Under the pieces are notes generated by a model, which saw only the letters and a program-made list of their open reading frames with translations, was not told the origin of the DNA and ran no database searches. Positions 1 to 64,000 of a stretch of 64,000 nt of DNA are shown here, piece by piece. The stretch lies in the NCBI GenBank assembly GCA_964582405.1, contig CAZOSN010000005.1, positions 2,382 through 66,381 on the forward strand, given 5' to 3'. This DNA comes from an uncultured Oligoflexales bacterium. Lineage in GTDB: Bacteria > Bdellovibrionota_B > Oligoflexia > Oligoflexales > Oligoflexaceae. Position 1 is the stretch's first letter. The number at the start of each line of letters is the position of its first letter. Both the position numbers and the translations under genes were made by a program.

Positions 1-14
1 TAGCTGTTTTTGGG

Positions 15-1163
15 GTGGTTTCTGTGAGTTTGGCTTCACCCAAGCTCATTCCCAGCGTTTTGTTTTTCCTCGATCCCCGCGTGGTCGATAATAGAAACCC
101 TACCATCACGATGGAAAATATTCCGATTGACATGCTCTGGCGCATATTTTCTGAGTCTCATCGAGACTGGAGTCAGCAATTACCCGAATCGATGAAGGAA
201 GCTTGGTGGGAATACGGGAATTATTTAGGGTTGGGCTCAGCGCTATTTTTGAGCGCTGGGATGTTGTTTGTGATTTTTCTTTCCCTGAAGCGGTCTCCCC
301 GAAAGCTGGCACAGCCCCTTGCTTTTTTATTGACTGCTGTTTTTTTTCTGCTGATGACGAAAGGAAATTTTGGAGAGTGGTCGCCATACTTTTTGATGCA
401 TAAGCTTCCCGTATTCAGCAGCCTCCGCGTTCCCAGTCGAAATATCATGATCTTCACTCTATTCGCGATGATGCTGAGCGCGTGGGTGTTGGCGCGGGTT
501 GATCGGCTGTTTCTTAGGGCAAGGTTTGGCAGAGCTGCTTGGAGCGGTATGCTGATAGCCGTTAGCCTTGTCCCCTGGTGGACCAATCGGCACAATTTTG
601 ATCAGGTTTTTCGCTTTCCTTTGCTGGGTGAGCCTGTCCGATTTCTGGGCAAACCTTCCTGGCCGCATGAAGCTTTCAAAACATCGAGCGATGCGCCAAT
701 GTACACCGCAATGATAAATAATGAGTTTGTTTTAAATTGCTACGAGCCTCTTCGCGTCAAACAAAGTTATCGCACAGGTGGTCCCATCGTGTACCCGATT
801 CCAGCGGCCCCCAAGTTTTTGGTCGATTACAGGCCAGATCAAATCACGGCCAGACTGCATGCCACGCAGCCAACCCGCGTCTACCTCAATCAAAACGTCT
901 GCGATGGCTGGACATCGAATCATGGCCCGCTGCTGAAAGACCCTGACAACGGTATGTACTTTGTATCGGTTCCCGCTGGGACTGAAGATGAAGTCAAGTT
1001 TACCTATCAACCGAAAGGCTTTTTTCTTGGCCTATGCCTATTCTTTGTAGGGATTTTCGGATGTTTTTGGGCTATGCTTGTCGAAAAGCCAGTTCAAAAG
1101 AGCATCAAGTTAAGAAAAAGAACCGGCGAGTTGCCTCATCGCGAGCATGCTAAGGAATTGTAG
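15..1163 (+). CDS. polytopic membrane protein, unknown family (possibly 5'-truncated by the window edge)
   Basis: 382-codon ORF. The frame stays open back to base 3, so the true start may lie upstream of the window. Hydrophobic helices include LGLGSALFLSAGMLFVIFL, LAFLLTAVFFLLM, IMIFTLFAMMLSAWVLA and FFLGLCLFFVGIFGCFWAML. No catalytic motif recognised. Confidence 0.6.
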   Translation: MVSVSLASPKLIPSVLFFLDPRVVDNRNPTITMENIPIDMLWRIFSESHRDWSQQLPESMKEAWWEYGNYLGLGSALFLSAGMLFVIFLSLKRSPRKLAQPLAFLLTAVFFLLMTKGNFGEWSPYFLMHKLPVFSSLRVPSRNIMIFTLFAMMLSAWVLARVDRLFLRARFGRAAWSGMLIAVSLVPWWTNRHNFDQVFRFPLLGEPVRFLGKPSWPHEAFKTSSDAPMYTAMINNEFVLNCYEPLRVKQSYRTGGPIVYPIPAAPKFLVDYRPDQITARLHATQPTRVYLNQNVCDGWTSNHGPLLKDPDNGMYFVSVPAGTEDEVKFTYQPKGFFLGLCLFFVGIFGCFWAMLVEKPVQKSIKLRKRTGELPHREHAKEL

Positions 1164-1380
1164 CTGAGTGCACTGTTGTCGTGCCCTGAGGAGGTTTTTC
1201 GATAACCAAGCTGTAGGGCGTGTTGACGTTTTGTTTTCCTGCCCTCCTAAAGTTCGTGGCTTCTTTGTATATTGACCGGGAAGCCAGGAACTTAAGGAGG
1301 GGCAGGGAATATTTGAACTGGCTCGAGGAGCCATCCGAAGCTTTAAAGTTGATGATCATACTTTTAAGGGGCCGTGGGTA

Positions 1381-2139
1381 GTGGATTTAAAGGAAAAAGG
1401 CCAGATATTACTTGCCGAAGAAATGGAACATTGGTGGGTACTTTCTAGGTTTTCCTATCTAAGCAAAGCCATATTGAAATATATTCCCAAGCAAAGCCAA
1501 TCGGGAATCAAAGTGCTTGAGGTCGGTTCCGGAACGGGCCAAAATCTTCATCTTCTCCGAAGAAATCCCGACTTAAGTTCGAGGATTCGCGAGGTAGTCG
1601 GCTACGACATCGAATACACCGACGAGAAGGTTCCTCTCCTGGCCAGCGGTGATAGCGACTATCTGGTTAATTCACTCGCACCAGTCGCGTCCGACAAGTT
1701 TCATCTCTTGGTTGCGATGGACGTTATCGAGCACATACCGGATGAAAAAGCTGAGATTAGCAAATGGTCTCAGAATCTACGAAAGGACGGCTATTTCTTT
1801 GTGGCTGTTCCCGCGCTTCCTGCCCTTTGGTCCTATCATGATGAATTTCTGGGGCATCAGAGGCGGTATACCAAGACTAGTCTTGACAAGCTGATGGTTT
1901 CGCTCGGCTATAAAAGGGTGTTCTTAACGTATGGCTTTAGCCATGTGCTTCTGCCAGCCTTCCTGCAGCGGCGGATACTCGGACGAATAAAACGACGGCG
2001 CAAAATGTCTGATATCAAGCGAACGGGACCGATTATAAACTTTTTTTTGATTCTATTTGGCAAATTAGAATGCTACCTCGGGGGTAATCCCTTCTTTGGC
2101 ACTTCGGTCTATGGGCTCTATCAGAAGACCCAAAATTGA
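1381..2139 (+). CDS. class I SAM-dependent methyltransferase
   Basis: GTG start. Motif I VLEVGSGTGQN, followed by GYDIE and LLVAMDVIEHIPD, is typical of the Methyltransf_11/23-like fold. Confidence 0.75.
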   Translation: MDLKEKGQILLAEEMEHWWVLSRFSYLSKAILKYIPKQSQSGIKVLEVGSGTGQNLHLLRRNPDLSSRIREVVGYDIEYTDEKVPLLASGDSDYLVNSLAPVASDKFHLLVAMDVIEHIPDEKAEISKWSQNLRKDGYFFVAVPALPALWSYHDEFLGHQRRYTKTSLDKLMVSLGYKRVFLTYGFSHVLLPAFLQRRILGRIKRRRKMSDIKRTGPIINFFLILFGKLECYLGGNPFFGTSVYGLYQKTQN

Positions 2140-2238
2140 CGAGTCCTTTGCCTCCTTGGTACACGGTTGATCAAAAAATGATCCGTTTTTGGTCAGGCTC
2201 TAAACTTGACCTCGGTCCTTTTCGTCGGCCCGTTAGAT

Positions 2239-2277
2239 CTCCAAAATAGTCCTCCAAAATAGTCCTCCAAAATAGTC
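2239..2277. repeat. perfect tandem repeat, 13-bp unit CTCCAAAATAGTC x3
   Basis: Read directly from the sequence. Lies between two convergent methyltransferase genes whose 3' ends are at 2139 and 2334. Confidence 0.95.
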
Positions 2278-2333
2278 TCAGTCGAGCTTAATTCGTGGAG
2301 TGCAAGGTGGAGGCTGGGTTATACGACCAATTC

Positions 2334-3146
2334 TTATTGAGTCTCGCGAGGTTTTTCGAGGACGAACAGCATGCGCGAAGCAAACACCCAAGGCAAATAG
2401 TCAAGAATCCATTGGCGTTTGCGGATCCAGCTGAGCACGGGACTCGGCAGAAGTTGTGGCTTACTATAACCGCCAGTCAAAAGATAGGCCAGTTCACCGC
2501 TTCTGCGGCACGATATGAAATTCCAGTCCTGCTCCCAAAAGTCTCGGTACTGTCGCTTCAACAGTTTGGAACAATTGCCTTGAGCCGCATAGTATTGGCA
2601 GTGATTGGGGGAAAATCCAGCGGGCGGATACCATTTGATTTTTTTTCCGAGACCCAGAGGTTCGTGATGAAATAATCCATAGACGATGAGTCCCACGAGG
2701 CTTAGTGCTGGTTCAAAGATAACAAGTCGTCCCCCGGGTTTTAACACCCTGAGGCATTCGTTCAGAGCCGCACCGGGAAACTCAAGATGGTGAAACACGT
2801 CAATCATGACGATATTGGCCAGACTCGAGTCGGAAAAATTTAGTTGATAAGCATTTTCTACCCGGTCAATCCAAGGATGATCAAATAGATCCGAAGTGAT
2901 TGCATCGGGAAAATAAGTTTTTAAATTGCCAATCCCTGATCCAAGTTCGAGGGTCTTACCTTCGGTCTTACTTAGGCTCGCAATAATGCTTCGGTAGAAG
3001 CCCTCATAGGTCTCGCGCAAAACGGGCTTGCGATGCCAATGGTCGAGGTTTGCCTGAATCTCGACGGAATGCTGGGATTGTGGGAGACACGAATTCAAAG
3101 TCATAAAGGGCTCACATTTAGTAAAGGGGCACTCTTCTCTGACCAA
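2334..3146 (-). CDS. class I SAM-dependent methyltransferase
   Basis: Motif I TLELGSGIGNL, then ITSDL, IVMIDVFHHLE and LKPGGRLVIFEP. Confidence 0.75.
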   Translation of the reverse strand: MVREECPFTKCEPFMTLNSCLPQSQHSVEIQANLDHWHRKPVLRETYEGFYRSIIASLSKTEGKTLELGSGIGNLKTYFPDAITSDLFDHPWIDRVENAYQLNFSDSSLANIVMIDVFHHLEFPGAALNECLRVLKPGGRLVIFEPALSLVGLIVYGLFHHEPLGLGKKIKWYPPAGFSPNHCQYYAAQGNCSKLLKRQYRDFWEQDWNFISCRRSGELAYLLTGGYSKPQLLPSPVLSWIRKRQWILDYLPWVFASRMLFVLEKPRETQ

Positions 3147-3298
3147 TAAGGAAAGACTTTGCTCAAGATATCTTCATATTTTGGTCAGATCAAATCCCAA
3201 ATAGACCTGAGCTCGACTTCGGCCATTTTTGTCGGCCTGACGCCCAATCTCCTCTACCCTCACGGGCTAACAAGAATGGTGCGGTAAGCCAAAGCTAG

Positions 3299-4318
3299 TC
3301 ATTGTGCAGAGAACCCAATATCAGAGCGCCTGCTCGCACGCGATAGACCAAAGCAAAAAATCCAAAAAATCGCCGCAGCAAACACATAGCCTTCGAGGTT
3401 ATATCCCAGCCAGTCAGAATCGGCGAGCGAAGCCTGAATTGCTCCCAATAGATCGAACATTCCGATAATCATGACGAGCGTGGTGTCCTTAAAAAGACTG
3501 ATAAAATTGTTGACAATCCCTGGAACGACGGCCCGTAGTGCCTGCGGAAGTATAAGATAAGTCATGGATTGTCGGTAAGATAATCCCAGTGCGTGGGCTG
3601 CCTCGGATTGACCAGTCGGGATAGTTTGCAGACCTCCGCGCACTACCTCTGCCATGTAAGCCCCAGAAAACAGCGTGACGCCGATCAGGCAACGTAAAAG
3701 CTTGGGAAAGCTCTCCGCTTCCATCCCCTTAGGCAAAAAAAGCGGCAGCATAACCGACGACATAAATAGCACCGAGATGAGGGGGACGCCGCGCCAGAGT
3801 TCGATAAAACCAATGCTAAGCCATCGAAAGATCGGAAGCTTCGAACGTCGGCCTAAGGCCAAGAGAATCCCTAAAGGAAGCGATCCCAAAATTCCAACGT
3901 AGGCTATGATGAGAGTTAAGGTCAGGCCACCAATTTCTGAAGAGCTGATGGGATGAAGTAGAACAATAGCGACGAGAGGAATCCCAAGGGTTAGTCCAAT
4001 AAGGTTAAGCGAACGCTTGATGCCGCGGATTGCCAGCACCACAAGAACCAAAGCGAAAACACCCAAAAGATTGACCCGCCAAATCTCGGACTTTGGGAAA
4101 AATGCGCCGTAGAGAAATTGGCCCAGGTGTTCCTTGACATAGACCCAGCAGGCACCATCGTGCCCATTGCAAGCCTCGCGGGTTGAGCCTTGCCAGTGGG
4201 CATCGGTAATTCCCCAGGTGAGTGCCTGGATCGCAAGATAGAGGAGGGGTATTAATAAAATCACCGAAATGATTTGGGTTCTGAGGTCTTGACCCAAAAG
4301 GCGGCGAATAAGTTTCAT
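3299..4318 (-). CDS. aapM: general L-amino-acid ABC transporter permease (AapM/BztC-like)
   Basis: The ORF track gives 3299..4357. I prefer the ATG at 4318 (MKLIRRLLGQ...), which forms an ATGA overlap with the upstream stop. Multi-TM protein with the ABC permease EAA-type loop SEAAHALGLSYRQSMTYLILPQALRAVVPGIVNNFISLFKDTTL. Confidence 0.8.
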   Translation of the reverse strand: MKLIRRLLGQDLRTQIISVILLIPLLYLAIQALTWGITDAHWQGSTREACNGHDGACWVYVKEHLGQFLYGAFFPKSEIWRVNLLGVFALVLVVLAIRGIKRSLNLIGLTLGIPLVAIVLLHPISSSEIGGLTLTLIIAYVGILGSLPLGILLALGRRSKLPIFRWLSIGFIELWRGVPLISVLFMSSVMLPLFLPKGMEAESFPKLLRCLIGVTLFSGAYMAEVVRGGLQTIPTGQSEAAHALGLSYRQSMTYLILPQALRAVVPGIVNNFISLFKDTTLVMIIGMFDLLGAIQASLADSDWLGYNLEGYVFAAAIFWIFCFGLSRASRRSDIGFSAQ

Positions 4319-5274
4319 GCATGCCCTCGGTAGCGTCCACTGTGGCGGTTGTACCAATTCACCGAGCCCGCAATCAGGAGGCTGATTCCTAGGTACACGA
4401 GCATCGTGATAAGGATCACCTCGACGGCTTGCCCCGTATGATTTAATACGGTCCCGGTAAAGACCAGCACCAGCTCCGGGTAGGCTATGGCTGCGCCGAG
4501 CGAGGAGTTTTTTACGAGATTGAGGTACTGGCTTGCCAACGGCGGGAGAATCAGTCTCAGAGCCTGCGGAAGAATAACGAGCCGCATGCCTGTTGATGTG
4601 CTAAGCCCCAGCGCCATAGCAGCTTCTTTCTGCCCACGCGGCACCGATTGAATACCTGCGCGCACCAGTTCCCCTATATAAGAGGCCGTGTATGTTGATA
4701 GGCCTAGGCAGAGAGCCATGAATTCGGGAACAACCGTTATACCGCCTCTAAAATTAAACCCCACCAGCATGGGGATGTCCCAGCTCATGGTTTGCCAATG
4801 AAAAGTCGGCAACATGAGTCCTCGGTTGTTGAGAAATATGCAGTCAAAGAGAGCAATACTCTGGCGCGGGTGCGGAAGGCTTCGGATCACCGTAAAATAC
4901 CAGACAAATAGCGTAATGAGGAGTGGCACGTTGCGCACGATTTCAATGTAGCCTCGGCAAAATCCTCGCACGAGCGGTTCGCGCGCAAGCTGACCTATAC
5001 CTAGTCCAAAACCTAAAGCGGTCGCAAGAACGATTCCCACCACCGAAACGAGCAAGGTATTGCAGAGCGCCACGAGGAAAGCATCGCCATAAGTTGACTG
5101 TTCGCCGAAATCAATCAGTTTGAAGATAATGTCAAAGCCAGCCGGGCGGTTCAAAAAACCAAATCCCGCAGTAATCCCCTGCTTGGCAAGGTTGGCGCTG
5201 GCATTAGCCGCTAGCTGCCAGACAAATGCCGCAACCAAGATTAGAACAGAAAACTGAAGCAACCACTTGCGCAC
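4315..5274 (-). CDS. aapQ: general L-amino-acid ABC transporter permease (AapQ/BztB-like)
   Basis: GTG start 14 nt after the aapJ stop. Multi-TM protein with the EAA-type loop KEAAMALGLSTSTGMRLVILPQALRLILPPLASQYLNLVKNSSL. Confidence 0.8.
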   Translation of the reverse strand: MRKWLLQFSVLILVAAFVWQLAANASANLAKQGITAGFGFLNRPAGFDIIFKLIDFGEQSTYGDAFLVALCNTLLVSVVGIVLATALGFGLGIGQLAREPLVRGFCRGYIEIVRNVPLLITLFVWYFTVIRSLPHPRQSIALFDCIFLNNRGLMLPTFHWQTMSWDIPMLVGFNFRGGITVVPEFMALCLGLSTYTASYIGELVRAGIQSVPRGQKEAAMALGLSTSTGMRLVILPQALRLILPPLASQYLNLVKNSSLGAAIAYPELVLVFTGTVLNHTGQAVEVILITMLVYLGISLLIAGSVNWYNRHSGRYRGHA

Positions 5275-5288
5275 GCTGAATACCTAAG

Positions 5289-6305
5289 CTACCGAAATGG
5301 CAACGGATAATGGAGTCCACCATCGCGCCAGAGCTTGTTGTGAGCGCGAGCTATCTGCAACCGACTTTTGCTTCCCAGGTTGGTATCGAAAATCTGAGCG
5401 TAGTTGCCCACTTTTTGAATCACAGTCTTGGCCCAGTCAGACTTCAAACCAAAGGGTTCGCCAATATTGCCTTCGACGCCGAGCAACCTGCGGATCTCGG
5501 GGTTGTCACTCTTGACCATTTGATCGACATTTTGTGATGTTATGCCGAGCTCCTCGGCCGCAGTAAGAGCATCGATCGTCCAGCGCACAAGGTCGGTCCA
5601 TTTCTGGTCTCCATGACGCGTCGCGGGGCTTAGGGGTTCTTTGGAGATGATCTCGGGCAGGATCATATGATCATCGGGGTTTTTCAATTTAAGCCTATTG
5701 GCGTATAGCCCCGATTGGTCGGTGGTGTAGGCGTCGCAGCGTTCTGCCTCGTAGGCTGCAATAACATCGTCGTCTTTTTCAAACGCCAGAAGCTTGTATT
5801 TGAGGTTATGGGAACGGAAATAGTCGGCCACATTAAGCTCGGTGGTTGTGCCCGTGTTAACGCAAATGGTGGCGCCGTCGAGTTCTTTGACAGACTTTAA
5901 ATTTAGCTTGCGTCTGACCATAAAACCCTGACCGTCGTAGTAGATAACGGCAGGGAAATCGAGTCCGAGCGACACATCGCGCGAGTAGGACCAAGTGGTG
6001 TTGCGCGACAGGAGGTCGATCTCTCCAGACTGGAGCGCCGTAAAACGCTCCTTGGCATTGAGCGCGACAAACGTGACTTTTTTGGGATCGCCAAAGATCG
6101 CGGTCGCCACTGCGCGGCAAACCGCAACATCAAGTCCCTGCCATTCGCCTTGTTTATCTGCAAACGAAAAACCGGGCAGACCCTGGCTGACGCCGCAGCG
6201 CAGCATGCCTTTTTTTTGCACGGCTCCCAACGTGTCGGCAGACGCAAACTCGGTTAGCAGGAGTAAATAAACAGTGATTCCAAAAATAAAAGCCGTGATG
6301 CGCAT
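5289..6305 (-). CDS. aapJ: general L-amino-acid ABC transporter substrate-binding protein (AapJ/BztA-like)
   Basis: The ORF extends to 6383, but a signal-peptide-like start MRITAFIFGITVYLLLLTEFASA begins at 6305. Long stretches match my recollection of AapJ, including KERFTALQSGEIDLLSRNTTW, YYDGQGFMVRR, TGTTTELNVADYF and KLKNPDDHMILPEIISKEPL. Confidence 0.85.
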   Translation of the reverse strand: MRITAFIFGITVYLLLLTEFASADTLGAVQKKGMLRCGVSQGLPGFSFADKQGEWQGLDVAVCRAVATAIFGDPKKVTFVALNAKERFTALQSGEIDLLSRNTTWSYSRDVSLGLDFPAVIYYDGQGFMVRRKLNLKSVKELDGATICVNTGTTTELNVADYFRSHNLKYKLLAFEKDDDVIAAYEAERCDAYTTDQSGLYANRLKLKNPDDHMILPEIISKEPLSPATRHGDQKWTDLVRWTIDALTAAEELGITSQNVDQMVKSDNPEIRRLLGVEGNIGEPFGLKSDWAKTVIQKVGNYAQIFDTNLGSKSRLQIARAHNKLWRDGGLHYPLPFR

Positions 6306-6708
6306 GTGTCCTACCAAAAACCAAATTCGAATATTCAAAGAAAACAACACCGTTCCAACCTTATACCTGCCGAGAGGGGACAAGGCGACTGTTTATCGCC
6401 CAAGAGGCGTGGTCGGGCTCATTATCGGTCGTCGAAAAAGCGAAGCCTACTGCTATAACCATCGAACATATCAGTAGAAAATATAGGTAATTCGCGAGGA
6501 CGAGTGGCACCGAAAAAACCGGAGATACTCTTCATCGATGTAACGCTTGGTTTATGGCTGCGCACCAATGACTGCAGCAACATGAAATCACAGGGAATTC
6601 TATCCGATCTATAATAAAAATTACACAACCCCCTCAACGTAGAAAGGAACAGGTCGATAACGCAACAGGCAACGTCAGCAAACCATTTTGCCAGGGAGTT
6701 TTGACCAC

Positions 6709-7905
6709 ATGATGCGACAGAGTTTAATTAAGATTGGTTTCGTACTGCCTTGGCTGAGTCTAGCTTGGCAAGCAAACGCGCAGAACTTACCTGCTACTCA
6801 GAATCAAATCGTAATTGGTATGTCCACGGCACTCTCTGGGTCGGCACAATTTCTTGGCCAAGAGATGAAGCGCGGCGTCGAAGCCTATTTCAGTGAGACG
6901 AATCTAAAGGGCGGTATCAACGGCAAGTCCTTGCGCTTGGAAGCCCTAGACGACGGCTATGAGCCAGGTAAAGCCGGCCCCAATATGCGCAAGTTGATCG
7001 ACGAGCATAAAGTCTTTGCCATCTTAGGTAATGTCGGTACGCCGACAGCTGTCGTGTCCATTCCAATCGCCAATGAGAAAAAAGTACCGTTCGTGGGTGC
7101 TTTTACCGGCGCTGGCATCTTGCGCAAATCACCACCTGATCGCTATATCGTGAACTTCCGCGCGAGCTACAACCAAGAGACTGCCAACATGGTGGATGGT
7201 CTCATGAAGGACCTTGGTATCAAGCCTCAGGAGATCGCCATCTTTACACAAAACGACGCTTACGGCGATGCTGGGTTTAACGGGGTGGTAAAAGCCCTAA
7301 AATCCAATGGTTACAATGATGTCAATCGGCTCGTTCACGGCCGCTACCAGCGCAATACCGACAATGTCGAAGACGGACTCTCGCGCATACTCGAAGCGCG
7401 AGTGACACCGAAAGCTGTTATAATGGTGGGTACATATAAAGCCTGCGCGAAATTCGTGAAATTAGCCCGCAAAGAAAAACTCGATGCATTGTTCATCAAC
7501 GTCTCCTTCGTAGGAAGTGAGGCTCTGCTCAAAGAGCTAGGTGACCAAAGCGAGGGCGTGATTGTTACCCAGGTTGTGCCGCCTCTCGATTCGAACCTAC
7601 CAGCCGTGAAGAATTACCTGAATGCCATAGGATCCGCCACGCCTTCATTTATATCGCTGGAAGGTTACCTTGCCGCGAAGGCTTTTGGCGAAGGGCTCAG
7701 GCTCGCAGGGGTCAACCCAACCGGAGAAGCCCTTATCGATGCCTTAGAGAAAGGCACGACGATCGACCTTGGCCTTGGAACGACACATGTCTTGAGCAAG
7801 TCCGAACATCAATTCAGCCAAAGAGTTTGGCCAACTCAAATCGTCAAAGGCCAATATAAATCTTTTCAGTGGGCCGATCTGCGCGCCCCTGGATTGACTC
7901 ATTGA
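6709..7905 (+). CDS. periplasmic substrate-binding protein, LivJ/LivK-like (Peripla_BP_6 type)
   Basis: ATG at 6709 with AGGGAG about 10 nt upstream. Signal peptide MMRQSLIKIGFVLPWLSLAWQANA. Matching segments are IVIGMSTALSGSAQFLGQEMKRGVEAYF..., GGINGKSLRLEALDDGYEP and FAILGNVGTPTAV. Confidence 0.8.
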   Translation: MMRQSLIKIGFVLPWLSLAWQANAQNLPATQNQIVIGMSTALSGSAQFLGQEMKRGVEAYFSETNLKGGINGKSLRLEALDDGYEPGKAGPNMRKLIDEHKVFAILGNVGTPTAVVSIPIANEKKVPFVGAFTGAGILRKSPPDRYIVNFRASYNQETANMVDGLMKDLGIKPQEIAIFTQNDAYGDAGFNGVVKALKSNGYNDVNRLVHGRYQRNTDNVEDGLSRILEARVTPKAVIMVGTYKACAKFVKLARKEKLDALFINVSFVGSEALLKELGDQSEGVIVTQVVPPLDSNLPAVKNYLNAIGSATPSFISLEGYLAAKAFGEGLRLAGVNPTGEALIDALEKGTTIDLGLGTTHVLSKSEHQFSQRVWPTQIVKGQYKSFQWADLRAPGLTH

Positions 7906-7922
7906 TTTTGGAGAAAACCGCC

Positions 7923-10613
7923 ATGCAATCTAACAAACCTGACCAAAGCCAAGCCGATAATAGCATCGAACGCAGCCTAATTTATTTATCGAGCGGCGTG
8001 GTGTTCATCCTAGCCGTATTCATCGCCATGTTTTTGTGGGTTGAGAAGACCATAGTCACTAGCACCGACCTCAACGGTCAGATTATCACCCCGATCCGCT
8101 CCCAAGTGAAAGCCTACCGCGAGAGCATCAACGACCTCTATGCCCGCCAAGCGAAGGTTGCCTCGGCGCAGTCGTCGAAAGAACTTGAAGGTTTGGCTGA
8201 CAGGAGCCACTTGGAGTCCAGTCTCATTCAGGCAGAAACTTCTCTCCAGCAGATTTTTGCTGGTAAGGTTCATGATGCCAGCGCGATAGGAGTAGACTCC
8301 AAAAATTTACAAAACCTTGCCGAGGCAAAAGCAGCGTTCCTGGCCGAAGATCAAAAATTCTTCGAAGCAACCCTCGATAATCGCAAGAACCAGGAGCGAC
8401 TCTCGACCGCCATCATTGCGATCGAGTCCGACCTGAAAGATTTTTTGCAAAGCACACAGGGGATCTCGGGTAAAATCCGTTTTGCACAAGGCAGTTCGCT
8501 GCGCGAGATAAAACGCCTCGTCGCTGCCACTGGTTTTTCAAAAGAGGCCACGCAGAAAATTCAAGACAACCTGCTAGCTAGCTCTGGCTTGAAAACCGGC
8601 ATCGTGATTGACATCCTTGCCGCAGCTTCGGAACTCAATCGCTTGTCAGGGAAAATTGGCCTTGTTCGGACAGAAGATCAGCTCAATTCTTTGATCCTCA
8701 ATGAGTTGGTGCAAACCAAAGAGAAGCTTGCGGTAAACCTCGATGAACTTTATTTTGAGACCAAAGGCAACCCTGAGATCCAAAAGCTTGTGGAGTCCAT
8801 GAACGAATCCTTAAAAAAGCTCTCCACAAAAATACTCGATGCCGAAAACAAGGACAGCCTGATCTCGATGAAGCGCGCGGTATTTGCCAACCTCAAAGCC
8901 GCGGAAATAGCCCAGAGGAAACTCGGTGAATCGGCAATTCCCTTGAACGAACAGATTACCAAGCTTGTGGGACTCAGCGATCAGGCAGACAAGAAGTTTA
9001 ATTCTCAGCTCACCGATGTCGGAAATAACACATTCCGAATTCTAATGATTCTATCGCTTGGAGCTGGCGTGGCTTTGACGCTCGGCGGCCTAGTAGTGCG
9101 CCGCAACCTTGGCAAACTCAAGCAGCAAAACCTCCACCTGATCAAACTAAAAGAAGATCTCGTAGCCATAAATGCCAACCTTGAAAAAATCGTGGAGGAG
9201 CGCACCCGCGCTATCCGCACTATCCTCGATCATGTGAGCTTTGGGCTCATGATCTGCGATCATAGTTTTGTGATTCAAGACGGCTATTCGCAATCTTGTC
9301 ACAAACTTTTGAGCCACTCTGATTCTTTAACGGGCAAGAAGCTCACCGAACTTTTACGCCTCAGCCCGCGCCAGGCAGAGAACAATCGCCTTATCTATGA
9401 ACAAGTCTTTGACGATACCTTTGGCCTTGGCGAGATTGCCCTTGATCAACTGCCTTCCCGCTATAATGTCGATGGCGTGACCCTGGGGCTTGTAGGCAGC
9501 GTGATCAAAAATGCCCAAGACAAACCAGTCGGCGTTCTTTTTTGTTTGTCGGATATCTCAAACCTAGCTGAAGCCGAAGAAGAAATCGAACGAAACAGAA
9601 GCCTGATCCGCATGGTTGCTAACCGTGACAGTTTTCGGCAATTCGTGGGCGAGACCCATTCGGGCTTTAGTATGATCAAGAATCTGTTGGCTGACAAAAC
9701 GCCAAATGACGGCATTGTCCGCCGCGAATTGCACACGTTAAAAGGCAATTCGTCGTCCTATGGGCTTGTCAAAATCGCCGAAGCCATTCACATGCTCGAA
9801 GACGAAGCCCGGATCGAAGCGCGTCGGGTTTCCCAAATCGAGGAATCCTTCAAGGAATTTCTCAATCAAAACAAGGCCCTACTGGGCGTGACCTATGGCA
9901 GTGCAAGTGAAGATTCCTTTGTGGTACCTACCAAAATCATTAAACAGATTGAAGATTCCATCCCCAAGATGCGTGGCGAAAACGATCTACGCGCCCTAAT
10001 CAACGATTTTTTAAGCCTCATTCGCCTTAAGCAGGCGTCAACCCTCATTGGTCCAATCCATGACAGCTTCGATGCAATGGCGCAAAGGCTTGGCAAGATG
10101 GCGATCTTGAAATTTTACGGCGGCGACACATTGATTCCACCGCACCGCTCTGCCGTATTAAAGAATCTGATCCATCTACTGCGCAATGCTCTTGATCATG
10201 GCATCGAGCCACCAAACTTGCGCGGTGACAAAGATGAAACGGGCAAAGTAATTCTGACAATCAGCCGCAAAGACGGCAAATCTATTGAGATAAAACTCGA
10301 AGACGATGGCCGGGGCATCGATCAGAAAACCGTGTTGGCAAAGGCTATTGAACGCGGCGTTATTAAGGCAGACGAAGCGAAAAAGCTCAGCCCCCACCAA
10401 ATCAACGAACTTATCTTTATGGAGGGAGTTTCCACGGCCGAACAAATCTCTGATATCTCCGGCCGCGGCGTCGGCATGGGTGCGGTCCGCGAGGCCGTCC
10501 TCGAAGCCGGCGGGACAATAGAGGTACAAAGTTCGATGGGTCAAGGGACTACCATAATCCTAACGATCCCGAGTGAACCACCAACTTTCAAAGGTGTTCC
10601 GAGAGCCGCATAA
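7923..10613 (+). CDS. transmembrane sensor kinase with HPt domain and CheA-type HATPase domain (no CheW-like or receiver domain)
   Basis: ATG at 7923 is preceded by GGAGA. The track start at 7869 would overlap the upstream gene. Two TM helices (LSSGVVFILAVFIAMFLWV and FRILMILSLGAGVALTLGGLVV) flank a helical region of about 340 aa. HPt signature HTLKGNSSSYGL. ATPase boxes are LIHLLRNALDHGIE, DDGRGID and GRGVGMGAV. Confidence 0.8.
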   Translation: MQSNKPDQSQADNSIERSLIYLSSGVVFILAVFIAMFLWVEKTIVTSTDLNGQIITPIRSQVKAYRESINDLYARQAKVASAQSSKELEGLADRSHLESSLIQAETSLQQIFAGKVHDASAIGVDSKNLQNLAEAKAAFLAEDQKFFEATLDNRKNQERLSTAIIAIESDLKDFLQSTQGISGKIRFAQGSSLREIKRLVAATGFSKEATQKIQDNLLASSGLKTGIVIDILAAASELNRLSGKIGLVRTEDQLNSLILNELVQTKEKLAVNLDELYFETKGNPEIQKLVESMNESLKKLSTKILDAENKDSLISMKRAVFANLKAAEIAQRKLGESAIPLNEQITKLVGLSDQADKKFNSQLTDVGNNTFRILMILSLGAGVALTLGGLVVRRNLGKLKQQNLHLIKLKEDLVAINANLEKIVEERTRAIRTILDHVSFGLMICDHSFVIQDGYSQSCHKLLSHSDSLTGKKLTELLRLSPRQAENNRLIYEQVFDDTFGLGEIALDQLPSRYNVDGVTLGLVGSVIKNAQDKPVGVLFCLSDISNLAEAEEEIERNRSLIRMVANRDSFRQFVGETHSGFSMIKNLLADKTPNDGIVRRELHTLKGNSSSYGLVKIAEAIHMLEDEARIEARRVSQIEESFKEFLNQNKALLGVTYGSASEDSFVVPTKIIKQIEDSIPKMRGENDLRALINDFLSLIRLKQASTLIGPIHDSFDAMAQRLGKMAILKFYGGDTLIPPHRSAVLKNLIHLLRNALDHGIEPPNLRGDKDETGKVILTISRKDGKSIEIKLEDDGRGIDQKTVLAKAIERGVIKADEAKKLSPHQINELIFMEGVSTAEQISDISGRGVGMGAVREAVLEAGGTIEVQSSMGQGTTIILTIPSEPPTFKGVPRAA

Positions 10614-10615
10614 TG

Positions 10616-10803
10616 CTAGTACCTCATCCAATAAGTTTTTCCCGATGAATGGCCGCCTTGCAGGCCCCATTGTGCTTGAAGAAGCGCTTCCCAATCCTCG
10701 CCGTAGCGCTGCTACGACTGTGGTTGGAAAACGTTTCTTCAAACCCAAGCTGGACCTACAATTCAGTCATTCATCGGGAAAAACTTATTGGACGAGGTAC
10801 TAG
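10616..10803. mobile_element. 188-bp near-perfect palindromic element (MITE-like or large REP-like)
   Basis: 36-bp terminal inverted repeats with one mismatch: CTAGTACCTCATCCAATAAGTTTTTCCCGATGAATG (10616..10651) and CATTCATCGGGAAAAACTTATTGGACGAGGTACTAG (10768..10803). Imperfect inverted symmetry continues inward to a central CGTAGC-GCT-GCTACG at 10702..10716, which is exactly the element midpoint. A partial second copy lies at 44072..44133. Confidence 0.6.
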
Positions 10804-10887
10804 TGGGTCAGTTCCGAGTGGTAAAGCGCCAAAGCTAGCCAAATATTGATCCATTTTTAAGAATGGGTTATAGAAGTTAACAAAGGT

Positions 10888-11667
10888 ATGGAAAAACCTA
10901 CCCTGGTCATAGGATCGTTACTAAATGACGCCCTGGACTTGGTTCGATGGCGGAGCGGTTTTTGGGTTTCATGGAGTTCGGTATTGTCGCAGTTAGCCTA
11001 TACGATTTTTCAAGATGTTTTTTTTCCGCCGGTAAATGCCAACCTTGGCTTAGCCCCCTCAACCCTTAGCCTCGAGACCGTCCGCCGCTATCAAGTGGCT
11101 GGTGCGCAAAACCTGGCCGAGATTCCGTTGGTGATTTTCGACTTTGAGACGACGGGCCTTGATTCAGAAATCGATCATATTATCGAAGTTGGTGCTATAA
11201 AAACCCGCGGTGGCATCATAGAAGCGGAATTTTCTACCCTGATCCAGCCGCCGATACCGATCACCGAAGCTATTACTAAAATAACCGGTATCACACCCGA
11301 GATGCTCGAAGGTCAACCGACCATGGAGGACATTTTGGGTGATTTTCTAGGATTTTTTGACAAAGCTATTCTAGTCGCGCACAATGCGGTGTTTGATGCG
11401 GCGTTTTTGAACTCAGCCTGCCGCAGACGTAATATAATGATCGATTGGCCCATTTTCTGTACGCTCAAACTGGCACGGCATTTTTTGCCAGATCTGGAAT
11501 CGCGATCCTTAGATACGCTTGCAGAACACTATGGATTCAGATTTGAAGCGCGCCACCGCTCGATCGGTGACTGCAAGGTCACAAGCTCGGTTTTGCAAAG
11601 TCTGCTCGCATCAGAAGCTAGCGGCCTAACGACCTGGGCCGATATGCAACCTTTTATCGTTAAGTAA
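10888..11667 (+). CDS. DnaQ-like 3'-5' exonuclease (DEDDh family, DNA polymerase III epsilon-like) with an N-terminal extension of about 85 aa
   Basis: Exo [11 protein letters not shown], Exo [14 protein letters not shown], Exo III HRSIGDC. Confidence 0.8.
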
Positions 11668-11680
11668 GCCAAAGGACGAC

Positions 11681-13285
11681 ATGAAGCTAGAATCACAGAT
11701 CGATACCCGCTCAGAGTCCTTCCGCGAGAATTCGGCTTTTCACGCAGCGGCGAGTGCCGAGCTGGAGAGGCGTGAGGCAAGTGCAGCCTTGGGAGGCGGC
11801 GAGATCGCCTTGGAAAAATTGGCCACAGCTGGCAAGTGGTCGGCACGGCGAAGGATTGAGCATCTGATTGATCCTGGTAGTTTTTTTTTGGAAATCGGAA
11901 AACTCGCGGGCTACGGTCTCTATGAAGATGATGTGCCAGGAGCTGGGATAGTCGGGGGTATCGGGTCGGTTCACGGCAGGCCAGTGATGATCGTGGCTAA
12001 TGATCCCACAGTAAAGGGTGGGACCTACTACCCGATTACGGTCAAAAAACACTTGCGCTGTCAGGAAATTGCCCAGGAGAACCACTTGCCGTGCATCTAC
12101 CTCGTGGATTCCGGCGGCGCGTTCCTACCGATGCAGGACGAAGTTTTTCCAGATCGCGACGACTTTGGACGGATTTTCTTCAATCAGGCTCGCATGAGCG
12201 CCATGGGCATTCAGCAGATTGCCTCGGTGCACGGGTTTTGTACGGCTGGCGGGGCTTATATTCCCGCGATGAGCGATCAAAGCGTGATTGTCAAAGGTAC
12301 CGGATCAATTTTTCTTGCCGGCCCTCCTCTTGTCAAAGCCGCGACAGGGGAAGAGGTAACCGTCGAAGAACTCGGCGGTGCCCATGTTCATACATCGATC
12401 TCGGGAGTTGCTGATCATTTCGCCGAAAATGATGAGCACGCGATCAAAATCGTGCGTGAGATCGTTCATCACCTGGGGCGTCCCAAGCACCCGAGCCTTG
12501 CTTTTCAAGAACCCGAGCCGCCTGGCTATGACCCAACGGAGCTTTTGGGTGTCGTGCCGCGCGATCCAACGAAGGGCTACGATGTGCGTGAGGTAATCGC
12601 GCGACTTGTCGATGGCTCCCGGCTGTTCGAATTTAAGAAAAATTACGGAAAAACATTGGTGACGGGGTTTGCGCATTTTGAAGGGATACCCATTGGGATC
12701 GTTGCAAACAATGGCATACTTTTTTCCGAAAGCGCGCTCAAGGGCACACATTTCATCTCGCTTTGCTGCCAGGAAAATATTCCGATTTTGTTTTTGCAGA
12801 ATATCACGGGATTTATGGTCGGCAAAAAATACGAACACCAGGGCATCGCCAAGGACGGTGCCAAACTCGTTCATATGGTTGCTAATGCTACGGTGCCCAA
12901 AGTTACCCTGGTCATCGGTGGCAGCTATGGGGCTGGTAACTATGGCATGTGCGGACGGGCCTATGATCCACGCTTTCTTTTTATGTGGCCTGAGGCGCGG
13001 ATTTCGGTCATGGGCGGCGAGCAGGCGGCCAATGTTCTGGCTACGGTGAAGGCGGCTCAGTTAAGCCGTCAAGGCAAGGTTTTAAGCGAATCCGAGATGA
13101 ATGAGATCAAGGCACCAATACTTGCTAAATATGCTCGCGAAGGTTCGGCCTACTATTCAGCTGCGAGACTTTGGGATGATGGAATCATTACGCCGCCTAA
13201 CACGCGCAAGGTCCTTGCGTCGGCGATAGCGGCAACGATTTATAGCGATTGGCAAAAGACGACAACCGGAATATTCCGCATGTGA
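11681..13285 (+). CDS. acyl-CoA carboxylase carboxyltransferase (beta) subunit, methylcrotonyl-CoA or geranyl-CoA carboxylase type
   Basis: 534 aa. Long matches to the LiuB/AtuC-type proteins I recall: [59 protein letters not shown] and [20 protein letters not shown]. Confidence 0.9.
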
Positions 13286-13304
13286 TCACGAGAGGAGACT
13301 AAAA

Positions 13305-15122
13305 GTGGCAAAATCAACGATTCGCATCGGGAATGCAGGGGGCTACTGGGGCGATGATCCCCAAGCATTGGAAAGACAGGTCCAAGGGGGCCCCCTCGAT
13401 TATATCTCGATGGATTTTCTCGCCGAAATCACCATGTCGATCATGCAGAAGCAGCGGCAAGTTGATCCCAATCTGGGTTTTGCGCGCGATTTCATTCCCA
13501 TGCTGGCCAAGGTATTTAAAACTGTTATCGCCCAAAAGACCAAAATCGTCACCAACGCCGGCGGGATCAATCCCGAAGCTTGCGCGCGTGCGATTCACAA
13601 GCTTGGCGTCTCCCTCGGACTCGACCCGAAGGTGGGGCTTGTTATTGGTGACGATATCATGGCTCAGCTTGGCGACTTGCGTGCGCAGGGAGCACACTTT
13701 ACCAACATGGAGACCGGCGAATCGTTTGATACGGTTGCAGATCGCATCGAGGCCGCCAATATTTATTTTGGTGCCGCGCCGGTTGCTGAAATTCTCCGCC
13801 AAAATCCCGATATCGTGATCACGGGGCGCGTCACCGACACTGGCATCACCCTGGCCCCTATGATTCATGAATTTGGTTGGCGGTTAAACGATTGGGACAA
13901 ACTCGCGGCGGGGATCGTGGCTGGCCATATTCTCGAGTGCGGAACACAGGCCACGGGCGGCAATTTCACCGATTGGCACAAGGTCAAATCCTTTAAGAAT
14001 ATGGGATTTCCGATCGTCGAAGTCAACGAGGATGCAACCTTCGTCGTGACAAAACATCCCGGCACAGGCGGCCTTGTGAGTGTCGATACGGTGCGCGAGC
14101 AGCTGTTCTATGAAATGGGCAACCCACAATGCTATCTAACGCCGGATGTCGTCGCGGATTTTTCCTCGATCCGTTTGCGACAGGACGGCAAAGACCGCGT
14201 TCATGTCTCGGGGATAAAAGGCTACGAACCTACGCCCCTGTATAAAGTGTCGATGGCCTATAGCGATGGATTCAAAAGCGTCGGATCGATCGTCATCTCG
14301 GGTCCTCATGCGCGCGAAAAAGCAGAGGCTTTTAGAGACATATTCTGGGAGAGGTGCGGTGCGCTTTTCACCGAAAAAGAGTCGGAGTTTTTTGGTTGGA
14401 ATGCCTGCCATCGGTCGTTGGTCGGTAAAGAAGACGGCAACGAGATTATTTTGCGTCTTGGCGTACGAAGCTCGGATAAAGATGCGCTGACCACGTTTGC
14501 CAAAACTCTGCCCGCCTTGATTCTTGCAGGTCCTCCCGGTGTCACCGCCACGGGCGGCGTCCCCAAACCTCAGAGTATCGTGAGCTATTGGCCTGCCCTG
14601 ATGCCTAAAGAGCTGGTCAAACCTAAAATTGCCATGATGAGTCAGGGGGCGCTCGGAGAAATCAAGGTGGTCGAATCGACTCCGGTGGGGCGGTTTGAGC
14701 CCAAGAACCTCACGAGCGAAGTCGCAAGCACTCCATCAATGCCGGTTCGGGAGGCGATGGCTGCGGGTGGCAAATTTCAGCTCAAACCCCTTGGCTTAAT
14801 AGCCTTGGGGCGCAGCGGTGATAAGGGAGATACCTCGAATATTGGAATCATGGCGCGTTCAGAGCGCGCCTATCGATTTTTGGGAGAATATCTTACTGCC
14901 CAGCGTGTGAAGGATTTGTTCCAAGAGCTATGCCATGGCAAGGTAACGCGCTATGCGTTGGAAAATCTCCAGGGCTATAATTTCCTTCTCGATGAAGCCT
15001 TGGGTGGAGGTGGAACGAAAACGCTTCGGGTTGATGCCCAGGGCAAGACTTTTGCGCAAGCACTTTTAGGCCACCATGCCCCGATCCCGGATGACATTAT
15101 CGAAGAAATCGGACCAGTCTAA
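13305..15122 (+). CDS. AtuA-family protein (DUF1446, acyclic terpene utilisation family)
   Basis: GTG start with AGGAG upstream. N-terminal IRIGNAGGYWGDD, the overall length of about 600 aa and the position between carboxylase subunits match my recollection of AtuA-like proteins. Confidence 0.7.
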   Translation: MAKSTIRIGNAGGYWGDDPQALERQVQGGPLDYISMDFLAEITMSIMQKQRQVDPNLGFARDFIPMLAKVFKTVIAQKTKIVTNAGGINPEACARAIHKLGVSLGLDPKVGLVIGDDIMAQLGDLRAQGAHFTNMETGESFDTVADRIEAANIYFGAAPVAEILRQNPDIVITGRVTDTGITLAPMIHEFGWRLNDWDKLAAGIVAGHILECGTQATGGNFTDWHKVKSFKNMGFPIVEVNEDATFVVTKHPGTGGLVSVDTVREQLFYEMGNPQCYLTPDVVADFSSIRLRQDGKDRVHVSGIKGYEPTPLYKVSMAYSDGFKSVGSIVISGPHAREKAEAFRDIFWERCGALFTEKESEFFGWNACHRSLVGKEDGNEIILRLGVRSSDKDALTTFAKTLPALILAGPPGVTATGGVPKPQSIVSYWPALMPKELVKPKIAMMSQGALGEIKVVESTPVGRFEPKNLTSEVASTPSMPVREAMAAGGKFQLKPLGLIALGRSGDKGDTSNIGIMARSERAYRFLGEYLTAQRVKDLFQELCHGKVTRYALENLQGYNFLLDEALGGGGTKTLRVDAQGKTFAQALLGHHAPIPDDIIEEIGPV

Positions 15123-15124
15123 TC

Positions 15125-17080
15125 ATGCATGAAAGAAGCTCTATGCCGTCTGCCAGGATTACGAAACTATTCATCGCAAACCGAGGCGAGATCGCGCGAC
15201 GCATCGGTCAGACTTGCAGAAAATTGGGAATCAAAGCCGTGGCTGTGAAACACAGCCCAGAAATTCCTGGCTACCTTAGACCTTGGATTGACGAATTTGT
15301 TGACCTGCCTGACCTCGGTGTTAGAACCTATTTGGACAGCGGTTTGATGATCAAGGCGGCAAAACTCGCGGGTGCTGACGGGTTGCATCCGGGTTTTGGA
15401 TTCTTGTCTGAGAACGCGGGGTTTGCGCGGAACGTGATCGATGCGGGGCTTGTATGGGTTGGCCCGACGCCTGAGAGCATCGAAGTCATGGCTGGCAAGG
15501 ATGATGCCCGAGCCTTGGCTATGGCGCATGAGGTGCCTTGTGTACCAGGACTCGCGGACATTGGTACCGAAAATCTCAAAGAGAGTGTCAGACAGGTCGC
15601 TGATTTTGGCAAACAAGTTGGCTATCCGCTTCTCATCAAAGCGGCTTTGGGCGGCGGCGGCAAAGGTATGCGTGTCGTTCATGGAGCGCACGAAATCGAG
15701 GACAACCTTGCGCGTGCCGCTTCCGAGGCTTTGAACTCTTTTGCTAGCGGCAAACTTATTGTCGAAAAATACCTCGAGCATCCGCGGCACGTTGAAATTC
15801 AGGTTTTTGCGGATACTCACGGCAATACCGTAACCCTTATGGAACGAGATTGTTCGGTCCAGCGACGCCATCAGAAAATCATCGAAGAGGCGCCATCCGT
15901 AGGCCTGCATCCCGAGACACGGGCGGGTTTGCATGAGGCTGCGTTGCGTGTTGCAAGGGCCGCGCGCTATACCAATGCTGGGACGGTTGAGTTTTTGGTT
16001 GATTGGTCTAAGCCTCATGGGGTTCAGCCGTATTATTTTTTGGAGATGAACACGCGACTTCAGGTCGAGCATCCCGTTACCGAGGAAATTTTGGGGCTTG
16101 ATCTGGTCGAGTGGCAGCTTAGGGTTGCTCAGGGGGAGCCGTTACCTCCAAAATTTGCCAGGCTCGAGTCAAGAGGCCATAGCATTGAGGCGAGGCTTTA
16201 CGCCGAAGATCCACTGAACAAGTTCCTGCCAGCACCCGGGCGTGTCGAAGCCTTTGTTCCTTTTGAAGCACCTCATATCCGCTGGGAAATCGGCCTGGAC
16301 CCCATCGACGAGATCTCCGCGCATTACGATCCCATGATAGCCAAGGTTATTGCCACGGGAGAATCTCGGGCTGAAGCGCTTTATCACCTACGCGAGGCGC
16401 TCTCGAAATCTCTGATCCTTGGACCAACAAACAACCAGAGCTATCTGCTTGCTATTTTGTCTCATCCAGAATTTTCTGGGGCAATCCCTACAACTAGGTT
16501 TATCACTGACTATCAAGCCTCGCTTGAGGCATGGCTTGCCGAACAAAAATCGCGACTGGAACCCGCGCTTTCTTCTCTTGCTCCAAAGGTCTACCACGAG
16601 CTTAACAAGCCTGAACCCAGTGAGGCATCGGCGTACTTTTCCCGAATCTTTGCACAGTCAGAGTCAGTCAAGCTTAGGACTCTTGGGTCTTACACCGCAA
16701 CCAGTGGTTCTTTGGCCTCGGTTCATGGTGATGTGAGCAATGTCCTTTGGTGCTGGCATCGCAACGCGAACGAATACAAACTCTACCTCCAGCAGGAAGG
16801 TGCACGCTATTGCGTGAAAGTGGACCGGCATGAAGGTTATCTTGGCGCACAGAGTGGTGCAACCGGGCACGAGGTGAAAGCTCCTGTGCCAGGTAAGATT
16901 ATTAGAGTTATGGCGGAAGGTGGAGGTAAATTCGAGCAAAATCAGACCCTTATAGTTCTTGAATCGATGAAGATGGAATTCGAAGTGAAAGCCGGGAAAG
17001 TTGGTATAATAGAGGAGATATGCGTCCGTGTGGGCGATCAGGTTTCGGCTGATCAAATCCTCGCCGTCTGGCGTAAATAA
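15125..17080 (+). CDS. acyl-CoA carboxylase biotin carboxylase/BCCP (alpha) subunit
   Basis: ATP-grasp biotin carboxylase segments KLFIANRGEIARRI, GYPLLIKAALGGGGKGMRVV and EMNTRLQVEHPVTE. C-terminal biotinyl motif VLESMKMEFEV. An alternative start is at 15143. Confidence 0.9.
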   Translation: MHERSSMPSARITKLFIANRGEIARRIGQTCRKLGIKAVAVKHSPEIPGYLRPWIDEFVDLPDLGVRTYLDSGLMIKAAKLAGADGLHPGFGFLSENAGFARNVIDAGLVWVGPTPESIEVMAGKDDARALAMAHEVPCVPGLADIGTENLKESVRQVADFGKQVGYPLLIKAALGGGGKGMRVVHGAHEIEDNLARAASEALNSFASGKLIVEKYLEHPRHVEIQVFADTHGNTVTLMERDCSVQRRHQKIIEEAPSVGLHPETRAGLHEAALRVARAARYTNAGTVEFLVDWSKPHGVQPYYFLEMNTRLQVEHPVTEEILGLDLVEWQLRVAQGEPLPPKFARLESRGHSIEARLYAEDPLNKFLPAPGRVEAFVPFEAPHIRWEIGLDPIDEISAHYDPMIAKVIATGESRAEALYHLREALSKSLILGPTNNQSYLLAILSHPEFSGAIPTTRFITDYQASLEAWLAEQKSRLEPALSSLAPKVYHELNKPEPSEASAYFSRIFAQSESVKLRTLGSYTATSGSLASVHGDVSNVLWCWHRNANEYKLYLQQEGARYCVKVDRHEGYLGAQSGATGHEVKAPVPGKIIRVMAEGGGKFEQNQTLIVLESMKMEFEVKAGKVGIIEEICVRVGDQVSADQILAVWRK

Positions 17081-17097
17081 TAGTCGGCCCTAACTCT

Positions 17098-17153
17098 TTG
17101 TCGCGTTGTCGCGTTGTCGCGTTGTCGCGTTGTCGCGTTGTCGCGTTGTCGCG
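17098..17153. repeat. perfect tandem repeat, 8-bp unit TTGTCGCG x7
   Basis: Read directly. Begins 18 nt after the carboxylase alpha stop and ends 48 nt before the ATG at 17202. Followed by the direct 10-mers GGAAAATTAC (17153..17162) and GGAGAATTAC (17168..17177). Confidence 0.95.
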
Positions 17154-17201
17154 GAAAATTACCTCGCGGAGAATTACTGGTTTGCCATCAGGAGTGCGGC
17201 C

Positions 17202-18137
17202 ATGAATTTCAACAGTTTCGTCAAATCGTCGGGTCTCAAGGTTCTGGCTATGGCAAGGCTTGAGCAATGCGAGTATGTGCTCGTTCTCTATCTTCTTAAT
17301 TCCGCAGTATCGGAGTTAGGCGACTTTATCACCACCGAGCGCGAGCTAGCCTCCTTAATCGGCTTTCCGGAAAAACAAGTTCGCGAGGCTATCAACAAGC
17401 TCAGCGAGCGCTTTATCATCACAGTCAAATTTGGCGAAATTCCGCATCAGATGAGTCACCGGCAATCGATTCGAATCGGGATTCAGTTTGATGTCAAAGA
17501 GTGGTTGCTAGATTTTGATAACGACGTGAACTCTCAGGATGCCATCGTTTTCCCATTTCGTCGGGGGCAAAACCTCCATGTCATTGGTCCCGAGACGGGA
17601 GCTAATGCTCGGATCACCAAATCGCTCCCAACATGGACGCGCGTTTACAATGAATTCACCCGCGACAAGACGCTGACCGAGGTTGAACAGAACAAGGCCG
17701 AAGCGGACGCCAAGGTTTTGGTCGAAACCCATCCTGTTGATCAGGTCATGCTTATGTTGCGTCATTTTGATGAACGGATTCCCACCTTAAGTCTCCTGGC
17801 AAGCTCGTGGCAGCATTTTCAGGAGGTCTTCGAAGAAGAAGTCCAAAAAGTAGACTTTATGGAAGCGCGTCACAAGCATCTGGAACTTGATGACAAACTG
17901 CGTGAGTCAGTCGCTCAGTGGCTTGAGAATAAAGAAGAGGTGAATCTTTCGAGCGAAGAGGTGGGTGTTCTCGAAATTCTGTTAAATCACAGACACCCCC
18001 GCAGGCAGCTTTTTTGGGCTTACCAGTCGCGTAGCCGGTACCCGCAGCTATTGCGATTCTTCGAAGAAAACGCAAAGCATATGCTGGCGGTAACTTCCAA
18101 TGGCATGGTCGTGAAAAAACGTCCCCATCAAGATTAA
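17202..18137 (+). CDS. hypothetical protein with a winged-helix-like N-terminus
   Basis: ATG at 17202 with AGGAG 8 nt upstream. The N-terminal segment LEQCEYVLVLYLLNS...ERELASLIGFPEKQVREAINKLSERFIITV looks like a wHTH fold; this is an inference only. The rest is unassigned. Confidence 0.6.
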   Translation: MNFNSFVKSSGLKVLAMARLEQCEYVLVLYLLNSAVSELGDFITTERELASLIGFPEKQVREAINKLSERFIITVKFGEIPHQMSHRQSIRIGIQFDVKEWLLDFDNDVNSQDAIVFPFRRGQNLHVIGPETGANARITKSLPTWTRVYNEFTRDKTLTEVEQNKAEADAKVLVETHPVDQVMLMLRHFDERIPTLSLLASSWQHFQEVFEEEVQKVDFMEARHKHLELDDKLRESVAQWLENKEEVNLSSEEVGVLEILLNHRHPRRQLFWAYQSRSRYPQLLRFFEENAKHMLAVTSNGMVVKKRPHQD

Positions 18138-18418
18138 GCCTGCCAATATCTAGTGTGGTGAATCAGTAATTTCCTACATAATTGGACATCTCATACGACG
18201 AAGGTTTTAACCCGAGTGCAGACAATTGTTCTTTGATCGCGTTTTTAGATACGCACTCCTGGGGACCGTTGTTTGACTTTCTGCGGGTGAAAATTAACGA
18301 TGGCCGTTTCCTCAGACTGGTGAACGTACTAGCGACGGAGCCGAAGGTACGAAATTACGAAATAAAGAAGCCCGGTTGGCACACGCCGACCGGGCTTTTT
18401 ACTAACTTGGAGGAATTC

Positions 18419-19261
18419 TTACATGGTTGGTTTAAACCAGCAGAGTGGGCGCGCTCCGAGCTCAAAGCCGTCGGAGGTTGCGCAGGTTACGCCTTTTGAT
18501 TCCACTTCAGTTTTGGGGATCAAATTGTCATCGAATTCTCTTACGCAAAGTGCGCCAGACATGTAGGTATCCAAGCGGCACTGACCGGCAGGATGCGCAT
18601 GGTTGGTTTTGGAGACTTTTGATTTGTCAGGCGTATTGTACGCAACTTTTTGTCCACCCAAGTTGCCAAGCAGGTTGCCTAGAGAATAGCCTGCTTCCAT
18701 CACGCGGTAGCACAGGTCTTGGTCTGGTTCGGTCGACCAAACTTTGTCGCAGAGGTCTTTGGCATAGGGATCGATTGTTGCGCGATGCTTCGCGTTTTCT
18801 TCGACTTGATCTTGCCAAACATTGCGTCCACAGGTAAGCGTCGCGAAATAATCAGATTGGCCTTCGTCAGCCGCCCAGCTTGATACGAAAGGAAAACCAC
18901 CGAGGTGATGGCCAAGCTCGTGGCATGCAACTAAAGTAAGACCATCAAGCGTCGTTTCGGGGCGTCGTGCCAATCCGCCGAACATATTAACTGACCAGGT
19001 GGAGCCAATTTGCTGAGCGTAGGCATTAACGGTTGGATCTTTCCAGTTTTTTACCATTTGCAGCGTCGCACCGTGCGCCTTGATGATCGGAGCATAATAA
19101 GCTGTGGTGATGTCGATCGCTTGGTTAAACTCTGCTTCTGTCATATTTGCAGCGTTGAGATTGTCCTGCAGGTGAAGGTTGTTGGGTGGCAGAAAGGTAG
19201 CCATCGAGACCGACGAGATCAAGAAACTGAATGGTACTGCGATTTTGACCAAAAGATTCAT
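18419..19261 (-). CDS. secreted zinc metalloprotease (HExxH)
   Basis: Preferred start is the ATG at 19261, giving the signal peptide MNLLVKIAVPFSFLISSVSMA. Zinc-binding motif VACHELGHHLGG. Confidence 0.7.
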   Translation of the reverse strand: MNLLVKIAVPFSFLISSVSMATFLPPNNLHLQDNLNAANMTEAEFNQAIDITTAYYAPIIKAHGATLQMVKNWKDPTVNAYAQQIGSTWSVNMFGGLARRPETTLDGLTLVACHELGHHLGGFPFVSSWAADEGQSDYFATLTCGRNVWQDQVEENAKHRATIDPYAKDLCDKVWSTEPDQDLCYRVMEAGYSLGNLLGNLGGQKVAYNTPDKSKVSKTNHAHPAGQCRLDTYMSGALCVREFDDNLIPKTEVESKGVTCATSDGFELGARPLCWFKPTM

Positions 19262-19415
19262 AGACGTCCCTCTTAGGTAGGTGCAACAAAGAACTTTTCG
19301 CGACAAACTCTATTTTACCTTATTCTCATCCAAATTATCTAATAGCGGCAGTTGAAATGTTTTGATATGACCGCCCGGAAAGCGTCTCTATCTCCAAAAA
19401 CAAGGAGTTTGCAGT

Positions 19416-20093
19416 ATGTACAGACTGATTTTAGCAATTTTCACTATGGCGACGTCCTATGCTTCCGCAGCGACGTATAAGATTGATCCAGCAGAGTCTT
19501 TATTTGCGGTAATCACCCAGAAAGATGGCTTAGCAGCAGCATTTGCCCACAACCATTTAGTTGTTGCCCCAAATCCCACGGTACAATTGACAACTGACCC
19601 CAATCAGCTTGAATCCACCGAGTTTTCTTTCGTCACCTCTACTGTTGGGCTCGTATCCGATGATATGAAGCTGAACAATAAATGGTTCCCGCTCGTGCAG
19701 AGCGAAAAGATTTTGTCTGAGCCATTCACCGAAATTTCTCCCTCTAACAGGAGTTCGATCCGCAGCAGCATGCTCGGTGCAGAGCAGCTTGATGCTGAGA
19801 ATTATCCAACGATATCAGCGACATTAACCCGTGTGATTCCAAATCCACTTTATCCCGACCGCAGCAGCTACTCCAATTTGGCTACACTGACGGTCACGAT
19901 TCATGGTACAACCCTGTCGCGGGTCGTGCCCGTGAATTTCGCCTTTTCAGGTGATCATCTTGAAGCGCAGAGTGTTCAGGCCTTTAAATTTACAGATTTT
20001 GGCATGGAACCTTTTTCCGCTTTGTTCGGGGCAGTCAAGAATAAGAACCAATTTCATATTTTGGTAAAGGTGGCGGCCGCACGTGTTCAATAG
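19416..20093 (+). CDS. YceI-like periplasmic protein
   Basis: Signal peptide MYRLILAIFTMATSYASA. YKIDPAESLFAVITQKDGLAAAFAHNHLV resembles the N-terminal YceI signature. Called from memory, so moderate confidence. Confidence 0.5.
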   Translation: MYRLILAIFTMATSYASAATYKIDPAESLFAVITQKDGLAAAFAHNHLVVAPNPTVQLTTDPNQLESTEFSFVTSTVGLVSDDMKLNNKWFPLVQSEKILSEPFTEISPSNRSSIRSSMLGAEQLDAENYPTISATLTRVIPNPLYPDRSSYSNLATLTVTIHGTTLSRVVPVNFAFSGDHLEAQSVQAFKFTDFGMEPFSALFGAVKNKNQFHILVKVAAARVQ

Positions 20094-20100
20094 CAAAATG

Positions 20101-20130
20101 AGAGCAATTAAGAGCAATTAAGAGCAATTA
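20101..20130. repeat. perfect tandem repeat, 10-bp unit AGAGCAATTA x3
   Basis: Read directly. Starts 8 nt after the stop at 20093 and ends 21 nt before the ATG at 20152, immediately before the RBS AAGGAAGGGAG. Confidence 0.95.
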
Positions 20131-20151
20131 GATAAGGAAGGGAGATCTAAC

Positions 20152-21243
20152 ATGCATTCTTTGGTAAAATTTGCAGCAATCGGGATTCTTCTCACCAGTT
20201 CTGCCTGCTTGAGGCCGGCCGATTCTGTAAAGCCCAAAGAGCAGCAGAAATCGATCGGATCACTCAGCCTTGTTATTGCCGACAACGAAATGGCCGCTTT
20301 AGCTGAAGTCACAGGCTCTCAGCCTGAGACGGTCCATGTCCAGGTCTTTAACGTCGTAGACGACAAATTGGGCGAGCGCGAAAGCAACCATTTTTTTCCT
20401 GCCGTGTCCGGTGGACTGTATACCATAAGCGACCTCACCCTAGGGGTAAAGGAGTTTCAGATCGATATCCTTGGGGCCAATCAATTGCTTCTTGCTCAGG
20501 GCAGCGTTCGTCATCTTGTTGTGATGGGCCCTCAATCGATCGACGATTTGGTTCTTAAAAGGGTGACACAACCTGTCCTTGACTTGCGCGTGACTGTGGT
20601 TCCTACCGGTTTTCCATCCCAGGGCGGGGAAGGGGGACCTAAAGCTCCCGTGACCGAACCTGCCGAAGTTCATGAGATCTTGAATCGCTACCTGTGCACC
20701 GAATGCCATAGCAAAACGGCCAAACAGGGTGGCTATATCCTCAGCGAATTTCCGTACACCACGCCGCGCAAGCCGCGTCCAGTCCTTACGATCTTGGACA
20801 ATATGATCGCGGCGATGGAGGACCAATCGATGCCAACGGTTGGCGACAAAGCGACCGAAGCCGATATTGCGGTGCTTCGGGCATTTCGCGAGGTGGTAGC
20901 GCAAGGCGATGGTACCGAACCACCTAGAAATCCAGGAGGTCTCGTCACAAAGCTCGAGGTTAGTTTCAAACCTGAGGGAAGCGATACCCCCGAAGTTAGT
21001 TTGCCTATGAAGCAGCAGGAGAGCGCGTCAAGCTATGATTTCGTGATTGACCCCGCCAGTGCCCCCAAAGTTATGGTCGGTGCGACCTACCGGTTTAGCG
21101 CCAAGGTTTACGGCCAAGGTGGCATCCTTCTGAAAGAAGTTAAAGATCAAGTTCTGACCGTGGCAGGCAATGGCTTGGTGAGTTGGTCGATTCCAGTGAC
21201 TTATGACAAGCCCGGGGTAACGATCCGAATCCGTTTGGATTAA
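20152..21243 (+). CDS. lipoprotein with a single CXXCH (c-type haem-binding-like) motif
   Basis: Lipobox-like LLTSSAC. CTECH is encoded at 20695..20709, and a downstream DQSMP could supply the distal Met ligand. No other family recognised. Confidence 0.55.
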   Translation: MHSLVKFAAIGILLTSSACLRPADSVKPKEQQKSIGSLSLVIADNEMAALAEVTGSQPETVHVQVFNVVDDKLGERESNHFFPAVSGGLYTISDLTLGVKEFQIDILGANQLLLAQGSVRHLVVMGPQSIDDLVLKRVTQPVLDLRVTVVPTGFPSQGGEGGPKAPVTEPAEVHEILNRYLCTECHSKTAKQGGYILSEFPYTTPRKPRPVLTILDNMIAAMEDQSMPTVGDKATEADIAVLRAFREVVAQGDGTEPPRNPGGLVTKLEVSFKPEGSDTPEVSLPMKQQESASSYDFVIDPASAPKVMVGATYRFSAKVYGQGGILLKEVKDQVLTVAGNGLVSWSIPVTYDKPGVTIRIRLD

Positions 21244-21258
21244 GAATATCTGACTCGA

Positions 21259-21292
21259 TTCTGGGGCAGCTTTCGCATTGTATGCCCCAGAA
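21259..21292. terminator. hairpin between convergent genes (10-bp stem TTCTGGGGCA/TGCCCCAGAA, 14-nt loop)
   Basis: Read directly. Lies between 3' ends at 21243 (+) and 21300 (-). No clear U-tract on either strand. Confidence 0.4.
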
Positions 21293-21299
21293 CTCTATC

Positions 21300-22985
21300 C
21301 TACGAATGCTGCGACCTCTCCGCATCCCGAAGCTCGCGTCGCAGAATTTTTCCAACGGGCGACTTCGGTAGCTCCTTCCGAAATTCTACAAACTTAGGAA
21401 TCTTGTAGTTGGTCAAATACTTGCGCGCATAATCCAGAACCTCATCCTGCGTGAGGGTCGGTTTTTTAGGTACCACAAACAGCTTGATCACCTCACCTGA
21501 CTTAGGATGAGCCACGCCGATGGCCGCGCATTCTAAGATATCAGGATGCTGACTGATCACATCCTCAAGTTCGTTGGGATACACATTAAATCCCGAAACA
21601 ATGATCATGTCTTTTTTTCGATCAACGATGCGCATATAGCCTTCCTTGTCGATCGTTGCGATATCGCCGGTTTTTAACCAACCGTCGGCGGTCAGCACAT
21701 TGCGAGTTTCCTCGGTTCTTTGCCAGTAGCCCAGCATAACCTGGGGACCTCGCACCCAGAGCTCGCCCGCAGCGTTGGGGTCACCCAGGGGAAGGTCTTT
21801 GCCGTCATCGCCGACCAGTCGGACTTCGGTCCCCTCGATGGGCTTCCCAATCGTTCCAAAATGGGAAAATCCTTCGATGTTAAGACTTACAATAGGAGAT
21901 GCCTCCGTAAGACCATAACCTTCCACAATGTCGCAGCCTGTTACCTCCCGCCAACAATCGTAAGCATCCTTGGTCAAGCTCATGCCGCCTGATGCCGTGA
22001 ATCGCAGATTTGAAAAATCTAATGATCTAAAGTCTTTGTTCTCGCAAAGGGCAACAAAAAGGGTCGTGATACCCGCGATTCCCGTGAAAGGATAGCGACG
22101 GAGAATCTTGACAAACCTTGGGATATCCCGCGGATTTGTGATCAGAATATTGCGATTGCCGGTGACCATCATACCCATCATGGCGACCGTGAAAGAATAG
22201 ATATGATAGAGAGGCAAGGGCGAGACCACGATCTCTTCGCATTCGCGGCATAGTTTGCCTAAGACGTCTTGAGCTTGGCTGATATTGGCAATGAGATTGC
22301 CATGGGTAAGCATGGCGCCCTTTGACCCTCCGGTGGTCCCACCCGTGTACTGAAGCATCGCCAAGGCTTCATGAGGTAGGTTGGGTCGTTTGTAGGTTGG
22401 TTTTAGGTTTTCCCCTAAAGTCAAGGCATCCCTAAACTCGACATGGTCGGGTAGATTGAAGGAGGGCTGCATCTTGGCCACGTGGCGGAACATGAAATGA
22501 TAGAAGTTTCGGGTTAACCAAGGATGCAGGTCACACAGTCCCACGACAATAACCTGCGTTACCGAAGTCTTGGCTAGAATTTTTTCCGCTTTATAGGCCA
22601 TGCCAGAAAAAATGATAAGGACTTTGGCGCCAGAGTCGTTGAGCTGGTGAAGCATTTCGGCTTCGGTGTACAAGGGATTGGTATTTACCAGAACAAATCC
22701 CGCACGCAAGATTCCCAGACAGGCGACTGGAAAAGCCAAAATATTGGGTGCCATCAAAGCAATCCGGTCGCCCTGGTTTAAAGATTTTAGGCTTTGCAGA
22801 TAAGCGGCGAATGCTTGGCTCAACTCGTCGATTTCGCGATAAGTTAGATCATGATTGATATTGGTGAACGCGATTTTGCTGGCATACTTTTTTACACAGT
22901 CGTCGATCAAATCCAGAAGCGAGGCATATTTGAGTTTTATCGAAGAGGCCGGTTTAACGCCGCGATCAAGCCAGAATGAATCCAT
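21300..22985 (-). CDS. fadD: long-chain fatty acid--CoA ligase
   Basis: 561 aa. AMP-binding motif YTGGTTGGSKGAMLTHGNL, plus GYGLTEASP, WLKTGDIA and the C-terminal PKSPVGKILRRELR. Confidence 0.85.
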   Translation of the reverse strand: MDSFWLDRGVKPASSIKLKYASLLDLIDDCVKKYASKIAFTNINHDLTYREIDELSQAFAAYLQSLKSLNQGDRIALMAPNILAFPVACLGILRAGFVLVNTNPLYTEAEMLHQLNDSGAKVLIIFSGMAYKAEKILAKTSVTQVIVVGLCDLHPWLTRNFYHFMFRHVAKMQPSFNLPDHVEFRDALTLGENLKPTYKRPNLPHEALAMLQYTGGTTGGSKGAMLTHGNLIANISQAQDVLGKLCRECEEIVVSPLPLYHIYSFTVAMMGMMVTGNRNILITNPRDIPRFVKILRRYPFTGIAGITTLFVALCENKDFRSLDFSNLRFTASGGMSLTKDAYDCWREVTGCDIVEGYGLTEASPIVSLNIEGFSHFGTIGKPIEGTEVRLVGDDGKDLPLGDPNAAGELWVRGPQVMLGYWQRTEETRNVLTADGWLKTGDIATIDKEGYMRIVDRKKDMIIVSGFNVYPNELEDVISQHPDILECAAIGVAHPKSGEVIKLFVVPKKPTLTQDEVLDYARKYLTNYKIPKFVEFRKELPKSPVGKILRRELRDAERSQHS

Positions 22986-23004
22986 TGTTTGTTGTCCTTA
23001 TTTT

Positions 23005-23790
23005 CTAAAAACCGTTCCATTCACGAAAGCACTTCGTGCTGGCTAAACCTTGTGCCCGCCAGTGCGCCAACTGTGTTAACGCTTCCGCAGTCATAGATCC
23101 CCACCATGACAGAAGTTGTCCATCGACTTTATAAAGCCTGGAATCAGTTTCGCCAAGCTCTTGTCTTAGTTTCGCGGCATCTCGGAGGCGAAACGGGTAA
23201 GGCTCGCTTGCAAGTAGCACGAGTTTCGGATTTAGCGACCGAAGCTCGGTCGCCGTTACTGTGGGATAGCGTGACTCAGAGTTAGGTAAGGCATGCCGCA
23301 ATCCTATGGTGTTAAAAAGGTTGTGGATATAGGTGTCGGTGCCCGCGACCATATACGGGTTTTTCCATATCAAATAGAGGTAGGTTGGCCCGAGGTTGAA
23401 TCCTGCCGAAGGGGATGACAGAACGCTTTTTAAAGCGTGTTTCAACCGGGTAAACCCATCCCCGCCCAAAACCGCTTCCAACTCAGTAAACATTGTCAGG
23501 ACTTCGGGCGCAGTCTTGGGAAAAGTGCGAACGACCCGCCATTCTCGTTCAAGGTCAGCGATATCCTGCGCGCGATTTTCTTCGTCATTAGTCAGAATAT
23601 GGGAGGGGTTTAGACTGCGGATGATGGCGAGGTCCGGATCCTTTGTGCCACCCACGAGGGTTTTGGTCTTCCATAGTCCCTTGGGAGATACGCAGAACTT
23701 GGTGCAGCCGACGATCGAATCTTTGAAACCGGCATCCACCAAAGTTCTTGTCAGACTCGGCACGAGGCTTACAATACGGAGTTTCGTCAA
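23005..23790 (-). CDS. BtuF/TroA-like helical-backbone metal receptor family protein, no signal peptide
   Basis: N-terminal RIVSLVPSLTRTLVDAGFKDSIVGCTKFC...VGGTKDPDLAIIRSLNPSHIL matches periplasmic-binding-protein family 2 (PF01497-like). Starts directly with MTKLRIVSL, with no leader. Confidence 0.6.
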   Translation of the reverse strand: MTKLRIVSLVPSLTRTLVDAGFKDSIVGCTKFCVSPKGLWKTKTLVGGTKDPDLAIIRSLNPSHILTNDEENRAQDIADLEREWRVVRTFPKTAPEVLTMFTELEAVLGGDGFTRLKHALKSVLSSPSAGFNLGPTYLYLIWKNPYMVAGTDTYIHNLFNTIGLRHALPNSESRYPTVTATELRSLNPKLVLLASEPYPFRLRDAAKLRQELGETDSRLYKVDGQLLSWWGSMTAEALTQLAHWRAQGLASTKCFREWNGF

Positions 23791-23857
23791 ATTTTACATG
23801 CCTCCGGCCATCTGTTAGAGTTAAGAATCGCCGGTCATTATAGGATTAGGAAGCGCC

Positions 23858-25141
23858 ATGCTCAACAAGCTTCATCAGGTGGTCAATAAAAGACTTCTCG
23901 TAGCATTTCTCATGGGTTGCGCGTCGGGGCTGCCGCTGTTGATCACGATCACGCTGATGCAGGCCTGGGCCACAGATAGCGGGGTAAGCCTGGAGGCCGT
24001 GGGCCTTATGTCGTTGGTCGGTTTGCCCTATACGCTGAAATTTGTATGGGCACCGCTCTTTGATCATTTTCGTTTGCCGTTTCTCGGCAGACGCCGTGGC
24101 TGGCTTGTTGTGGTTCAGATCTCGTTGATCCTAAGCATCGCGGGGATGGGTTTTACAGATCCGAGCGGGGGCGAAAAGGCGCTCGGGTTTTTTGTGTTTG
24201 CGGCATTCCTCGTTACTTTTTTCAGCGCCAGCCAAGATATTATTATCGATGCCTACCGACGAGAGGATTTGAATGCCCAGGAGCTTGGGTTGGGTTCATC
24301 CTACTATGTCTATGGTTACCGCCTTGGCATGCTGATAGCTAGCGGTGGTGGGTTGGTGCTAGCGGACCATATGTCCTGGCGGGGTGTTTTCCTGGTTATG
24401 GCCGCGTGCTTGATCCCTGGGGTGTTCATGACGTTGGCGGCGAAGGAACCCGAGGTTCTGGAAAGTTCCACAAGCAATTTTCGTGAGGCTGTGGTTGCAC
24501 CTTTCGTTGATTACTTTAAGAGGGATTCGGCCTGGCATATTCTTCTTTTTATCCTGCTCTACAAAGTTGGTGATAATATGGCATCCGCGCTGACCACCAG
24601 GTTCTACCTCGATCTGGGTTTTTCAAAATCCGAGATAGGCGTCGTCGTCAAACTCTTTGGATTCTGGGCAACCATGATCGGTGGTTTTGTTGGAGGCGTT
24701 TACCTTCTGAAATATGGTGTCAACCGGGCACTTTGGATCTTTGGATTTTTGCAGATGCTATCGACCGCAGGTTTTGCAGTCCTCGCGCAAATAGGTGCCA
24801 AGCTCTGGATGCTCACGGTCGTGGTGAGTTTTGAAAACCTCACGGTCGGCATGGGGACGGCGGCTTTTGTCGCCTATATGGCGAGTTTAACGAATAAAAA
24901 GTTTACCGCGACACAGTATGCCTTGCTCACAAGTCTTATGAATGTCCCGCGGACCCTGCTGGCGTCTGCAACTGGATTCTTGGCTTCGAGCTTAGGGTGG
25001 TTTAGTTTTTATGTGTTCTGCACTCTGATTGCGATTCCAGGTCTTATCTTGCTTCAACGTTTTGCCCCTTGGCGAAGCAGTTTTGGCAAACCGAATCCGG
25101 TGCAAAACCCCGGGAAACTTGTGTCCTGTGATGACTACTGA
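23858..25141 (+). CDS. ampG: AmpG-family muropeptide MFS permease
   Basis: GCASGLPLLITITLMQAWATDSGVSLEAVGLMSLVGLPYTLKFVWAPLFD and FSASQDIIIDAYRRE are typical of AmpG. About 12 or more TM helices. Confidence 0.8.
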   Translation: MLNKLHQVVNKRLLVAFLMGCASGLPLLITITLMQAWATDSGVSLEAVGLMSLVGLPYTLKFVWAPLFDHFRLPFLGRRRGWLVVVQISLILSIAGMGFTDPSGGEKALGFFVFAAFLVTFFSASQDIIIDAYRREDLNAQELGLGSSYYVYGYRLGMLIASGGGLVLADHMSWRGVFLVMAACLIPGVFMTLAAKEPEVLESSTSNFREAVVAPFVDYFKRDSAWHILLFILLYKVGDNMASALTTRFYLDLGFSKSEIGVVVKLFGFWATMIGGFVGGVYLLKYGVNRALWIFGFLQMLSTAGFAVLAQIGAKLWMLTVVVSFENLTVGMGTAAFVAYMASLTNKKFTATQYALLTSLMNVPRTLLASATGFLASSLGWFSFYVFCTLIAIPGLILLQRFAPWRSSFGKPNPVQNPGKLVSCDDY

Positions 25142-25210
25142 CGCTTGTGCTTCCTTTGAAGAGAAAGTAAAGTGATCGCTGCGTTATAAAAACTACCAAG
25201 AGTTTACATC

Positions 25211-26161
25211 ATGACCGGAAAAGCCATCGGCACTGAGGATGTTCTTACATTTCAGGGTCTTATACTGAAACTCCAAACATTCTGGGCCGACTTTGGCGCC
25301 GCCATTATGCAGCCGTTTGACATGGAGGTTGGAGCGGGCACTTTTCATCCCGCAACCTTCATCCGCGCGATCGGGCCAGAGATCTGGAACGCGGCCTATG
25401 TGCAACCATCGCGTCGCCCCACCGATGGGCGCTACGGCGAAAATCCTAATAGGCTGCAGCATTACTATCAGTTTCAGGTTGTATTAAAGCCTGCCCCCGA
25501 CAATCTTCAGGATCTCTATCTAGCATCGCTTTATCAGCTGGGCATCGATCCAAAGGTTCACGACATTCGTTTTGTCGAGGATAACTGGGAGTCACCGACT
25601 CTAGGGGCATGGGGCCTGGGTTGGGAAATTTGGCTCAATGGTATGGAGGTGAGCCAGTTTACCTATTTTCAGCAAGTTGGAGGTCTGGCTTGTTTTCCCG
25701 TAACCGGCGAACTCACGTACGGTTTGGAACGCATCGCCATGTACCTGCAGAATGTCGATAGCGTCTATGATCTCGTGTGGGCACAGGGTCCCAGAGGACC
25801 GGTGTACTATCGCGACGTCTATCACCAAAACGAGGTTGAGATGTCGCATTATAATTTTACCCATGCGCCAGTCGAGTTCTTGCTTGAGGCCTTCCAGGTG
25901 TACGAGCGCGAATGTGGTAAACTTCTGGATGCCGGATTGCCCCTACCAGCTTATGAAATGGTTCTCAAAGCCTCGCATAGCTTTAATCTGCTAGATGCCC
26001 GCAAAGCGATTTCGGTGACTGAACGTCAAAATTTCATCCTTAAGGTTCGAGCACTTGCGCGTCGGGTTGCAACGAGCTATTTCGAATCGCGCCAAGCGCT
26101 CGGGTTCCCCGGCGCACCGTCTCACTACAAAGATCGCGCGCGCGAACTTTTTGCTACCTAA
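25211..26161 (+). CDS. glyQ: glycine--tRNA ligase alpha subunit
   Basis: Highly conserved GlyQ segments: [63 protein letters not shown] and TYFQQVGG. Confidence 0.95.
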
Positions 26162-26178
26162 ACTTACCCGGGGCTATC

Positions 26179-28248
26179 ATGACCACACATCATCTGCTGA
26201 TTGAAATCGGTGTCGAAGAACTCCCACCCAAGGGCCTTTCTGTGCTTGCAGAGAGTTTTAGCCAAGGGATCGTGGCGGGGCTCAAAACCGAATCCGTCCT
26301 AGGACCCGACTCACTGGTTAAAACTTTCGCGACCCCAAGGCGGCTTGCGGTATTAGTCAGTGACGTTCAACCGGTGCAAGGAACCAAATTGGTCGAGCGT
26401 CTTGGTCCCCCCGTTCGCACAGCCGTTGATTCCGATCATCAGCCTACAAAAGTAGGTCTTGGGTTTGCCAAATCCTGCGGCGTGGAATGGCGTGAAATTG
26501 GTACCAAAGACACACCCAAAGGGCCGGTGCTTTACTTCGCCAGCGAAAAACCTGGGCAACGCACGGTGGATCTTTTGCAGCCGATCGTGGTATCCGCGCT
26601 TAATAATCTGCCGATTCAAAAACGCATGCGCTGGGCCGACAAACTGGAGACTTTTGTCAGGCCCGTTCATTGGATTTTAGCCTTAATCGATCACGACGTG
26701 ATTCCCCTTGAGTTGTTTGATTTGAAAAGCGATCGCATGACCTATGGACATCGAGTTCATGCAGGTCATGGAATTGCGATCGAGCGAGCGACCGCCTACG
26801 AGGAAACTCTCGAAGCCTCAGGGTATGTGATTCCGTGCCTTGCGCGGCGCAAAGAAAAAATTCGGCGCATGGTCCAGGATTTGGTATCGGGTCCATCGCA
26901 GGTCGCGATTGATGAAGCGCTGCTCGAAGAGGTCGCAGGTCTTGTCGAGTGGCCTGTTGCGTATATTGGCAAATTTAACGAGGCATTTCTTAGCGTGCCC
27001 CAGGAATGCCTGATTTCTTCGATGCAGGAGCACCAAAAATATTTCCCGATCTTATCGCAATCCGGCGCCCTGGAGCCCCGTTTCGTGGTGGTGGCGAATC
27101 TGGAAAGCACCGATCCCTCGTTTATCGTTTCGGGTAACGAAAAGGTTATCACCCCACGCCTTGCCGATGCGGAATTCTTCTATAATTCAGACCGCAAAGT
27201 TGGGCTAACTGAATTTCGCGAGCGGCTCAAGCAGAGTGTATTCCAGGAGCAGTTAGGCACGATTTATGAAAAAACAAACCGCATCGCACAGCTTGCGGTT
27301 TTCTTAGCTCATCGGCTTGACGCTAATCCCAGGCTGTGCGAGCAGGCAGGTGAACTCTGCAAGGCGGACCTTGCCTCCTCTATGGTCTACGAGTTTCCGC
27401 ATCTGCAAGGCACCATGGGAACCTATTACGCCAAGCATGCAAAGCTAGCCGACGAACTAGCAAACGCTATGGCTGAGCACTATATGCCGCGTTTTTCTGG
27501 TGATCAGATTCCTAAGACCCGTGTTGGCCTGGCTGTGGCATTGGCTGACAAGGCCGATACTCTCATGGGACTCTTTGGAATCGATAAACCACCTACGGGC
27601 AGCAAAGATCCGTATTCGCTCAGGCGCCAGGCTCTTGGGATTGTGCGTATCCTGATCGAGGCAGGGATCGATCTTTCTTTGACAGAGCTATTTGATAAGG
27701 CGTTTCATCTCTACGGAGGCATTCTCAAGGATCGCAAGGCGATTCAGGCCGCCGTTGCCTTTGTCTTGGAGCGTATGCCTGCCAAATACAAAGATGATGG
27801 CCTCCCGCCAGATACGATCATGGCGGTTCAGGCTCTGCAAATTGACTCGCCGTTCGATGTTCACAAAAGGGTCATGGCTGTGTCGAGCTTCAGGAGCCTA
27901 CCCGAGGCAGAAAGTCTGGCATCAGCAAACAAACGGGTCAAAAACATGCTCAAAGACTATCGCGATCAATTGCACGAGTCGTTCAGAGGTGAAGGTCGTG
28001 AGCCAGCAGAGTTGGCGCTCGCGCAGGCTTTGACTCAATGCGAAGGTCTTGTGAGCCCTCTGCTTGCCAAGAACGACTATACCGGTTCGCTCCTGACTCT
28101 GGCGAAACTTAAGGCACCGGTCGATCAATTTTTCGATCAGGTCAAGGTTGTCGTGGATGACAAGGAAACTAGGCTTTATCGTTTGGGGCTTTTGCATCGG
28201 TTGAATCAGCTCTTCCTCAAAGTGGCTGACATTTCGCAGTTGCAGTAG
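26179..28248 (+). CDS. glyS: glycine--tRNA ligase beta subunit
   Basis: 689 aa, starting 17 nt after the glyQ stop. Matching segments are LLIEIGVEELPPK, FATPRRLAV, HQKYFP and GSKDPYSLRRQALGIVRIL. Confidence 0.95.
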   Translation: MTTHHLLIEIGVEELPPKGLSVLAESFSQGIVAGLKTESVLGPDSLVKTFATPRRLAVLVSDVQPVQGTKLVERLGPPVRTAVDSDHQPTKVGLGFAKSCGVEWREIGTKDTPKGPVLYFASEKPGQRTVDLLQPIVVSALNNLPIQKRMRWADKLETFVRPVHWILALIDHDVIPLELFDLKSDRMTYGHRVHAGHGIAIERATAYEETLEASGYVIPCLARRKEKIRRMVQDLVSGPSQVAIDEALLEEVAGLVEWPVAYIGKFNEAFLSVPQECLISSMQEHQKYFPILSQSGALEPRFVVVANLESTDPSFIVSGNEKVITPRLADAEFFYNSDRKVGLTEFRERLKQSVFQEQLGTIYEKTNRIAQLAVFLAHRLDANPRLCEQAGELCKADLASSMVYEFPHLQGTMGTYYAKHAKLADELANAMAEHYMPRFSGDQIPKTRVGLAVALADKADTLMGLFGIDKPPTGSKDPYSLRRQALGIVRILIEAGIDLSLTELFDKAFHLYGGILKDRKAIQAAVAFVLERMPAKYKDDGLPPDTIMAVQALQIDSPFDVHKRVMAVSSFRSLPEAESLASANKRVKNMLKDYRDQLHESFRGEGREPAELALAQALTQCEGLVSPLLAKNDYTGSLLTLAKLKAPVDQFFDQVKVVVDDKETRLYRLGLLHRLNQLFLKVADISQLQ

Positions 28249-28254
28249 GCCGCC

Positions 28255-29019
28255 ATGGGCGATCGGAATTTTGATAGTTTGTTTGAGCGATTCAAACGCA
28301 ATATCAAAGGCTCACCCAAAGGCCAGTTGCGTGAGATATTTCTCCGTGAAGACCTGATGAATCTTGTCCCCGAGGTTTCGACGAAGAAGCTTCGGGTCCT
28401 TGATCTAGGCTGCGGTCTTGGCGATATGTCGCTGTGGTTGTCAGATCTTGGTCACACAGTTGTTTCCTGTGACCTTTCAGAGAAGATGGTAAAACACACT
28501 CGCGAACTCCTAGAGCTGAATGGGCATAAAATCAATTGTGTTCGGCACGAATCGGCGCAAACCGCCTTGGCTCGCGGGGAGGTCTTTGATCTAATCGTCT
28601 GTCATGCGGTTTTGGAGTGGTTAGAGGCTCCTTATGATATCATCCCAGATCTTAGAGCCTGCCTTGCCCAAGGTGGAAAAATCTCCCTTAGTTTTTTTAA
28701 TCGTCACCGGGCCGTCTTCAATTGCCTAGCCAAAGGTAATTTTCAAAAGATTCTCAATGACGATTTTGGTTCGGTTAATCCTGGATCTCTTTCGCCACCG
28801 TCGCCTGTTGATCCGGATATTCTTGCGACAAAGCTTGAGGAACTAGGATTTAGGATTGAACTCAGAAGCGGACTCCGCTGCTTCTTTGATTACCTCTCGC
28901 CGCTTGCGACCTCCGAATATTCATTTGACGAGGTTATTCTTTTGGAGCGTCGGTACCGACATGTGCCGCCGTTCCGTGATATCGCCCGGTATGTTCATTT
29001 TGTAATTTCTCTCGGTTGA
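28255..29019 (+). CDS. class I SAM-dependent methyltransferase (CmoM/SmtA-like by recollection)
   Basis: Motif I VLDLGCGLGDMS, and LIVCHAVLEWLEAP. The N-terminal DRNFDSLFERFKRNIKGSPKGQLR resembles E. coli CmoM as I recall it. The specific assignment is not verified. Confidence 0.6.
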   Translation: MGDRNFDSLFERFKRNIKGSPKGQLREIFLREDLMNLVPEVSTKKLRVLDLGCGLGDMSLWLSDLGHTVVSCDLSEKMVKHTRELLELNGHKINCVRHESAQTALARGEVFDLIVCHAVLEWLEAPYDIIPDLRACLAQGGKISLSFFNRHRAVFNCLAKGNFQKILNDDFGSVNPGSLSPPSPVDPDILATKLEELGFRIELRSGLRCFFDYLSPLATSEYSFDEVILLERRYRHVPPFRDIARYVHFVISLG

Positions 29020-29067
29020 AGCACTGTAGACAACAATCCCAAATTATAGAATTCGCTAGGAGTCAAG

Positions 29068-29832
29068 CTATGCTGCGGGAGGTGCCTCGGGCTCAGCTTC
29101 AGTCTCGGCTTTGGGTTCGGTGCTTGGCTGAGGTTCAAGATTTGGTTTGGGCTCAAGATTTGGTTCGAGCTCGACCCCTTCTTCGTTAAAGTGCTTGGCG
29201 AAACATGCCTCGACTTCCATCTTGGTGAAAAAATCCGTGTGACAGTACGTGCACTGGTATTTGGCGGCGTTTCGGATGAAAATCTTGGGAAAGTCGGCCT
29301 TGGTGCGAGCCTTACGGTCATCGATCACCCCTTTCCCTATCCAATCGGGTTGACTCTCCTCGACCGCAGGGCTGGCCTCGGCTTCAGTCTTTTCGGTTTT
29401 CTTCGCAAAATGATACTTCGGTATCAAATCTAGTTTGACCTGCTGCTTGACGCGCGGCACGATTGGCGGTCTTTCCACATAGTATTCGCTGACCGGGATC
29501 TGAAACGCCTTCATGTCGGCATAATGCTTGTTCTTGCGAAGGTCCAGGCATTCTTCGGCGCACTCAAGAGCGAGAGGCTCGTCTTTGTGCACGCGCGAGC
29601 AGAATATGCATTTGTAGCGAACCTTGGAACGATCGTATACCGGTAGGACATGCTCCCCGTGTAGGATTTTGGTCCAGCACGAGTCAAGGCATTCCAATGC
29701 CTCGTCTTCGTTGTCGTGCTTGTTGCGGCATATCCCGCACCAAAAAAAGCTGCTATGCCGAATGATTTTACGAATCACGGGAACGCGCGCGTTTTTTCTT
29801 CTCGTTGGTCGGGTTAGGTAACCAAGCCCCAT
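29068..29832 (-). CDS. protein with three zinc-ribbon-like repeats and an acidic Pro/Glu-rich tail
   Basis: Three repeats share one spacing: CGIC-x12-CLDSC, CIFC-x12-CAEEC and CTYC-x12-CFAKH. C-terminal low-complexity tail ELEPNLEPKPNLEPQPSTEPKAETEAEPEAPPAA. Confidence 0.65.
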   Translation of the reverse strand: MGLGYLTRPTRRKNARVPVIRKIIRHSSFFWCGICRNKHDNEDEALECLDSCWTKILHGEHVLPVYDRSKVRYKCIFCSRVHKDEPLALECAEECLDLRKNKHYADMKAFQIPVSEYYVERPPIVPRVKQQVKLDLIPKYHFAKKTEKTEAEASPAVEESQPDWIGKGVIDDRKARTKADFPKIFIRNAAKYQCTYCHTDFFTKMEVEACFAKHFNEEGVELEPNLEPKPNLEPQPSTEPKAETEAEPEAPPAA

Positions 29833-30096
29833 GGCCTCCTCCTGAAAAACCTATCGACTCAAGAACGAGCGATCTTTAAACAAAATATAAATAAAATTAT
29901 TTTATTTAGTTAAATCATAGGCTTGTGGGAGGGGTGCCGGTCTAACAGGCTGATAAAAATTAAATACAATGCTTTTATGCAGTGCTGGCGCAGGAATCCG
30001 GTGCGTTTAGCCAAAAATTAAGCTAAGGTAGCCCGCATATTTTTTCCGATGAAGATGATTTACCCAACGAAATAATCAAGGAAAGAGGAATAATTC

Positions 30097-32289
30097 ATGC
30101 CAACCCGAAGTTCAAGGCGTCAGGCAAAGTCTATTGCCATAAGCCGCGGAGTTAAGTTTTTCGAACTACCATCTCATGCAGATGGCACCCCGCTGAGGGT
30201 CAGCGAGTACTTTGGTGAGAATGTGTTCGATATCGCAAAGGCTCTCGATATTCCCGAGCATGTCCGCCGCGAGCTCATGCGCATTTCGAAATCGCGCGAA
30301 CCGATCACCAAGGAGCAGGCTGAAATTGTCGCCAACGCGGTGACTCGATGGGCGACACATCGCGGCTGCACTCATTTTTGCCATTGGTTTCAGCCATTGA
30401 CGGGTGGCACGGCCGAGAAGCATGATGCATTCCTCTCTTTTGATCATGGCAAACCAATTGAAAAATTGAGTTCATCGCAACTCTTGCAGGGCGAACCGGA
30501 TGCATCGTCTTTTCCGCACGGTGGATCGCGTAGCACATTCGAAGCGCGTGGGTATACATCCTGGGATTTGACCTCGCCGATGTTTATTGCCGAAGGACCA
30601 AATGGCAACACACTGTGCATTCCGACAGGTTTTGTGTCGTACACTGGTGAAGCGCTTGATGTCAAAACACCATTGCTTCGCAGCGTAAGCTACCTTTCAA
30701 AGCAAGCAACCAGATTTCTCAATTTGGTGAATGGCAATAAGGTCTCCGAGGTTAAGGTTACGGTTGGCTGCGAACAAGAATATTTTCTTATCGATCGCGA
30801 ATTTTACTACAATCGCCCCGATCTTGTGATGACTGGGCGGACTTTGCTTGGTTCGGGGTCAGCAAAAAACCAACAGCTCGAGGATCATTACTTTGGAACC
30901 ATCCCCGATCGCGTTATTAGCTTTATGCAGGAACTTGACACAGAGCTTTATAAGCTTGGGATCCCTGCAAAGACCCGGCACAACGAGGTTGCCCCGAGTC
31001 AGTACGAGATCGCACCGATTTTTGGAGAGGCCAACGTTGCGGCCGACCAAAATCAGATGCTCATGGCGACTCTAAAAAGGGTGGCTACAAAACACAATTT
31101 CGAAGCGATTTTGCACGAGAAGCCCTTTAGCGGCATTAACGGCAGCGGCAAGCATGTGAACTGGTCGATGTCAGATGATCATGGCAGAAATCTCCTTGAG
31201 CCAGGTGATAGCCCGGAAAAGAACCTTCAGTTTGTGGCCGTGCTATCCATGGTACTTGAGGCTGTTTTTCGTCACAGCGAAGCACTGCGCATGAGTATCG
31301 CTTCGGCATCGAACGATCACAGACTCGGCGCGAACGAAGCGCCACCGGCAATAATGTCGGTTTTCCTGGGTCATACCTTGGATCAGATCGTAACTCAGAT
31401 TCGGGATGGCAAAACTCCAACCTTGGGTCATACCGAGCCGTTCCTTGAGGTAGGTACCGAGCAGCTTGCTCAATTGCTTAAGGACAATACCGACCGAAAT
31501 CGCACTTCGCCTTTTGCCTTTACCGGCAATAAGTTCGAATTCCGGGCGGTCGGTTCAAGCATGGCCGTAGGGTTTCCGATTGGGGTGTTGAATGCAGCCG
31601 TGGCTGATGTGTTCAAAGATTCCGCTGACTATCTCGAAGAATTGCTAGCAAAAGGAAAATCCATCGACGAAGGGTTGAGGCTTGTTGCTCAAAAATGGAT
31701 CGCGCATGCTCAGAACGTTATTTTTAACGGTGATGGCTATTCGAAAGAATGGGAAAAAGAAGCCGCGCGGCGAGGGCTGCCCAATTTTAAATCGACCCCC
31801 GAGGCGCTCAAGGTCTATCTGAACAGCGGAAAAACTGCATTTTTGACCGAATCAAACATATTCCGTCAGAGCGAACTCGCGATGAGATTCAATGCTGCCT
31901 GTGAGCGATATATCACCCTGCGTGAGATCGAATTCCGTACGCTTATCAGTTTGGTTAACCAAACGGTGATCCCAGCGGCACTTGCCTACAAACAAGATCT
32001 TGCTAGATCGATTAAGAACCAAAAAGACCTAAACATCGACTGCAAGGTTGATGTTGCATTGCTCAAGAAATCTAATGAGCTGATCAATGAGGCTTTCGAG
32101 CTGGTTTCATCCCTCTCAGATGAGCTGCACGGGGAAAGGCTTGATCATGACAAGCACGCAACTCATATTGCGGAACATTTGCTACCGATAAGCGTCAAGC
32201 TATCAGACATCTGCGCCGCAATTGAGGAGATTGTACCGAATCATCTGTGGCCACTTCCGAAAGCCCGCGAAATGCTGTTCTTGCGCTAA
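30097..32289 (+). CDS. glnN: glutamine synthetase type III
   Basis: 730 aa, the length class of GSIII. N-terminal YFGENVFD, catalytic-region segments HNEVAPSQYEIAP and SGINGSGKHVNWS, and the long C-terminal extension typical of GSIII. Confidence 0.85.
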   Translation: MPTRSSRRQAKSIAISRGVKFFELPSHADGTPLRVSEYFGENVFDIAKALDIPEHVRRELMRISKSREPITKEQAEIVANAVTRWATHRGCTHFCHWFQPLTGGTAEKHDAFLSFDHGKPIEKLSSSQLLQGEPDASSFPHGGSRSTFEARGYTSWDLTSPMFIAEGPNGNTLCIPTGFVSYTGEALDVKTPLLRSVSYLSKQATRFLNLVNGNKVSEVKVTVGCEQEYFLIDREFYYNRPDLVMTGRTLLGSGSAKNQQLEDHYFGTIPDRVISFMQELDTELYKLGIPAKTRHNEVAPSQYEIAPIFGEANVAADQNQMLMATLKRVATKHNFEAILHEKPFSGINGSGKHVNWSMSDDHGRNLLEPGDSPEKNLQFVAVLSMVLEAVFRHSEALRMSIASASNDHRLGANEAPPAIMSVFLGHTLDQIVTQIRDGKTPTLGHTEPFLEVGTEQLAQLLKDNTDRNRTSPFAFTGNKFEFRAVGSSMAVGFPIGVLNAAVADVFKDSADYLEELLAKGKSIDEGLRLVAQKWIAHAQNVIFNGDGYSKEWEKEAARRGLPNFKSTPEALKVYLNSGKTAFLTESNIFRQSELAMRFNAACERYITLREIEFRTLISLVNQTVIPAALAYKQDLARSIKNQKDLNIDCKVDVALLKKSNELINEAFELVSSLSDELHGERLDHDKHATHIAEHLLPISVKLSDICAAIEEIVPNHLWPLPKAREMLFLR

Positions 32290-32427
32290 ATAGTCCCTGG
32301 CGCGAAAGCGCCAGGGACGTATCCTGACGACCGCAGGGAGGAGGGATCTCCTTCGGGTTACCCTCCAAGTCGCTCCGATACGACTTTGGCGCTTTCGCGC
32401 CAAAGTCTAAATAGCTCTTGCGCTAAA
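32279..32427. repeat. REP/BIME-like pair of inverted hairpins flanked by 12-bp direct repeats
   Basis: TCTTGCGCTAAA occurs at 32279..32290, where it includes the glnN stop codon, and again at 32416..32427. Between the two copies lie hairpin 1, GTCCCTGGCGC-GAAA-GCGCCAGGGAC (32293..32318), and hairpin 2, GACTTTGGCGC-TTTC-GCGCCAAAGTC (32382..32407). Hairpin 2 is the inverted counterpart of hairpin 1, and every difference is stem-preserving. Confidence 0.7.
32293..32318 (+). terminator. 11-bp stem, GAAA-loop hairpin 3 nt after the glnN stop
   Basis: Read directly. No U-tract follows, so intrinsic-terminator function is uncertain. Confidence 0.4.
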
Positions 32428-32435
32428 CGGCGGCC

Positions 32436-32464
32436 GTGCGAGGTGACTTGCTTTCACCTCGCGC
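32436..32464 (-). terminator. hairpin downstream of hsp20 (core stem GCGAGGTGA/TCACCTCGC)
   Basis: Lies about 31 nt beyond the hsp20 stop at 32495 on the minus strand. Only a weak T-run follows. Confidence 0.4.
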
Positions 32465-32494
32465 GGCTTGCTCGATTGAGTGCGAATGTCGCGG

Positions 32495-32908
32495 TTAGGA
32501 TCCCAACGTAATCCTGCGCGGTTTGATCTCAGGTTTCTTTTCAACAACAACTTGCAAAACACCATTGTCGTAGCGCGCATTTACTTTGTCGCCATTTGCG
32601 CCATCTGGCAGCTGAAAGCTCCGCCGAAATTTGCCGAAACCTCTTTCAACCAAATGAAAACCTTGCTCTTGACGATCAGATTCTGTTTTTCGCTCGCCTG
32701 AAATCGTCAGATTTTTGCCGTTGATCTCAACCTCAATGTCCTTCTCATTCATACCTGGAAGATCGACTCGAAAATGAAATCCTTCCTGATCTTCGCGGAT
32801 ATCCACGTAGGGAATAAAACCTTGATTGCGGACAGAGAGCTTATCAACATCTGAAAATAATTGATTAAATAGGTTGGATTGTCTGGTCCAAAGTTCTAAT
32901 GCTGACAT
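32495..32908 (-). CDS. small heat-shock protein, Hsp20/alpha-crystallin family
   Basis: Preferred ATG at 32908 (MSALELW...) with AAGGAGA upstream. Alpha-crystallin core FHFRVDLPGMNEKDIEVEINGKNLTISGERK...FGKFRRSFQLPDGANGDKVNARYDNGVLQVVV. Confidence 0.85.
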   Translation of the reverse strand: MSALELWTRQSNLFNQLFSDVDKLSVRNQGFIPYVDIREDQEGFHFRVDLPGMNEKDIEVEINGKNLTISGERKTESDRQEQGFHLVERGFGKFRRSFQLPDGANGDKVNARYDNGVLQVVVEKKPEIKPRRITLGS

Positions 32909-32966
32909 ACCAATTCTCCTTTTACCAATCTCTGTGAGTGGGACCCGATGTCCCTTGCACACTCCA

Positions 32967-32996
32967 AAGGTGGGAATCAAAAGAACGGCTGTCAAG
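32967..32996 (-). promoter_or_regulatory. possible sigma-32-type heat-shock promoter for hsp20
   Basis: The minus strand reads CTTGAC-N16-CCCACCTT, compared with the consensus CTTGAA-N13-17-CCCCATnT. It lies about 59 nt upstream of the ATG at 32908. Confidence 0.35.
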
Positions 32997-32998
32997 AA

Positions 32999-33027
32999 TC
33001 CCGGATCGCTTTTTTTTGGATCCGGGA
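32999..33027 (-). terminator. 9-bp perfect hairpin TCCCGGATC/GATCCGGGA downstream of the LRR-lipoprotein operon
   Basis: Read directly. Lies 66 nt beyond the stop at 33093 on the minus strand. The A/T run is in the loop, and a short UUCUU follows the stem. Confidence 0.4.
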
Positions 33028-33092
33028 CTAAGTTTCTATAAGTTATTGTAATTACTAAGTAATTTATTTAAAAAGTCCGAGGGACTCGAAAT

Positions 33093-34538
33093 TTACAACC
33101 TAACGGGGTAGCAGGCCGTATCCATGTCGTTTTCGGAGCGAACGGTGTCTGTTACTTGCGGAATTGAAACTGTTGATAGTGGTATCCTTTGCTGCGGGGT
33201 GAACAGCCTGTTGTTGCGGATTGACAAAACCTTAAGCGAGGTCAGTTTTTCCAGACCCGTGATCCAGCAAATTCCCGCATCGTCAAAAACGAGTGTTTCC
33301 AATTTGGACAAAGCAGGTATTGCAGACAGGAAAGTTAGGGACTGGATTTTTGTTCTGCTAGCGGTGAGCGATTTCAAACTGGGAAACATAATGATGCCAA
33401 CAAGACTGGTGATTGGTATGCCGCTGATATTCAAAGTCGTGACGGTGGGGACGCTGCCTATTTTTAGCAGATTGCTCAGACCAGCATTGTCTGCGATATT
33501 GAGATCCTTGAGCAAAGGCAGCATGCTGAGTCCAGACAGTTCTGTGATTTGATTGGACGATAGATCCAGCGTCTGAAGAAATAACAACTTGCTCAATTGC
33601 GTGGCGCGGGTAATTTTATTGTCAGTTAGGATTAGTGATTTTAGTTTTGTGAGATCTGAGATCGGTCCGATATCTTCGATCCGATTCCCTGTCAAATTAA
33701 GAGACTCCAGGCTGTAAAGATAGGATAAGAAACTGATATCATCCACGCCGCTCTTCAATAGATCCAGTGCTTTGAGACCGGTAGCTTCAGCGATAGCGGA
33801 GTAATCGATTTTCGGAGTATTGCTCAGGTTAAGCCTTGTTAGATTTGACAGATTGGTAATAGGAGCAAGATCACGTATTTCTTGGTTGTTCAAAATCGTG
33901 ACGGTGGTAAGGTTGGTCAAATAAGAAGCAAACGCCAGATCTGAGATCGCACTATCAATGAGCGTGAGCGTCAACACATTTGGGAGTGCTCCTATCACCG
34001 ATAAGTCTGAGACTTGCGCCGAAACAGGGATCGCCAATCGGCTTGATGTAATTGGGATTGAATTAACGATTTCGACGGAGTCGATTCTGTAGAGTTTTTC
34101 CTGTGCAGCACTGCAGTTGGCTGTGCCCAAAATCCCCAGCACGACGCGCACGGTTTTTTGCCGTTCGGGATTTAGTTCCGATCGCTTTTCACAATTCTGC
34201 GAGAATAGAGGGTAGACGGTGTCATTTTTTGGCGACGGCTGGTTTGCGTTTCCGGTCGCCAGGGTATCCGGATGACCGGGAGGAGCGGGTTCTGGTGGAG
34301 CTTCCGGTGTTTTTTGGGAGGGATTGTCAGTGAATCCCTCCGATTCAACGGTCTTAATGACTGGACGAGGAGCCACTGGTGTTGGAGTGGGCAGAACTTC
34401 AGGTTCTGCCGGAGGCTGATTTTCATGACCATCGCTCGCCAGAATCTCGCGCTGGTTGATGTCCCCGCAGGCCACTATATACGATGATAATGTTACCGCG
34501 TAGACTGCGATACTTAAGAGTACATCTTGTTTTTTCAT
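33093..34538 (-). CDS. leucine-rich-repeat (internalin-like) lipoprotein
   Basis: ATG at 34538 with GAGGTGG upstream, 9 nt after the upstream stop. Lipobox LSSYIVAC, a Pro-rich linker, then at least 10 LRR units of about 22 aa, for example LTRLNLSNTPKIDYSAI, LESLNLTGNRIEDIGPISDLTKLKSLILTDNKI and LQTLDLSSNQITELSGLSMLPLLKDLNIADN. Confidence 0.8.
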   Translation of the reverse strand: MKKQDVLLSIAVYAVTLSSYIVACGDINQREILASDGHENQPPAEPEVLPTPTPVAPRPVIKTVESEGFTDNPSQKTPEAPPEPAPPGHPDTLATGNANQPSPKNDTVYPLFSQNCEKRSELNPERQKTVRVVLGILGTANCSAAQEKLYRIDSVEIVNSIPITSSRLAIPVSAQVSDLSVIGALPNVLTLTLIDSAISDLAFASYLTNLTTVTILNNQEIRDLAPITNLSNLTRLNLSNTPKIDYSAIAEATGLKALDLLKSGVDDISFLSYLYSLESLNLTGNRIEDIGPISDLTKLKSLILTDNKITRATQLSKLLFLQTLDLSSNQITELSGLSMLPLLKDLNIADNAGLSNLLKIGSVPTVTTLNISGIPITSLVGIIMFPSLKSLTASRTKIQSLTFLSAIPALSKLETLVFDDAGICWITGLEKLTSLKVLSIRNNRLFTPQQRIPLSTVSIPQVTDTVRSENDMDTACYPVRL

Positions 34539-34546
34539 AAACCACC

Positions 34547-35722
34547 TCAAACTACAGAGACTTCATTAACGTCTGAAATTTTTATAATCCGTTTTTGTGC
34601 GATAACACTAAGTCCAATGTTTAATGCAAGGAAAAGAGCCAGAATAACAAAACTTTGAGCGACATCGACAAACCCCGAGCCGGCTAGATAGATTTGCCTG
34701 AAGCTCGAAACGAAATGAGTCATGGGTAACAATCGACTCAGCCATTGAATCGATTCCGGCATAGCCTCCATGGGCCAGGTAAATCCTGACAGAACAAAGC
34801 TTGGCATAGCCATGAACATAAGAATCTGGGTCGCAAATAGCCTTGATTTGCAAAAAGCCGACACCCAAAATCCCCAGGTTACAATCGTCGCTATAAATAA
34901 AGTCGTGAACGCCAATGTCAGGTACCACGAGCCCTCGATAGGAATATCGTAGAGCGGGAAAATAAGCCTCAGATAAACCTCAGCCACCAAAAAATTAATC
35001 GCGACATAGATGAGTCCCTTGCCAAGCAATATAGCCATGGGATTTCGGGAAATCTTATAAACATCCCGCAATGTGGAATCCTCGCGTTCGCCCGACATGG
35101 AAAGCGCTACGGCCATGAGTATAATCTGCTGGAGAATCGTGATAAGAATACCGGGGATCATGAAGTTGGTGTAGTTGTACGATGGGTTATACATGGCCCT
35201 AAGATCGAGTTTGATCGGCATAAAGAGCTCTTGAGCTTTGCTCCGCTTAAGCCCCTTTTTCATCAGCATGTTGATTTCGATTCCCGCTGACATCGACTGC
35301 ATGACCTGATTGACGGATGAGGATACGGTATTGGCGAGCACCATCTGGGCCGCGTTGACAAAGGTTGTTACCCTAACGTCATGGCCAGTTTTTAGGTCGC
35401 GAGTAAAATTCTCCGGTATGATGATCGCTGCCGCATAATCGCCCCGCCGAATGCCTTCCTCGATCTCGCTTACCTGCAAAACCTGCTTGGCGACTTCGAT
35501 TTTGCTTGATGCGTCGAGCATTCGGACCAGGGTTCTCGACAAGCTTCCTTGGTCCTGATTAAGCAAAGCTATGGGCACTTCGGACACGGAGTGTTTGCTA
35601 TAGATCGATGCCATCAGAATAGCGTACAAAAATGGCGAAATAAAAACCACCGAACGCAACCTTGGGTCGGTTAAAATGATCCGAAATTCTCGCTTCGCGA
35701 TTTGCCAAATTTCTTTGAACAT
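34547..35722 (-). CDS. ABC-2 type transporter permease (YhhJ/YbhR-like)
   Basis: N-terminal KREFRIILTDPRLRSVVFISPFLYAIL, a large extracytoplasmic loop, then a cluster of 5 TM helices. This is the typical ABC2_membrane_3 architecture. Confidence 0.75.
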   Translation of the reverse strand: MFKEIWQIAKREFRIILTDPRLRSVVFISPFLYAILMASIYSKHSVSEVPIALLNQDQGSLSRTLVRMLDASSKIEVAKQVLQVSEIEEGIRRGDYAAAIIIPENFTRDLKTGHDVRVTTFVNAAQMVLANTVSSSVNQVMQSMSAGIEINMLMKKGLKRSKAQELFMPIKLDLRAMYNPSYNYTNFMIPGILITILQQIILMAVALSMSGEREDSTLRDVYKISRNPMAILLGKGLIYVAINFLVAEVYLRLIFPLYDIPIEGSWYLTLAFTTLFIATIVTWGFWVSAFCKSRLFATQILMFMAMPSFVLSGFTWPMEAMPESIQWLSRLLPMTHFVSSFRQIYLAGSGFVDVAQSFVILALFLALNIGLSVIAQKRIIKISDVNEVSVV

Positions 35723-35726
35723 CGGA

Positions 35727-36704
35727 TCACCGTTCTTTTTCTAGAAGTAATTCAGCGGACATGCCAGGACGGAGTCCTGCGGGAGCATTAAACCTGACTC
35801 TGATCTCAAAGCTTTTCACATCGAAGCTTGATTTGTCTTGAGTATAAGTGCGTGTGGCAAATGCACCCATAGGGGCAATGTAGGAAATCTCGCCGGGAGC
35901 CGTGGATTTCAGAGCCGGAAAATCAAGCTGAACTTTGCGTCCCATGGTGAGACTGGCCAGCATGGTTTCGGGAACTCGAAAAGTTGCCCACATGTCATCG
36001 ATCACAAGAAGTGTGATCACGGAAAATCCTTGAGGAATTAATTCGCTGGGATCGCCGAGGATTTGAAAAACCTCGCCAGCAACTGGCGCTGTGATATTTA
36101 AATCCTTATCATACGCTCCAACCTCAGCCACACCGGTTTCGGCTTTATTAACTATGGCCTCTGCAGCAGCCTTCTGCTCGTTTCGCGCTCCGGCTTCAGC
36201 CATTGCAAATTTGGCCTGATCTGCCTTTAGCTTTTCATGAGCGGCATGCTGCTTGAGTTCGATTTCCTCAAATTGCTGCGCGGAAATTGCCCCTTCTGCC
36301 AAAAGCTTTTTCATTCGTTGCAAGGTATGGGTGGCGAATTCGTATTGTTTTGCACTGGCCGAGACCAAGGCTTTTAGCTGCTCAAGCTCCTCAGGCCTTA
36401 CAGCATGATCGGCAATCGCCTTTTGATTTCTTGCCGCTGTTAGATCAAAGAAAGCCCGGTCTTTTTTGGCCTTGAGAATATCGTCGTCAAATTCGATCAA
36501 GCGTTCACCAACCTGAACTTTCTGGCCCTCTTTAACATGAATCGTCTTGATTCGAGCCGCAAGGCGCGATGCCAAATCGATTTCTTTGACTTCGACTTCG
36601 CCAAGGATTCTCTTCTTGGCCGCGCTATCCGGAGTGCAGGCAGTGCCTAACAGGGCCAAAAAACTTGCGCTTATTGCGAGCAGAGTCGATCCATTCCAAT
36701 TCAT
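35727..36704 (-). CDS. HlyD-family periplasmic adaptor protein
   Basis: Lipobox-like LLGTAC. Lipoyl-like VKEGQKVQVGERLIEFDD, a coiled-coil middle section, and a beta-barrel segment VAGEVFQI...GRKVQLDFPAL. Its start overlaps the TolC stop by 4 nt. Confidence 0.8.
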   Translation of the reverse strand: MNWNGSTLLAISASFLALLGTACTPDSAAKKRILGEVEVKEIDLASRLAARIKTIHVKEGQKVQVGERLIEFDDDILKAKKDRAFFDLTAARNQKAIADHAVRPEELEQLKALVSASAKQYEFATHTLQRMKKLLAEGAISAQQFEEIELKQHAAHEKLKADQAKFAMAEAGARNEQKAAAEAIVNKAETGVAEVGAYDKDLNITAPVAGEVFQILGDPSELIPQGFSVITLLVIDDMWATFRVPETMLASLTMGRKVQLDFPALKSTAPGEISYIAPMGAFATRTYTQDKSSFDVKSFEIRVRFNAPAGLRPGMSAELLLEKER

Positions 36705-38086
36705 GGAGTTTCCTTTCGAGCGAGTTGAGTCTTATAGGTGTCGATATACAAGGTCAGCATACCTGACGACTTATAGAGATCGATCATGCTTTGGTTGTAG
36801 CTCTGGATGAGCTGAAGTCTCTTGAGTTTTGTCTGCTGCCATTGGGTGAAGGATTGCAATACCTCAATAGTCGAGCCTTTGCCGGCCTCAAGGCGAACTC
36901 TTGCTAAGCGATAGCTTTCGTCAGCTAGTTTTTGTGATTCGGTGATGGCCTTGAGCGCGCGCCGTAGATTTTGGCAGCCCATGAATGCATTGCGAACCTG
37001 AAGGCCGATTTCTTCTTTGGCCCGGATGCCTGCCTGATCGAGTTTGATGCCGAGTTCCGCAGATTTAGTTTTTTCTGGAAAATAGGAAATAGCTCCGGTT
37101 AGGGGAATATTGACTCCTACTCCAACGAGCCATTTTGGATCCATGATGGTTCGATCATGATCCAACAGCTCATACTTGCCGAATCCAAAGACTTTGGGTA
37201 GAAGGTTGGCATCCGCCTTGGTGTCCAAAGCCTCAAGCTTCCGTTTTTGGGCATCTATAATAGCAAATTCTGGACGTTTTTCCTGAGCGGACTTCAGAAA
37301 AGTTTCTGCCGACTCATTGAGATCAACCACGACCAGAGGATCAGTCAATTCCTCCCGATCTACCTTTTCTTTTACGAGTAGATAGGCCAACACGGTCCTA
37401 ACTAGGACTTCACTGTTTTCTGCTTCTTTTAAGCGGGCTTCGACCTCGGCCTTTTGGGCTTTGACCTGAAGGACGGCGTATTCAGCCTGAACGCCTTGAT
37501 CTACCAAGGCTTGCGCGATTCTAACTAACTGAGCCAAGCTTGAGTCAATTTCGTTCAAAACATCGACAACTTCAGCGGCGAGTTTTGCTTCGAAATAGCG
37601 CGACAAGGCTTTGGCTAGCTCCTCGTCATAGACCTGCGCTGTAGAGGCGTGACTTAGAGCAACATCGGCTTCGGCGGCATCGATCCCGGCTTCGATCAAA
37701 CCGCCAGTGTAGATCGGCTGTTTTAGTTCGATCGCTGATCGAGAAATGTTTTTTTCCTGAATAAGGATGGGTGGGGGATCGATATCAAACGCAATGTTAA
37801 CCTTGCCATCGAGAATGTCGCGTTCGATATGCTTGGGTCCTATATCGAGCACGATATCATCATTGAGTCGGGTAAAACTGGAATTCAAATTGATTTCAGG
37901 TAAATACCGGCGCATAGCCTGCGAACGATCGGCCTTGTCGGCCTCTAACTGAGATTTAGCTTCTTTGAGTTTGTAGTTTTTATCCCTGACGATGCCGGGG
38001 ATTTCCTTTAGATCGAGCGCCATGATTTGGTTAGCACCGATCAACAAGCCTAATGAGGCTATGGCAAAAATCAACAACCGCTTCAT
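36701..38086 (-). CDS. TolC-family outer-membrane efflux protein
   Basis: Signal peptide MKRLLIFAIASLGLLIGANQIMA. Duplicated helical-repeat architecture and an OEP-like length of 461 aa. Confidence 0.75.
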   Translation of the reverse strand: MKRLLIFAIASLGLLIGANQIMALDLKEIPGIVRDKNYKLKEAKSQLEADKADRSQAMRRYLPEINLNSSFTRLNDDIVLDIGPKHIERDILDGKVNIAFDIDPPPILIQEKNISRSAIELKQPIYTGGLIEAGIDAAEADVALSHASTAQVYDEELAKALSRYFEAKLAAEVVDVLNEIDSSLAQLVRIAQALVDQGVQAEYAVLQVKAQKAEVEARLKEAENSEVLVRTVLAYLLVKEKVDREELTDPLVVVDLNESAETFLKSAQEKRPEFAIIDAQKRKLEALDTKADANLLPKVFGFGKYELLDHDRTIMDPKWLVGVGVNIPLTGAISYFPEKTKSAELGIKLDQAGIRAKEEIGLQVRNAFMGCQNLRRALKAITESQKLADESYRLARVRLEAGKGSTIEVLQSFTQWQQTKLKRLQLIQSYNQSMIDLYKSSGMLTLYIDTYKTQLARKETP

Positions 38087-38296
38087 CCGTTCCGCCTTCA
38101 GCTATTTGAACTTCAGTTTCTTCGAAGGTCCAAACCCCCGCCAGAGCCTCAGATGCAATCTCTTGGCCCAAAAAAAGCTGAAAAGTACGTAGCATTTATC
38201 CATGGTTACGATGGAGGCCTGATTTTTTGGCGTCCAGAAAGAGTACAATGTACAGAGAATGATCATTCAGATTGGATTAGCCAATTGGGAGCTACT

Positions 38297-38698
38297 ATGG
38301 AAAAAAACGATCAGCGTGACATCATCACGATTCTTGCGGTTTTAGCCGTAACCTTTTTCGTTGGGATGCGATTTGGCGAGACCAATGTTCCCGATCTCAA
38401 TAATGTCGAAATTGGTGGACCTCGGCCAGTGATGATGCGTTCTCAGAATTTTATGCCGCAGCAGATACCGGGAGCTCCCCAGATGCTGACGGTCCAAAAT
38501 GCTGAAACTCTAAAAACCAGCCAACCCGCATCGCCAGCACCTGGGACCGACTTTCAGCCCGGGCTGATAGAGTTTTTGATCAAGCAGGGCGAAAAGGTCC
38601 AGGCCAAAAAATTACTTGATGGCTATCGCGCTTCGCCTGAGATCGTCCAAAAATACGGCGCTCTTATCGAACAATTTGAAAAGCAGCTGAACCAATAA
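38297..38698 (+). CDS. small membrane-anchored hypothetical protein
   Basis: ATG at 38297 with GGGAG upstream. Single TM helix IITILAVLAVTFFVGM. No family recognised. Confidence 0.5.
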   Translation: MEKNDQRDIITILAVLAVTFFVGMRFGETNVPDLNNVEIGGPRPVMMRSQNFMPQQIPGAPQMLTVQNAETLKTSQPASPAPGTDFQPGLIEFLIKQGEKVQAKKLLDGYRASPEIVQKYGALIEQFEKQLNQ

Positions 38699-38715
38699 CA
38701 AAGCGGGGCCAGACG

Positions 38716-41139
38716 ATGAATAACAGCCCAAAAAATATTGAGGCGGAGTCGGTTGCCAAAATTGAGGTAAACGGAGAAGATCTCAAGGCAGTCAAGCCGT
38801 TGTTTCAGAACCTAGACCGGATCATCTCGATTTGCTCATGGGCGAGTCTGATTCTTTTTGTCTGGGTTTTAAACTATAACAAGATTCAATCCAACGACAC
38901 CTGGATACATCTCCGCCTGGGCCAATGGATGGTTGAGACCAAGCAATTCATTACTCAAGATTTTTTTAGCGCTACCATAAATGGCAAGCCCTTTGTTGCG
39001 CATGAATGGTTGTCGTTTATTCTATTTTATTTGATCGCTGATAAAACGGGCAGCACGCTTACCTACTTTAAAATCATTGTGGCCATGGCGGTGGCGATTG
39101 GTTACGGGGGCATGCTATGGCGTCGCTACCGCGACTATTTCATAACTCTGCCAGCATTGGCCCTTCTAGCCTATATGTATTGCTTTCGGGTTCATGAAAG
39201 ACCGATGCTGTTTGGCAATCTCTGCGTTGCAACAATCATCATGACACTCGATTACTGGCGGCGTAACCCCAAGTCAAAGATCATTTGGGCGTTTGTTCCT
39301 TTGCAGATGTTCTGGGTCAATGTGCACGGGTCTTTTATGTTCGGGCCAATTTTTCTCGGCATTGCTGCTGCTGCAGAACTTCTGGCACGGACCAGCTATG
39401 TGCCCGCCTATTTTCAAAAAAACCGATTGGCCTTGACTGACATCAAAATGCTCCTGGCCGTTATGGGGGCCATGCTGCTTGCGTCTCTCGTTAATCCATA
39501 TGGATTCGAAATGATTCAGCACACGTTTGGGATGTTTTTCGGTCACAGCTATCTCAAGGAAAATATCCTTGAGTGGCAGAGTATCACCGAGGTCAGTCTG
39601 GAGAACTACTGGTATTTGGGATGGATTGTTTGGTTGTGCGCGACTTGGTATGTCACTTTTCGGAACAAAAGCTCATGGTCCTTGACAGATTTCGCGATGC
39701 TAAGCGCCGCGACTTATATGCCGTTTTCGGGAATGCGCTATGTCACGATCTCAACCATCATCATGACTCCGTTATTTTTTAAGCATGCGACTGCGGTTTT
39801 TGCAGCACCGGCGAGGCCCAGGATGTTTCTATGGGCAATTTTGCCACTAACAGCTTATATTGCGATCGTGGGCACGCCCTATAGTGCGGTCGAACACAAA
39901 CCCATCGGTGTCGGATTTAACATCCGCCAGGTTCCTTTCGATATTATCGACTTCATAAAGCGCAAAGAGCTCAAAGGTTCGATCATGACGAATTACGAGG
40001 AGGGGTCATATATTGCCTACTACCTCTATCCCAATGTCAAGGATGTTATAGACGCCAGAACCGATCTGTATGGGGACGAAAAATACAACGAGCATCGGCT
40101 GGCTTTTTACACGCTGCAGAATTTCAGAGCATATTTAACAAAATATAAGATCGATATGGTTCTCCTCAAATCGATTCCCAACTTTGATGTCTTGCGGCAG
40201 GACCTCCTTGCTGATCCCGAATGGCGCCTGGATATGATTGGGTTTTCACATGCATTATTCAGCCGCAAAGCAACGATTACGATTCCCCCCGATTCGACCG
40301 ATCTGGCGGGAAATTCGTCCCCTATGATCTTTGGGCCCCCCCCAGGGTTGAACGGAGGTCCAAGCTCGATCGCAGGTCTTGGCAGCAATCCGGTAGCTGC
40401 TGGTGTGCCATATGAGGTCGATCCTAATTCGCCCGAGATTAAGGCTATGTTTGCAAAGGAATTGGCAAAGATGGCTCAGGGGATTGCTGCCAGTGGCGGT
40501 TTAAATCCTAATGCTGCAACTTTCAATGGAGGAAACCCCGCCAGCAATGGAGCTGCTTCAAGCACCCCTGGTGCGGTGCCGGGCAACACTCTGGTAACAC
40601 CTCCAGGTTCGGCTCAACCTGGCAGTAATTTGCCTACGCCCGTCGCTACCAATGCGAGCAATGCAGCGCTTCCTGGCACATCAAGCTCGGCTAGTCCAAA
40701 CGGTATTTCGCAGGTTCCGGCAGCGAATCCTCAGGTTCCGGCAGCGAATCCTCAGGTTCCGGCAGCGAATCCTCAGGTTCCGGCAACGAATCCTTTAGCC
40801 GCGCCAAATTCAGCACCAGTTCCGACCAATTCGGCCGTGTCTGCGCCTTCGGTTGCCGCAAAACCCGCGAACGAAGCCTTTTGCGTCATAGGCCGCGCGC
40901 TTGGGCACTGTGACAGGCTGAAGGCTTGCGATGCAATATGCAAATTAACTGCCGATGAATTCACCAAGAAAGTTCCAGGCGACAAGCCTTGGTGCCAGAA
41001 TTTTGTCAGGACCTGCTCAGACAAGCACACGGCTTGCCAGATTTGTCCTTCGGTCTGCGCAGCCTATGGTCAGGTTATTGGTGATCTCAATAAGGAATTG
41101 TCACTAGCCTACCCAGGGGTGAGCCCATGCGGACAGTAG
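38716..41139 (+). CDS. polytopic membrane protein with a Pro/Ala/Asn-rich repeat linker and a Cys-rich C-terminal domain
   Basis: About 12 hydrophobic helices in the first ~400 aa. The linker contains NPQVPAA x4. The last ~95 aa hold 10 Cys residues (CVIGRALGHCDRLKACDAICKL...CQNFVRTCSDKHTACQICPSVCAAYG...SPCGQ). Confidence 0.65.
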   Translation: MNNSPKNIEAESVAKIEVNGEDLKAVKPLFQNLDRIISICSWASLILFVWVLNYNKIQSNDTWIHLRLGQWMVETKQFITQDFFSATINGKPFVAHEWLSFILFYLIADKTGSTLTYFKIIVAMAVAIGYGGMLWRRYRDYFITLPALALLAYMYCFRVHERPMLFGNLCVATIIMTLDYWRRNPKSKIIWAFVPLQMFWVNVHGSFMFGPIFLGIAAAAELLARTSYVPAYFQKNRLALTDIKMLLAVMGAMLLASLVNPYGFEMIQHTFGMFFGHSYLKENILEWQSITEVSLENYWYLGWIVWLCATWYVTFRNKSSWSLTDFAMLSAATYMPFSGMRYVTISTIIMTPLFFKHATAVFAAPARPRMFLWAILPLTAYIAIVGTPYSAVEHKPIGVGFNIRQVPFDIIDFIKRKELKGSIMTNYEEGSYIAYYLYPNVKDVIDARTDLYGDEKYNEHRLAFYTLQNFRAYLTKYKIDMVLLKSIPNFDVLRQDLLADPEWRLDMIGFSHALFSRKATITIPPDSTDLAGNSSPMIFGPPPGLNGGPSSIAGLGSNPVAAGVPYEVDPNSPEIKAMFAKELAKMAQGIAASGGLNPNAATFNGGNPASNGAASSTPGAVPGNTLVTPPGSAQPGSNLPTPVATNASNAALPGTSSSASPNGISQVPAANPQVPAANPQVPAANPQVPATNPLAAPNSAPVPTNSAVSAPSVAAKPANEAFCVIGRALGHCDRLKACDAICKLTADEFTKKVPGDKPWCQNFVRTCSDKHTACQICPSVCAAYGQVIGDLNKELSLAYPGVSPCGQ
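40711..40794 (+). repeat. in-frame tandem repeat, 21-bp unit CAGGTTCCGGCAGCGAATCCT x4 (the last copy has one mismatch)
   Basis: Read directly. Encodes the QVPAANP heptad repeats inside the 807-aa protein. Confidence 0.95.
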
Positions 41140-41171
41140 GAGCAGCACGAATCTTGCGCGGTGCACGTGCT

Positions 41172-42149
41172 CTACAGTTTCTCAACGGCAACAACAAACT
41201 GGTCAGCAGAAAAATCAACGGTAAGCAACGTTCCATACGCTGAAGAACCGCTGCGAAAGACCGGAATCGATCGGCTTCCGTCGAGTTTTATCTGATCGAC
41301 CTCGCCAGCCTGATAGTGAACATGACCTGCAAATATCGCCCGCACGGGGAAGATCCGGAGGAGTTCCACAAAGTCGTCCCCAGTGAGCAATTCGCGATTG
41401 AAATCATGCATATTGAGGATAATATGCTGGCCTCTGGCAACAGCAGCCTCTAAATCTTGCCTTAGCCAGGTCAAAGACGAAGTGATTTGGTAGTAGTCAC
41501 GCCGTGCACCAGGATAATTCCAGCCATCAAATTGCGCTTTATAGGTTGGTCCAAGCTGCAGCTGAACAAAATGCCAGCCTTTTACATCCCAGGAATAGGA
41601 CATACTTCCCCAATGGTCTTTTCGCAAACTTGGAAATTTGTAGTAGGTCGGTGATTCATGCCAGTCGATGGTATTGAGTAACGCCTGCTGCAGGTGAAGG
41701 ATTGTGGTCTCATTCATATAGTCCAGCATGCGCCGAGCACAGCTGTTATCAGCACAGCCGCCGATATTGAGTTGGTAGTCATGATTGCCGAGGCCAGGGA
41801 AAACAGGAATATTCAGAGACGATTGGCTGTAAAATTGGCGATAAGCGGCCAACTCATCGTCACCGCCATTGGCAGTCAGATCACCATTGACGATGAGGCC
41901 AAGAATTGGCTGGATTTTCTGAAGCGCTTTGATTTTTCCGACCATCGCGGAGTTACTGCGAAGCCCATCTTCCTTTTCATTCTCACCACCACAAGCTGGG
42001 TTAGTGGGATGGCATCGCCAGAATAGCTGAGGATCTGACATGATTGCGTAGCGGAATGAGGTTTCGTCGGTGGTTGCCACGGTTGAGTTTTCAATGCCTC
42101 CACAGCTTACCAAAGTGATTCCGCAAAGTGCGGTAGCGATCAGTCTCAT
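41172..42149 (-). CDS. calcineurin-like metallophosphoesterase, lipoprotein
   Basis: Lipobox ITLVSCGG. Phosphoesterase motifs VNGDLTANGG, GLGNHDY, ILNMHDF and FAGHVHYQ. Confidence 0.75.
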   Translation of the reverse strand: MRLIATALCGITLVSCGGIENSTVATTDETSFRYAIMSDPQLFWRCHPTNPACGGENEKEDGLRSNSAMVGKIKALQKIQPILGLIVNGDLTANGGDDELAAYRQFYSQSSLNIPVFPGLGNHDYQLNIGGCADNSCARRMLDYMNETTILHLQQALLNTIDWHESPTYYKFPSLRKDHWGSMSYSWDVKGWHFVQLQLGPTYKAQFDGWNYPGARRDYYQITSSLTWLRQDLEAAVARGQHIILNMHDFNRELLTGDDFVELLRIFPVRAIFAGHVHYQAGEVDQIKLDGSRSIPVFRSGSSAYGTLLTVDFSADQFVVAVEKL

Positions 42150-42458
42150 CCTGCGTTCCTTGTTTTGCTTCTATAGATTAGATATTTCCTTATATAGTCA
42201 AAAAAATCAGAATTGCGAAAAATTTTCATTGCGCGTTTCCGTCCTTCTGAGTTTCTGCGATGCGTATTTTAACCACAGATGGGCGGATGGGCGGAAGGAC
42301 GGAGACGCGAAATCTTACACAACGGAGCCATTTTTTTGCAAAGCTGATTTTTATACACTATATAATTCATTGTACCCTGAAGAAATTTAGGAATTTTTAG
42401 TGGGAATTTCGCCAAAGTCCGAGTGAAACTTCAAAGAAGTTGGGGAAGGCCAGTGAAG

Positions 42459-43928
42459 CTATAACAGGCACATAGTACGGCCTTGCGAACTTAGGGCTGC
42501 TCTGACAACATCAAAGCCATGATAGACAGGCTGAATGAGATCACCGTTTTGCCCCACAGCCAGAGGGCTACTGACAAAGCGGTGCTCGGGACCCATTCCT
42601 AGGGACCACCGATGAACCAATTTCCCTGTCGCAAAATCAAGGGCGACGATGCCATAGTCCTCGCGGACTTTGCTCAGATCTTGCGAAGAAGCATAGACAA
42701 GTCCTGTTTGAGTGCCGAGCCGAATGGTTGCTGTGGCCGCGACCTCGCGGTTATACCACACCAGGCTACAGCTCGACCGATCATCCGCGACATCGATTCG
42801 CATGATGCCCGGTTCCATGCCGCGAAGGTTGTCAAAGAGTCGCGGTGCATTGTACCAGTTCTGGACTATAATCGCGTTTCCGTAACCAATCACGGAGTTT
42901 TCGTTGGCGCTGCGTTCGGGTTCGAATAATGGAAACTTGCATACGAGTCTTTGATCGTCTGGGATCTGCGATCTCCGGTCAAGCACCACGAGGTTGATTT
43001 GGTGGTCGGCATTGTCGGTGAACGCCAGAAGATCCTGCCCGATAAGGGTCGGGGTCGAGCCAGAGCCCTCCCGCGAAATCGTGCCAGGCTTGGGATGACT
43101 CGCACGGTCGTAGCCATAACGAAAGCCGGGTTTGATGCCATCGTCATAGTGGAACTGATAGGCATGGTGGTCGGTAACGAGGTAGACGCCTGATTCATCG
43201 ACTGCCATCCCGTTCTCAATGATTTCTCCGCTAAGCATGAGCCACGCGAGGAGTATGCCCTGTTCGTTCATATAACCTATCGCCGCAGGGCGTGGGTCAG
43301 GGTCGCGGTTGCGGCCAAGGTCCATCAGCCAGTAGCCGCCATGAAAATCTGGATACACCTGCGCGATCTGGTGCCCTCTAGGAACAGCTGATTTGAGATC
43401 TATGGTTTTTACTATTTCTAGCCGTCTCTCCCTGGCCTTGATGAACAATACCCGGTTGTCGGCGTCTGCCACAATCATCCGGCCAGCACGGTCCATCAAG
43501 AAATAGGCAACATTCAAGGGGAGATCTTTGGTCATAAGATTCTTGATAGGCACATAGGCATAGGGGATTTTATGAAGAATCGCGTAAGTTTCCGCATCAA
43601 ACAAAGTCACGTAAAAATCAAAGCCTTGGGATCCGCGCGCCTGCGAACAAAACCCTAAGAGGTTTCCAGCATCGTCCGGCATAAAATTGAGGCATAACCG
43701 TGGTAAAGGCCATGAGCCGAGGCCAGGTTTTTGATGGACTATCACTGGTTCATTGTTGGGTAAGGGCCAATCTGTGACCGATGAGTTGTAGCTATCAAAG
43801 TGCATCCCCGATTGTTGGCTCAGTCCAGGATGTTGAGGAACATCCTTTGGGGCCAGAACCTCGGCAAAGCTTACCGAAACCAAAAACCAGGAAGCAAGGT
43901 GGATTATCCACTGATTCTGGGCTGCCAT
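42459..43928 (-). CDS. secreted hypothetical protein
   Basis: Preferred start at 43928 (MAAQNQWIIHLASWFLVSVSFA, signal-like). No motif recognised. Strand-rich composition suggests a beta-propeller-like fold; this is an inference. Confidence 0.55.
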   Translation of the reverse strand: MAAQNQWIIHLASWFLVSVSFAEVLAPKDVPQHPGLSQQSGMHFDSYNSSVTDWPLPNNEPVIVHQKPGLGSWPLPRLCLNFMPDDAGNLLGFCSQARGSQGFDFYVTLFDAETYAILHKIPYAYVPIKNLMTKDLPLNVAYFLMDRAGRMIVADADNRVLFIKARERRLEIVKTIDLKSAVPRGHQIAQVYPDFHGGYWLMDLGRNRDPDPRPAAIGYMNEQGILLAWLMLSGEIIENGMAVDESGVYLVTDHHAYQFHYDDGIKPGFRYGYDRASHPKPGTISREGSGSTPTLIGQDLLAFTDNADHQINLVVLDRRSQIPDDQRLVCKFPLFEPERSANENSVIGYGNAIIVQNWYNAPRLFDNLRGMEPGIMRIDVADDRSSCSLVWYNREVAATATIRLGTQTGLVYASSQDLSKVREDYGIVALDFATGKLVHRWSLGMGPEHRFVSSPLAVGQNGDLIQPVYHGFDVVRAALSSQGRTMCLL

Positions 43929-44071
43929 GGTGCCTCCGCTGCCGAATTGAACTTGACGATTGGGGACTATCGTAGCAATTGCAGGGGCAAGGATCAACTG
44001 CGGCAAACTCCGTCCCCAGGGCGATGGCATATTGATTTGCGTGACATTCTTCGTTTCGGATATCCCTCACC

Positions 44072-44133
44072 CCAGTACCCCGCCCAATAAGTTTTTCCCG
44101 ATGAAGGGCCGCCTTGCATTCCCCATCACGGGG
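44072..44133. mobile_element. truncated copy (left arm only) of the palindromic element at 10616..10803
   Basis: CCAGTACCCCGCCCAATAAGTTTTTCCCGATGAAGGGCCGCCTTGCATTCCCCAT aligns base for base, with a few substitutions, to 10617..10671. No matching right arm is nearby. Confidence 0.6.
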
Positions 44134-44150
44134 CAAAGCATAGCCTGGCT

Positions 44151-45599
44151 TTAACTCAAGGAATTCATCACCGCTTCCCATACCCTTCGGCCAATCAAGG
44201 GCTCCTCGTAGGCCTGGAGTGCGTCATTGTCTGCGGCTGGCGAGTCGCCATCATCTTCCTGAGATCCGTGCAGCCCGAGGTAAGTCATGGGTAGGACTCC
44301 GAGGATCTTTTTCGATAAGATCGTCGCTGTTAGCCAGGGAGAAAGGCCGATGCCATAGCTGATGTGCTCCTGGTTCTGCTCCATTCTGAACCTCGCATAG
44401 GGCTTTAGGACGCCTGCCGTTATTAGAAGAAGAAGTGGGCTGTCGGCGATGAGCCAGTCGATGGCCTGCTCGAGGTCAAAGGCATGAAAGGGGACGTCTT
44501 GCTCGGCATTCTTGCGCAAGCGAATCAGCGAGAATTGTATTGCGTTTGCAGCTTTTTCATAGCGCGTCAACCTACGACCTAGCTCATCATCTTGCGCGAC
44601 CAATTTAGCTGTATGTGCGATACCGTGGGCGGGTTGCAGCTTGTTTATAAAAGCCTGAAACGGTAAATCCTTGACGCTCGGGTATTGGTTATAATCGAAT
44701 GGATTAAAAAATTGGCGCTCCGGTAACTTGCCAGCCGTTTGAGGAGCACGGCATTTCAAGGTTAGCTCCGCAAAGTGGCGGCCGGATTTTTCCGCTACAT
44801 CCGAACTTAGGGTGTAGGCGAGGTGCTTTTCCCGTGCCGCAAGTTGAACTAGAGACTTTTGCAGCCGAGCATCACTCAGGCTCAAAGGTTTGCAGCCCTC
44901 TGCCGTCGCCGAATAATAGCTTTCGAGAACGCAGAAAAAATCGGCTTGTTCTCTTATATGCTTTTGGCATAAATCCCAAACCTGAGATTTCTGCCCCAAA
45001 TTCTGCTTTCTATTGCTGATATAGTGCCCGGATTCACCCATGAGCACTGGTATCAAATCGGCCCGGCCAATCGCTAGGCGGCGCTCGATATAATAGCGCC
45101 CGGCCAGGCTGATCTCGCAGTCATTGATATCGGACGAAGTCATGATCTGGTTCAACGTCTTGCGGGCTTCTAGCAAGTGCTGGCGAGAAGATATTTTTTG
45201 TTTCTGAGCGATTTCATCGATGCGTTGAGTAACCTGCGCAATCGCCTCTCGAAGTTCGACCATTAACTCACGATTTTCGTCGGTCAGTTTCAAAGGTTCG
45301 GTGGCAACCTGGGCCTCCAAGCTATGACCGCTATGTCTTCGCGACCTTGAATCTTGTGCAAGCCACTCGAAGGACCAGAATGGTAATAAGGAGTTAAGCA
45401 TATCGACCAGTCTCTGGGGGGGCATGTCTTGCCCGCTCTTTTGAGACCTTCTTGCCAAAGCTAATGGCCAATCTATGCGAAAGCCATTGCCTTCAAACTT
45501 GAGCCAGGGTGAGCTAGCCAAACAGGAATCGACTAAAGCCCGCAAGACGGGGCTGAGACCTGCGACTTCGATTGTTGAGTTATGTTTATGATCAATCAT
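44151..45599 (-). CDS. hypothetical protein, co-operonic partner of the 1293-aa SNF2 ATPase
   Basis: 482-aa ORF starting 10 nt after the SNF2 stop. No signal peptide, TM helix or catalytic motif recognised. Confidence 0.65.
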   Translation of the reverse strand: MIDHKHNSTIEVAGLSPVLRALVDSCLASSPWLKFEGNGFRIDWPLALARRSQKSGQDMPPQRLVDMLNSLLPFWSFEWLAQDSRSRRHSGHSLEAQVATEPLKLTDENRELMVELREAIAQVTQRIDEIAQKQKISSRQHLLEARKTLNQIMTSSDINDCEISLAGRYYIERRLAIGRADLIPVLMGESGHYISNRKQNLGQKSQVWDLCQKHIREQADFFCVLESYYSATAEGCKPLSLSDARLQKSLVQLAAREKHLAYTLSSDVAEKSGRHFAELTLKCRAPQTAGKLPERQFFNPFDYNQYPSVKDLPFQAFINKLQPAHGIAHTAKLVAQDDELGRRLTRYEKAANAIQFSLIRLRKNAEQDVPFHAFDLEQAIDWLIADSPLLLLITAGVLKPYARFRMEQNQEHISYGIGLSPWLTATILSKKILGVLPMTYLGLHGSQEDDGDSPAADNDALQAYEEPLIGRRVWEAVMNSLS

Positions 45600-45609
45600 G
45601 ATCCATGCC

Positions 45610-48600
45610 TTAATGAGGAAGTAATAGGCGGCGCGAAAACGTCCGGTCGGGATCGACCAAGCTTATGAAACCATCCTGATCCTTCAAGAGCTCAGAGGCA
45701 TCACTAGCGGTTGCTATACCCAAAAGATCTTCTGACAAGCTACGCTTCTCTGCGAAAATCCGCTGAATGGATTGTTCAATTGAGGAAAGGCCAGTTAGCG
45801 TGTGAACAAAAACGGTGCGCTCTTGGCCCATACGATGCGTGCGATCGGTTGCCTGATCTTCGACAGCCGGATTCCACCAGCGATCGAAATGAATCACCCG
45901 GTCAGCTCCGGTTAGATTTAAGCCTACACCTCCCGCCTTAAGGCTCAGGATCAAAATGGGGCATGATTCGCCAGCCCCCCTGAGTCTGCAATTTTCATTA
46001 AATTCGTCAACCATAGCGAGGCGAGTCTCAGCTCCTAAGCCACCGTGGATGAAGGGGATCGTTTCGTGTCTACCAAAACTCAAGGCGCGGCGGATCATGT
46101 CTGCAGCTCCCAAATACTGCGTAAATATTAGAATCCCAGAGCTTTGGCCGCGCAAAGATTCCACCAACTCGCTCAAGGCGCTCAACTTGCTGCTACGTGC
46201 GAGCCAACCTGCAAAGCCGGTAGCCTTGAATCGCTTGCGCATGCGATTTAGGACCAGGGCACGTATTTTGCCCGTTGCCGCTGCCGATGGTCCGTCGATC
46301 TCAGCCAATATATCGGCTTCGTCTTGCTCACCATAGAAAAGATCTGGATGAATGCAGATCTGCTTGAGGTGTAGAATCGCCTTTAAAAACATCGACCGTC
46401 GCGCAAAGGCTTTAATTTCAGAGGTATCCTCGCTCAGGACAGTTTCTACAACCAGTTCATAGAGTTGGGTCTGTTCTTCCGAGAGCTCATAAATCTGATC
46501 CGAAAAAATTTTATCCGGGAGACCGAGTGCCACCTCGGGATCGGATTTGCGCCGGCGCAGGACCACGGGATCCAAACACTCTCTGAGCGGCGCAAGTAAC
46601 AGCAATTTCTGCTCTGAGGATCGTGCAAGCGTCGTATACTTGTGAAAGTCCCCTTGAGCTCCGAGGTACCCTGGATTCAACCAATGAATGAGCGACCATA
46701 GCTCGGACGCGCGGTTTTCGATCGGTGTGCCGGTCAAAACCAACCGATGGCGGCAAATGATCTGATTGGCAGCTTCCGTTACCTGCGCGTCGGAATTTTT
46801 TATAGCCTGAGCCTCATCGAGGACGACGAGATTCCATTCTCTTTTTTTGATTTTGTCAAAATCGAGCCTTAAGCGCGGGTAGGTCATGAGGCAAATGTCG
46901 GCGTCCTCCACCGGCGCTTCACTCTGAACCGCGAACCGTAAACCGGGGGCAAAGCGCGCGAGTTCGCGGCGCCAGTTAAATAAAAGAGATTTAGGCATTA
47001 CCACCAGGGATGGAAGGTCCGAGGACTTCATGATTCGCAGCAGCGCGATCGCTTGCAGGGTTTTACCTAGCCCCATTTCATCAGCAAGGCAGACGCCCAA
47101 GCCAAGATGAAATCTGATATAGCTCCAGGCCACGCCATGGGCTTGATAACCTCGCAAGATGGGCTCAAGATCGGCTACGTGATCCTTCAAGAGCCTGTCT
47201 GCCAAAGGAGCAATGGCTGCGCTATCTAGATCTGTGAGGATCGGCGCTATGCGAATGCCAAGCTGCTGGATGTAGTCTTCCGGCGCTATCTGAGGATCCG
47301 TTGCAGTAATGGCGGCGCGATGAACAGACCAAATATCGACCAACCGGACGTTTTGAAACTTCGCGTAGACTCGCTTTCTAAGGATGAACAGGTCGGTCTT
47401 GGCAAGGTAGACAGCAGCCTCGACCACGAACCCATTCGGTAACCGATAATAGCCATCCTTGGACTTTTGGGCGCCAAACCAGTCCGCCTCGTCAACCTCA
47501 TGACCATCGATTTCAAAATAAGCTCGGGCTTCAAAACGAAGGTCATTGCCGAATTCTGCCAGCAGAATGCTTACGTTATCGCTACTCGATAGGTCCTCTG
47601 ATGGCGCGATTCGGCTGCGATCTTTGAGGAAGTTCAGGATGCTAATCACATTGCTTTTGGCCTCTGCCTTGCCAGCTTCCACGAATTGAACCTTGATCCG
47701 CACATCATCAACCGCGAGGCCGCCATCAATCACAGCAATAGTGCGGGGATCCCAGTAATTTGAGGCATAGGGTGCGGGCTTTTTAGTTACCATAGCTTGG
47801 ACCGGCCATGGTGAAACGCCAAGGAACCAGTCATAGGTTTGGGACCAAGCAGAAGCGCTGGATTGAATGTCAACCTCAGTCCCAACAGCGAGATTAAACC
47901 GATCCCAATCCTCGGTTGAAAGCTGCAAATACCCGCGACTCAGGACTTCGGGACTAAGGAATAATTCAGGCTTGCTGATCATCGCGAAGGCCATATCGAC
48001 AGTTTGCCAAAGCCTGCCATGCGGCCATTGTAGTTGATGAGCCTCGTCGCCGTGAAAATAAGATATGGTAGACGCTGGGTCCGGTGCTGTTTCAAACATT
48101 TGATTGAGGCGTTGGTAGCGCGCCAAGACCGGAATCTTGCGCTGCGAGATTGTTCGTAGTGCCGCGACTTCGGGCTTTATAACACCCGGATCGATCCGCA
48201 CCGAGCCGTCTTTGGTGCCACCTTGCGCCACAGAGACAGAACGCACCAAGATGGCTGAACCCTCGCTGATCGGACGAGTCATTACCTGCTCGCTCAAAAC
48301 GGCCATGACCGACTCACCGCTGAAGCGCTTTGACCAAACCCTTGCGAAGTCTGGCAAATCGAGATGAACATTGTGATAAAGGCGGTTTGCCAAGGCTCGA
48401 TCGACCAGCGATCGCCAAATCATGCTAATGGACTGGATCATCTGGTAAGAGCGTGGCTTGGCTATTGCGATAGCGCCTTGGTCTGAATACCCCCAGCGAG
48501 ACACTGTGTCCGCTTCCATAGACACGCCTTCGGGCCAGACTGCCCCTAAGCTCTGCGCCTCGCAAAGGCTTGCGGCCATGTTCAAAAGCTGAGCGCCGCC

Positions 48601-49491
48601 GATATCAGGCAATAGGCACCAGCTAGACTGCTTAGTCCAATACTCATGCAGCTCTTTTGTACTTCCGACGTTAAGCCTATGGCCAACCTCGGTCAGCCCT
48701 TGTTGAACGAGTAAATTCGCTTCTCGCAAATGTTGATAAAATGCCGACCAGCTTTGCTTTGGGAACGAAAATTGTTGGCCCAGGCGATACTCAGTGGCAA
48801 GCTTCAAGGCCTGATTTAGCTCGTCGATCCCTGCCAGTGCAAAGGCACGGTTATTTTCAGCCTGATCCACCGCTTCGTGTAAGCTCTGCACGACCTCCAG
48901 GATTTTCCGAAATGGCTCGGTCAATAAACCAGGCGCCAAAATTTCTAAGCCCAGCAAGACCTCCACATCCCGCCGTCCCTGGGTCAATACCTGACCCCAC
49001 ATCTTATGGGTACGCCACCTGGGATTCTTAGCACATCGCGCGAGCTGCCCACGCGCCAGGTTTTGCCAGGCAACCGGAGTATCCCCATCGGTCAGCATGT
49101 GATCAATGACGGCAGCGCTAGGTAAGGGAAGCCCCGAGATAAGAACCGGATAGCGTACCCGGAAGCTCGCAGGTTGTTCCACGAACAACCTGATTTCGGG
49201 CAGCAGAGCAGCTAATTTACCGTTTTTGCCCCAAAAACTTTCTGCCTGCTTAGTGTATTGCGCGGCCGTAATGCCTTTGATACCTAAACCCGAAAACACC
49301 GGCAAAACTACGACCCTACCAAAGCTGTCTATGCCGCCATGTATAGTTAGGTCTTTAATATTGCGGAGATAAATTGCCTTCGGCGGTTCGGCTTTGGACT
49401 TTTGGCTCGAACCTCTCTTGGGCAAGTCGTGGGCTAACGGTTGTTCGGTTTCCATAGGCCTACCATTCAAGTTATTGACCAGTGGATCCAT
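45610..49491 (-). CDS. SNF2-family ATPase/helicase with an unassigned N-terminal region of about 780 aa
   Basis: SNF2 core motifs are LRGYQAHGVAW, LADEMGLGKTLQ (Walker A near residue 809), VLDEAQAIKN and LTGTPIENR. Helicase C-terminal motifs are ILSLKAGGVGLNLT and QATDRTHRMGQ. Confidence 0.85.
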   Translation of the reverse strand: MDPLVNNLNGRPMETEQPLAHDLPKRGSSQKSKAEPPKAIYLRNIKDLTIHGGIDSFGRVVVLPVFSGLGIKGITAAQYTKQAESFWGKNGKLAALLPEIRLFVEQPASFRVRYPVLISGLPLPSAAVIDHMLTDGDTPVAWQNLARGQLARCAKNPRWRTHKMWGQVLTQGRRDVEVLLGLEILAPGLLTEPFRKILEVVQSLHEAVDQAENNRAFALAGIDELNQALKLATEYRLGQQFSFPKQSWSAFYQHLREANLLVQQGLTEVGHRLNVGSTKELHEYWTKQSSWCLLPDIGGAQLLNMAASLCEAQSLGAVWPEGVSMEADTVSRWGYSDQGAIAIAKPRSYQMIQSISMIWRSLVDRALANRLYHNVHLDLPDFARVWSKRFSGESVMAVLSEQVMTRPISEGSAILVRSVSVAQGGTKDGSVRIDPGVIKPEVAALRTISQRKIPVLARYQRLNQMFETAPDPASTISYFHGDEAHQLQWPHGRLWQTVDMAFAMISKPELFLSPEVLSRGYLQLSTEDWDRFNLAVGTEVDIQSSASAWSQTYDWFLGVSPWPVQAMVTKKPAPYASNYWDPRTIAVIDGGLAVDDVRIKVQFVEAGKAEAKSNVISILNFLKDRSRIAPSEDLSSSDNVSILLAEFGNDLRFEARAYFEIDGHEVDEADWFGAQKSKDGYYRLPNGFVVEAAVYLAKTDLFILRKRVYAKFQNVRLVDIWSVHRAAITATDPQIAPEDYIQQLGIRIAPILTDLDSAAIAPLADRLLKDHVADLEPILRGYQAHGVAWSYIRFHLGLGVCLADEMGLGKTLQAIALLRIMKSSDLPSLVVMPKSLLFNWRRELARFAPGLRFAVQSEAPVEDADICLMTYPRLRLDFDKIKKREWNLVVLDEAQAIKNSDAQVTEAANQIICRHRLVLTGTPIENRASELWSLIHWLNPGYLGAQGDFHKYTTLARSSEQKLLLLAPLRECLDPVVLRRRKSDPEVALGLPDKIFSDQIYELSEEQTQLYELVVETVLSEDTSEIKAFARRSMFLKAILHLKQICIHPDLFYGEQDEADILAEIDGPSAAATGKIRALVLNRMRKRFKATGFAGWLARSSKLSALSELVESLRGQSSGILIFTQYLGAADMIRRALSFGRHETIPFIHGGLGAETRLAMVDEFNENCRLRGAGESCPILILSLKAGGVGLNLTGADRVIHFDRWWNPAVEDQATDRTHRMGQERTVFVHTLTGLSSIEQSIQRIFAEKRSLSEDLLGIATASDASELLKDQDGFISLVDPDRTFSRRLLLPH

Positions 49492-49551
49492 ACACTAAGT
49501 TGCGGGTATAGTGAAACAAAACAGGTATGCGAAAGAAAATTAGCCACTATT

Positions 49552-49584
49552 TCAGATTCCGCTCAGATTCCGCTCAGATTCCGC
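49552..49584. repeat. perfect tandem repeat, 11-bp unit TCAGATTCCGC x3
   Basis: Read directly. Lies 61-93 nt upstream of the SNF2 start codon. Confidence 0.95.
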
Positions 49585-49660
49585 GTTCGGTCATTCCGCG
49601 TTTCTGTGGTAAAAGCGAGCATCAGAATCAAACAGAAACGCGGAATGACCGAACGCGGAA
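49579..49660. repeat. perfect 29-bp inverted repeat with a 24-nt spacer
   Basis: TTCCGCGTTCGGTCATTCCGCGTTTCTGT (49579..49607) is the exact reverse complement of ACAGAAACGCGGAATGACCGAACGCGGAA (49632..49660). Confidence 0.95.
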
Positions 49661-49977
49661 CCGATCTCGTCTCGCAGACCTGATCTGTTTCAGCATACAT
49701 GACATGACTTTCGAGAGAAGCTATGGGTTCAGGTCTCCACTCCCATAGCTCTCCTGGGGAAAAGTTTCTTGACATGGAAAGACTGAGGTTTTAAGTGACC
49801 TGAGTGCCTGTTTAAAAGGGTCACCTCTTGGTTTTATCAAGACTATCCGAGTGAACCGAGGCGCGGTGTATTTGTGCATAAATAAGCATCGGAAGCGCAG
49901 GGTCAGGGCAGAAAGAATCAAAAAATGACCCTTTTTTAGATAGAATCTGAGACTATTCATTGCGGCGGAGTATGGGT

Positions 49978-50436
49978 ATGAAGACGAAAATTGTCAGCTT
50001 GATGTTCCTAATTTTATCGGGCGGTCAAAGTTGGGCAGAACCTGCGGCGACCAAAGTGGTGATGCAAATTTATGCGAACCAGGACGATTCTATACCCAGC
50101 TCCACTGTGATCTTCGATCAATCCGCGAGCCTTGATATGAGCGTTTGGGAATCGAGCTTCATGCCTTCCAGCTATTTCCACTGTGCGGGCTGGTACTGCG
50201 AAGCTACCCAAGAATACATGGCAATGCGCAAGGTTTGCTTCGTCGGCGATCCGGCGCTGAGCTGTGTTCTTTTGGATCGTAGCCTCCGGATCACAGCACC
50301 GATCCATGAGCATCTTGGGGAAAAATCCTGTGAATCTCACAATGATTTGCTGCAGCTTCGCTATTCGTTGATAAACGACTATGAGAGTCGGGTCTACGCA
50401 TTTGCGCGGGAAATCCCAAGGTGCGCTGAAAAATAA
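49978..50436 (+). CDS. small secreted hypothetical protein
   Basis: Signal peptide MKTKIVSLMFLILSGGQSWA. Several Cys residues. No family recognised. Confidence 0.5.
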   Translation: MKTKIVSLMFLILSGGQSWAEPAATKVVMQIYANQDDSIPSSTVIFDQSASLDMSVWESSFMPSSYFHCAGWYCEATQEYMAMRKVCFVGDPALSCVLLDRSLRITAPIHEHLGEKSCESHNDLLQLRYSLINDYESRVYAFAREIPRCAEK

Positions 50437-50533
50437 ATTCATCAGGGCACGAACTTTGTTTTGACATCATGGCCGTCAGGGAACAAGATGAGAAGAATCG
50501 CTCATCCGGATATTCCTGGACAAAAATCAGGAC

Positions 50534-51835
50534 ATGATCATGTTTGACGTAAGATCAAAGCTTGTAAGATTTCTTGATTTCTCTAAGCCAAAAACGGTGT
50601 TGCATCTGGCTATTTGGATCGCTGCCTGTGCTGTAGGGGGAATCTCGGTCGCATTTGCGCGTGTGGTCAGCGCGGTCCAGGACTACTACTTCGAAGCGTT
50701 TGCGGCGTATCCCATCTCCGTGTCCTTGATCAGTCCAGTCTTTTTTATTGTCGCCACCTGGGTCGTTGTACGCTTCGCCCCTCAAGCCAAAGGCAGTGGT
50801 ATTCCTCAGGTTTTGGTGGCAGTCGAGCACGCTAAGGTTCATTCAAAAGATCCAAATCAATGGATAGAACCGTTTGTATCGATGAAAACCGCGCTCATAA
50901 AAATTATCTCCTCGATCATCGGTCTTTTAGGTGGCGCATCGATTGGGCGCGAAGGACCGACTGTGCAGATCTCAGCGGCTCTTTCGGTTTGGATCGGCCG
51001 ATTTTGCTGCAGATTTGTCCCTCAGCTTGATTTGCGCACCTTTGTTGTTGCTGGTTCAGCCGCTGGAGTCGCTGCGGCGTTTAATACCCCCATTGCCGGA
51101 ATTGCCTTTGCCATAGAGGAGCTTGCTGTCGGCGCGATAAGTTCGTTTAAGCATAATGTGATGCTTGCGATTATTATTTCGGGCATTGTTGCTCAGGGTT
51201 TGAGTGGTGACTATTTGTATTTTGGACATCCCATTGTCCTAAAAACAGCTGTTTGGGTATTGCTCGGTCAGTCGCTTATCATTGGATTCTGCGGCGGTGT
51301 GTTAGGCGGATTCTTTTCTTGGGCTTTGTCGCGAACCTGGGCAGCTCGTTATGGTTGGTTAAAGCGTTCGCTTGTCGCCGGTTTGGTATGTTCACTGGTT
51401 AATTGGTGTGTGAAAGGTGACACAGCGGGATCAGGCTACGAGGTTACGAAAAATCTCTTGGAAAGTCCGAATTTGCAGCAGTATTCACTCGGGTTTCCGG
51501 TGCTAAAACTTTTCGCGACCGTCACCTCCTATTTTTCGGGAATGGCAGGCGGAATATTTTCTCCAAGTTTGTCGATAGGCGCGGGCGTAGGTTTTTTTGT
51601 GGCCAAGGTTTTTGGATTTATCAATTTCAAGGCCTGCGCTTTATTCGGAATGATTGCGTTTTTTTCGGGTGCAATTCAAGCACCGCTAACTGCCGTCATC
51701 ATTGTCATGGAGATGACCGACGAGCATATTTTGGCAATTCCATTCATGATCGCCGCTTTCGTAGCGACCTCTCTCGGAAAACGCTTTATGCACGATTCCC
51801 TTTACTACTATCTGTCATGCAAGGAAATCCAGTAA
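50534..51835 (+). CDS. ClC-family voltage-gated chloride channel/transporter
   Basis: ClC selectivity motifs GSGIPQ, GREGPTVQ and GGIFSPSL. Polytopic. Confidence 0.85.
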   Translation: MIMFDVRSKLVRFLDFSKPKTVLHLAIWIAACAVGGISVAFARVVSAVQDYYFEAFAAYPISVSLISPVFFIVATWVVVRFAPQAKGSGIPQVLVAVEHAKVHSKDPNQWIEPFVSMKTALIKIISSIIGLLGGASIGREGPTVQISAALSVWIGRFCCRFVPQLDLRTFVVAGSAAGVAAAFNTPIAGIAFAIEELAVGAISSFKHNVMLAIIISGIVAQGLSGDYLYFGHPIVLKTAVWVLLGQSLIIGFCGGVLGGFFSWALSRTWAARYGWLKRSLVAGLVCSLVNWCVKGDTAGSGYEVTKNLLESPNLQQYSLGFPVLKLFATVTSYFSGMAGGIFSPSLSIGAGVGFFVAKVFGFINFKACALFGMIAFFSGAIQAPLTAVIIVMEMTDEHILAIPFMIAAFVATSLGKRFMHDSLYYYLSCKEIQ

Positions 51836-51874
51836 GAGCAAGAGTAAAGATCATTTCAATATCAACCATCACGA

Positions 51875-52213
51875 TCATTGCCGGACTTTGTAGTAGTCAG
51901 CAGCCAAAATAAAACTTTTACCAATCTTGAGATAGGGTGCGTGGGTATTGTGATTTTCATCGTCGGATTTAATCCCCTTTTTACCAGTTGTCTGAATACC
52001 CATGGATTCAAATTCCTCAATGATTTTCTGCTTCTCGCTGGATGGTGAACATTTCTGTTCTGCTTTTATACAATATAACAAAGAGCAGTCATCATAAGGG
52101 AGATTTTGTAAAATCGGATATTTTTTAACGGTCTCTAGGATAGCCGACCAATTTGCGTCTGGTTGATCTACGCTCTTTCTCAGACTTCCCTTCGCTTTGA
52201 AGGTTCTTGGCAT
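51875..52213 (-). CDS. hypothetical protein in a low-GC segment
   Basis: 112-aa ORF. Overlaps the upstream ORF by 89 nt in a different frame. No family recognised. Confidence 0.4.
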   Translation of the reverse strand: MPRTFKAKGSLRKSVDQPDANWSAILETVKKYPILQNLPYDDCSLLYCIKAEQKCSPSSEKQKIIEEFESMGIQTTGKKGIKSDDENHNTHAPYLKIGKSFILAADYYKVRQ

Positions 52214-52742
52214 CGGAGTGCAATATTTCTGTGATATATGTTCGGATCAGTTGATGATTTTTCTGTCCGCCGTCTGCTTTGCTGATATAAGCTTCTGGGG
52301 CACCAAGAACAAATCGGTTGATCAATGCTTTTTCTAAAGCTTGTTGTACGGTGTAGTTGTTTTCAACCAAGTTCTTCATGTGATTTAATATCGCTTGAAT
52401 GGAGCGGAGTGAAAACTGCGGTTTTTCTCGCCTGTCTATCCGAGCCAGTTGTGCGAGTTTGTGGTTTCCCTTGAGTTTTTTGTTATAAGCGTCGCCAATG
52501 GTCGTTTGGAGTTGAACGATTATTCCTGCAGCTTCTTTAAAATCGGTATTCAGTTGCTTCCGTCTGGTTGGATTCACCGCTGGAATTTTTTCAGCCCAAT
52601 CGACAGAGATTTTTTCGACTGCCCTTAGCAGATCCTTAGAATCCAATTCTTCCAAATTGTAAAAAACCATGCGACAGGGCAACTCTGATCCTCGGTGGAC
52701 TTCGCCTAACACAGGCTTCAGAGCCTGTGGCGCTACGCGCAT
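52125..52742 (-). CDS. hypothetical protein in a low-GC segment
   Basis: 205-aa ORF. No motif recognised. Hand counts give roughly 35-40% G+C. Confidence 0.5.
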   Translation of the reverse strand: MRVAPQALKPVLGEVHRGSELPCRMVFYNLEELDSKDLLRAVEKISVDWAEKIPAVNPTRRKQLNTDFKEAAGIIVQLQTTIGDAYNKKLKGNHKLAQLARIDRREKPQFSLRSIQAILNHMKNLVENNYTVQQALEKALINRFVLGAPEAYISKADGGQKNHQLIRTYITEILHSDAKNLQSEGKSEKERRSTRRKLVGYPRDR

Positions 52743-52852
52743 TCGATCCTTTTGTCTCCGGAATATTTAAATTGGCTCCTCAGGGAATCGATTTTCTGCC
52801 CATCGAAGATGGCTTAAAGCAATTACCAGCAATTTTGTCGGGCAAGAGCGCT

Positions 52853-53716
52853 CTAGCGGTTTTTATGCATTTGATACCGGCTTAGCTTAGCTTCTGCGTA
52901 TGCCCAGGCGAGACCGACGAGTAATCCACCAAGATGCGCATAGTTTGCAACCGGACCAAAAACTCCGGCGAAGCAAAGGACAAACCAAACGATCATGAAT
53001 CCAAACGTACCCTTGTCGATAAAATAACGTGAACCAGCTTCCCATCGGTCCATACCCCAGGCATAGCAGAGCAATGCGTAAATCACGCCAGACATACCAC
53101 CAAAATCAGGGCCAGCCATGACGTATTGCAGGGTATTCGAAAAGGCGGCGCTCACCAAAAAGAGCTGCAGCATGCGGCGGCTTCCGCTGATCGATTCGAT
53201 TAAAGTGCCAAGTTGATAGAGCCATATCATATTGAAGATGATGTGCGTCCAGCCCAGATGAAGGAGTGCGGGGGTGATGAGACGCCAGACTTGGCCCGAT
53301 CGAATTTCTGAAAACGCGTGGTTGTGATACTCGGAATAGTAGAGAAAATTGAGATACTCACGCCATACAGGGTCCGTGTAAGCAAGAAAGATAACACAGC
53401 ACACGCCAACGAGCGTAAAAGTCAGATTTTGGCGCTTATCGACCTGAATCACACGCCTGGGCCAATTATGCGGTGCCTTCGCCTCATCATTGACGCGCTT
53501 TGGGCGCCTTGTCGCTGCCAACGGCAGGGCTAACTCAGGATTTTCCAGAAACTGATGAAGCAGTTTGCGGGCTGCGGCGAGGTTGCCGTCATCGAGCACC
53601 CAAACAGAAAGTCCTTGGTCGTCTTCGACAACCTGGGAATCGATACCATAGCTGGCAAGTACGCCGTGGAAGCCTAGGGCCATCTGTTGTTCGTTAAATT
53701 CGGTCAGTTTTCTCAT
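52853..53716 (-). CDS. rhomboid-family intramembrane serine protease (GlpG-like) with a cytoplasmic N-terminal domain
   Basis: Rhomboid motifs HIIFNMIWLYQLG, the catalytic GGMSGVIYAL (GxSG) and the catalytic His in NYAHLGGLLVGL. Confidence 0.8.
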   Translation of the reverse strand: MRKLTEFNEQQMALGFHGVLASYGIDSQVVEDDQGLSVWVLDDGNLAAARKLLHQFLENPELALPLAATRRPKRVNDEAKAPHNWPRRVIQVDKRQNLTFTLVGVCCVIFLAYTDPVWREYLNFLYYSEYHNHAFSEIRSGQVWRLITPALLHLGWTHIIFNMIWLYQLGTLIESISGSRRMLQLFLVSAAFSNTLQYVMAGPDFGGMSGVIYALLCYAWGMDRWEAGSRYFIDKGTFGFMIVWFVLCFAGVFGPVANYAHLGGLLVGLAWAYAEAKLSRYQMHKNR

Positions 53717-53801
53717 AGGGGGCTCATGTTAACGCATAGTTTTTGCGTGCACAATTCATTTTCCCATATTAGTCTCTTCGACCTCAGAAGCGAGGTTTAA
53801 T

Positions 53802-56800
53802 TTGCCAGCCCATCGCCCCTCCATAACGTTCGATCTCGAGGCCGAATTCCGTGAGCCCCTTGCTAGGTTGCTTGAGCGTGAACTGGCTAAAGAGTATGTT
53901 TCTCCCATAAAATCCAAAGGAAAGCGTCTATTAGATCAGGCTCTGATCTCAATAAAAGTTGAGGGTGAGCAGATTTCTGGTACGGTCGATGACGGCAGGC
54001 ATGAGTACAAGTGGCGCCTGACGCTCCCTCTCTATGATCTGACCGATGGTCATAGTTATGCGCGCTGCGATTGTCAGACGCGGACTTATGATCTTGAAAA
54101 AGAGCGATGCGCCCACCTCTATGCCGGTGAGGCGGCCCTGCTTCAGCACCTGACGGAGGCCGCGCTCCCGAATGTGGCGGATGATTGGCGCGCAGGGTTT
54201 GCGCATGCGGCAGCCCAGACCTCGCAGCCGATTAAGCCTGAGGTGGAGTCCCAGATCGTTTGGGTGCTTGACCCCAGCCTCGTTCCTCGCCCGGTGCTAA
54301 GGAACCGAGCCGAGTTAAATATGTCATTGGGACAGAAACTGCCTTGGTCTGATTTTCTTGCAAGGGACGAACTGTGGCTTGCACCGGTTGACCAGTTGGT
54401 TGCAGCGCGTGTCAGAGCCGGCGAAGAGACGGCGATCCTGTCAGCCAAAGTGAAAGGGGAGGGATACACGGTCGATGCGGTAGGTGCCCTGCTTGATCTA
54501 AAACAGCATGGTGGCATTCGCTTTGCGGTGCATGGCAAGATCGCGCCAATCAGAAGCGCGGTGCTGGGGCTCCGTTTTGCATCGGCTGTTCAAGGGTTTC
54601 GAGTACTCGTCACGCTTGATGGCATGGAGTTGAGTTCTTACCGGTTTGAGCCAGGCCGGGGATTGATTGGAATTGATGCAGATCATAGCGTGGTATTGGT
54701 TTCGCGTCTCAGCGAGCGATGGGAACCCTTAGTTCGACGGTTTATCGGAGGCAAAGAGACGATACCTGCCCATGGACGCGAAGCTTTGTTCCAGTATTTA
54801 GCCTCACTTGAAAGCGAACTACGGCTTGACTGCGAAGCCATTATTCCAGTCAGCGACCAGGCACCACAGAATAGCTACATCATGAGATTGAACCCACTGT
54901 CTCCAAAAATCTTGAAAGTCGAATTGCTTGTTCGTCCAGTACCCATGGGGCGAAGCTTCTTGGTCGGAATGGGGCCTGATTTCGCGCTTGATTTTCGCGA
55001 TCCCAAAAATCCAAAGCAGATCATGCGCGATAAAAATGCCGAGCTTGGTCAAGCAAGCCGGCTGGTTAGGTTTTATGAGCTCCATGGGGCGTCTGGCGAA
55101 AACGATTGGGAAGAGCCGGTGTATCTCCTGCGCGATGACCGGATTTTTGAATTTTTAGCGCAATTGGAACAATCTGCCGCTGGTCACTCGTTATCGATCG
55201 AGTGGCCTGTGCAGAGCAAAAGGCTGGCCGTCAAACCAGAGGCCCAAGGATTGCCGAGGGCTGTGGTGGCGAGCGGAGATAAGGACTGGTTTAGTGTGGC
55301 CATCGAAATCGATGGGGAAATTGTGCGCTTAGAAGAAATTATTGCCGCAATCAAGCACCGCAGGCGATTCATTCAATTGGCTTCGGGAGCCTATCAGCGG
55401 ATATCAAACCTTTATCTGGATCATCTGACTGCTCTTCATGAAAGGTTAGGACTGGCTGGCCGCGAGGAAATTCGGGTGGCCCATGTGGTTCCCCTGCTAA
55501 GTCAGATTACCGAAGAGGGAACCTACGAGCTCGCGTGGGCCTCGCAAGAGGCTGAGGTATGGCAACGGTACTGCACGCGCAACCGCACCGCAGTGGCGCC
55601 GCCGAGTGATCTTAACGCAAAGCTAAGGACCTATCAGGAAGATGGGGTTCGTTGGCTAATGGACCGCGAACGCTGGGCGCGTGGCGCGCTGCTCGCGGAT
55701 GATATGGGGCTTGGCAAGACTGTTCAGGCGATAGCATTGCTACTAGCGTCCGCCGCTCATGGGCCATCGCTTGTGATCGCACCAACCTCGTTGGTCCTAT
55801 CCTGGCAAGATGAGATCCGAAAATTTGCGCCTACCTTGATTCCCCGTGACTACCGAACACTGCGCTCAGGATTGGATCGTGCGGGTCCGAGGGATGTTGT
55901 TGTCGCATCTTATGGGTTGATCTTATCTGATCAAAAGCGGTTTCAGGGGGTGTCTTGGAATATTCTTATCTTGGATGAGGCGCAAACTCTAAAAAACAAC
56001 ACCAGCAAGAGCTGGTTGTCTGTGAGCTGCATAAAGGCGCGGTTTACGTTAGGGCTTTCGGGGACGCCAATCGAGAATAACTTGATGGAATTGTGGAGTA
56101 TATTCCATTTGCTCGAACCGGGGCTCTTAGGTGATCTTGAAAGGTTCAAGGAAGACTTTGTGCACCCGATCCAACTCAAGCGCGACGAATCAAAGGGACG
56201 GCTTCTGAAGCGGCTTTTAAAGCCATTTCTTTTGCGAAGGCTTAAGGCGGATTACCTAAGCGAGCTGCCAGACAAGACCGAGCAGAATATCCTGGTAGAG
56301 ATGCCGATGCAGGAGCGCACCTTGTATGAGGCATTGAGGTATGAGGCGATTAAGAATCTGGCGGAAAAATCTGACAAGCAAGAAGCAGATGAGCAGAAAG
56401 ACAAGCAGCAGATTCTGGCAGCCTTGACAAGACTCAGGCTGTGCGCCAGCCATCCCAAACTCATTGATACCGATTGGGAGGGGACGAGCGCAAAGCTCAT
56501 TGCCCTGGTTGAGCTCGTGGAAAAAATAGAACAGGCGGGTCAGCAGGCGTTAATTTTTAGCCAGTTTGTGGGACACCTCGACCTCATCGAGGTTGCCCTG
56601 AATGCTCGTCATCTGAGCCTTGGTCGATTAGACGGTAGCATGCCGGCTGCAGAAAGGGCCAAAGTTGTAGCGAGTTTCCAGCGGCGCGAATTTTCCTTCT
56701 TTCTTATTTCGCTTAAGGCGGGCGGAACGGGACTCAATCTTACCAACGCAGCGGCCGTGATCCATATGGATCCGTGGTGGAATCCAGCAAGCGAAGATCA

Positions 56801-57002
56801 AGCTACTGATCGTGCCCATAGAATGGGCCAAAAGCAGGCGATTACAATCTATCGCCTGGTAACAGCCGGAACGGTAGAAGAAAAAATCCTCAAACTGCAT
56901 TCCGGAAAGCGCCGGCTGGCGGAACGAATTTTGTTGGATAAGGCGCCGAAGGACTGGCGAGTTTCCGAGCTTGCGAATCTCCTTACCCAGTCAGATCTTT
57001 GA
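53802..57002 (+). CDS. SWIM zinc-finger SNF2-family ATPase/helicase
   Basis: TTG start with GAGG upstream. SWIM motif CDCQTRTYDLEKERCAH. SNF2 core motifs LRTYQEDGVRWL, LADDMGLGKTVQ, ILDEAQTLKN and LSGTPIENN. Helicase C-terminal motifs ISLKAGGTGLNLT and QATDRAHRMGQ. Confidence 0.85.
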   Translation: MPAHRPSITFDLEAEFREPLARLLERELAKEYVSPIKSKGKRLLDQALISIKVEGEQISGTVDDGRHEYKWRLTLPLYDLTDGHSYARCDCQTRTYDLEKERCAHLYAGEAALLQHLTEAALPNVADDWRAGFAHAAAQTSQPIKPEVESQIVWVLDPSLVPRPVLRNRAELNMSLGQKLPWSDFLARDELWLAPVDQLVAARVRAGEETAILSAKVKGEGYTVDAVGALLDLKQHGGIRFAVHGKIAPIRSAVLGLRFASAVQGFRVLVTLDGMELSSYRFEPGRGLIGIDADHSVVLVSRLSERWEPLVRRFIGGKETIPAHGREALFQYLASLESELRLDCEAIIPVSDQAPQNSYIMRLNPLSPKILKVELLVRPVPMGRSFLVGMGPDFALDFRDPKNPKQIMRDKNAELGQASRLVRFYELHGASGENDWEEPVYLLRDDRIFEFLAQLEQSAAGHSLSIEWPVQSKRLAVKPEAQGLPRAVVASGDKDWFSVAIEIDGEIVRLEEIIAAIKHRRRFIQLASGAYQRISNLYLDHLTALHERLGLAGREEIRVAHVVPLLSQITEEGTYELAWASQEAEVWQRYCTRNRTAVAPPSDLNAKLRTYQEDGVRWLMDRERWARGALLADDMGLGKTVQAIALLLASAAHGPSLVIAPTSLVLSWQDEIRKFAPTLIPRDYRTLRSGLDRAGPRDVVVASYGLILSDQKRFQGVSWNILILDEAQTLKNNTSKSWLSVSCIKARFTLGLSGTPIENNLMELWSIFHLLEPGLLGDLERFKEDFVHPIQLKRDESKGRLLKRLLKPFLLRRLKADYLSELPDKTEQNILVEMPMQERTLYEALRYEAIKNLAEKSDKQEADEQKDKQQILAALTRLRLCASHPKLIDTDWEGTSAKLIALVELVEKIEQAGQQALIFSQFVGHLDLIEVALNARHLSLGRLDGSMPAAERAKVVASFQRREFSFFLISLKAGGTGLNLTNAAAVIHMDPWWNPASEDQATDRAHRMGQKQAITIYRLVTAGTVEEKILKLHSGKRRLAERILLDKAPKDWRVSELANLLTQSDL

Positions 57003-57072
57003 TCGGCTCTTGGCGATTTCTATTCTGAAACAAATCAGGTTTGAAAAATGCACGAACACAAGTTTGGGCGAA

Positions 57073-58533
57073 TCACCAGCTGCAATCGGCAGCTTCCGCA
57101 ATTTTTCTTAGCCTGGTAGCACCGCCTTTTAAGCTTAATGCCTGTATTCCCTCAAGTTGCAGTCGTTCAGCCAGTGCTGCGGTCTGAAGCCCAATAGGGC
57201 AAATCAGTAGATTGACTTTGTCCAGTTGCAAAAGTTTTGGCTCGGCCTCGATCTCCGAAAACGCAAGGTTTCTGGATCCGGGGAAGTGCCAATGTGCGAA
57301 TTCCGCAGGAGTACGGGTATCAATGATAATCGCAGAATCGGGGATGTGGTCAACGACATAGAGTGAGTTGGTATTGGGTTGCACGCTGTGCAAATCTACG
57401 ATGCGTCTTTCAGCTATGGCACTGGCATAAACGGACGGATCGAGTTTATCTTCCTCTTCAGACTTGACCAGCGTGAGTACGGCATGAGTGATGGGATTTT
57501 TAGGTACTATAGCGCAGTATTCTTTGATCTTTTCACATAGGTCGTGCATCTCAATGCGGCGGCTTTGGGCGATGATTGTGTCTTTTTCACTTGTAACAAG
57601 GGGTCTCAAGACTGGATAGCTTGACGCCTCTTCGATTGCAACGAGGTTGGCTAATGTTTGCGAAGATACCTGCCCGATCGCTTCGCCCGTAACAAGAGCA
57701 AGGCATTCTGGAATCTCTTTCGCGAGCAATGACGCGCATTTGTAAAAGGCGCGCTTTAAAACGACCTGAGTATACTTGGGACGTACTTTGGAACGGATCT
57801 CTTTCAGAATCGTGGAAAAATCTATGATGTGCAGCTTCGGCCGTAGGCCATGACCCCAACGGCTCGCGAGTGCTTTCGCAACACCAACTACTTGGGCCTC
57901 ATGGTCGAGGCCGGCAAGGTTAAAAAAGACAAAATCCAAAGCTACTCCGCGCTTCATGATCTCCCAGGCTGCAACTGGAGAATCAAATCCACCTGAAATC
58001 AAGGCGAGCGCTTTTCCCTCAACTCCCAGGGGCAGGCCGCCAGGACCGGCGTACGACTTGCTAAAAAACAATGCATGATCTTTGTGGATTTCAACACAGA
58101 GTTTGAATTCGGGGTTCTTAAGGTTTACGCCCCTTGCTTTGGATGCCAGGATTGCGCCAAGGCGTGCCTCGAGCGTTTCGGTGCGAAACTCATGGGTTCC
58201 GGTTCCTTTCTTAATTCGGACACAGATGGTCTTGCCTCGGGCGGCGTCAACGAAGGACTGGGAAACAGCAGCTTCGAGGCTTTCCATATCGGTTTTCGTT
58301 TCCAACTCGATTGGCGAGACGGAAGCAATGCCAAAGATCCTAAGAAGGATGTTCAGGGCCTCCGGATCGTTCGATTCAACAAGGAGCCGGGACCAATGGT
58401 TTGTGATGGTTGCTTGGATCAGGTTATCTCGAAAGGCAGCATCGATGTTCGCCAGGAGTCGGCGCAAGAACCTAGCTTTTACCTGATTTGACTTTAGGTT
58501 TACCTCGGATGCGATCCGAACCACATATTTCAT
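57073..58533 (-). CDS. thiI: tRNA 4-thiouridine(8) synthase ThiI with a C-terminal rhodanese domain
   Basis: ATG at 58533 (MKYVVRIASE...). THUMP-like N-terminus, PP-loop LISGGFDSPVAAW, and a C-terminal rhodanese-like segment with Cys in LLICPIGLQTAA. Confidence 0.85.
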   Translation of the reverse strand: MKYVVRIASEVNLKSNQVKARFLRRLLANIDAAFRDNLIQATITNHWSRLLVESNDPEALNILLRIFGIASVSPIELETKTDMESLEAAVSQSFVDAARGKTICVRIKKGTGTHEFRTETLEARLGAILASKARGVNLKNPEFKLCVEIHKDHALFFSKSYAGPGGLPLGVEGKALALISGGFDSPVAAWEIMKRGVALDFVFFNLAGLDHEAQVVGVAKALASRWGHGLRPKLHIIDFSTILKEIRSKVRPKYTQVVLKRAFYKCASLLAKEIPECLALVTGEAIGQVSSQTLANLVAIEEASSYPVLRPLVTSEKDTIIAQSRRIEMHDLCEKIKEYCAIVPKNPITHAVLTLVKSEEEDKLDPSVYASAIAERRIVDLHSVQPNTNSLYVVDHIPDSAIIIDTRTPAEFAHWHFPGSRNLAFSEIEAEPKLLQLDKVNLLICPIGLQTAALAERLQLEGIQALSLKGGATRLRKIAEAADCSW

Positions 58534-58604
58534 GCGCAACGACCTTTGCTCTTTGACATGCAACCATATAAAATGTCGCTAACCTTAATCCAGTTGGGAT
58601 TCCT

Positions 58605-59201
58605 ATGCCAGAGCTATTCAACCCCGTCACGTACCAATGGCACGAACTTAGGCCCTTTTCCCCTCATCCAACGGCACGCGGGCGAGCTGGCTTTGCGGTG
58701 GTAGGGGATTGGTTGCGGCTGCACTACGAATGGGTTGACCTTTATGTGGACCTCGATCGACCAAACCAAACAGTAAAGCGTTGCGATGGCCTTTGGCGAA
58801 AGACCTGCTTTGAAGCCTTTCTAGCGCACCCTGAGCGGTCTGACTACTGCGAATGGAATCTAGCTCCGTCGGGTGACTGGGCGTTTTACTATTTTAGGGA
58901 CTACCGCGGTCAGCCATCATCTCCAGCCTCCGCTCCCCCGCATCTAGTCCGTTCAACTGACCTTCCAAGCAATCCTGGACCTCATCACGATGATCCAGCA
59001 AATCAGTCAGGCAACATCTCGATCGCTTTCGATTTACCCATCCACGCGGTTCGAGAACACCTGGGTGGCATCGATTCTTACCTATTAGGGATTTGCAGCG
59101 TCATTTGTGATGATCATGGAATGAGTTATTGGGCGCTGCAGCATAACGAAATTCAGCCAGATTTTCACGACCGGCGATCTTATCTTGCCCGACTTCGTTA
59201 A
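58605..59201 (+). CDS. hypothetical protein
   Basis: 198-aa ORF. CDGLWRKTCFEAFLA...YCEWNLAPSGDWAFYYFRDYRG is reminiscent of DOMON/CBM9-like proteins, but this is a low-confidence recollection. Confidence 0.5.
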   Translation: MPELFNPVTYQWHELRPFSPHPTARGRAGFAVVGDWLRLHYEWVDLYVDLDRPNQTVKRCDGLWRKTCFEAFLAHPERSDYCEWNLAPSGDWAFYYFRDYRGQPSSPASAPPHLVRSTDLPSNPGPHHDDPANQSGNISIAFDLPIHAVREHLGGIDSYLLGICSVICDDHGMSYWALQHNEIQPDFHDRRSYLARLR

Positions 59202-59266
59202 GTTGATGAGTGCTAGTGGGCTGTCAGGGCTGATTTTGGGTGTTGGCAGCCCATCTGCCGTCCATC

Positions 59267-59345
59267 TTGCGCCGAATCGGATCGGCAAAAATGCTCGAAT
59301 TAGCGCTGCTAGTCCTGCGCTTTTTGCCGATTCGATTCGGCGCAA
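59267..59345. repeat. inverted repeat of 23-25 bp with one mismatch and a 29-nt spacer
   Basis: GCGCCGAATCGGATCGGCAAAAA (59269..59291) pairs with TTTTTGCCGATTCGATTCGGCGC (59321..59343). Two further flanking bases on each side also pair. Confidence 0.9.
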
Positions 59346-59801
59346 TCTGGACAACATCTGAACCACTTACAATTAAAATTAGCTGCGATGAACCACTAGG
59401 CTCCAGCGAGATGGCTTTTAAAACCTGCTGGATAAGAATGAGACAATCATTCCCACGATAAACGGCAGCGATATAATCAGTAGTAGGCTCTTAGCCAAAA
59501 GGCCGTAGTCCCAGGTTCGGACAAGTTTCATCCAAATCCCATCCCCCCATGTTTTCTTTATGCTAAGCTCTAAAGCAAACTTCGTACCAGAAAAATACGG
59601 CCTGATTTGCTAGGTTAGGGTGTTGGGGGAGATCAAAACTAAACTTTTGAGGTCGTATGTTCGACCGAAGCGGTAACAAATTTTTACTTTTTCGATGTGC
59701 GCCTTACTCTGGAGTTTGGCATCATGAAATTTTGCGCCAAAGGTAATGGCTGTAATTTAAACTTCAGGAATCAAATGTGAAGTTGTCTGGAAGGAGGAAT
59801 C

Positions 59802-60548
59802 GTGGTTGCGAAAGTTAAGCCAAGGCGATGGTTTTGTGTCCTGATCATGATTTTCGCCTTGGGAAATGAATTCAGTCAGGCGGCAACGCAGGTCATGGGG
59901 GAAGCGAAGGGAACTTCTCAAGGGGCGCCATTCTCCTATCTCCTCTATAGCCCCACGGATTCGCCTAAAAATCCAAAACCCCTGATCCTTTATCTGCATG
60001 GGGCAGGGGAGCGCGGTGCCGATTTAGCGAGGTTGCGTGAACATGGTCCTCCAAAATTATTGGCTGAGGGAACGTTTCCGCTCAACGAGCGAGACTTCTT
60101 TCTGGTAGCACCCCAGTGCCCGCGCGAATGCAATGGATGGCCTGTCGATCAACTGATCAAATTCGTGCAAGGCCTGATCCGGAGTTATCCCATTGATCCA
60201 ACTCGCGTGGTCGTCACGGGACAGAGTATGGGCGGCATTGGCACGATTGAGCTTCTGGCGGCAAAGCCCAATTTTTTTGCAGGCGGGGTTGCTTTGTGCG
60301 GAAAAGCTTCGAAGGATGTTGCCCCGCACCTCGTTTGGATGCCGCTCTGGCTCCTGCACGGAGAACGCGATGACGTGATCCCGGTCAGCGGTAGCCGCGA
60401 CCTTTACGCGTGGATCAAAGCTAAAGGCGGCAAGCAGGTAATCTATGATGAGCTTGCTGGCCAAGGGCACATGATACACAACGATGTTTACCAGCGCGCC
60501 GCAGTCTGGGACTGGCTTCTCAAAAAGCAGCGCGGCAAATCAAGTTAG
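59802..60548 (+). CDS. secreted alpha/beta hydrolase (esterase-like)
   Basis: GTG start with GGAAGGAGG upstream. Signal-like WFCVLIMIFALGNEFSQA. HG box LILYLHGAGERG, nucleophile elbow GQSMGG, acid LLHGERDDVIP and His in GQGHMIHN. Confidence 0.75.
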   Translation: MVAKVKPRRWFCVLIMIFALGNEFSQAATQVMGEAKGTSQGAPFSYLLYSPTDSPKNPKPLILYLHGAGERGADLARLREHGPPKLLAEGTFPLNERDFFLVAPQCPRECNGWPVDQLIKFVQGLIRSYPIDPTRVVVTGQSMGGIGTIELLAAKPNFFAGGVALCGKASKDVAPHLVWMPLWLLHGERDDVIPVSGSRDLYAWIKAKGGKQVIYDELAGQGHMIHNDVYQRAAVWDWLLKKQRGKSS

Positions 60549-60599
60549 GGTAGGGTCTGCTGACGTACCGCTTCTGCGGAAAAAATAGGCATCAATCCC

Positions 60600-62105
60600 T
60601 TATGTTACGATCGATCCAACTTCAACGGGTTTACCTGCGAGGGCAGGTGTGAACACGTTTAGCAAAGTCTGCCTGAATTGACCCCTCAACCATTTACGCG
60701 TGGACACATAACCATTCCAATCCAGGTGAGGTTTCTTCATCATTTCCCTGACCTCATTGAGCGACTCAAGATGCTTCAGGTCCGAGGGAGTTGCGGTTTC
60801 GTCATCCCTGAAGAATTCTCGGATCATCCAAAGGTTGAAGTTGTATTCTTTTTCTGCAAGAGCAGCCACGAAGCGCTGGGAGTTTCGCGATACGTCGCTG
60901 AGGGAATTAGCATTGGCCCATTCAGCTCTGATTCGCTCATCGCCAAGATGCTTTGCTCTGGCTTTTAGCTCATTAAACGAAAATCTGACCTGCCTTGAAT
61001 CCGGCTCACGCACAAAATGGTTAATTTTTTGTTTCGCAGAATCCATGATATAGGTAACAATCACATCTGCAATAGCCTGGAATTTGGGCGATACCAAGTC
61101 CTCGACTCCCAAGAATTCTATCGCGGCCTCTTTTAATTTTTCCGACAACCGCTGCTTGAAGGGCTTTTCTTGAACTGGACTTGCCGAAGCAGGTGCCGCA
61201 GGAGCTGCTGAAGGAGCTGCTGAAGGAGCTGTTCCTCCGCCTTGCTCTGCAGGTTTACCAGCAACTTCTGGCTGTGGATCTTGCTTAACCTTAACGAGAA
61301 ATTTGTCGATCTTCTTATCGACGATTTTTTTGATATAGGCATACCTTGTGTTGACGAACAGGCCAAGTATCCATAGGATAAACTTGTTTTTTACCAGACG
61401 CTTTTTGTTCAACAGATGGAGCAGATGTTTGAGATTCTCGGGATTGCCATATTTCGGATTAAATTCCAGTTCTATCACATCCAGCGCAACATCCGACCAA
61501 AACTCGGCTACTTTGGGATCACTATAGATATCCTTCTGCTTGAGGCTCACGAGCTTTTCAATCATGGCTTTTTCTTCGTCACCAAATTCCTTACCGACGG
61601 CGTCGAAAAAATCGGAACTCACGAGATCGGCCTCAGTTTGCCAAAGAATCTCACGGTTACCATCCGTGGCGGACACCACATCGCACAACAGACTAAAGTA
61701 AGCCGATATCAACCTGCCAACGAACGCTCCACGGGCATTTTCGGGGATACCTAAAAATTTTGTGCCCGCAAAAGCCTCATTAACATGGCTTTCCATCAAC
61801 GACACAAAGTGATCATAGGCTCCACGGTCATGATCATCGTGTCGGATCACTTTGCCAAGATAAGGTGCAACGCTCACCGCCGCATAGTTGAGCGCAGAAC
61901 TTCGGACAGTGCTTCCTATCGTTTGTTCGGCCTTCACACCACGCAGACCATGCGCAAGGATCGTGCGTGGATCTGGCACTTTCGTGGCGGTCTTCACACT
62001 CGCCCTTTTACGCTTGGCTTCGTTATCGCGCATGCGCCGAGACCGGCCTTGGGCTGGTTGCCGAACAGCACCGCTGGGTGTAGACATGCCGGTTGATTGG
62101 CTCAT
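60600..62105 (-). CDS. hypothetical protein with a basic N-terminus and an Ala/Pro/Ser repeat
   Basis: 501-aa ORF. N-terminal RQPAQGRSRRMRDNEAKRKRASVK and an internal GTAPSAAPSAAPAAPASASP. No family recognised. Confidence 0.55.
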   Translation of the reverse strand: MSQSTGMSTPSGAVRQPAQGRSRRMRDNEAKRKRASVKTATKVPDPRTILAHGLRGVKAEQTIGSTVRSSALNYAAVSVAPYLGKVIRHDDHDRGAYDHFVSLMESHVNEAFAGTKFLGIPENARGAFVGRLISAYFSLLCDVVSATDGNREILWQTEADLVSSDFFDAVGKEFGDEEKAMIEKLVSLKQKDIYSDPKVAEFWSDVALDVIELEFNPKYGNPENLKHLLHLLNKKRLVKNKFILWILGLFVNTRYAYIKKIVDKKIDKFLVKVKQDPQPEVAGKPAEQGGGTAPSAAPSAAPAAPASASPVQEKPFKQRLSEKLKEAAIEFLGVEDLVSPKFQAIADVIVTYIMDSAKQKINHFVREPDSRQVRFSFNELKARAKHLGDERIRAEWANANSLSDVSRNSQRFVAALAEKEYNFNLWMIREFFRDDETATPSDLKHLESLNEVREMMKKPHLDWNGYVSTRKWLRGQFRQTLLNVFTPALAGKPVEVGSIVT

Positions 62106-62347
62106 TGTGTGTCTCCCGGAAAGGATCTAGTTAATGGGGTTGTACTGGAAGTTTGATTATAAATATTTTATTATTTAATCAAGGGTTTTGAATAACACCT
62201 TGTATTTTAATGAGTTTATTTCGGTGCTGGCCTTTCAGATATTAGCTTTTCTCTTTGGAATTCCTGGATTCCCGGTATCTGCGGATGTTTTAGGACGCAA
62301 GGAAGTCGGAAAAATGCAGTGTCAAAGCACCATAGTATGGTCAGGCA

Positions 62348-63889
62348 TCAGGTTCGCGAAAAATCGAACTTTCGGCAGTGCCACCCCAGGGCGCCCCCTA
62401 GTAGCAAGATGCGTGCGCCGAGCAACGTAGCATCGTTGATCACCTTGCCGCCAATGAGAGACGCCATAAGCTCGGCATCGCCGCCCGTGGCATAACAACT
62501 TGCTTTTAAAATGCCATACCGAAGGCGGTAGCTCTCGATTAAAGCGACAAAACTCTGGCAAATGCCGATCAGAATTGCCTGCCGTGTGTTGCCACCAACG
62601 GGGGCCTTTTGCGCAAAAAATGCGCGAATCGATTCAACATCTTGCGGCGATAACTTTGGCAGCAGGGATGCATGCTCTCCCAAACTTGATAACTGCAAAC
62701 CTAGACCGGGAAGAATAACTCCCCCTAGGTGCCTTCTATGAGAATCAATGACGTCTATGGTGAGAGCCGTTCCAAAGCTTGCAGCAAGGATTGCGCCATG
62801 TTTTTGTTGGCTGAGGCAGGCTTCCATCAAGGCAAGGCGATCGATGCCAATCTCACCTCGGTCGTAGGACTCGTCCCTGAGGCGAACGGTTCGTTTCCGA
62901 ACAGTTTCAAGTCTGAAGCCATAGGCTTTGGCCGCCTCCTGAGCCTTGGCTAGCCCCTGGGGATTCACACTGATTCCGAACACGGGGCCTTCAAAATGCG
63001 CACGAAGGGAGGCAAAAATTCGATTTAATGCTTGGTGATCCCGCCAGTCAGCTTGCCAAAGATGGAGCGGAACCTGGCTGCTTCTTGCCCCTGCAAAATA
63101 TGCTAGTTTGAACGTGGTGTTTCCACAATCAAAGAGCGCAAGATCAGCTTTAGAGCCATCTAAGTATAACCAACGCCACTCATGGTCGGTCGAGGTTACG
63201 GTTTGTGTAAAATTTTTGCGGCTAAGTCTGAGCGCACCATTGGTCTCAAGAGCCTCGGCATACCATAACGTACCATCGGATCTCTCCCAGGGCTGATTCA
63301 GTGCAATCGCATAATCCTCAAAACGAGCCAGGAGAGTTTCCAGCTTCGCGACCTGCCATTTTGCGAGCAAATAATCTGCCAGTTCGTGGCCAATGCTACT
63401 AGCGTCTTCGGCTAAGGGGCGACTGAGTATCTCGCAAACTGAAGTGGCAGGATAGGCTGTGGATCCTGCCGCAGGAACTTGGGTCAAGTTAATGCCAATT
63501 CCCACAATGATTTGCTCGAGTTGATTGCCGGATAGGCTCGCCTCGCATAAAATTCCAGCAAATTTTCGCCCGGCAAAAACCAAATCGTTTGGCCATTTGA
63601 GCGTTGCTCGAAACCCAAATTTGTCGCGCAGGTAGTCGCAGACCAAAATCCCAAACGCGATCGGGAGTTGGCCCATCGATGCGGAATTAACGTGGTCCCC
63701 ATTGAGCGCAAGGCTAAGATAAATGTTGCCAGCTGGACTGAACCAGCTGCGTTGATGGGATCCACGACCTTCAGTCTGCTGGTCGCAAATCACAGCAAAC
63801 GGGGCGTAAAACCCCTGGCTCATTAGCTTCTTGACTTTGTCCGAAGTCGATGGCAGGAGGCGATATCGGAAGATCATGCCCGACTCCAA
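62348..63889 (-). CDS. fusion of biotin--protein ligase (BirA catalytic domain, no HTH) and type III pantothenate kinase (CoaX/Baf)
   Basis: N-terminal half carries QTEGRGSHQRSWFSPAGNIYLSL (the BPL GRGRxGRxWxSP motif) and KWPNDL. C-terminal half carries LALFDCGNTTFKLA (DxGNT), GIDRL, FGTALTIDV and ATGGDA. Confidence 0.8.
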   Translation of the reverse strand: MESGMIFRYRLLPSTSDKVKKLMSQGFYAPFAVICDQQTEGRGSHQRSWFSPAGNIYLSLALNGDHVNSASMGQLPIAFGILVCDYLRDKFGFRATLKWPNDLVFAGRKFAGILCEASLSGNQLEQIIVGIGINLTQVPAAGSTAYPATSVCEILSRPLAEDASSIGHELADYLLAKWQVAKLETLLARFEDYAIALNQPWERSDGTLWYAEALETNGALRLSRKNFTQTVTSTDHEWRWLYLDGSKADLALFDCGNTTFKLAYFAGARSSQVPLHLWQADWRDHQALNRIFASLRAHFEGPVFGISVNPQGLAKAQEAAKAYGFRLETVRKRTVRLRDESYDRGEIGIDRLALMEACLSQQKHGAILAASFGTALTIDVIDSHRRHLGGVILPGLGLQLSSLGEHASLLPKLSPQDVESIRAFFAQKAPVGGNTRQAILIGICQSFVALIESYRLRYGILKASCYATGGDAELMASLIGGKVINDATLLGARILLLGGALGWHCRKFDFSRT

Positions 63890-64000
63890 GACGGCTATTT
63901 GTCAAAGAGAAGACTGAGGTCGGACCATTTTGCTTGGGTTATGATGGCTGATGTTGAGACGAAATCGACCCCCGTGGCCGCGACTGAAGTGAGATTTTCG

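What the first reader, a model, noticed from the sequence alone, without database searches (positions are those of the whole stretch)
44151..49491. Giant SNF2 ATPase with an unassigned ~780-aa N-terminal region, in an operon with a 482-aa orphan protein
Seen in the sequence:
- The ORF at 45610..49491 (-) is 1293 aa.
- The SNF2/helicase core occupies only the last ~500 aa. Its motifs are LRGYQAHGVAW, LADEMGLGKTLQ (near residue 809 by coordinate arithmetic), VLDEAQAIKN, LTGTPIENR and QATDRTHRMGQ.
- The first ~780 aa carry no motif I can assign.
- Its stop lies 10 nt before the start of a 482-aa ORF (44151..45599). That ORF has no signal peptide, TM helix or recognisable motif, so co-transcription is very likely.
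- The pair is bracketed by repeat structures: an ATTCCGC array plus a 29-bp inverted repeat upstream, and a truncated palindromic-element copy immediately downstream.

Established knowledge: SNF2 ATPases are DNA translocases. They are used in housekeeping roles (RapA/HepA) and as components of anti-phage systems (DrmD in DISARM, ZorD in Zorya).

Inference: an SNF2 gene with a large novel N-terminal region plus an orphan partner is a plausible undescribed DNA-surveillance, defence or remodelling module.
Basis: partly seen in the sequence, partly recalled or inferred. Interest (0 to 1): 0.72.

Follow-up and report, generated by a model that had tools for sequence, protein, structure and literature searches.

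The report
Rare SNF2 motor with orphan partner
A DNA-motor protein of the well-known SNF2 type carries about 640 residues that match nothing described and is always encoded beside a fast-evolving orphan protein; the rare pair is real and conserved, and may be an undescribed DNA-surveillance module, though its function is unproven.

Summary
The 1293-aa SNF2 ORF (45610..49491, -) and the 482-aa ORF (44151..45599, -) exist, 10 nt apart, and the flanking repeats are as described.

- **No annotation.** SNF2 residues 1 to about 640 and the whole partner match nothing in Pfam, NCBIfam, PADLOC, PHROGs or PDB sequences. This was tested with single sequences and, against PDB, with family profiles.
- **Partial match.** Residues about 641-778 form a pre-ATPase module shared with a wider SNF2 set. 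It faintly resembles PF08455.
- **Rarity.** An N-terminal profile found only 26 proteins among 1.84 billion representatives.
- **Conserved pair.** In all 15 distinct loci where the downstream DNA is available, the SNF2 gene is followed at -4 to 76 nt by a positional partner homologue.
- **No catalytic signature.** Neither the partner nor the N-terminal region shows a conserved catalytic residue set.
- **Motor type.** The ATPase core is SSO1653-like (PDB 1Z63, E 9e-98). It is not RapA, ZorD, DrmD or DpdE by the curated cut-offs.
- **Context.** Neighbours vary. Five of 15 loci lie beside PADLOC candidate defence genes, against 0 of 15 control loci. The window's own neighbours look ordinary.
- **Structure.** AlphaFold models were too poor to use.

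Verdict: a real, new variant of an SNF2 two-protein module. A defence-like role is plausible but unproven.

The parts
45610..49491 (-). SNF2-family ATPase gene, 1293 aa
   Evidence: ORF, translation, Pfam PF00176 186 bits and PF00271 62 bits. Full-length homologues at 48-52% identity.
49375..49491 (-). Variable N-terminal leader, aa 1-39, rich in basic residues, Ser and Pro
   Evidence: Poorly aligned and variable in length across homologues.
47572..49374 (-). Family-specific N-terminal region, aa 40 to about 640. Conserved blocks include DLTxHGG, LPLPSxAVIDH, PGLLTExFR, KPxVAA and WPxGRLWQ.
   Evidence: No Pfam, NCBIfam, PADLOC, PHROGs or PDB sequence match. About 12 proteins with a full-length or near full-length match among 1.84 billion representatives. 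No internal repeats.
47158..47571 (-). Pre-ATPase module, aa about 641-778 (LRFEARxYFEIDG ... YLAKTDxFILRKRVYAKF)
   Evidence: Shared with a wider SNF2 set, P0019-P0030, at E 1e-20 to 1e-31. hhalign gives 75.6% probability against residues 502-560 of the window's second SNF2, which is where that protein shows a faint PF08455 hit.
46339..47148 (-). SNF2 ATPase lobe 1, aa 782-1051, with Walker A GLGKT (K810) and the DEAQ box
   Evidence: Pfam PF00176, E 9e-55. Closest solved structure is 1Z63, SSO1653, E 9.4e-98.
45826..46188 (-). ATPase lobe 2 (Helicase_C), aa 1102-1222, with motif VI QATDRTHRMGQ
   Evidence: Pfam PF00271, E 9.6e-17.
45613..45825 (-). C-terminal tail, aa 1223-1293, carrying the family-conserved motif GF(L/I)xLVDPxRxF
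   Evidence: Conserved in all full-length family members, including the distant P0017 and P0018.
44151..45599 (-). Orphan partner gene, 482 aa, predicted mostly helical
   Evidence: ORF. Three members in the word-indexed search of 5.8 billion proteins. Positional homologues in all family loci.
45450..45578 (-). Partner conserved N-module, aa 8-50 (VSGxSPxL ... SPWL ... IDW)
   Evidence: Alignment A5: W44 is invariant, and W32, I42 and D43 are nearly invariant.
44265..44483 (-). Partner conserved C-module, aa 373-445 (DxLIxxSPLLxLLxxGxL ... YGLGLSP ... LGxLP), followed by an acidic tail in most members
   Evidence: Alignment A5, hydropathy and charge counts, and a collinear weak hit in the distant L026 partner.
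49552..49660 (.). Upstream repeat cluster 61-169 nt before the SNF2 ATG: three 11-bp TCAGATTCCGC units and a perfect 29-bp inverted repeat with a 24-nt spacer
   Evidence: No comparable repeat upstream of the SNF2 gene at the six homologous loci checked. Possibly a local operator or 5'-UTR hairpin, which is inference only.
44074..44126 (.). Half-copy of the MITE-like palindromic element at 10616-10803, lying between the partner stop and the next ORF
   Evidence: 53 nt, 89% identity. Unrelated to the upstream repeat.

Best explanation
The two genes encode a self-contained, two-protein SNF2 DNA-translocase module.

Shown:
- The motor is an intact SSO1653-type SNF2 ATPase.
- It is fused to a family-specific N-terminal region of about 640 aa plus a pre-ATPase module.
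- It is always co-encoded, tightly and on the same strand, with a fast-evolving partner.
- The partner keeps only short N- and C-terminal conserved modules and shows no conserved catalytic residue set.

Inferred:
- The N-terminal region and the partner form the target-recognition and regulatory part of the complex.
- The motor does the work by ATP-driven translocation on double-stranded DNA, displacing or remodelling a bound protein or nucleoprotein complex rather than cutting DNA.
- The module is an accessory, patchily distributed DNA-surveillance or conflict system (defence-like), not a core housekeeping factor.
For: - Motor intact and conserved.
- Pair conserved in 15 of 15 loci with downstream sequence, at gaps of -4 to 76 nt.
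- Divergence of the N-terminal region and of the partner is correlated (Mantel r = 0.83, p = 5e-4).
- Evolutionary rate gradient: the core is 45-69% identical, the N-terminal region 20-41%, the partner 13-29%.
- Rarity: 26 hits among 1.84 billion representatives, and the clusters looked up hold one or two members.
- Five of 15 loci lie beside PADLOC candidate defence genes. PDC-S01 (AAA_14/DUF4143) occurs in L001, L007, L026 and L031, and PDC-M02A/B in L005. L026 also carries HipBA and XPB+DUF790.
- None of the 15 CLC-anchored control loci carries such genes. Fisher p was about 0.02 on the first 11 loci.
- Flanking genes differ at every locus.
Against: - No nuclease or other effector domain was detected. 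The partner's only conserved polar residue is D43.
- The window's own neighbourhood (CLC channel, GlpG, ThiI, efflux genes) looks like ordinary chromosome, with no PADLOC hit. L003, L009 and L010 are also in housekeeping contexts.
- GC content is not anomalous.
- The pair is absent from the plasmid, phage and IMG/VR collections.
- PDC systems are candidates, not validated defences.
- The control set was chosen after the fact and is small.
- Presence or absence among close relatives could not be tested.
Confidence: 0.4

Rival explanations
1. A lineage-specific housekeeping remodeller. The SNF2 motor, targeted by its N-terminal region and partner, recycles or displaces RNA polymerase, a repair complex or a nucleoid protein. 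This is RapA- or Mfd-like logic in a Bdellovibrionota or Oligoflexia-type lineage.
For: - Ordinary chromosomal context in the window, L003 (HPPK, PdxA, UvrA-like), L009 (GrpE/DnaK) and L010.
- No effector domain.
- The core is closest to SSO1653 and to ISWI and INO80 remodellers.
- No GC anomaly.
- Not found on plasmids or phages.
Against: - Extremely rare for a core gene: 26 representative clusters in about 15 billion proteins.
- The partner evolves very fast.
- A third of the loci sit beside defence-candidate genes.
- It is not RapA by score: 29.6 bits against a cut-off of 576.
Confidence: 0.3
2. A remodeller or chaperone for bacterial histone chromatin. Bdellovibrionota use Bd0055-type histones, so the SNF2 motor together with an acidic-tailed partner would slide or evict histone-DNA filaments.
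For: - The neighbouring CLC gene's best matches are Bdellovibrionia and Oligoflexia MAGs at 55-57% identity.
- Bd0055 homologues occur in 67% of Bdellovibrionota genomes (PMC10627809).
- The motor is closer to eukaryotic ISWI and INO80 than to RapA.
- Six of 10 partners have an acidic tail.
Against: - The taxonomic placement rests on one gene.
- No histone-like ORF was found in the window or the family loci. The query sequences were recalled from memory, so this is a weak test.
- The family is far rarer than Bd0055.
- There is no direct link of any kind.
Confidence: 0.05
3. Cargo of a mobile cassette delimited by the flanking repeats.
For: Repeats lie on both sides of the pair. A MITE-like half-copy sits downstream.
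Against: - The two repeats are unrelated in sequence.
- There is no integrase or transposase nearby.
- The six homologous loci checked show no comparable upstream repeats.
- No plasmid, phage or viral copies were found.
Confidence: 0.04

Closest known systems
SSO1653-type SNF2 ATPase core (Sulfolobus solfataricus Rad54-like, PDB 1Z63)
   Same: It is the best solved-structure match to the motor, E 9.4e-98 over both lobes. All SNF2 motifs are present.
   Different: The crystallised SSO1653 construct is the ATPase core alone. It has no counterpart of the N-terminal region of about 780 aa or of the partner.
Bacterial SNF2 proteins of the PF08455 (SNF2_assoc) / NF058637 (SCO1167/SCO6262) type, including the window's second SNF2 at 53802..57002
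   Same: The core scores 407 bits against NF058637. The pre-ATPase module aligns with the PF08455 zone of the second SNF2 at 75.6% hhalign probability.
   Different: It is far below the family cut-off of 1200 bits. There is no PF08455 hit even at E = 10. Residues 1-640 are unrelated, and a conserved partner is not a listed feature of those families.
ZorD with ZorC (type I Zorya)
   Same: Both involve an SNF2 motor acting with a non-enzymatic soluble partner. The PADLOC ZorD model scores 294 bits on the core, and ZorD structure 8qy7 matches at E 1.5e-50.
   Different: NCBIfam ZorD scores 215 bits against a cut-off of 1500. No zorA, zorB or zorC is present. The partner has no ZorC hit, and no nuclease domain is detectable.
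DpdE (Dpd) and DrmD (DISARM)
   Same: Similarity of the SNF2 core in PADLOC models.
   Different: NCBIfam scores are 61-74 bits against cut-offs of 500-950. No dpd or DISARM partner genes are nearby.
RapA/HepA
   Same: A bacterial SNF2 ATPase with an N-terminal targeting region that remodels a protein-DNA complex without any nuclease.
   Different: 29.6 bits against a cut-off of 576. RapA is not among the best 60 PDB matches shown. RapA also has no dedicated partner gene.
Eukaryotic ISWI and INO80 remodellers with accessory subunits
   Same: After SSO1653 they are the next best core matches, E 1e-55 to 1e-62. They share the logic of a motor plus specificity subunits.
   Different: The accessory parts share no homology, and no substrate is known here.

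Membership tests
SNF2/SWI2 superfamily ATPase | PF00176 and PF00271 above their gathering scores | tested here: met
   186.2 bits (cut-off 24.9) and 61.7 bits (cut-off 23.5).
SNF2/SWI2 superfamily ATPase | Intact motifs I (GxGKT), II (DExx), III (TGTP) and VI (QxxxRxxRxGQ) | tested here: met
   GLGKT 807-811, DEAQ 892-895, TGTP 920-923, QATDRTHRMGQ 1213-1223. All are invariant in the three closest homologues.
SNF2/SWI2 superfamily ATPase | DNA-dependent ATPase and translocase activity | not testable with these tools
   Needs biochemistry.
RapA/HepA (NF003426) | Score at or above the curated cut-off of 576 bits | tested here: not met
   29.6 bits.
Type I Zorya ZorD (NF041790) | Score at or above the curated cut-off of 1500 bits | tested here: not met
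   215 bits, core only.
Type I Zorya ZorD (NF041790) | Adjacent zorA, zorB and zorC genes | tested here: not met
   No PADLOC hit on the partner or the neighbouring ORFs.
DISARM DrmD (NF038317 / NF038318) | Score at or above cut-offs of 610 / 950 bits, with drmA, drmB, drmC and methylase neighbours | tested here: not met
   61 and 74 bits. No such neighbours.
Dpd DpdE (NF041062) | Score at or above the cut-off of 500 bits, with a dpd gene cluster | tested here: not met
   61.7 bits. PADLOC DpdE models match the core only, residues 771-1058. No dpd genes nearby.
SCO1167/SCO6262 helicase (NF058637) | Score at or above the cut-off of 1200 bits | tested here: not met
   406.8 bits, residues 771-1057 plus lobe 2 only.
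PF08455 SNF2_assoc-containing SNF2 proteins | PF08455 domain N-terminal to the ATPase | tested here: inconclusive
   No Pfam hit at E up to 10. However, hhalign gives 75.6% probability and E 2.4e-5 between the pre-ATPase module and the PF08455-like zone of the second SNF2.
Anti-phage defence system (generic) | Recurrent location beside defence genes (defence islands) | tested here: inconclusive
   Five of 15 family loci lie beside PADLOC PDC-S01 or PDC-M02, against 0 of 15 control loci. The window's own locus has no such neighbour.
Anti-phage defence system (generic) | Recognisable effector (nuclease, NADase, pore-former or similar) | tested here: not met
   No domain hit and no conserved catalytic residue set.
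Anti-phage defence system (generic) | Protection against phage or plasmid on expression | not testable with these tools
   Needs an experiment.

The most novel reading that the evidence does not exclude
The pair is the first dedicated ATP-dependent remodeller for bacterial histone chromatin. An ISWI- or SSO1653-like motor with a lineage-specific targeting region and an acidic-tailed partner would act on Bd0055-type histone-DNA filaments in Bdellovibrionota. Nothing I ran excludes this. The only support is a tentative taxonomic placement, the type of motor and the acidic tails.
Probability: 0.04. Interest if true: 0.9.

Novelty: new variant of a known kind. Interest (0 to 1): 0.52.

Why it matters
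SNF2 motors gain their specificity from accessory domains and subunits. This locus has about 640 aa of fused sequence and a partner of about 480 aa that match nothing in the domain, family or solved-structure sequence libraries searched, yet the two are strictly co-inherited.

If the module is defensive, it would be an SNF2 system with no visible nuclease. That would point to protection by translocation or protein eviction. If it is housekeeping, it would be a lineage-specific chromatin or transcription remodeller in a phylum known to use histones.

Either way, the two new families are small enough to characterise fully, with about 20 known sequences.

Tried and rejected
- **AlphaFold2 models.** I modelled the N-terminal region (pLDDT 40.7) and the partner (pLDDT 47.7) from 3-sequence alignments. 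Both were too poor. Foldseek against PDB gave only noise, with no hit at E <= 0.001.
- **PDB profile searches.** The N-terminal profile gave 0 hits. The partner profile gave only coiled-coil noise.
- **Pfam scan of every family member.** Nothing.
- **PHROGs.** Nothing.
- **Genome and metagenome scans with narrow patterns.** Nothing.
- **Synteny test through the CLC neighbour.** The relatives are only 55-57% identical and share no other neighbour, so island versus core could not be decided.
- **Homology between the partner and the N-terminal region, and internal repeats.** None.
- **The 523-aa ORF downstream (42459..44030) as a third component.** It has no homologue at loci L001-L025.
- **A SEC-C/DUF7986-like protein as a third component.** It lies downstream in L026 and L029 but also occurs in a control locus.
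- **Histone ORFs near the pair.** None found, though the queries were recalled from memory.
- **Literature.** No description of this pair turned up.
Full report
**1. The observation**

The window holds a 1293-aa ORF at 45610..49491 (-) and a 482-aa ORF at 44151..45599 (-). The SNF2 stop (TAA) and the partner ATG are separated by 10 nt. No promoter-like or terminator-like site lies at that junction.

Pfam places SNF2-rel_dom at 782-1051 and Helicase_C at 1102-1222, with nothing upstream.

The upstream repeats are real:
- three copies of the 11-bp unit TCAGATTCCGC at 49552-49584;
- a perfect 29-bp inverted repeat at 49579-49607 / 49632-49660.

None of 100 shuffles contained the repeat arm.

The downstream 'truncated palindromic element' is a 53-nt, 89% identical copy of one arm of a MITE-like palindrome at 10616-10803.

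The two flanking repeats are unrelated to each other. The six homologous loci I checked show no comparable upstream repeat. I therefore treat them as local features, not as parts of the module.

**2. What is and is not assignable**

The whole SNF2 protein and the partner were scanned against Pfam, PADLOC and NCBIfam. The N-terminal 778 aa was scanned against Pfam at E up to 10. PHROGs was also searched.

Family profiles were searched against all PDB sequences. Every member of both alignments was scanned against Pfam.

Nothing matched residues 1 to about 640 of the SNF2 protein or any part of the partner.

Residues about 641-778 behave differently. This module also occurs in a wider group of SNF2 proteins, P0019-P0030. 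A profile of it aligns with residues 502-560 of the window's second SNF2 (53802..57002) at 75.6% hhalign probability and E 2.4e-5. That is where the second protein has a faint PF08455 SNF2_assoc hit. So the truly novel fused region is about 640 aa, not 780.

The motor is closest to the Sulfolobus SSO1653 core (1Z63, E 9.4e-98). ISWI and INO80 come next, and ZorD (8qy7) matches at 1.5e-50.

Against curated NCBIfam cut-offs it is not any of these:

| Family | Score (bits) | Cut-off (bits) |
|---|---|---|
| RapA | 29.6 | 576 |
| ZorD | 215 | 1500 |
| DrmD | 61 / 74 | 610 / 950 |
| DpdE | 61.7 | 500 |
| SCO1167 family | 407 | 1200 |

**3. How rare the family is, and whether the pair is conserved**

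The word-indexed search of 5.8 billion proteins found few relatives:
- three proteins with this N-terminal region;
- three partners, even when a profile was used.

The exhaustive HMMER search of 1.84 billion representatives with the N-terminal profile found 26 proteins. About 12 match over the full or near-full N-terminal region. The rest share only the pre-ATPase module.

I fetched the encoding contigs for eleven of these proteins. A metagenome scan added seven more loci.

In all 15 distinct loci where DNA downstream of the SNF2 gene is available, the next gene is on the same strand at -4 to 76 nt. It encodes a protein of about 380-532 aa. Wherever precomputed Pfam data exist for these proteins, they show no hit. 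All but one are recognisably homologous to the window's partner. The most distant, in L026, gives a weak but collinear hit to both conserved modules: E 0.035 among 1011 ORFs, and the best hit outside the training set.

Pairwise divergence of the N-terminal region and of the partner is correlated (Mantel r = 0.83, p = 5e-4). That fits inheritance as a unit, although shared phylogeny alone would also produce it.

The rates of change form a gradient:

| Part | Identity to the window's protein |
|---|---|
| ATPase core | 45-69% |
| N-terminal region | 20-41% |
| Partner | 13-29% |

**4. Anatomy of the new parts**

The N-terminal region is conserved in blocks along its whole length. These include DLTxHGG, LPLPSxAVIDH, PGLLTExFR, KPxVAA...KK and WPxGRLWQ. 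It has no internal repeats.

Across nine members the invariant polar residues are only H51, K452, K711 and D756. That is not a recognisable catalytic set.

The partner is predicted to be mostly helical. It has three parts:
- a conserved N-module (VSGxSPxL...SPWL...IDW);
- a variable middle;
- a conserved hydrophobic C-module (SPLLxLLxxGxL...YGLGLSP...LGxLP).

The C-module is followed in six of ten members by an acidic tail. The hydrophobic segment is not consistently hydrophobic enough to be a transmembrane helix. D43 is the partner's only conserved acidic residue.

The SNF2 C-terminal tail motif GF(L/I)xLVDPxRxF is conserved even in the most distant full-length members.

My inference is that the partner and the N-terminal region are non-enzymatic recognition and regulation parts, and that the motor supplies the only catalytic activity.

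**5. Genomic context**

In the window the neighbours look like ordinary chromosome:
- a metallophosphoesterase;
- unknown ORFs;
- a CLC channel;
- GlpG;
- a second SNF2;
- ThiI;
- efflux genes.

None of them has a PADLOC hit worth noting. GC content is unremarkable. The pair has no relatives in the plasmid, phage or IMG/VR collections.

The CLC neighbour's best matches are Bdellovibrionia and Oligoflexia MAGs at 55-57% identity. The lineage is therefore probably Bdellovibrionota-like, but this rests on one gene. The relatives are too distant to test synteny.

Across family loci the flanks all differ. Several hold housekeeping genes (L003, L009, L010). Five of 15 lie beside PADLOC phage-defence candidates:
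- AAA_14/DUF4143 genes, which are PDC-S01, in L001 (four copies on both sides of the pair), L007, L026 and L031;
- PDC-M02A/B in L005;
- in addition, L026 carries HipBA and an XPB+DUF790 pair directly upstream.

Homologues of these candidate genes are absent from all 15 CLC-anchored control loci, which cover a similar total length. On the first 11 family loci the count was 4 of 11 against 0 of 15, Fisher p about 0.02.

This signal has limits. PDC systems are unvalidated candidates. The control was chosen after the fact. AAA_14/DUF4143 genes can be multi-copy in some genomes.

**6. Interpretation**

Shown: an intact SNF2 motor, a novel fused region, an obligatory co-encoded orphan partner, and extreme rarity.

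Inferred:
- the two proteins form a complex;
- the complex works by translocation and eviction rather than by cutting DNA;
- the module is an accessory, conflict-type system.

I put 0.4 on the defence-like reading and 0.3 on a lineage-specific housekeeping remodeller with RapA- or Mfd-like logic. The histone-chromatin remodeller idea and the mobile-cassette idea each get about 0.04-0.05.

The histone idea draws on published work showing that Bd0055-type histones are major chromatin components, with homologues in 67% of Bdellovibrionota genomes (PMC10627809). I found no histone-like ORF near any locus, but that test was weak.

**7. Novelty and score**

The SNF2 motor is a known kind. The fused N-terminal region and the partner family appear undescribed. 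The one NCBI copy with names on record is annotated 'DEAD/DEAH box helicase' with a 'hypothetical protein' partner. The literature searches found nothing matching.

I rate it a new variant of a known kind, with interest about 0.5. It is a clean, small and fully conserved two-gene module with over 1100 residues of unannotated protein. However, bacterial SNF2 proteins with unexplained accessory parts are common, and no function has been demonstrated.

Noticed in passing
window 53802-57002 (+): A second SNF2 gene (1066 aa) lies 4.3 kb from the first, on the opposite strand. It matches a PADLOC DpdE model almost end to end (495 bits) and has a faint PF08455 hit, but no dpd genes are nearby. In L009 a similar SNF2 (1045 aa, PF08455 E 6e-7) sits directly upstream of the family SNF2 gene.
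   Followed up: partly
window 10616-10803 and 44074-44126: A MITE-like palindromic element (52-nt arms, 87% complementary, 84-nt spacer), with a half-copy in the gap between the partner and the next ORF.
   Followed up: partly
window 17090-17153: A tandem array of the 8-bp unit TTGTCGCG, about 8 copies, at the start of the ORF 17106..18137.
   Followed up: no
window 40690-40815: A 21-bp tandem repeat (CAGGTTCCGGCAGCGAATCCT, about 4-5 copies) inside the 807-aa ORF 38716..41139. The ORF has no family match, and the repeat encodes a 7-aa protein repeat.
   Followed up: no
window 32285-32415: An inverted repeat with 39-nt arms (79% complementary, 53-nt spacer) just after the ORF that ends at 32289.
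   Followed up: no
L001 482-1468, 5034-5750, 11799-12938, 13110-14291; L007 8196-9614, 10426-11553; L026 2345-3442; L031 5849-6364: AAA_14/DUF4143 genes (PADLOC candidate PDC-S01) recur next to the SNF2-partner pair in four independent loci. In L001 they flank it on both sides. They might be more than island neighbours.
   Followed up: partly
L026 16359-17822 and L029 12082-14817: A SEC-C/DUF7986-like protein lies 0.5-0.9 kb downstream of the partner in two distant family loci. A fragment also occurs in control locus L019, so the link is uncertain.
   Followed up: partly
L028 931-1329 and L029 4267-4665: A 133-aa ORF about 1.2 kb upstream of the SNF2 gene matches positions 332-410 of the N-terminal profile (E 5e-6). 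It may be a duplicated fragment of the N-terminal region.
   Followed up: no
window 42459-44030 (-): A 523-aa ORF directly downstream of the partner on the same strand has no family match and no homologue at loci L001-L025.
   Followed up: partly
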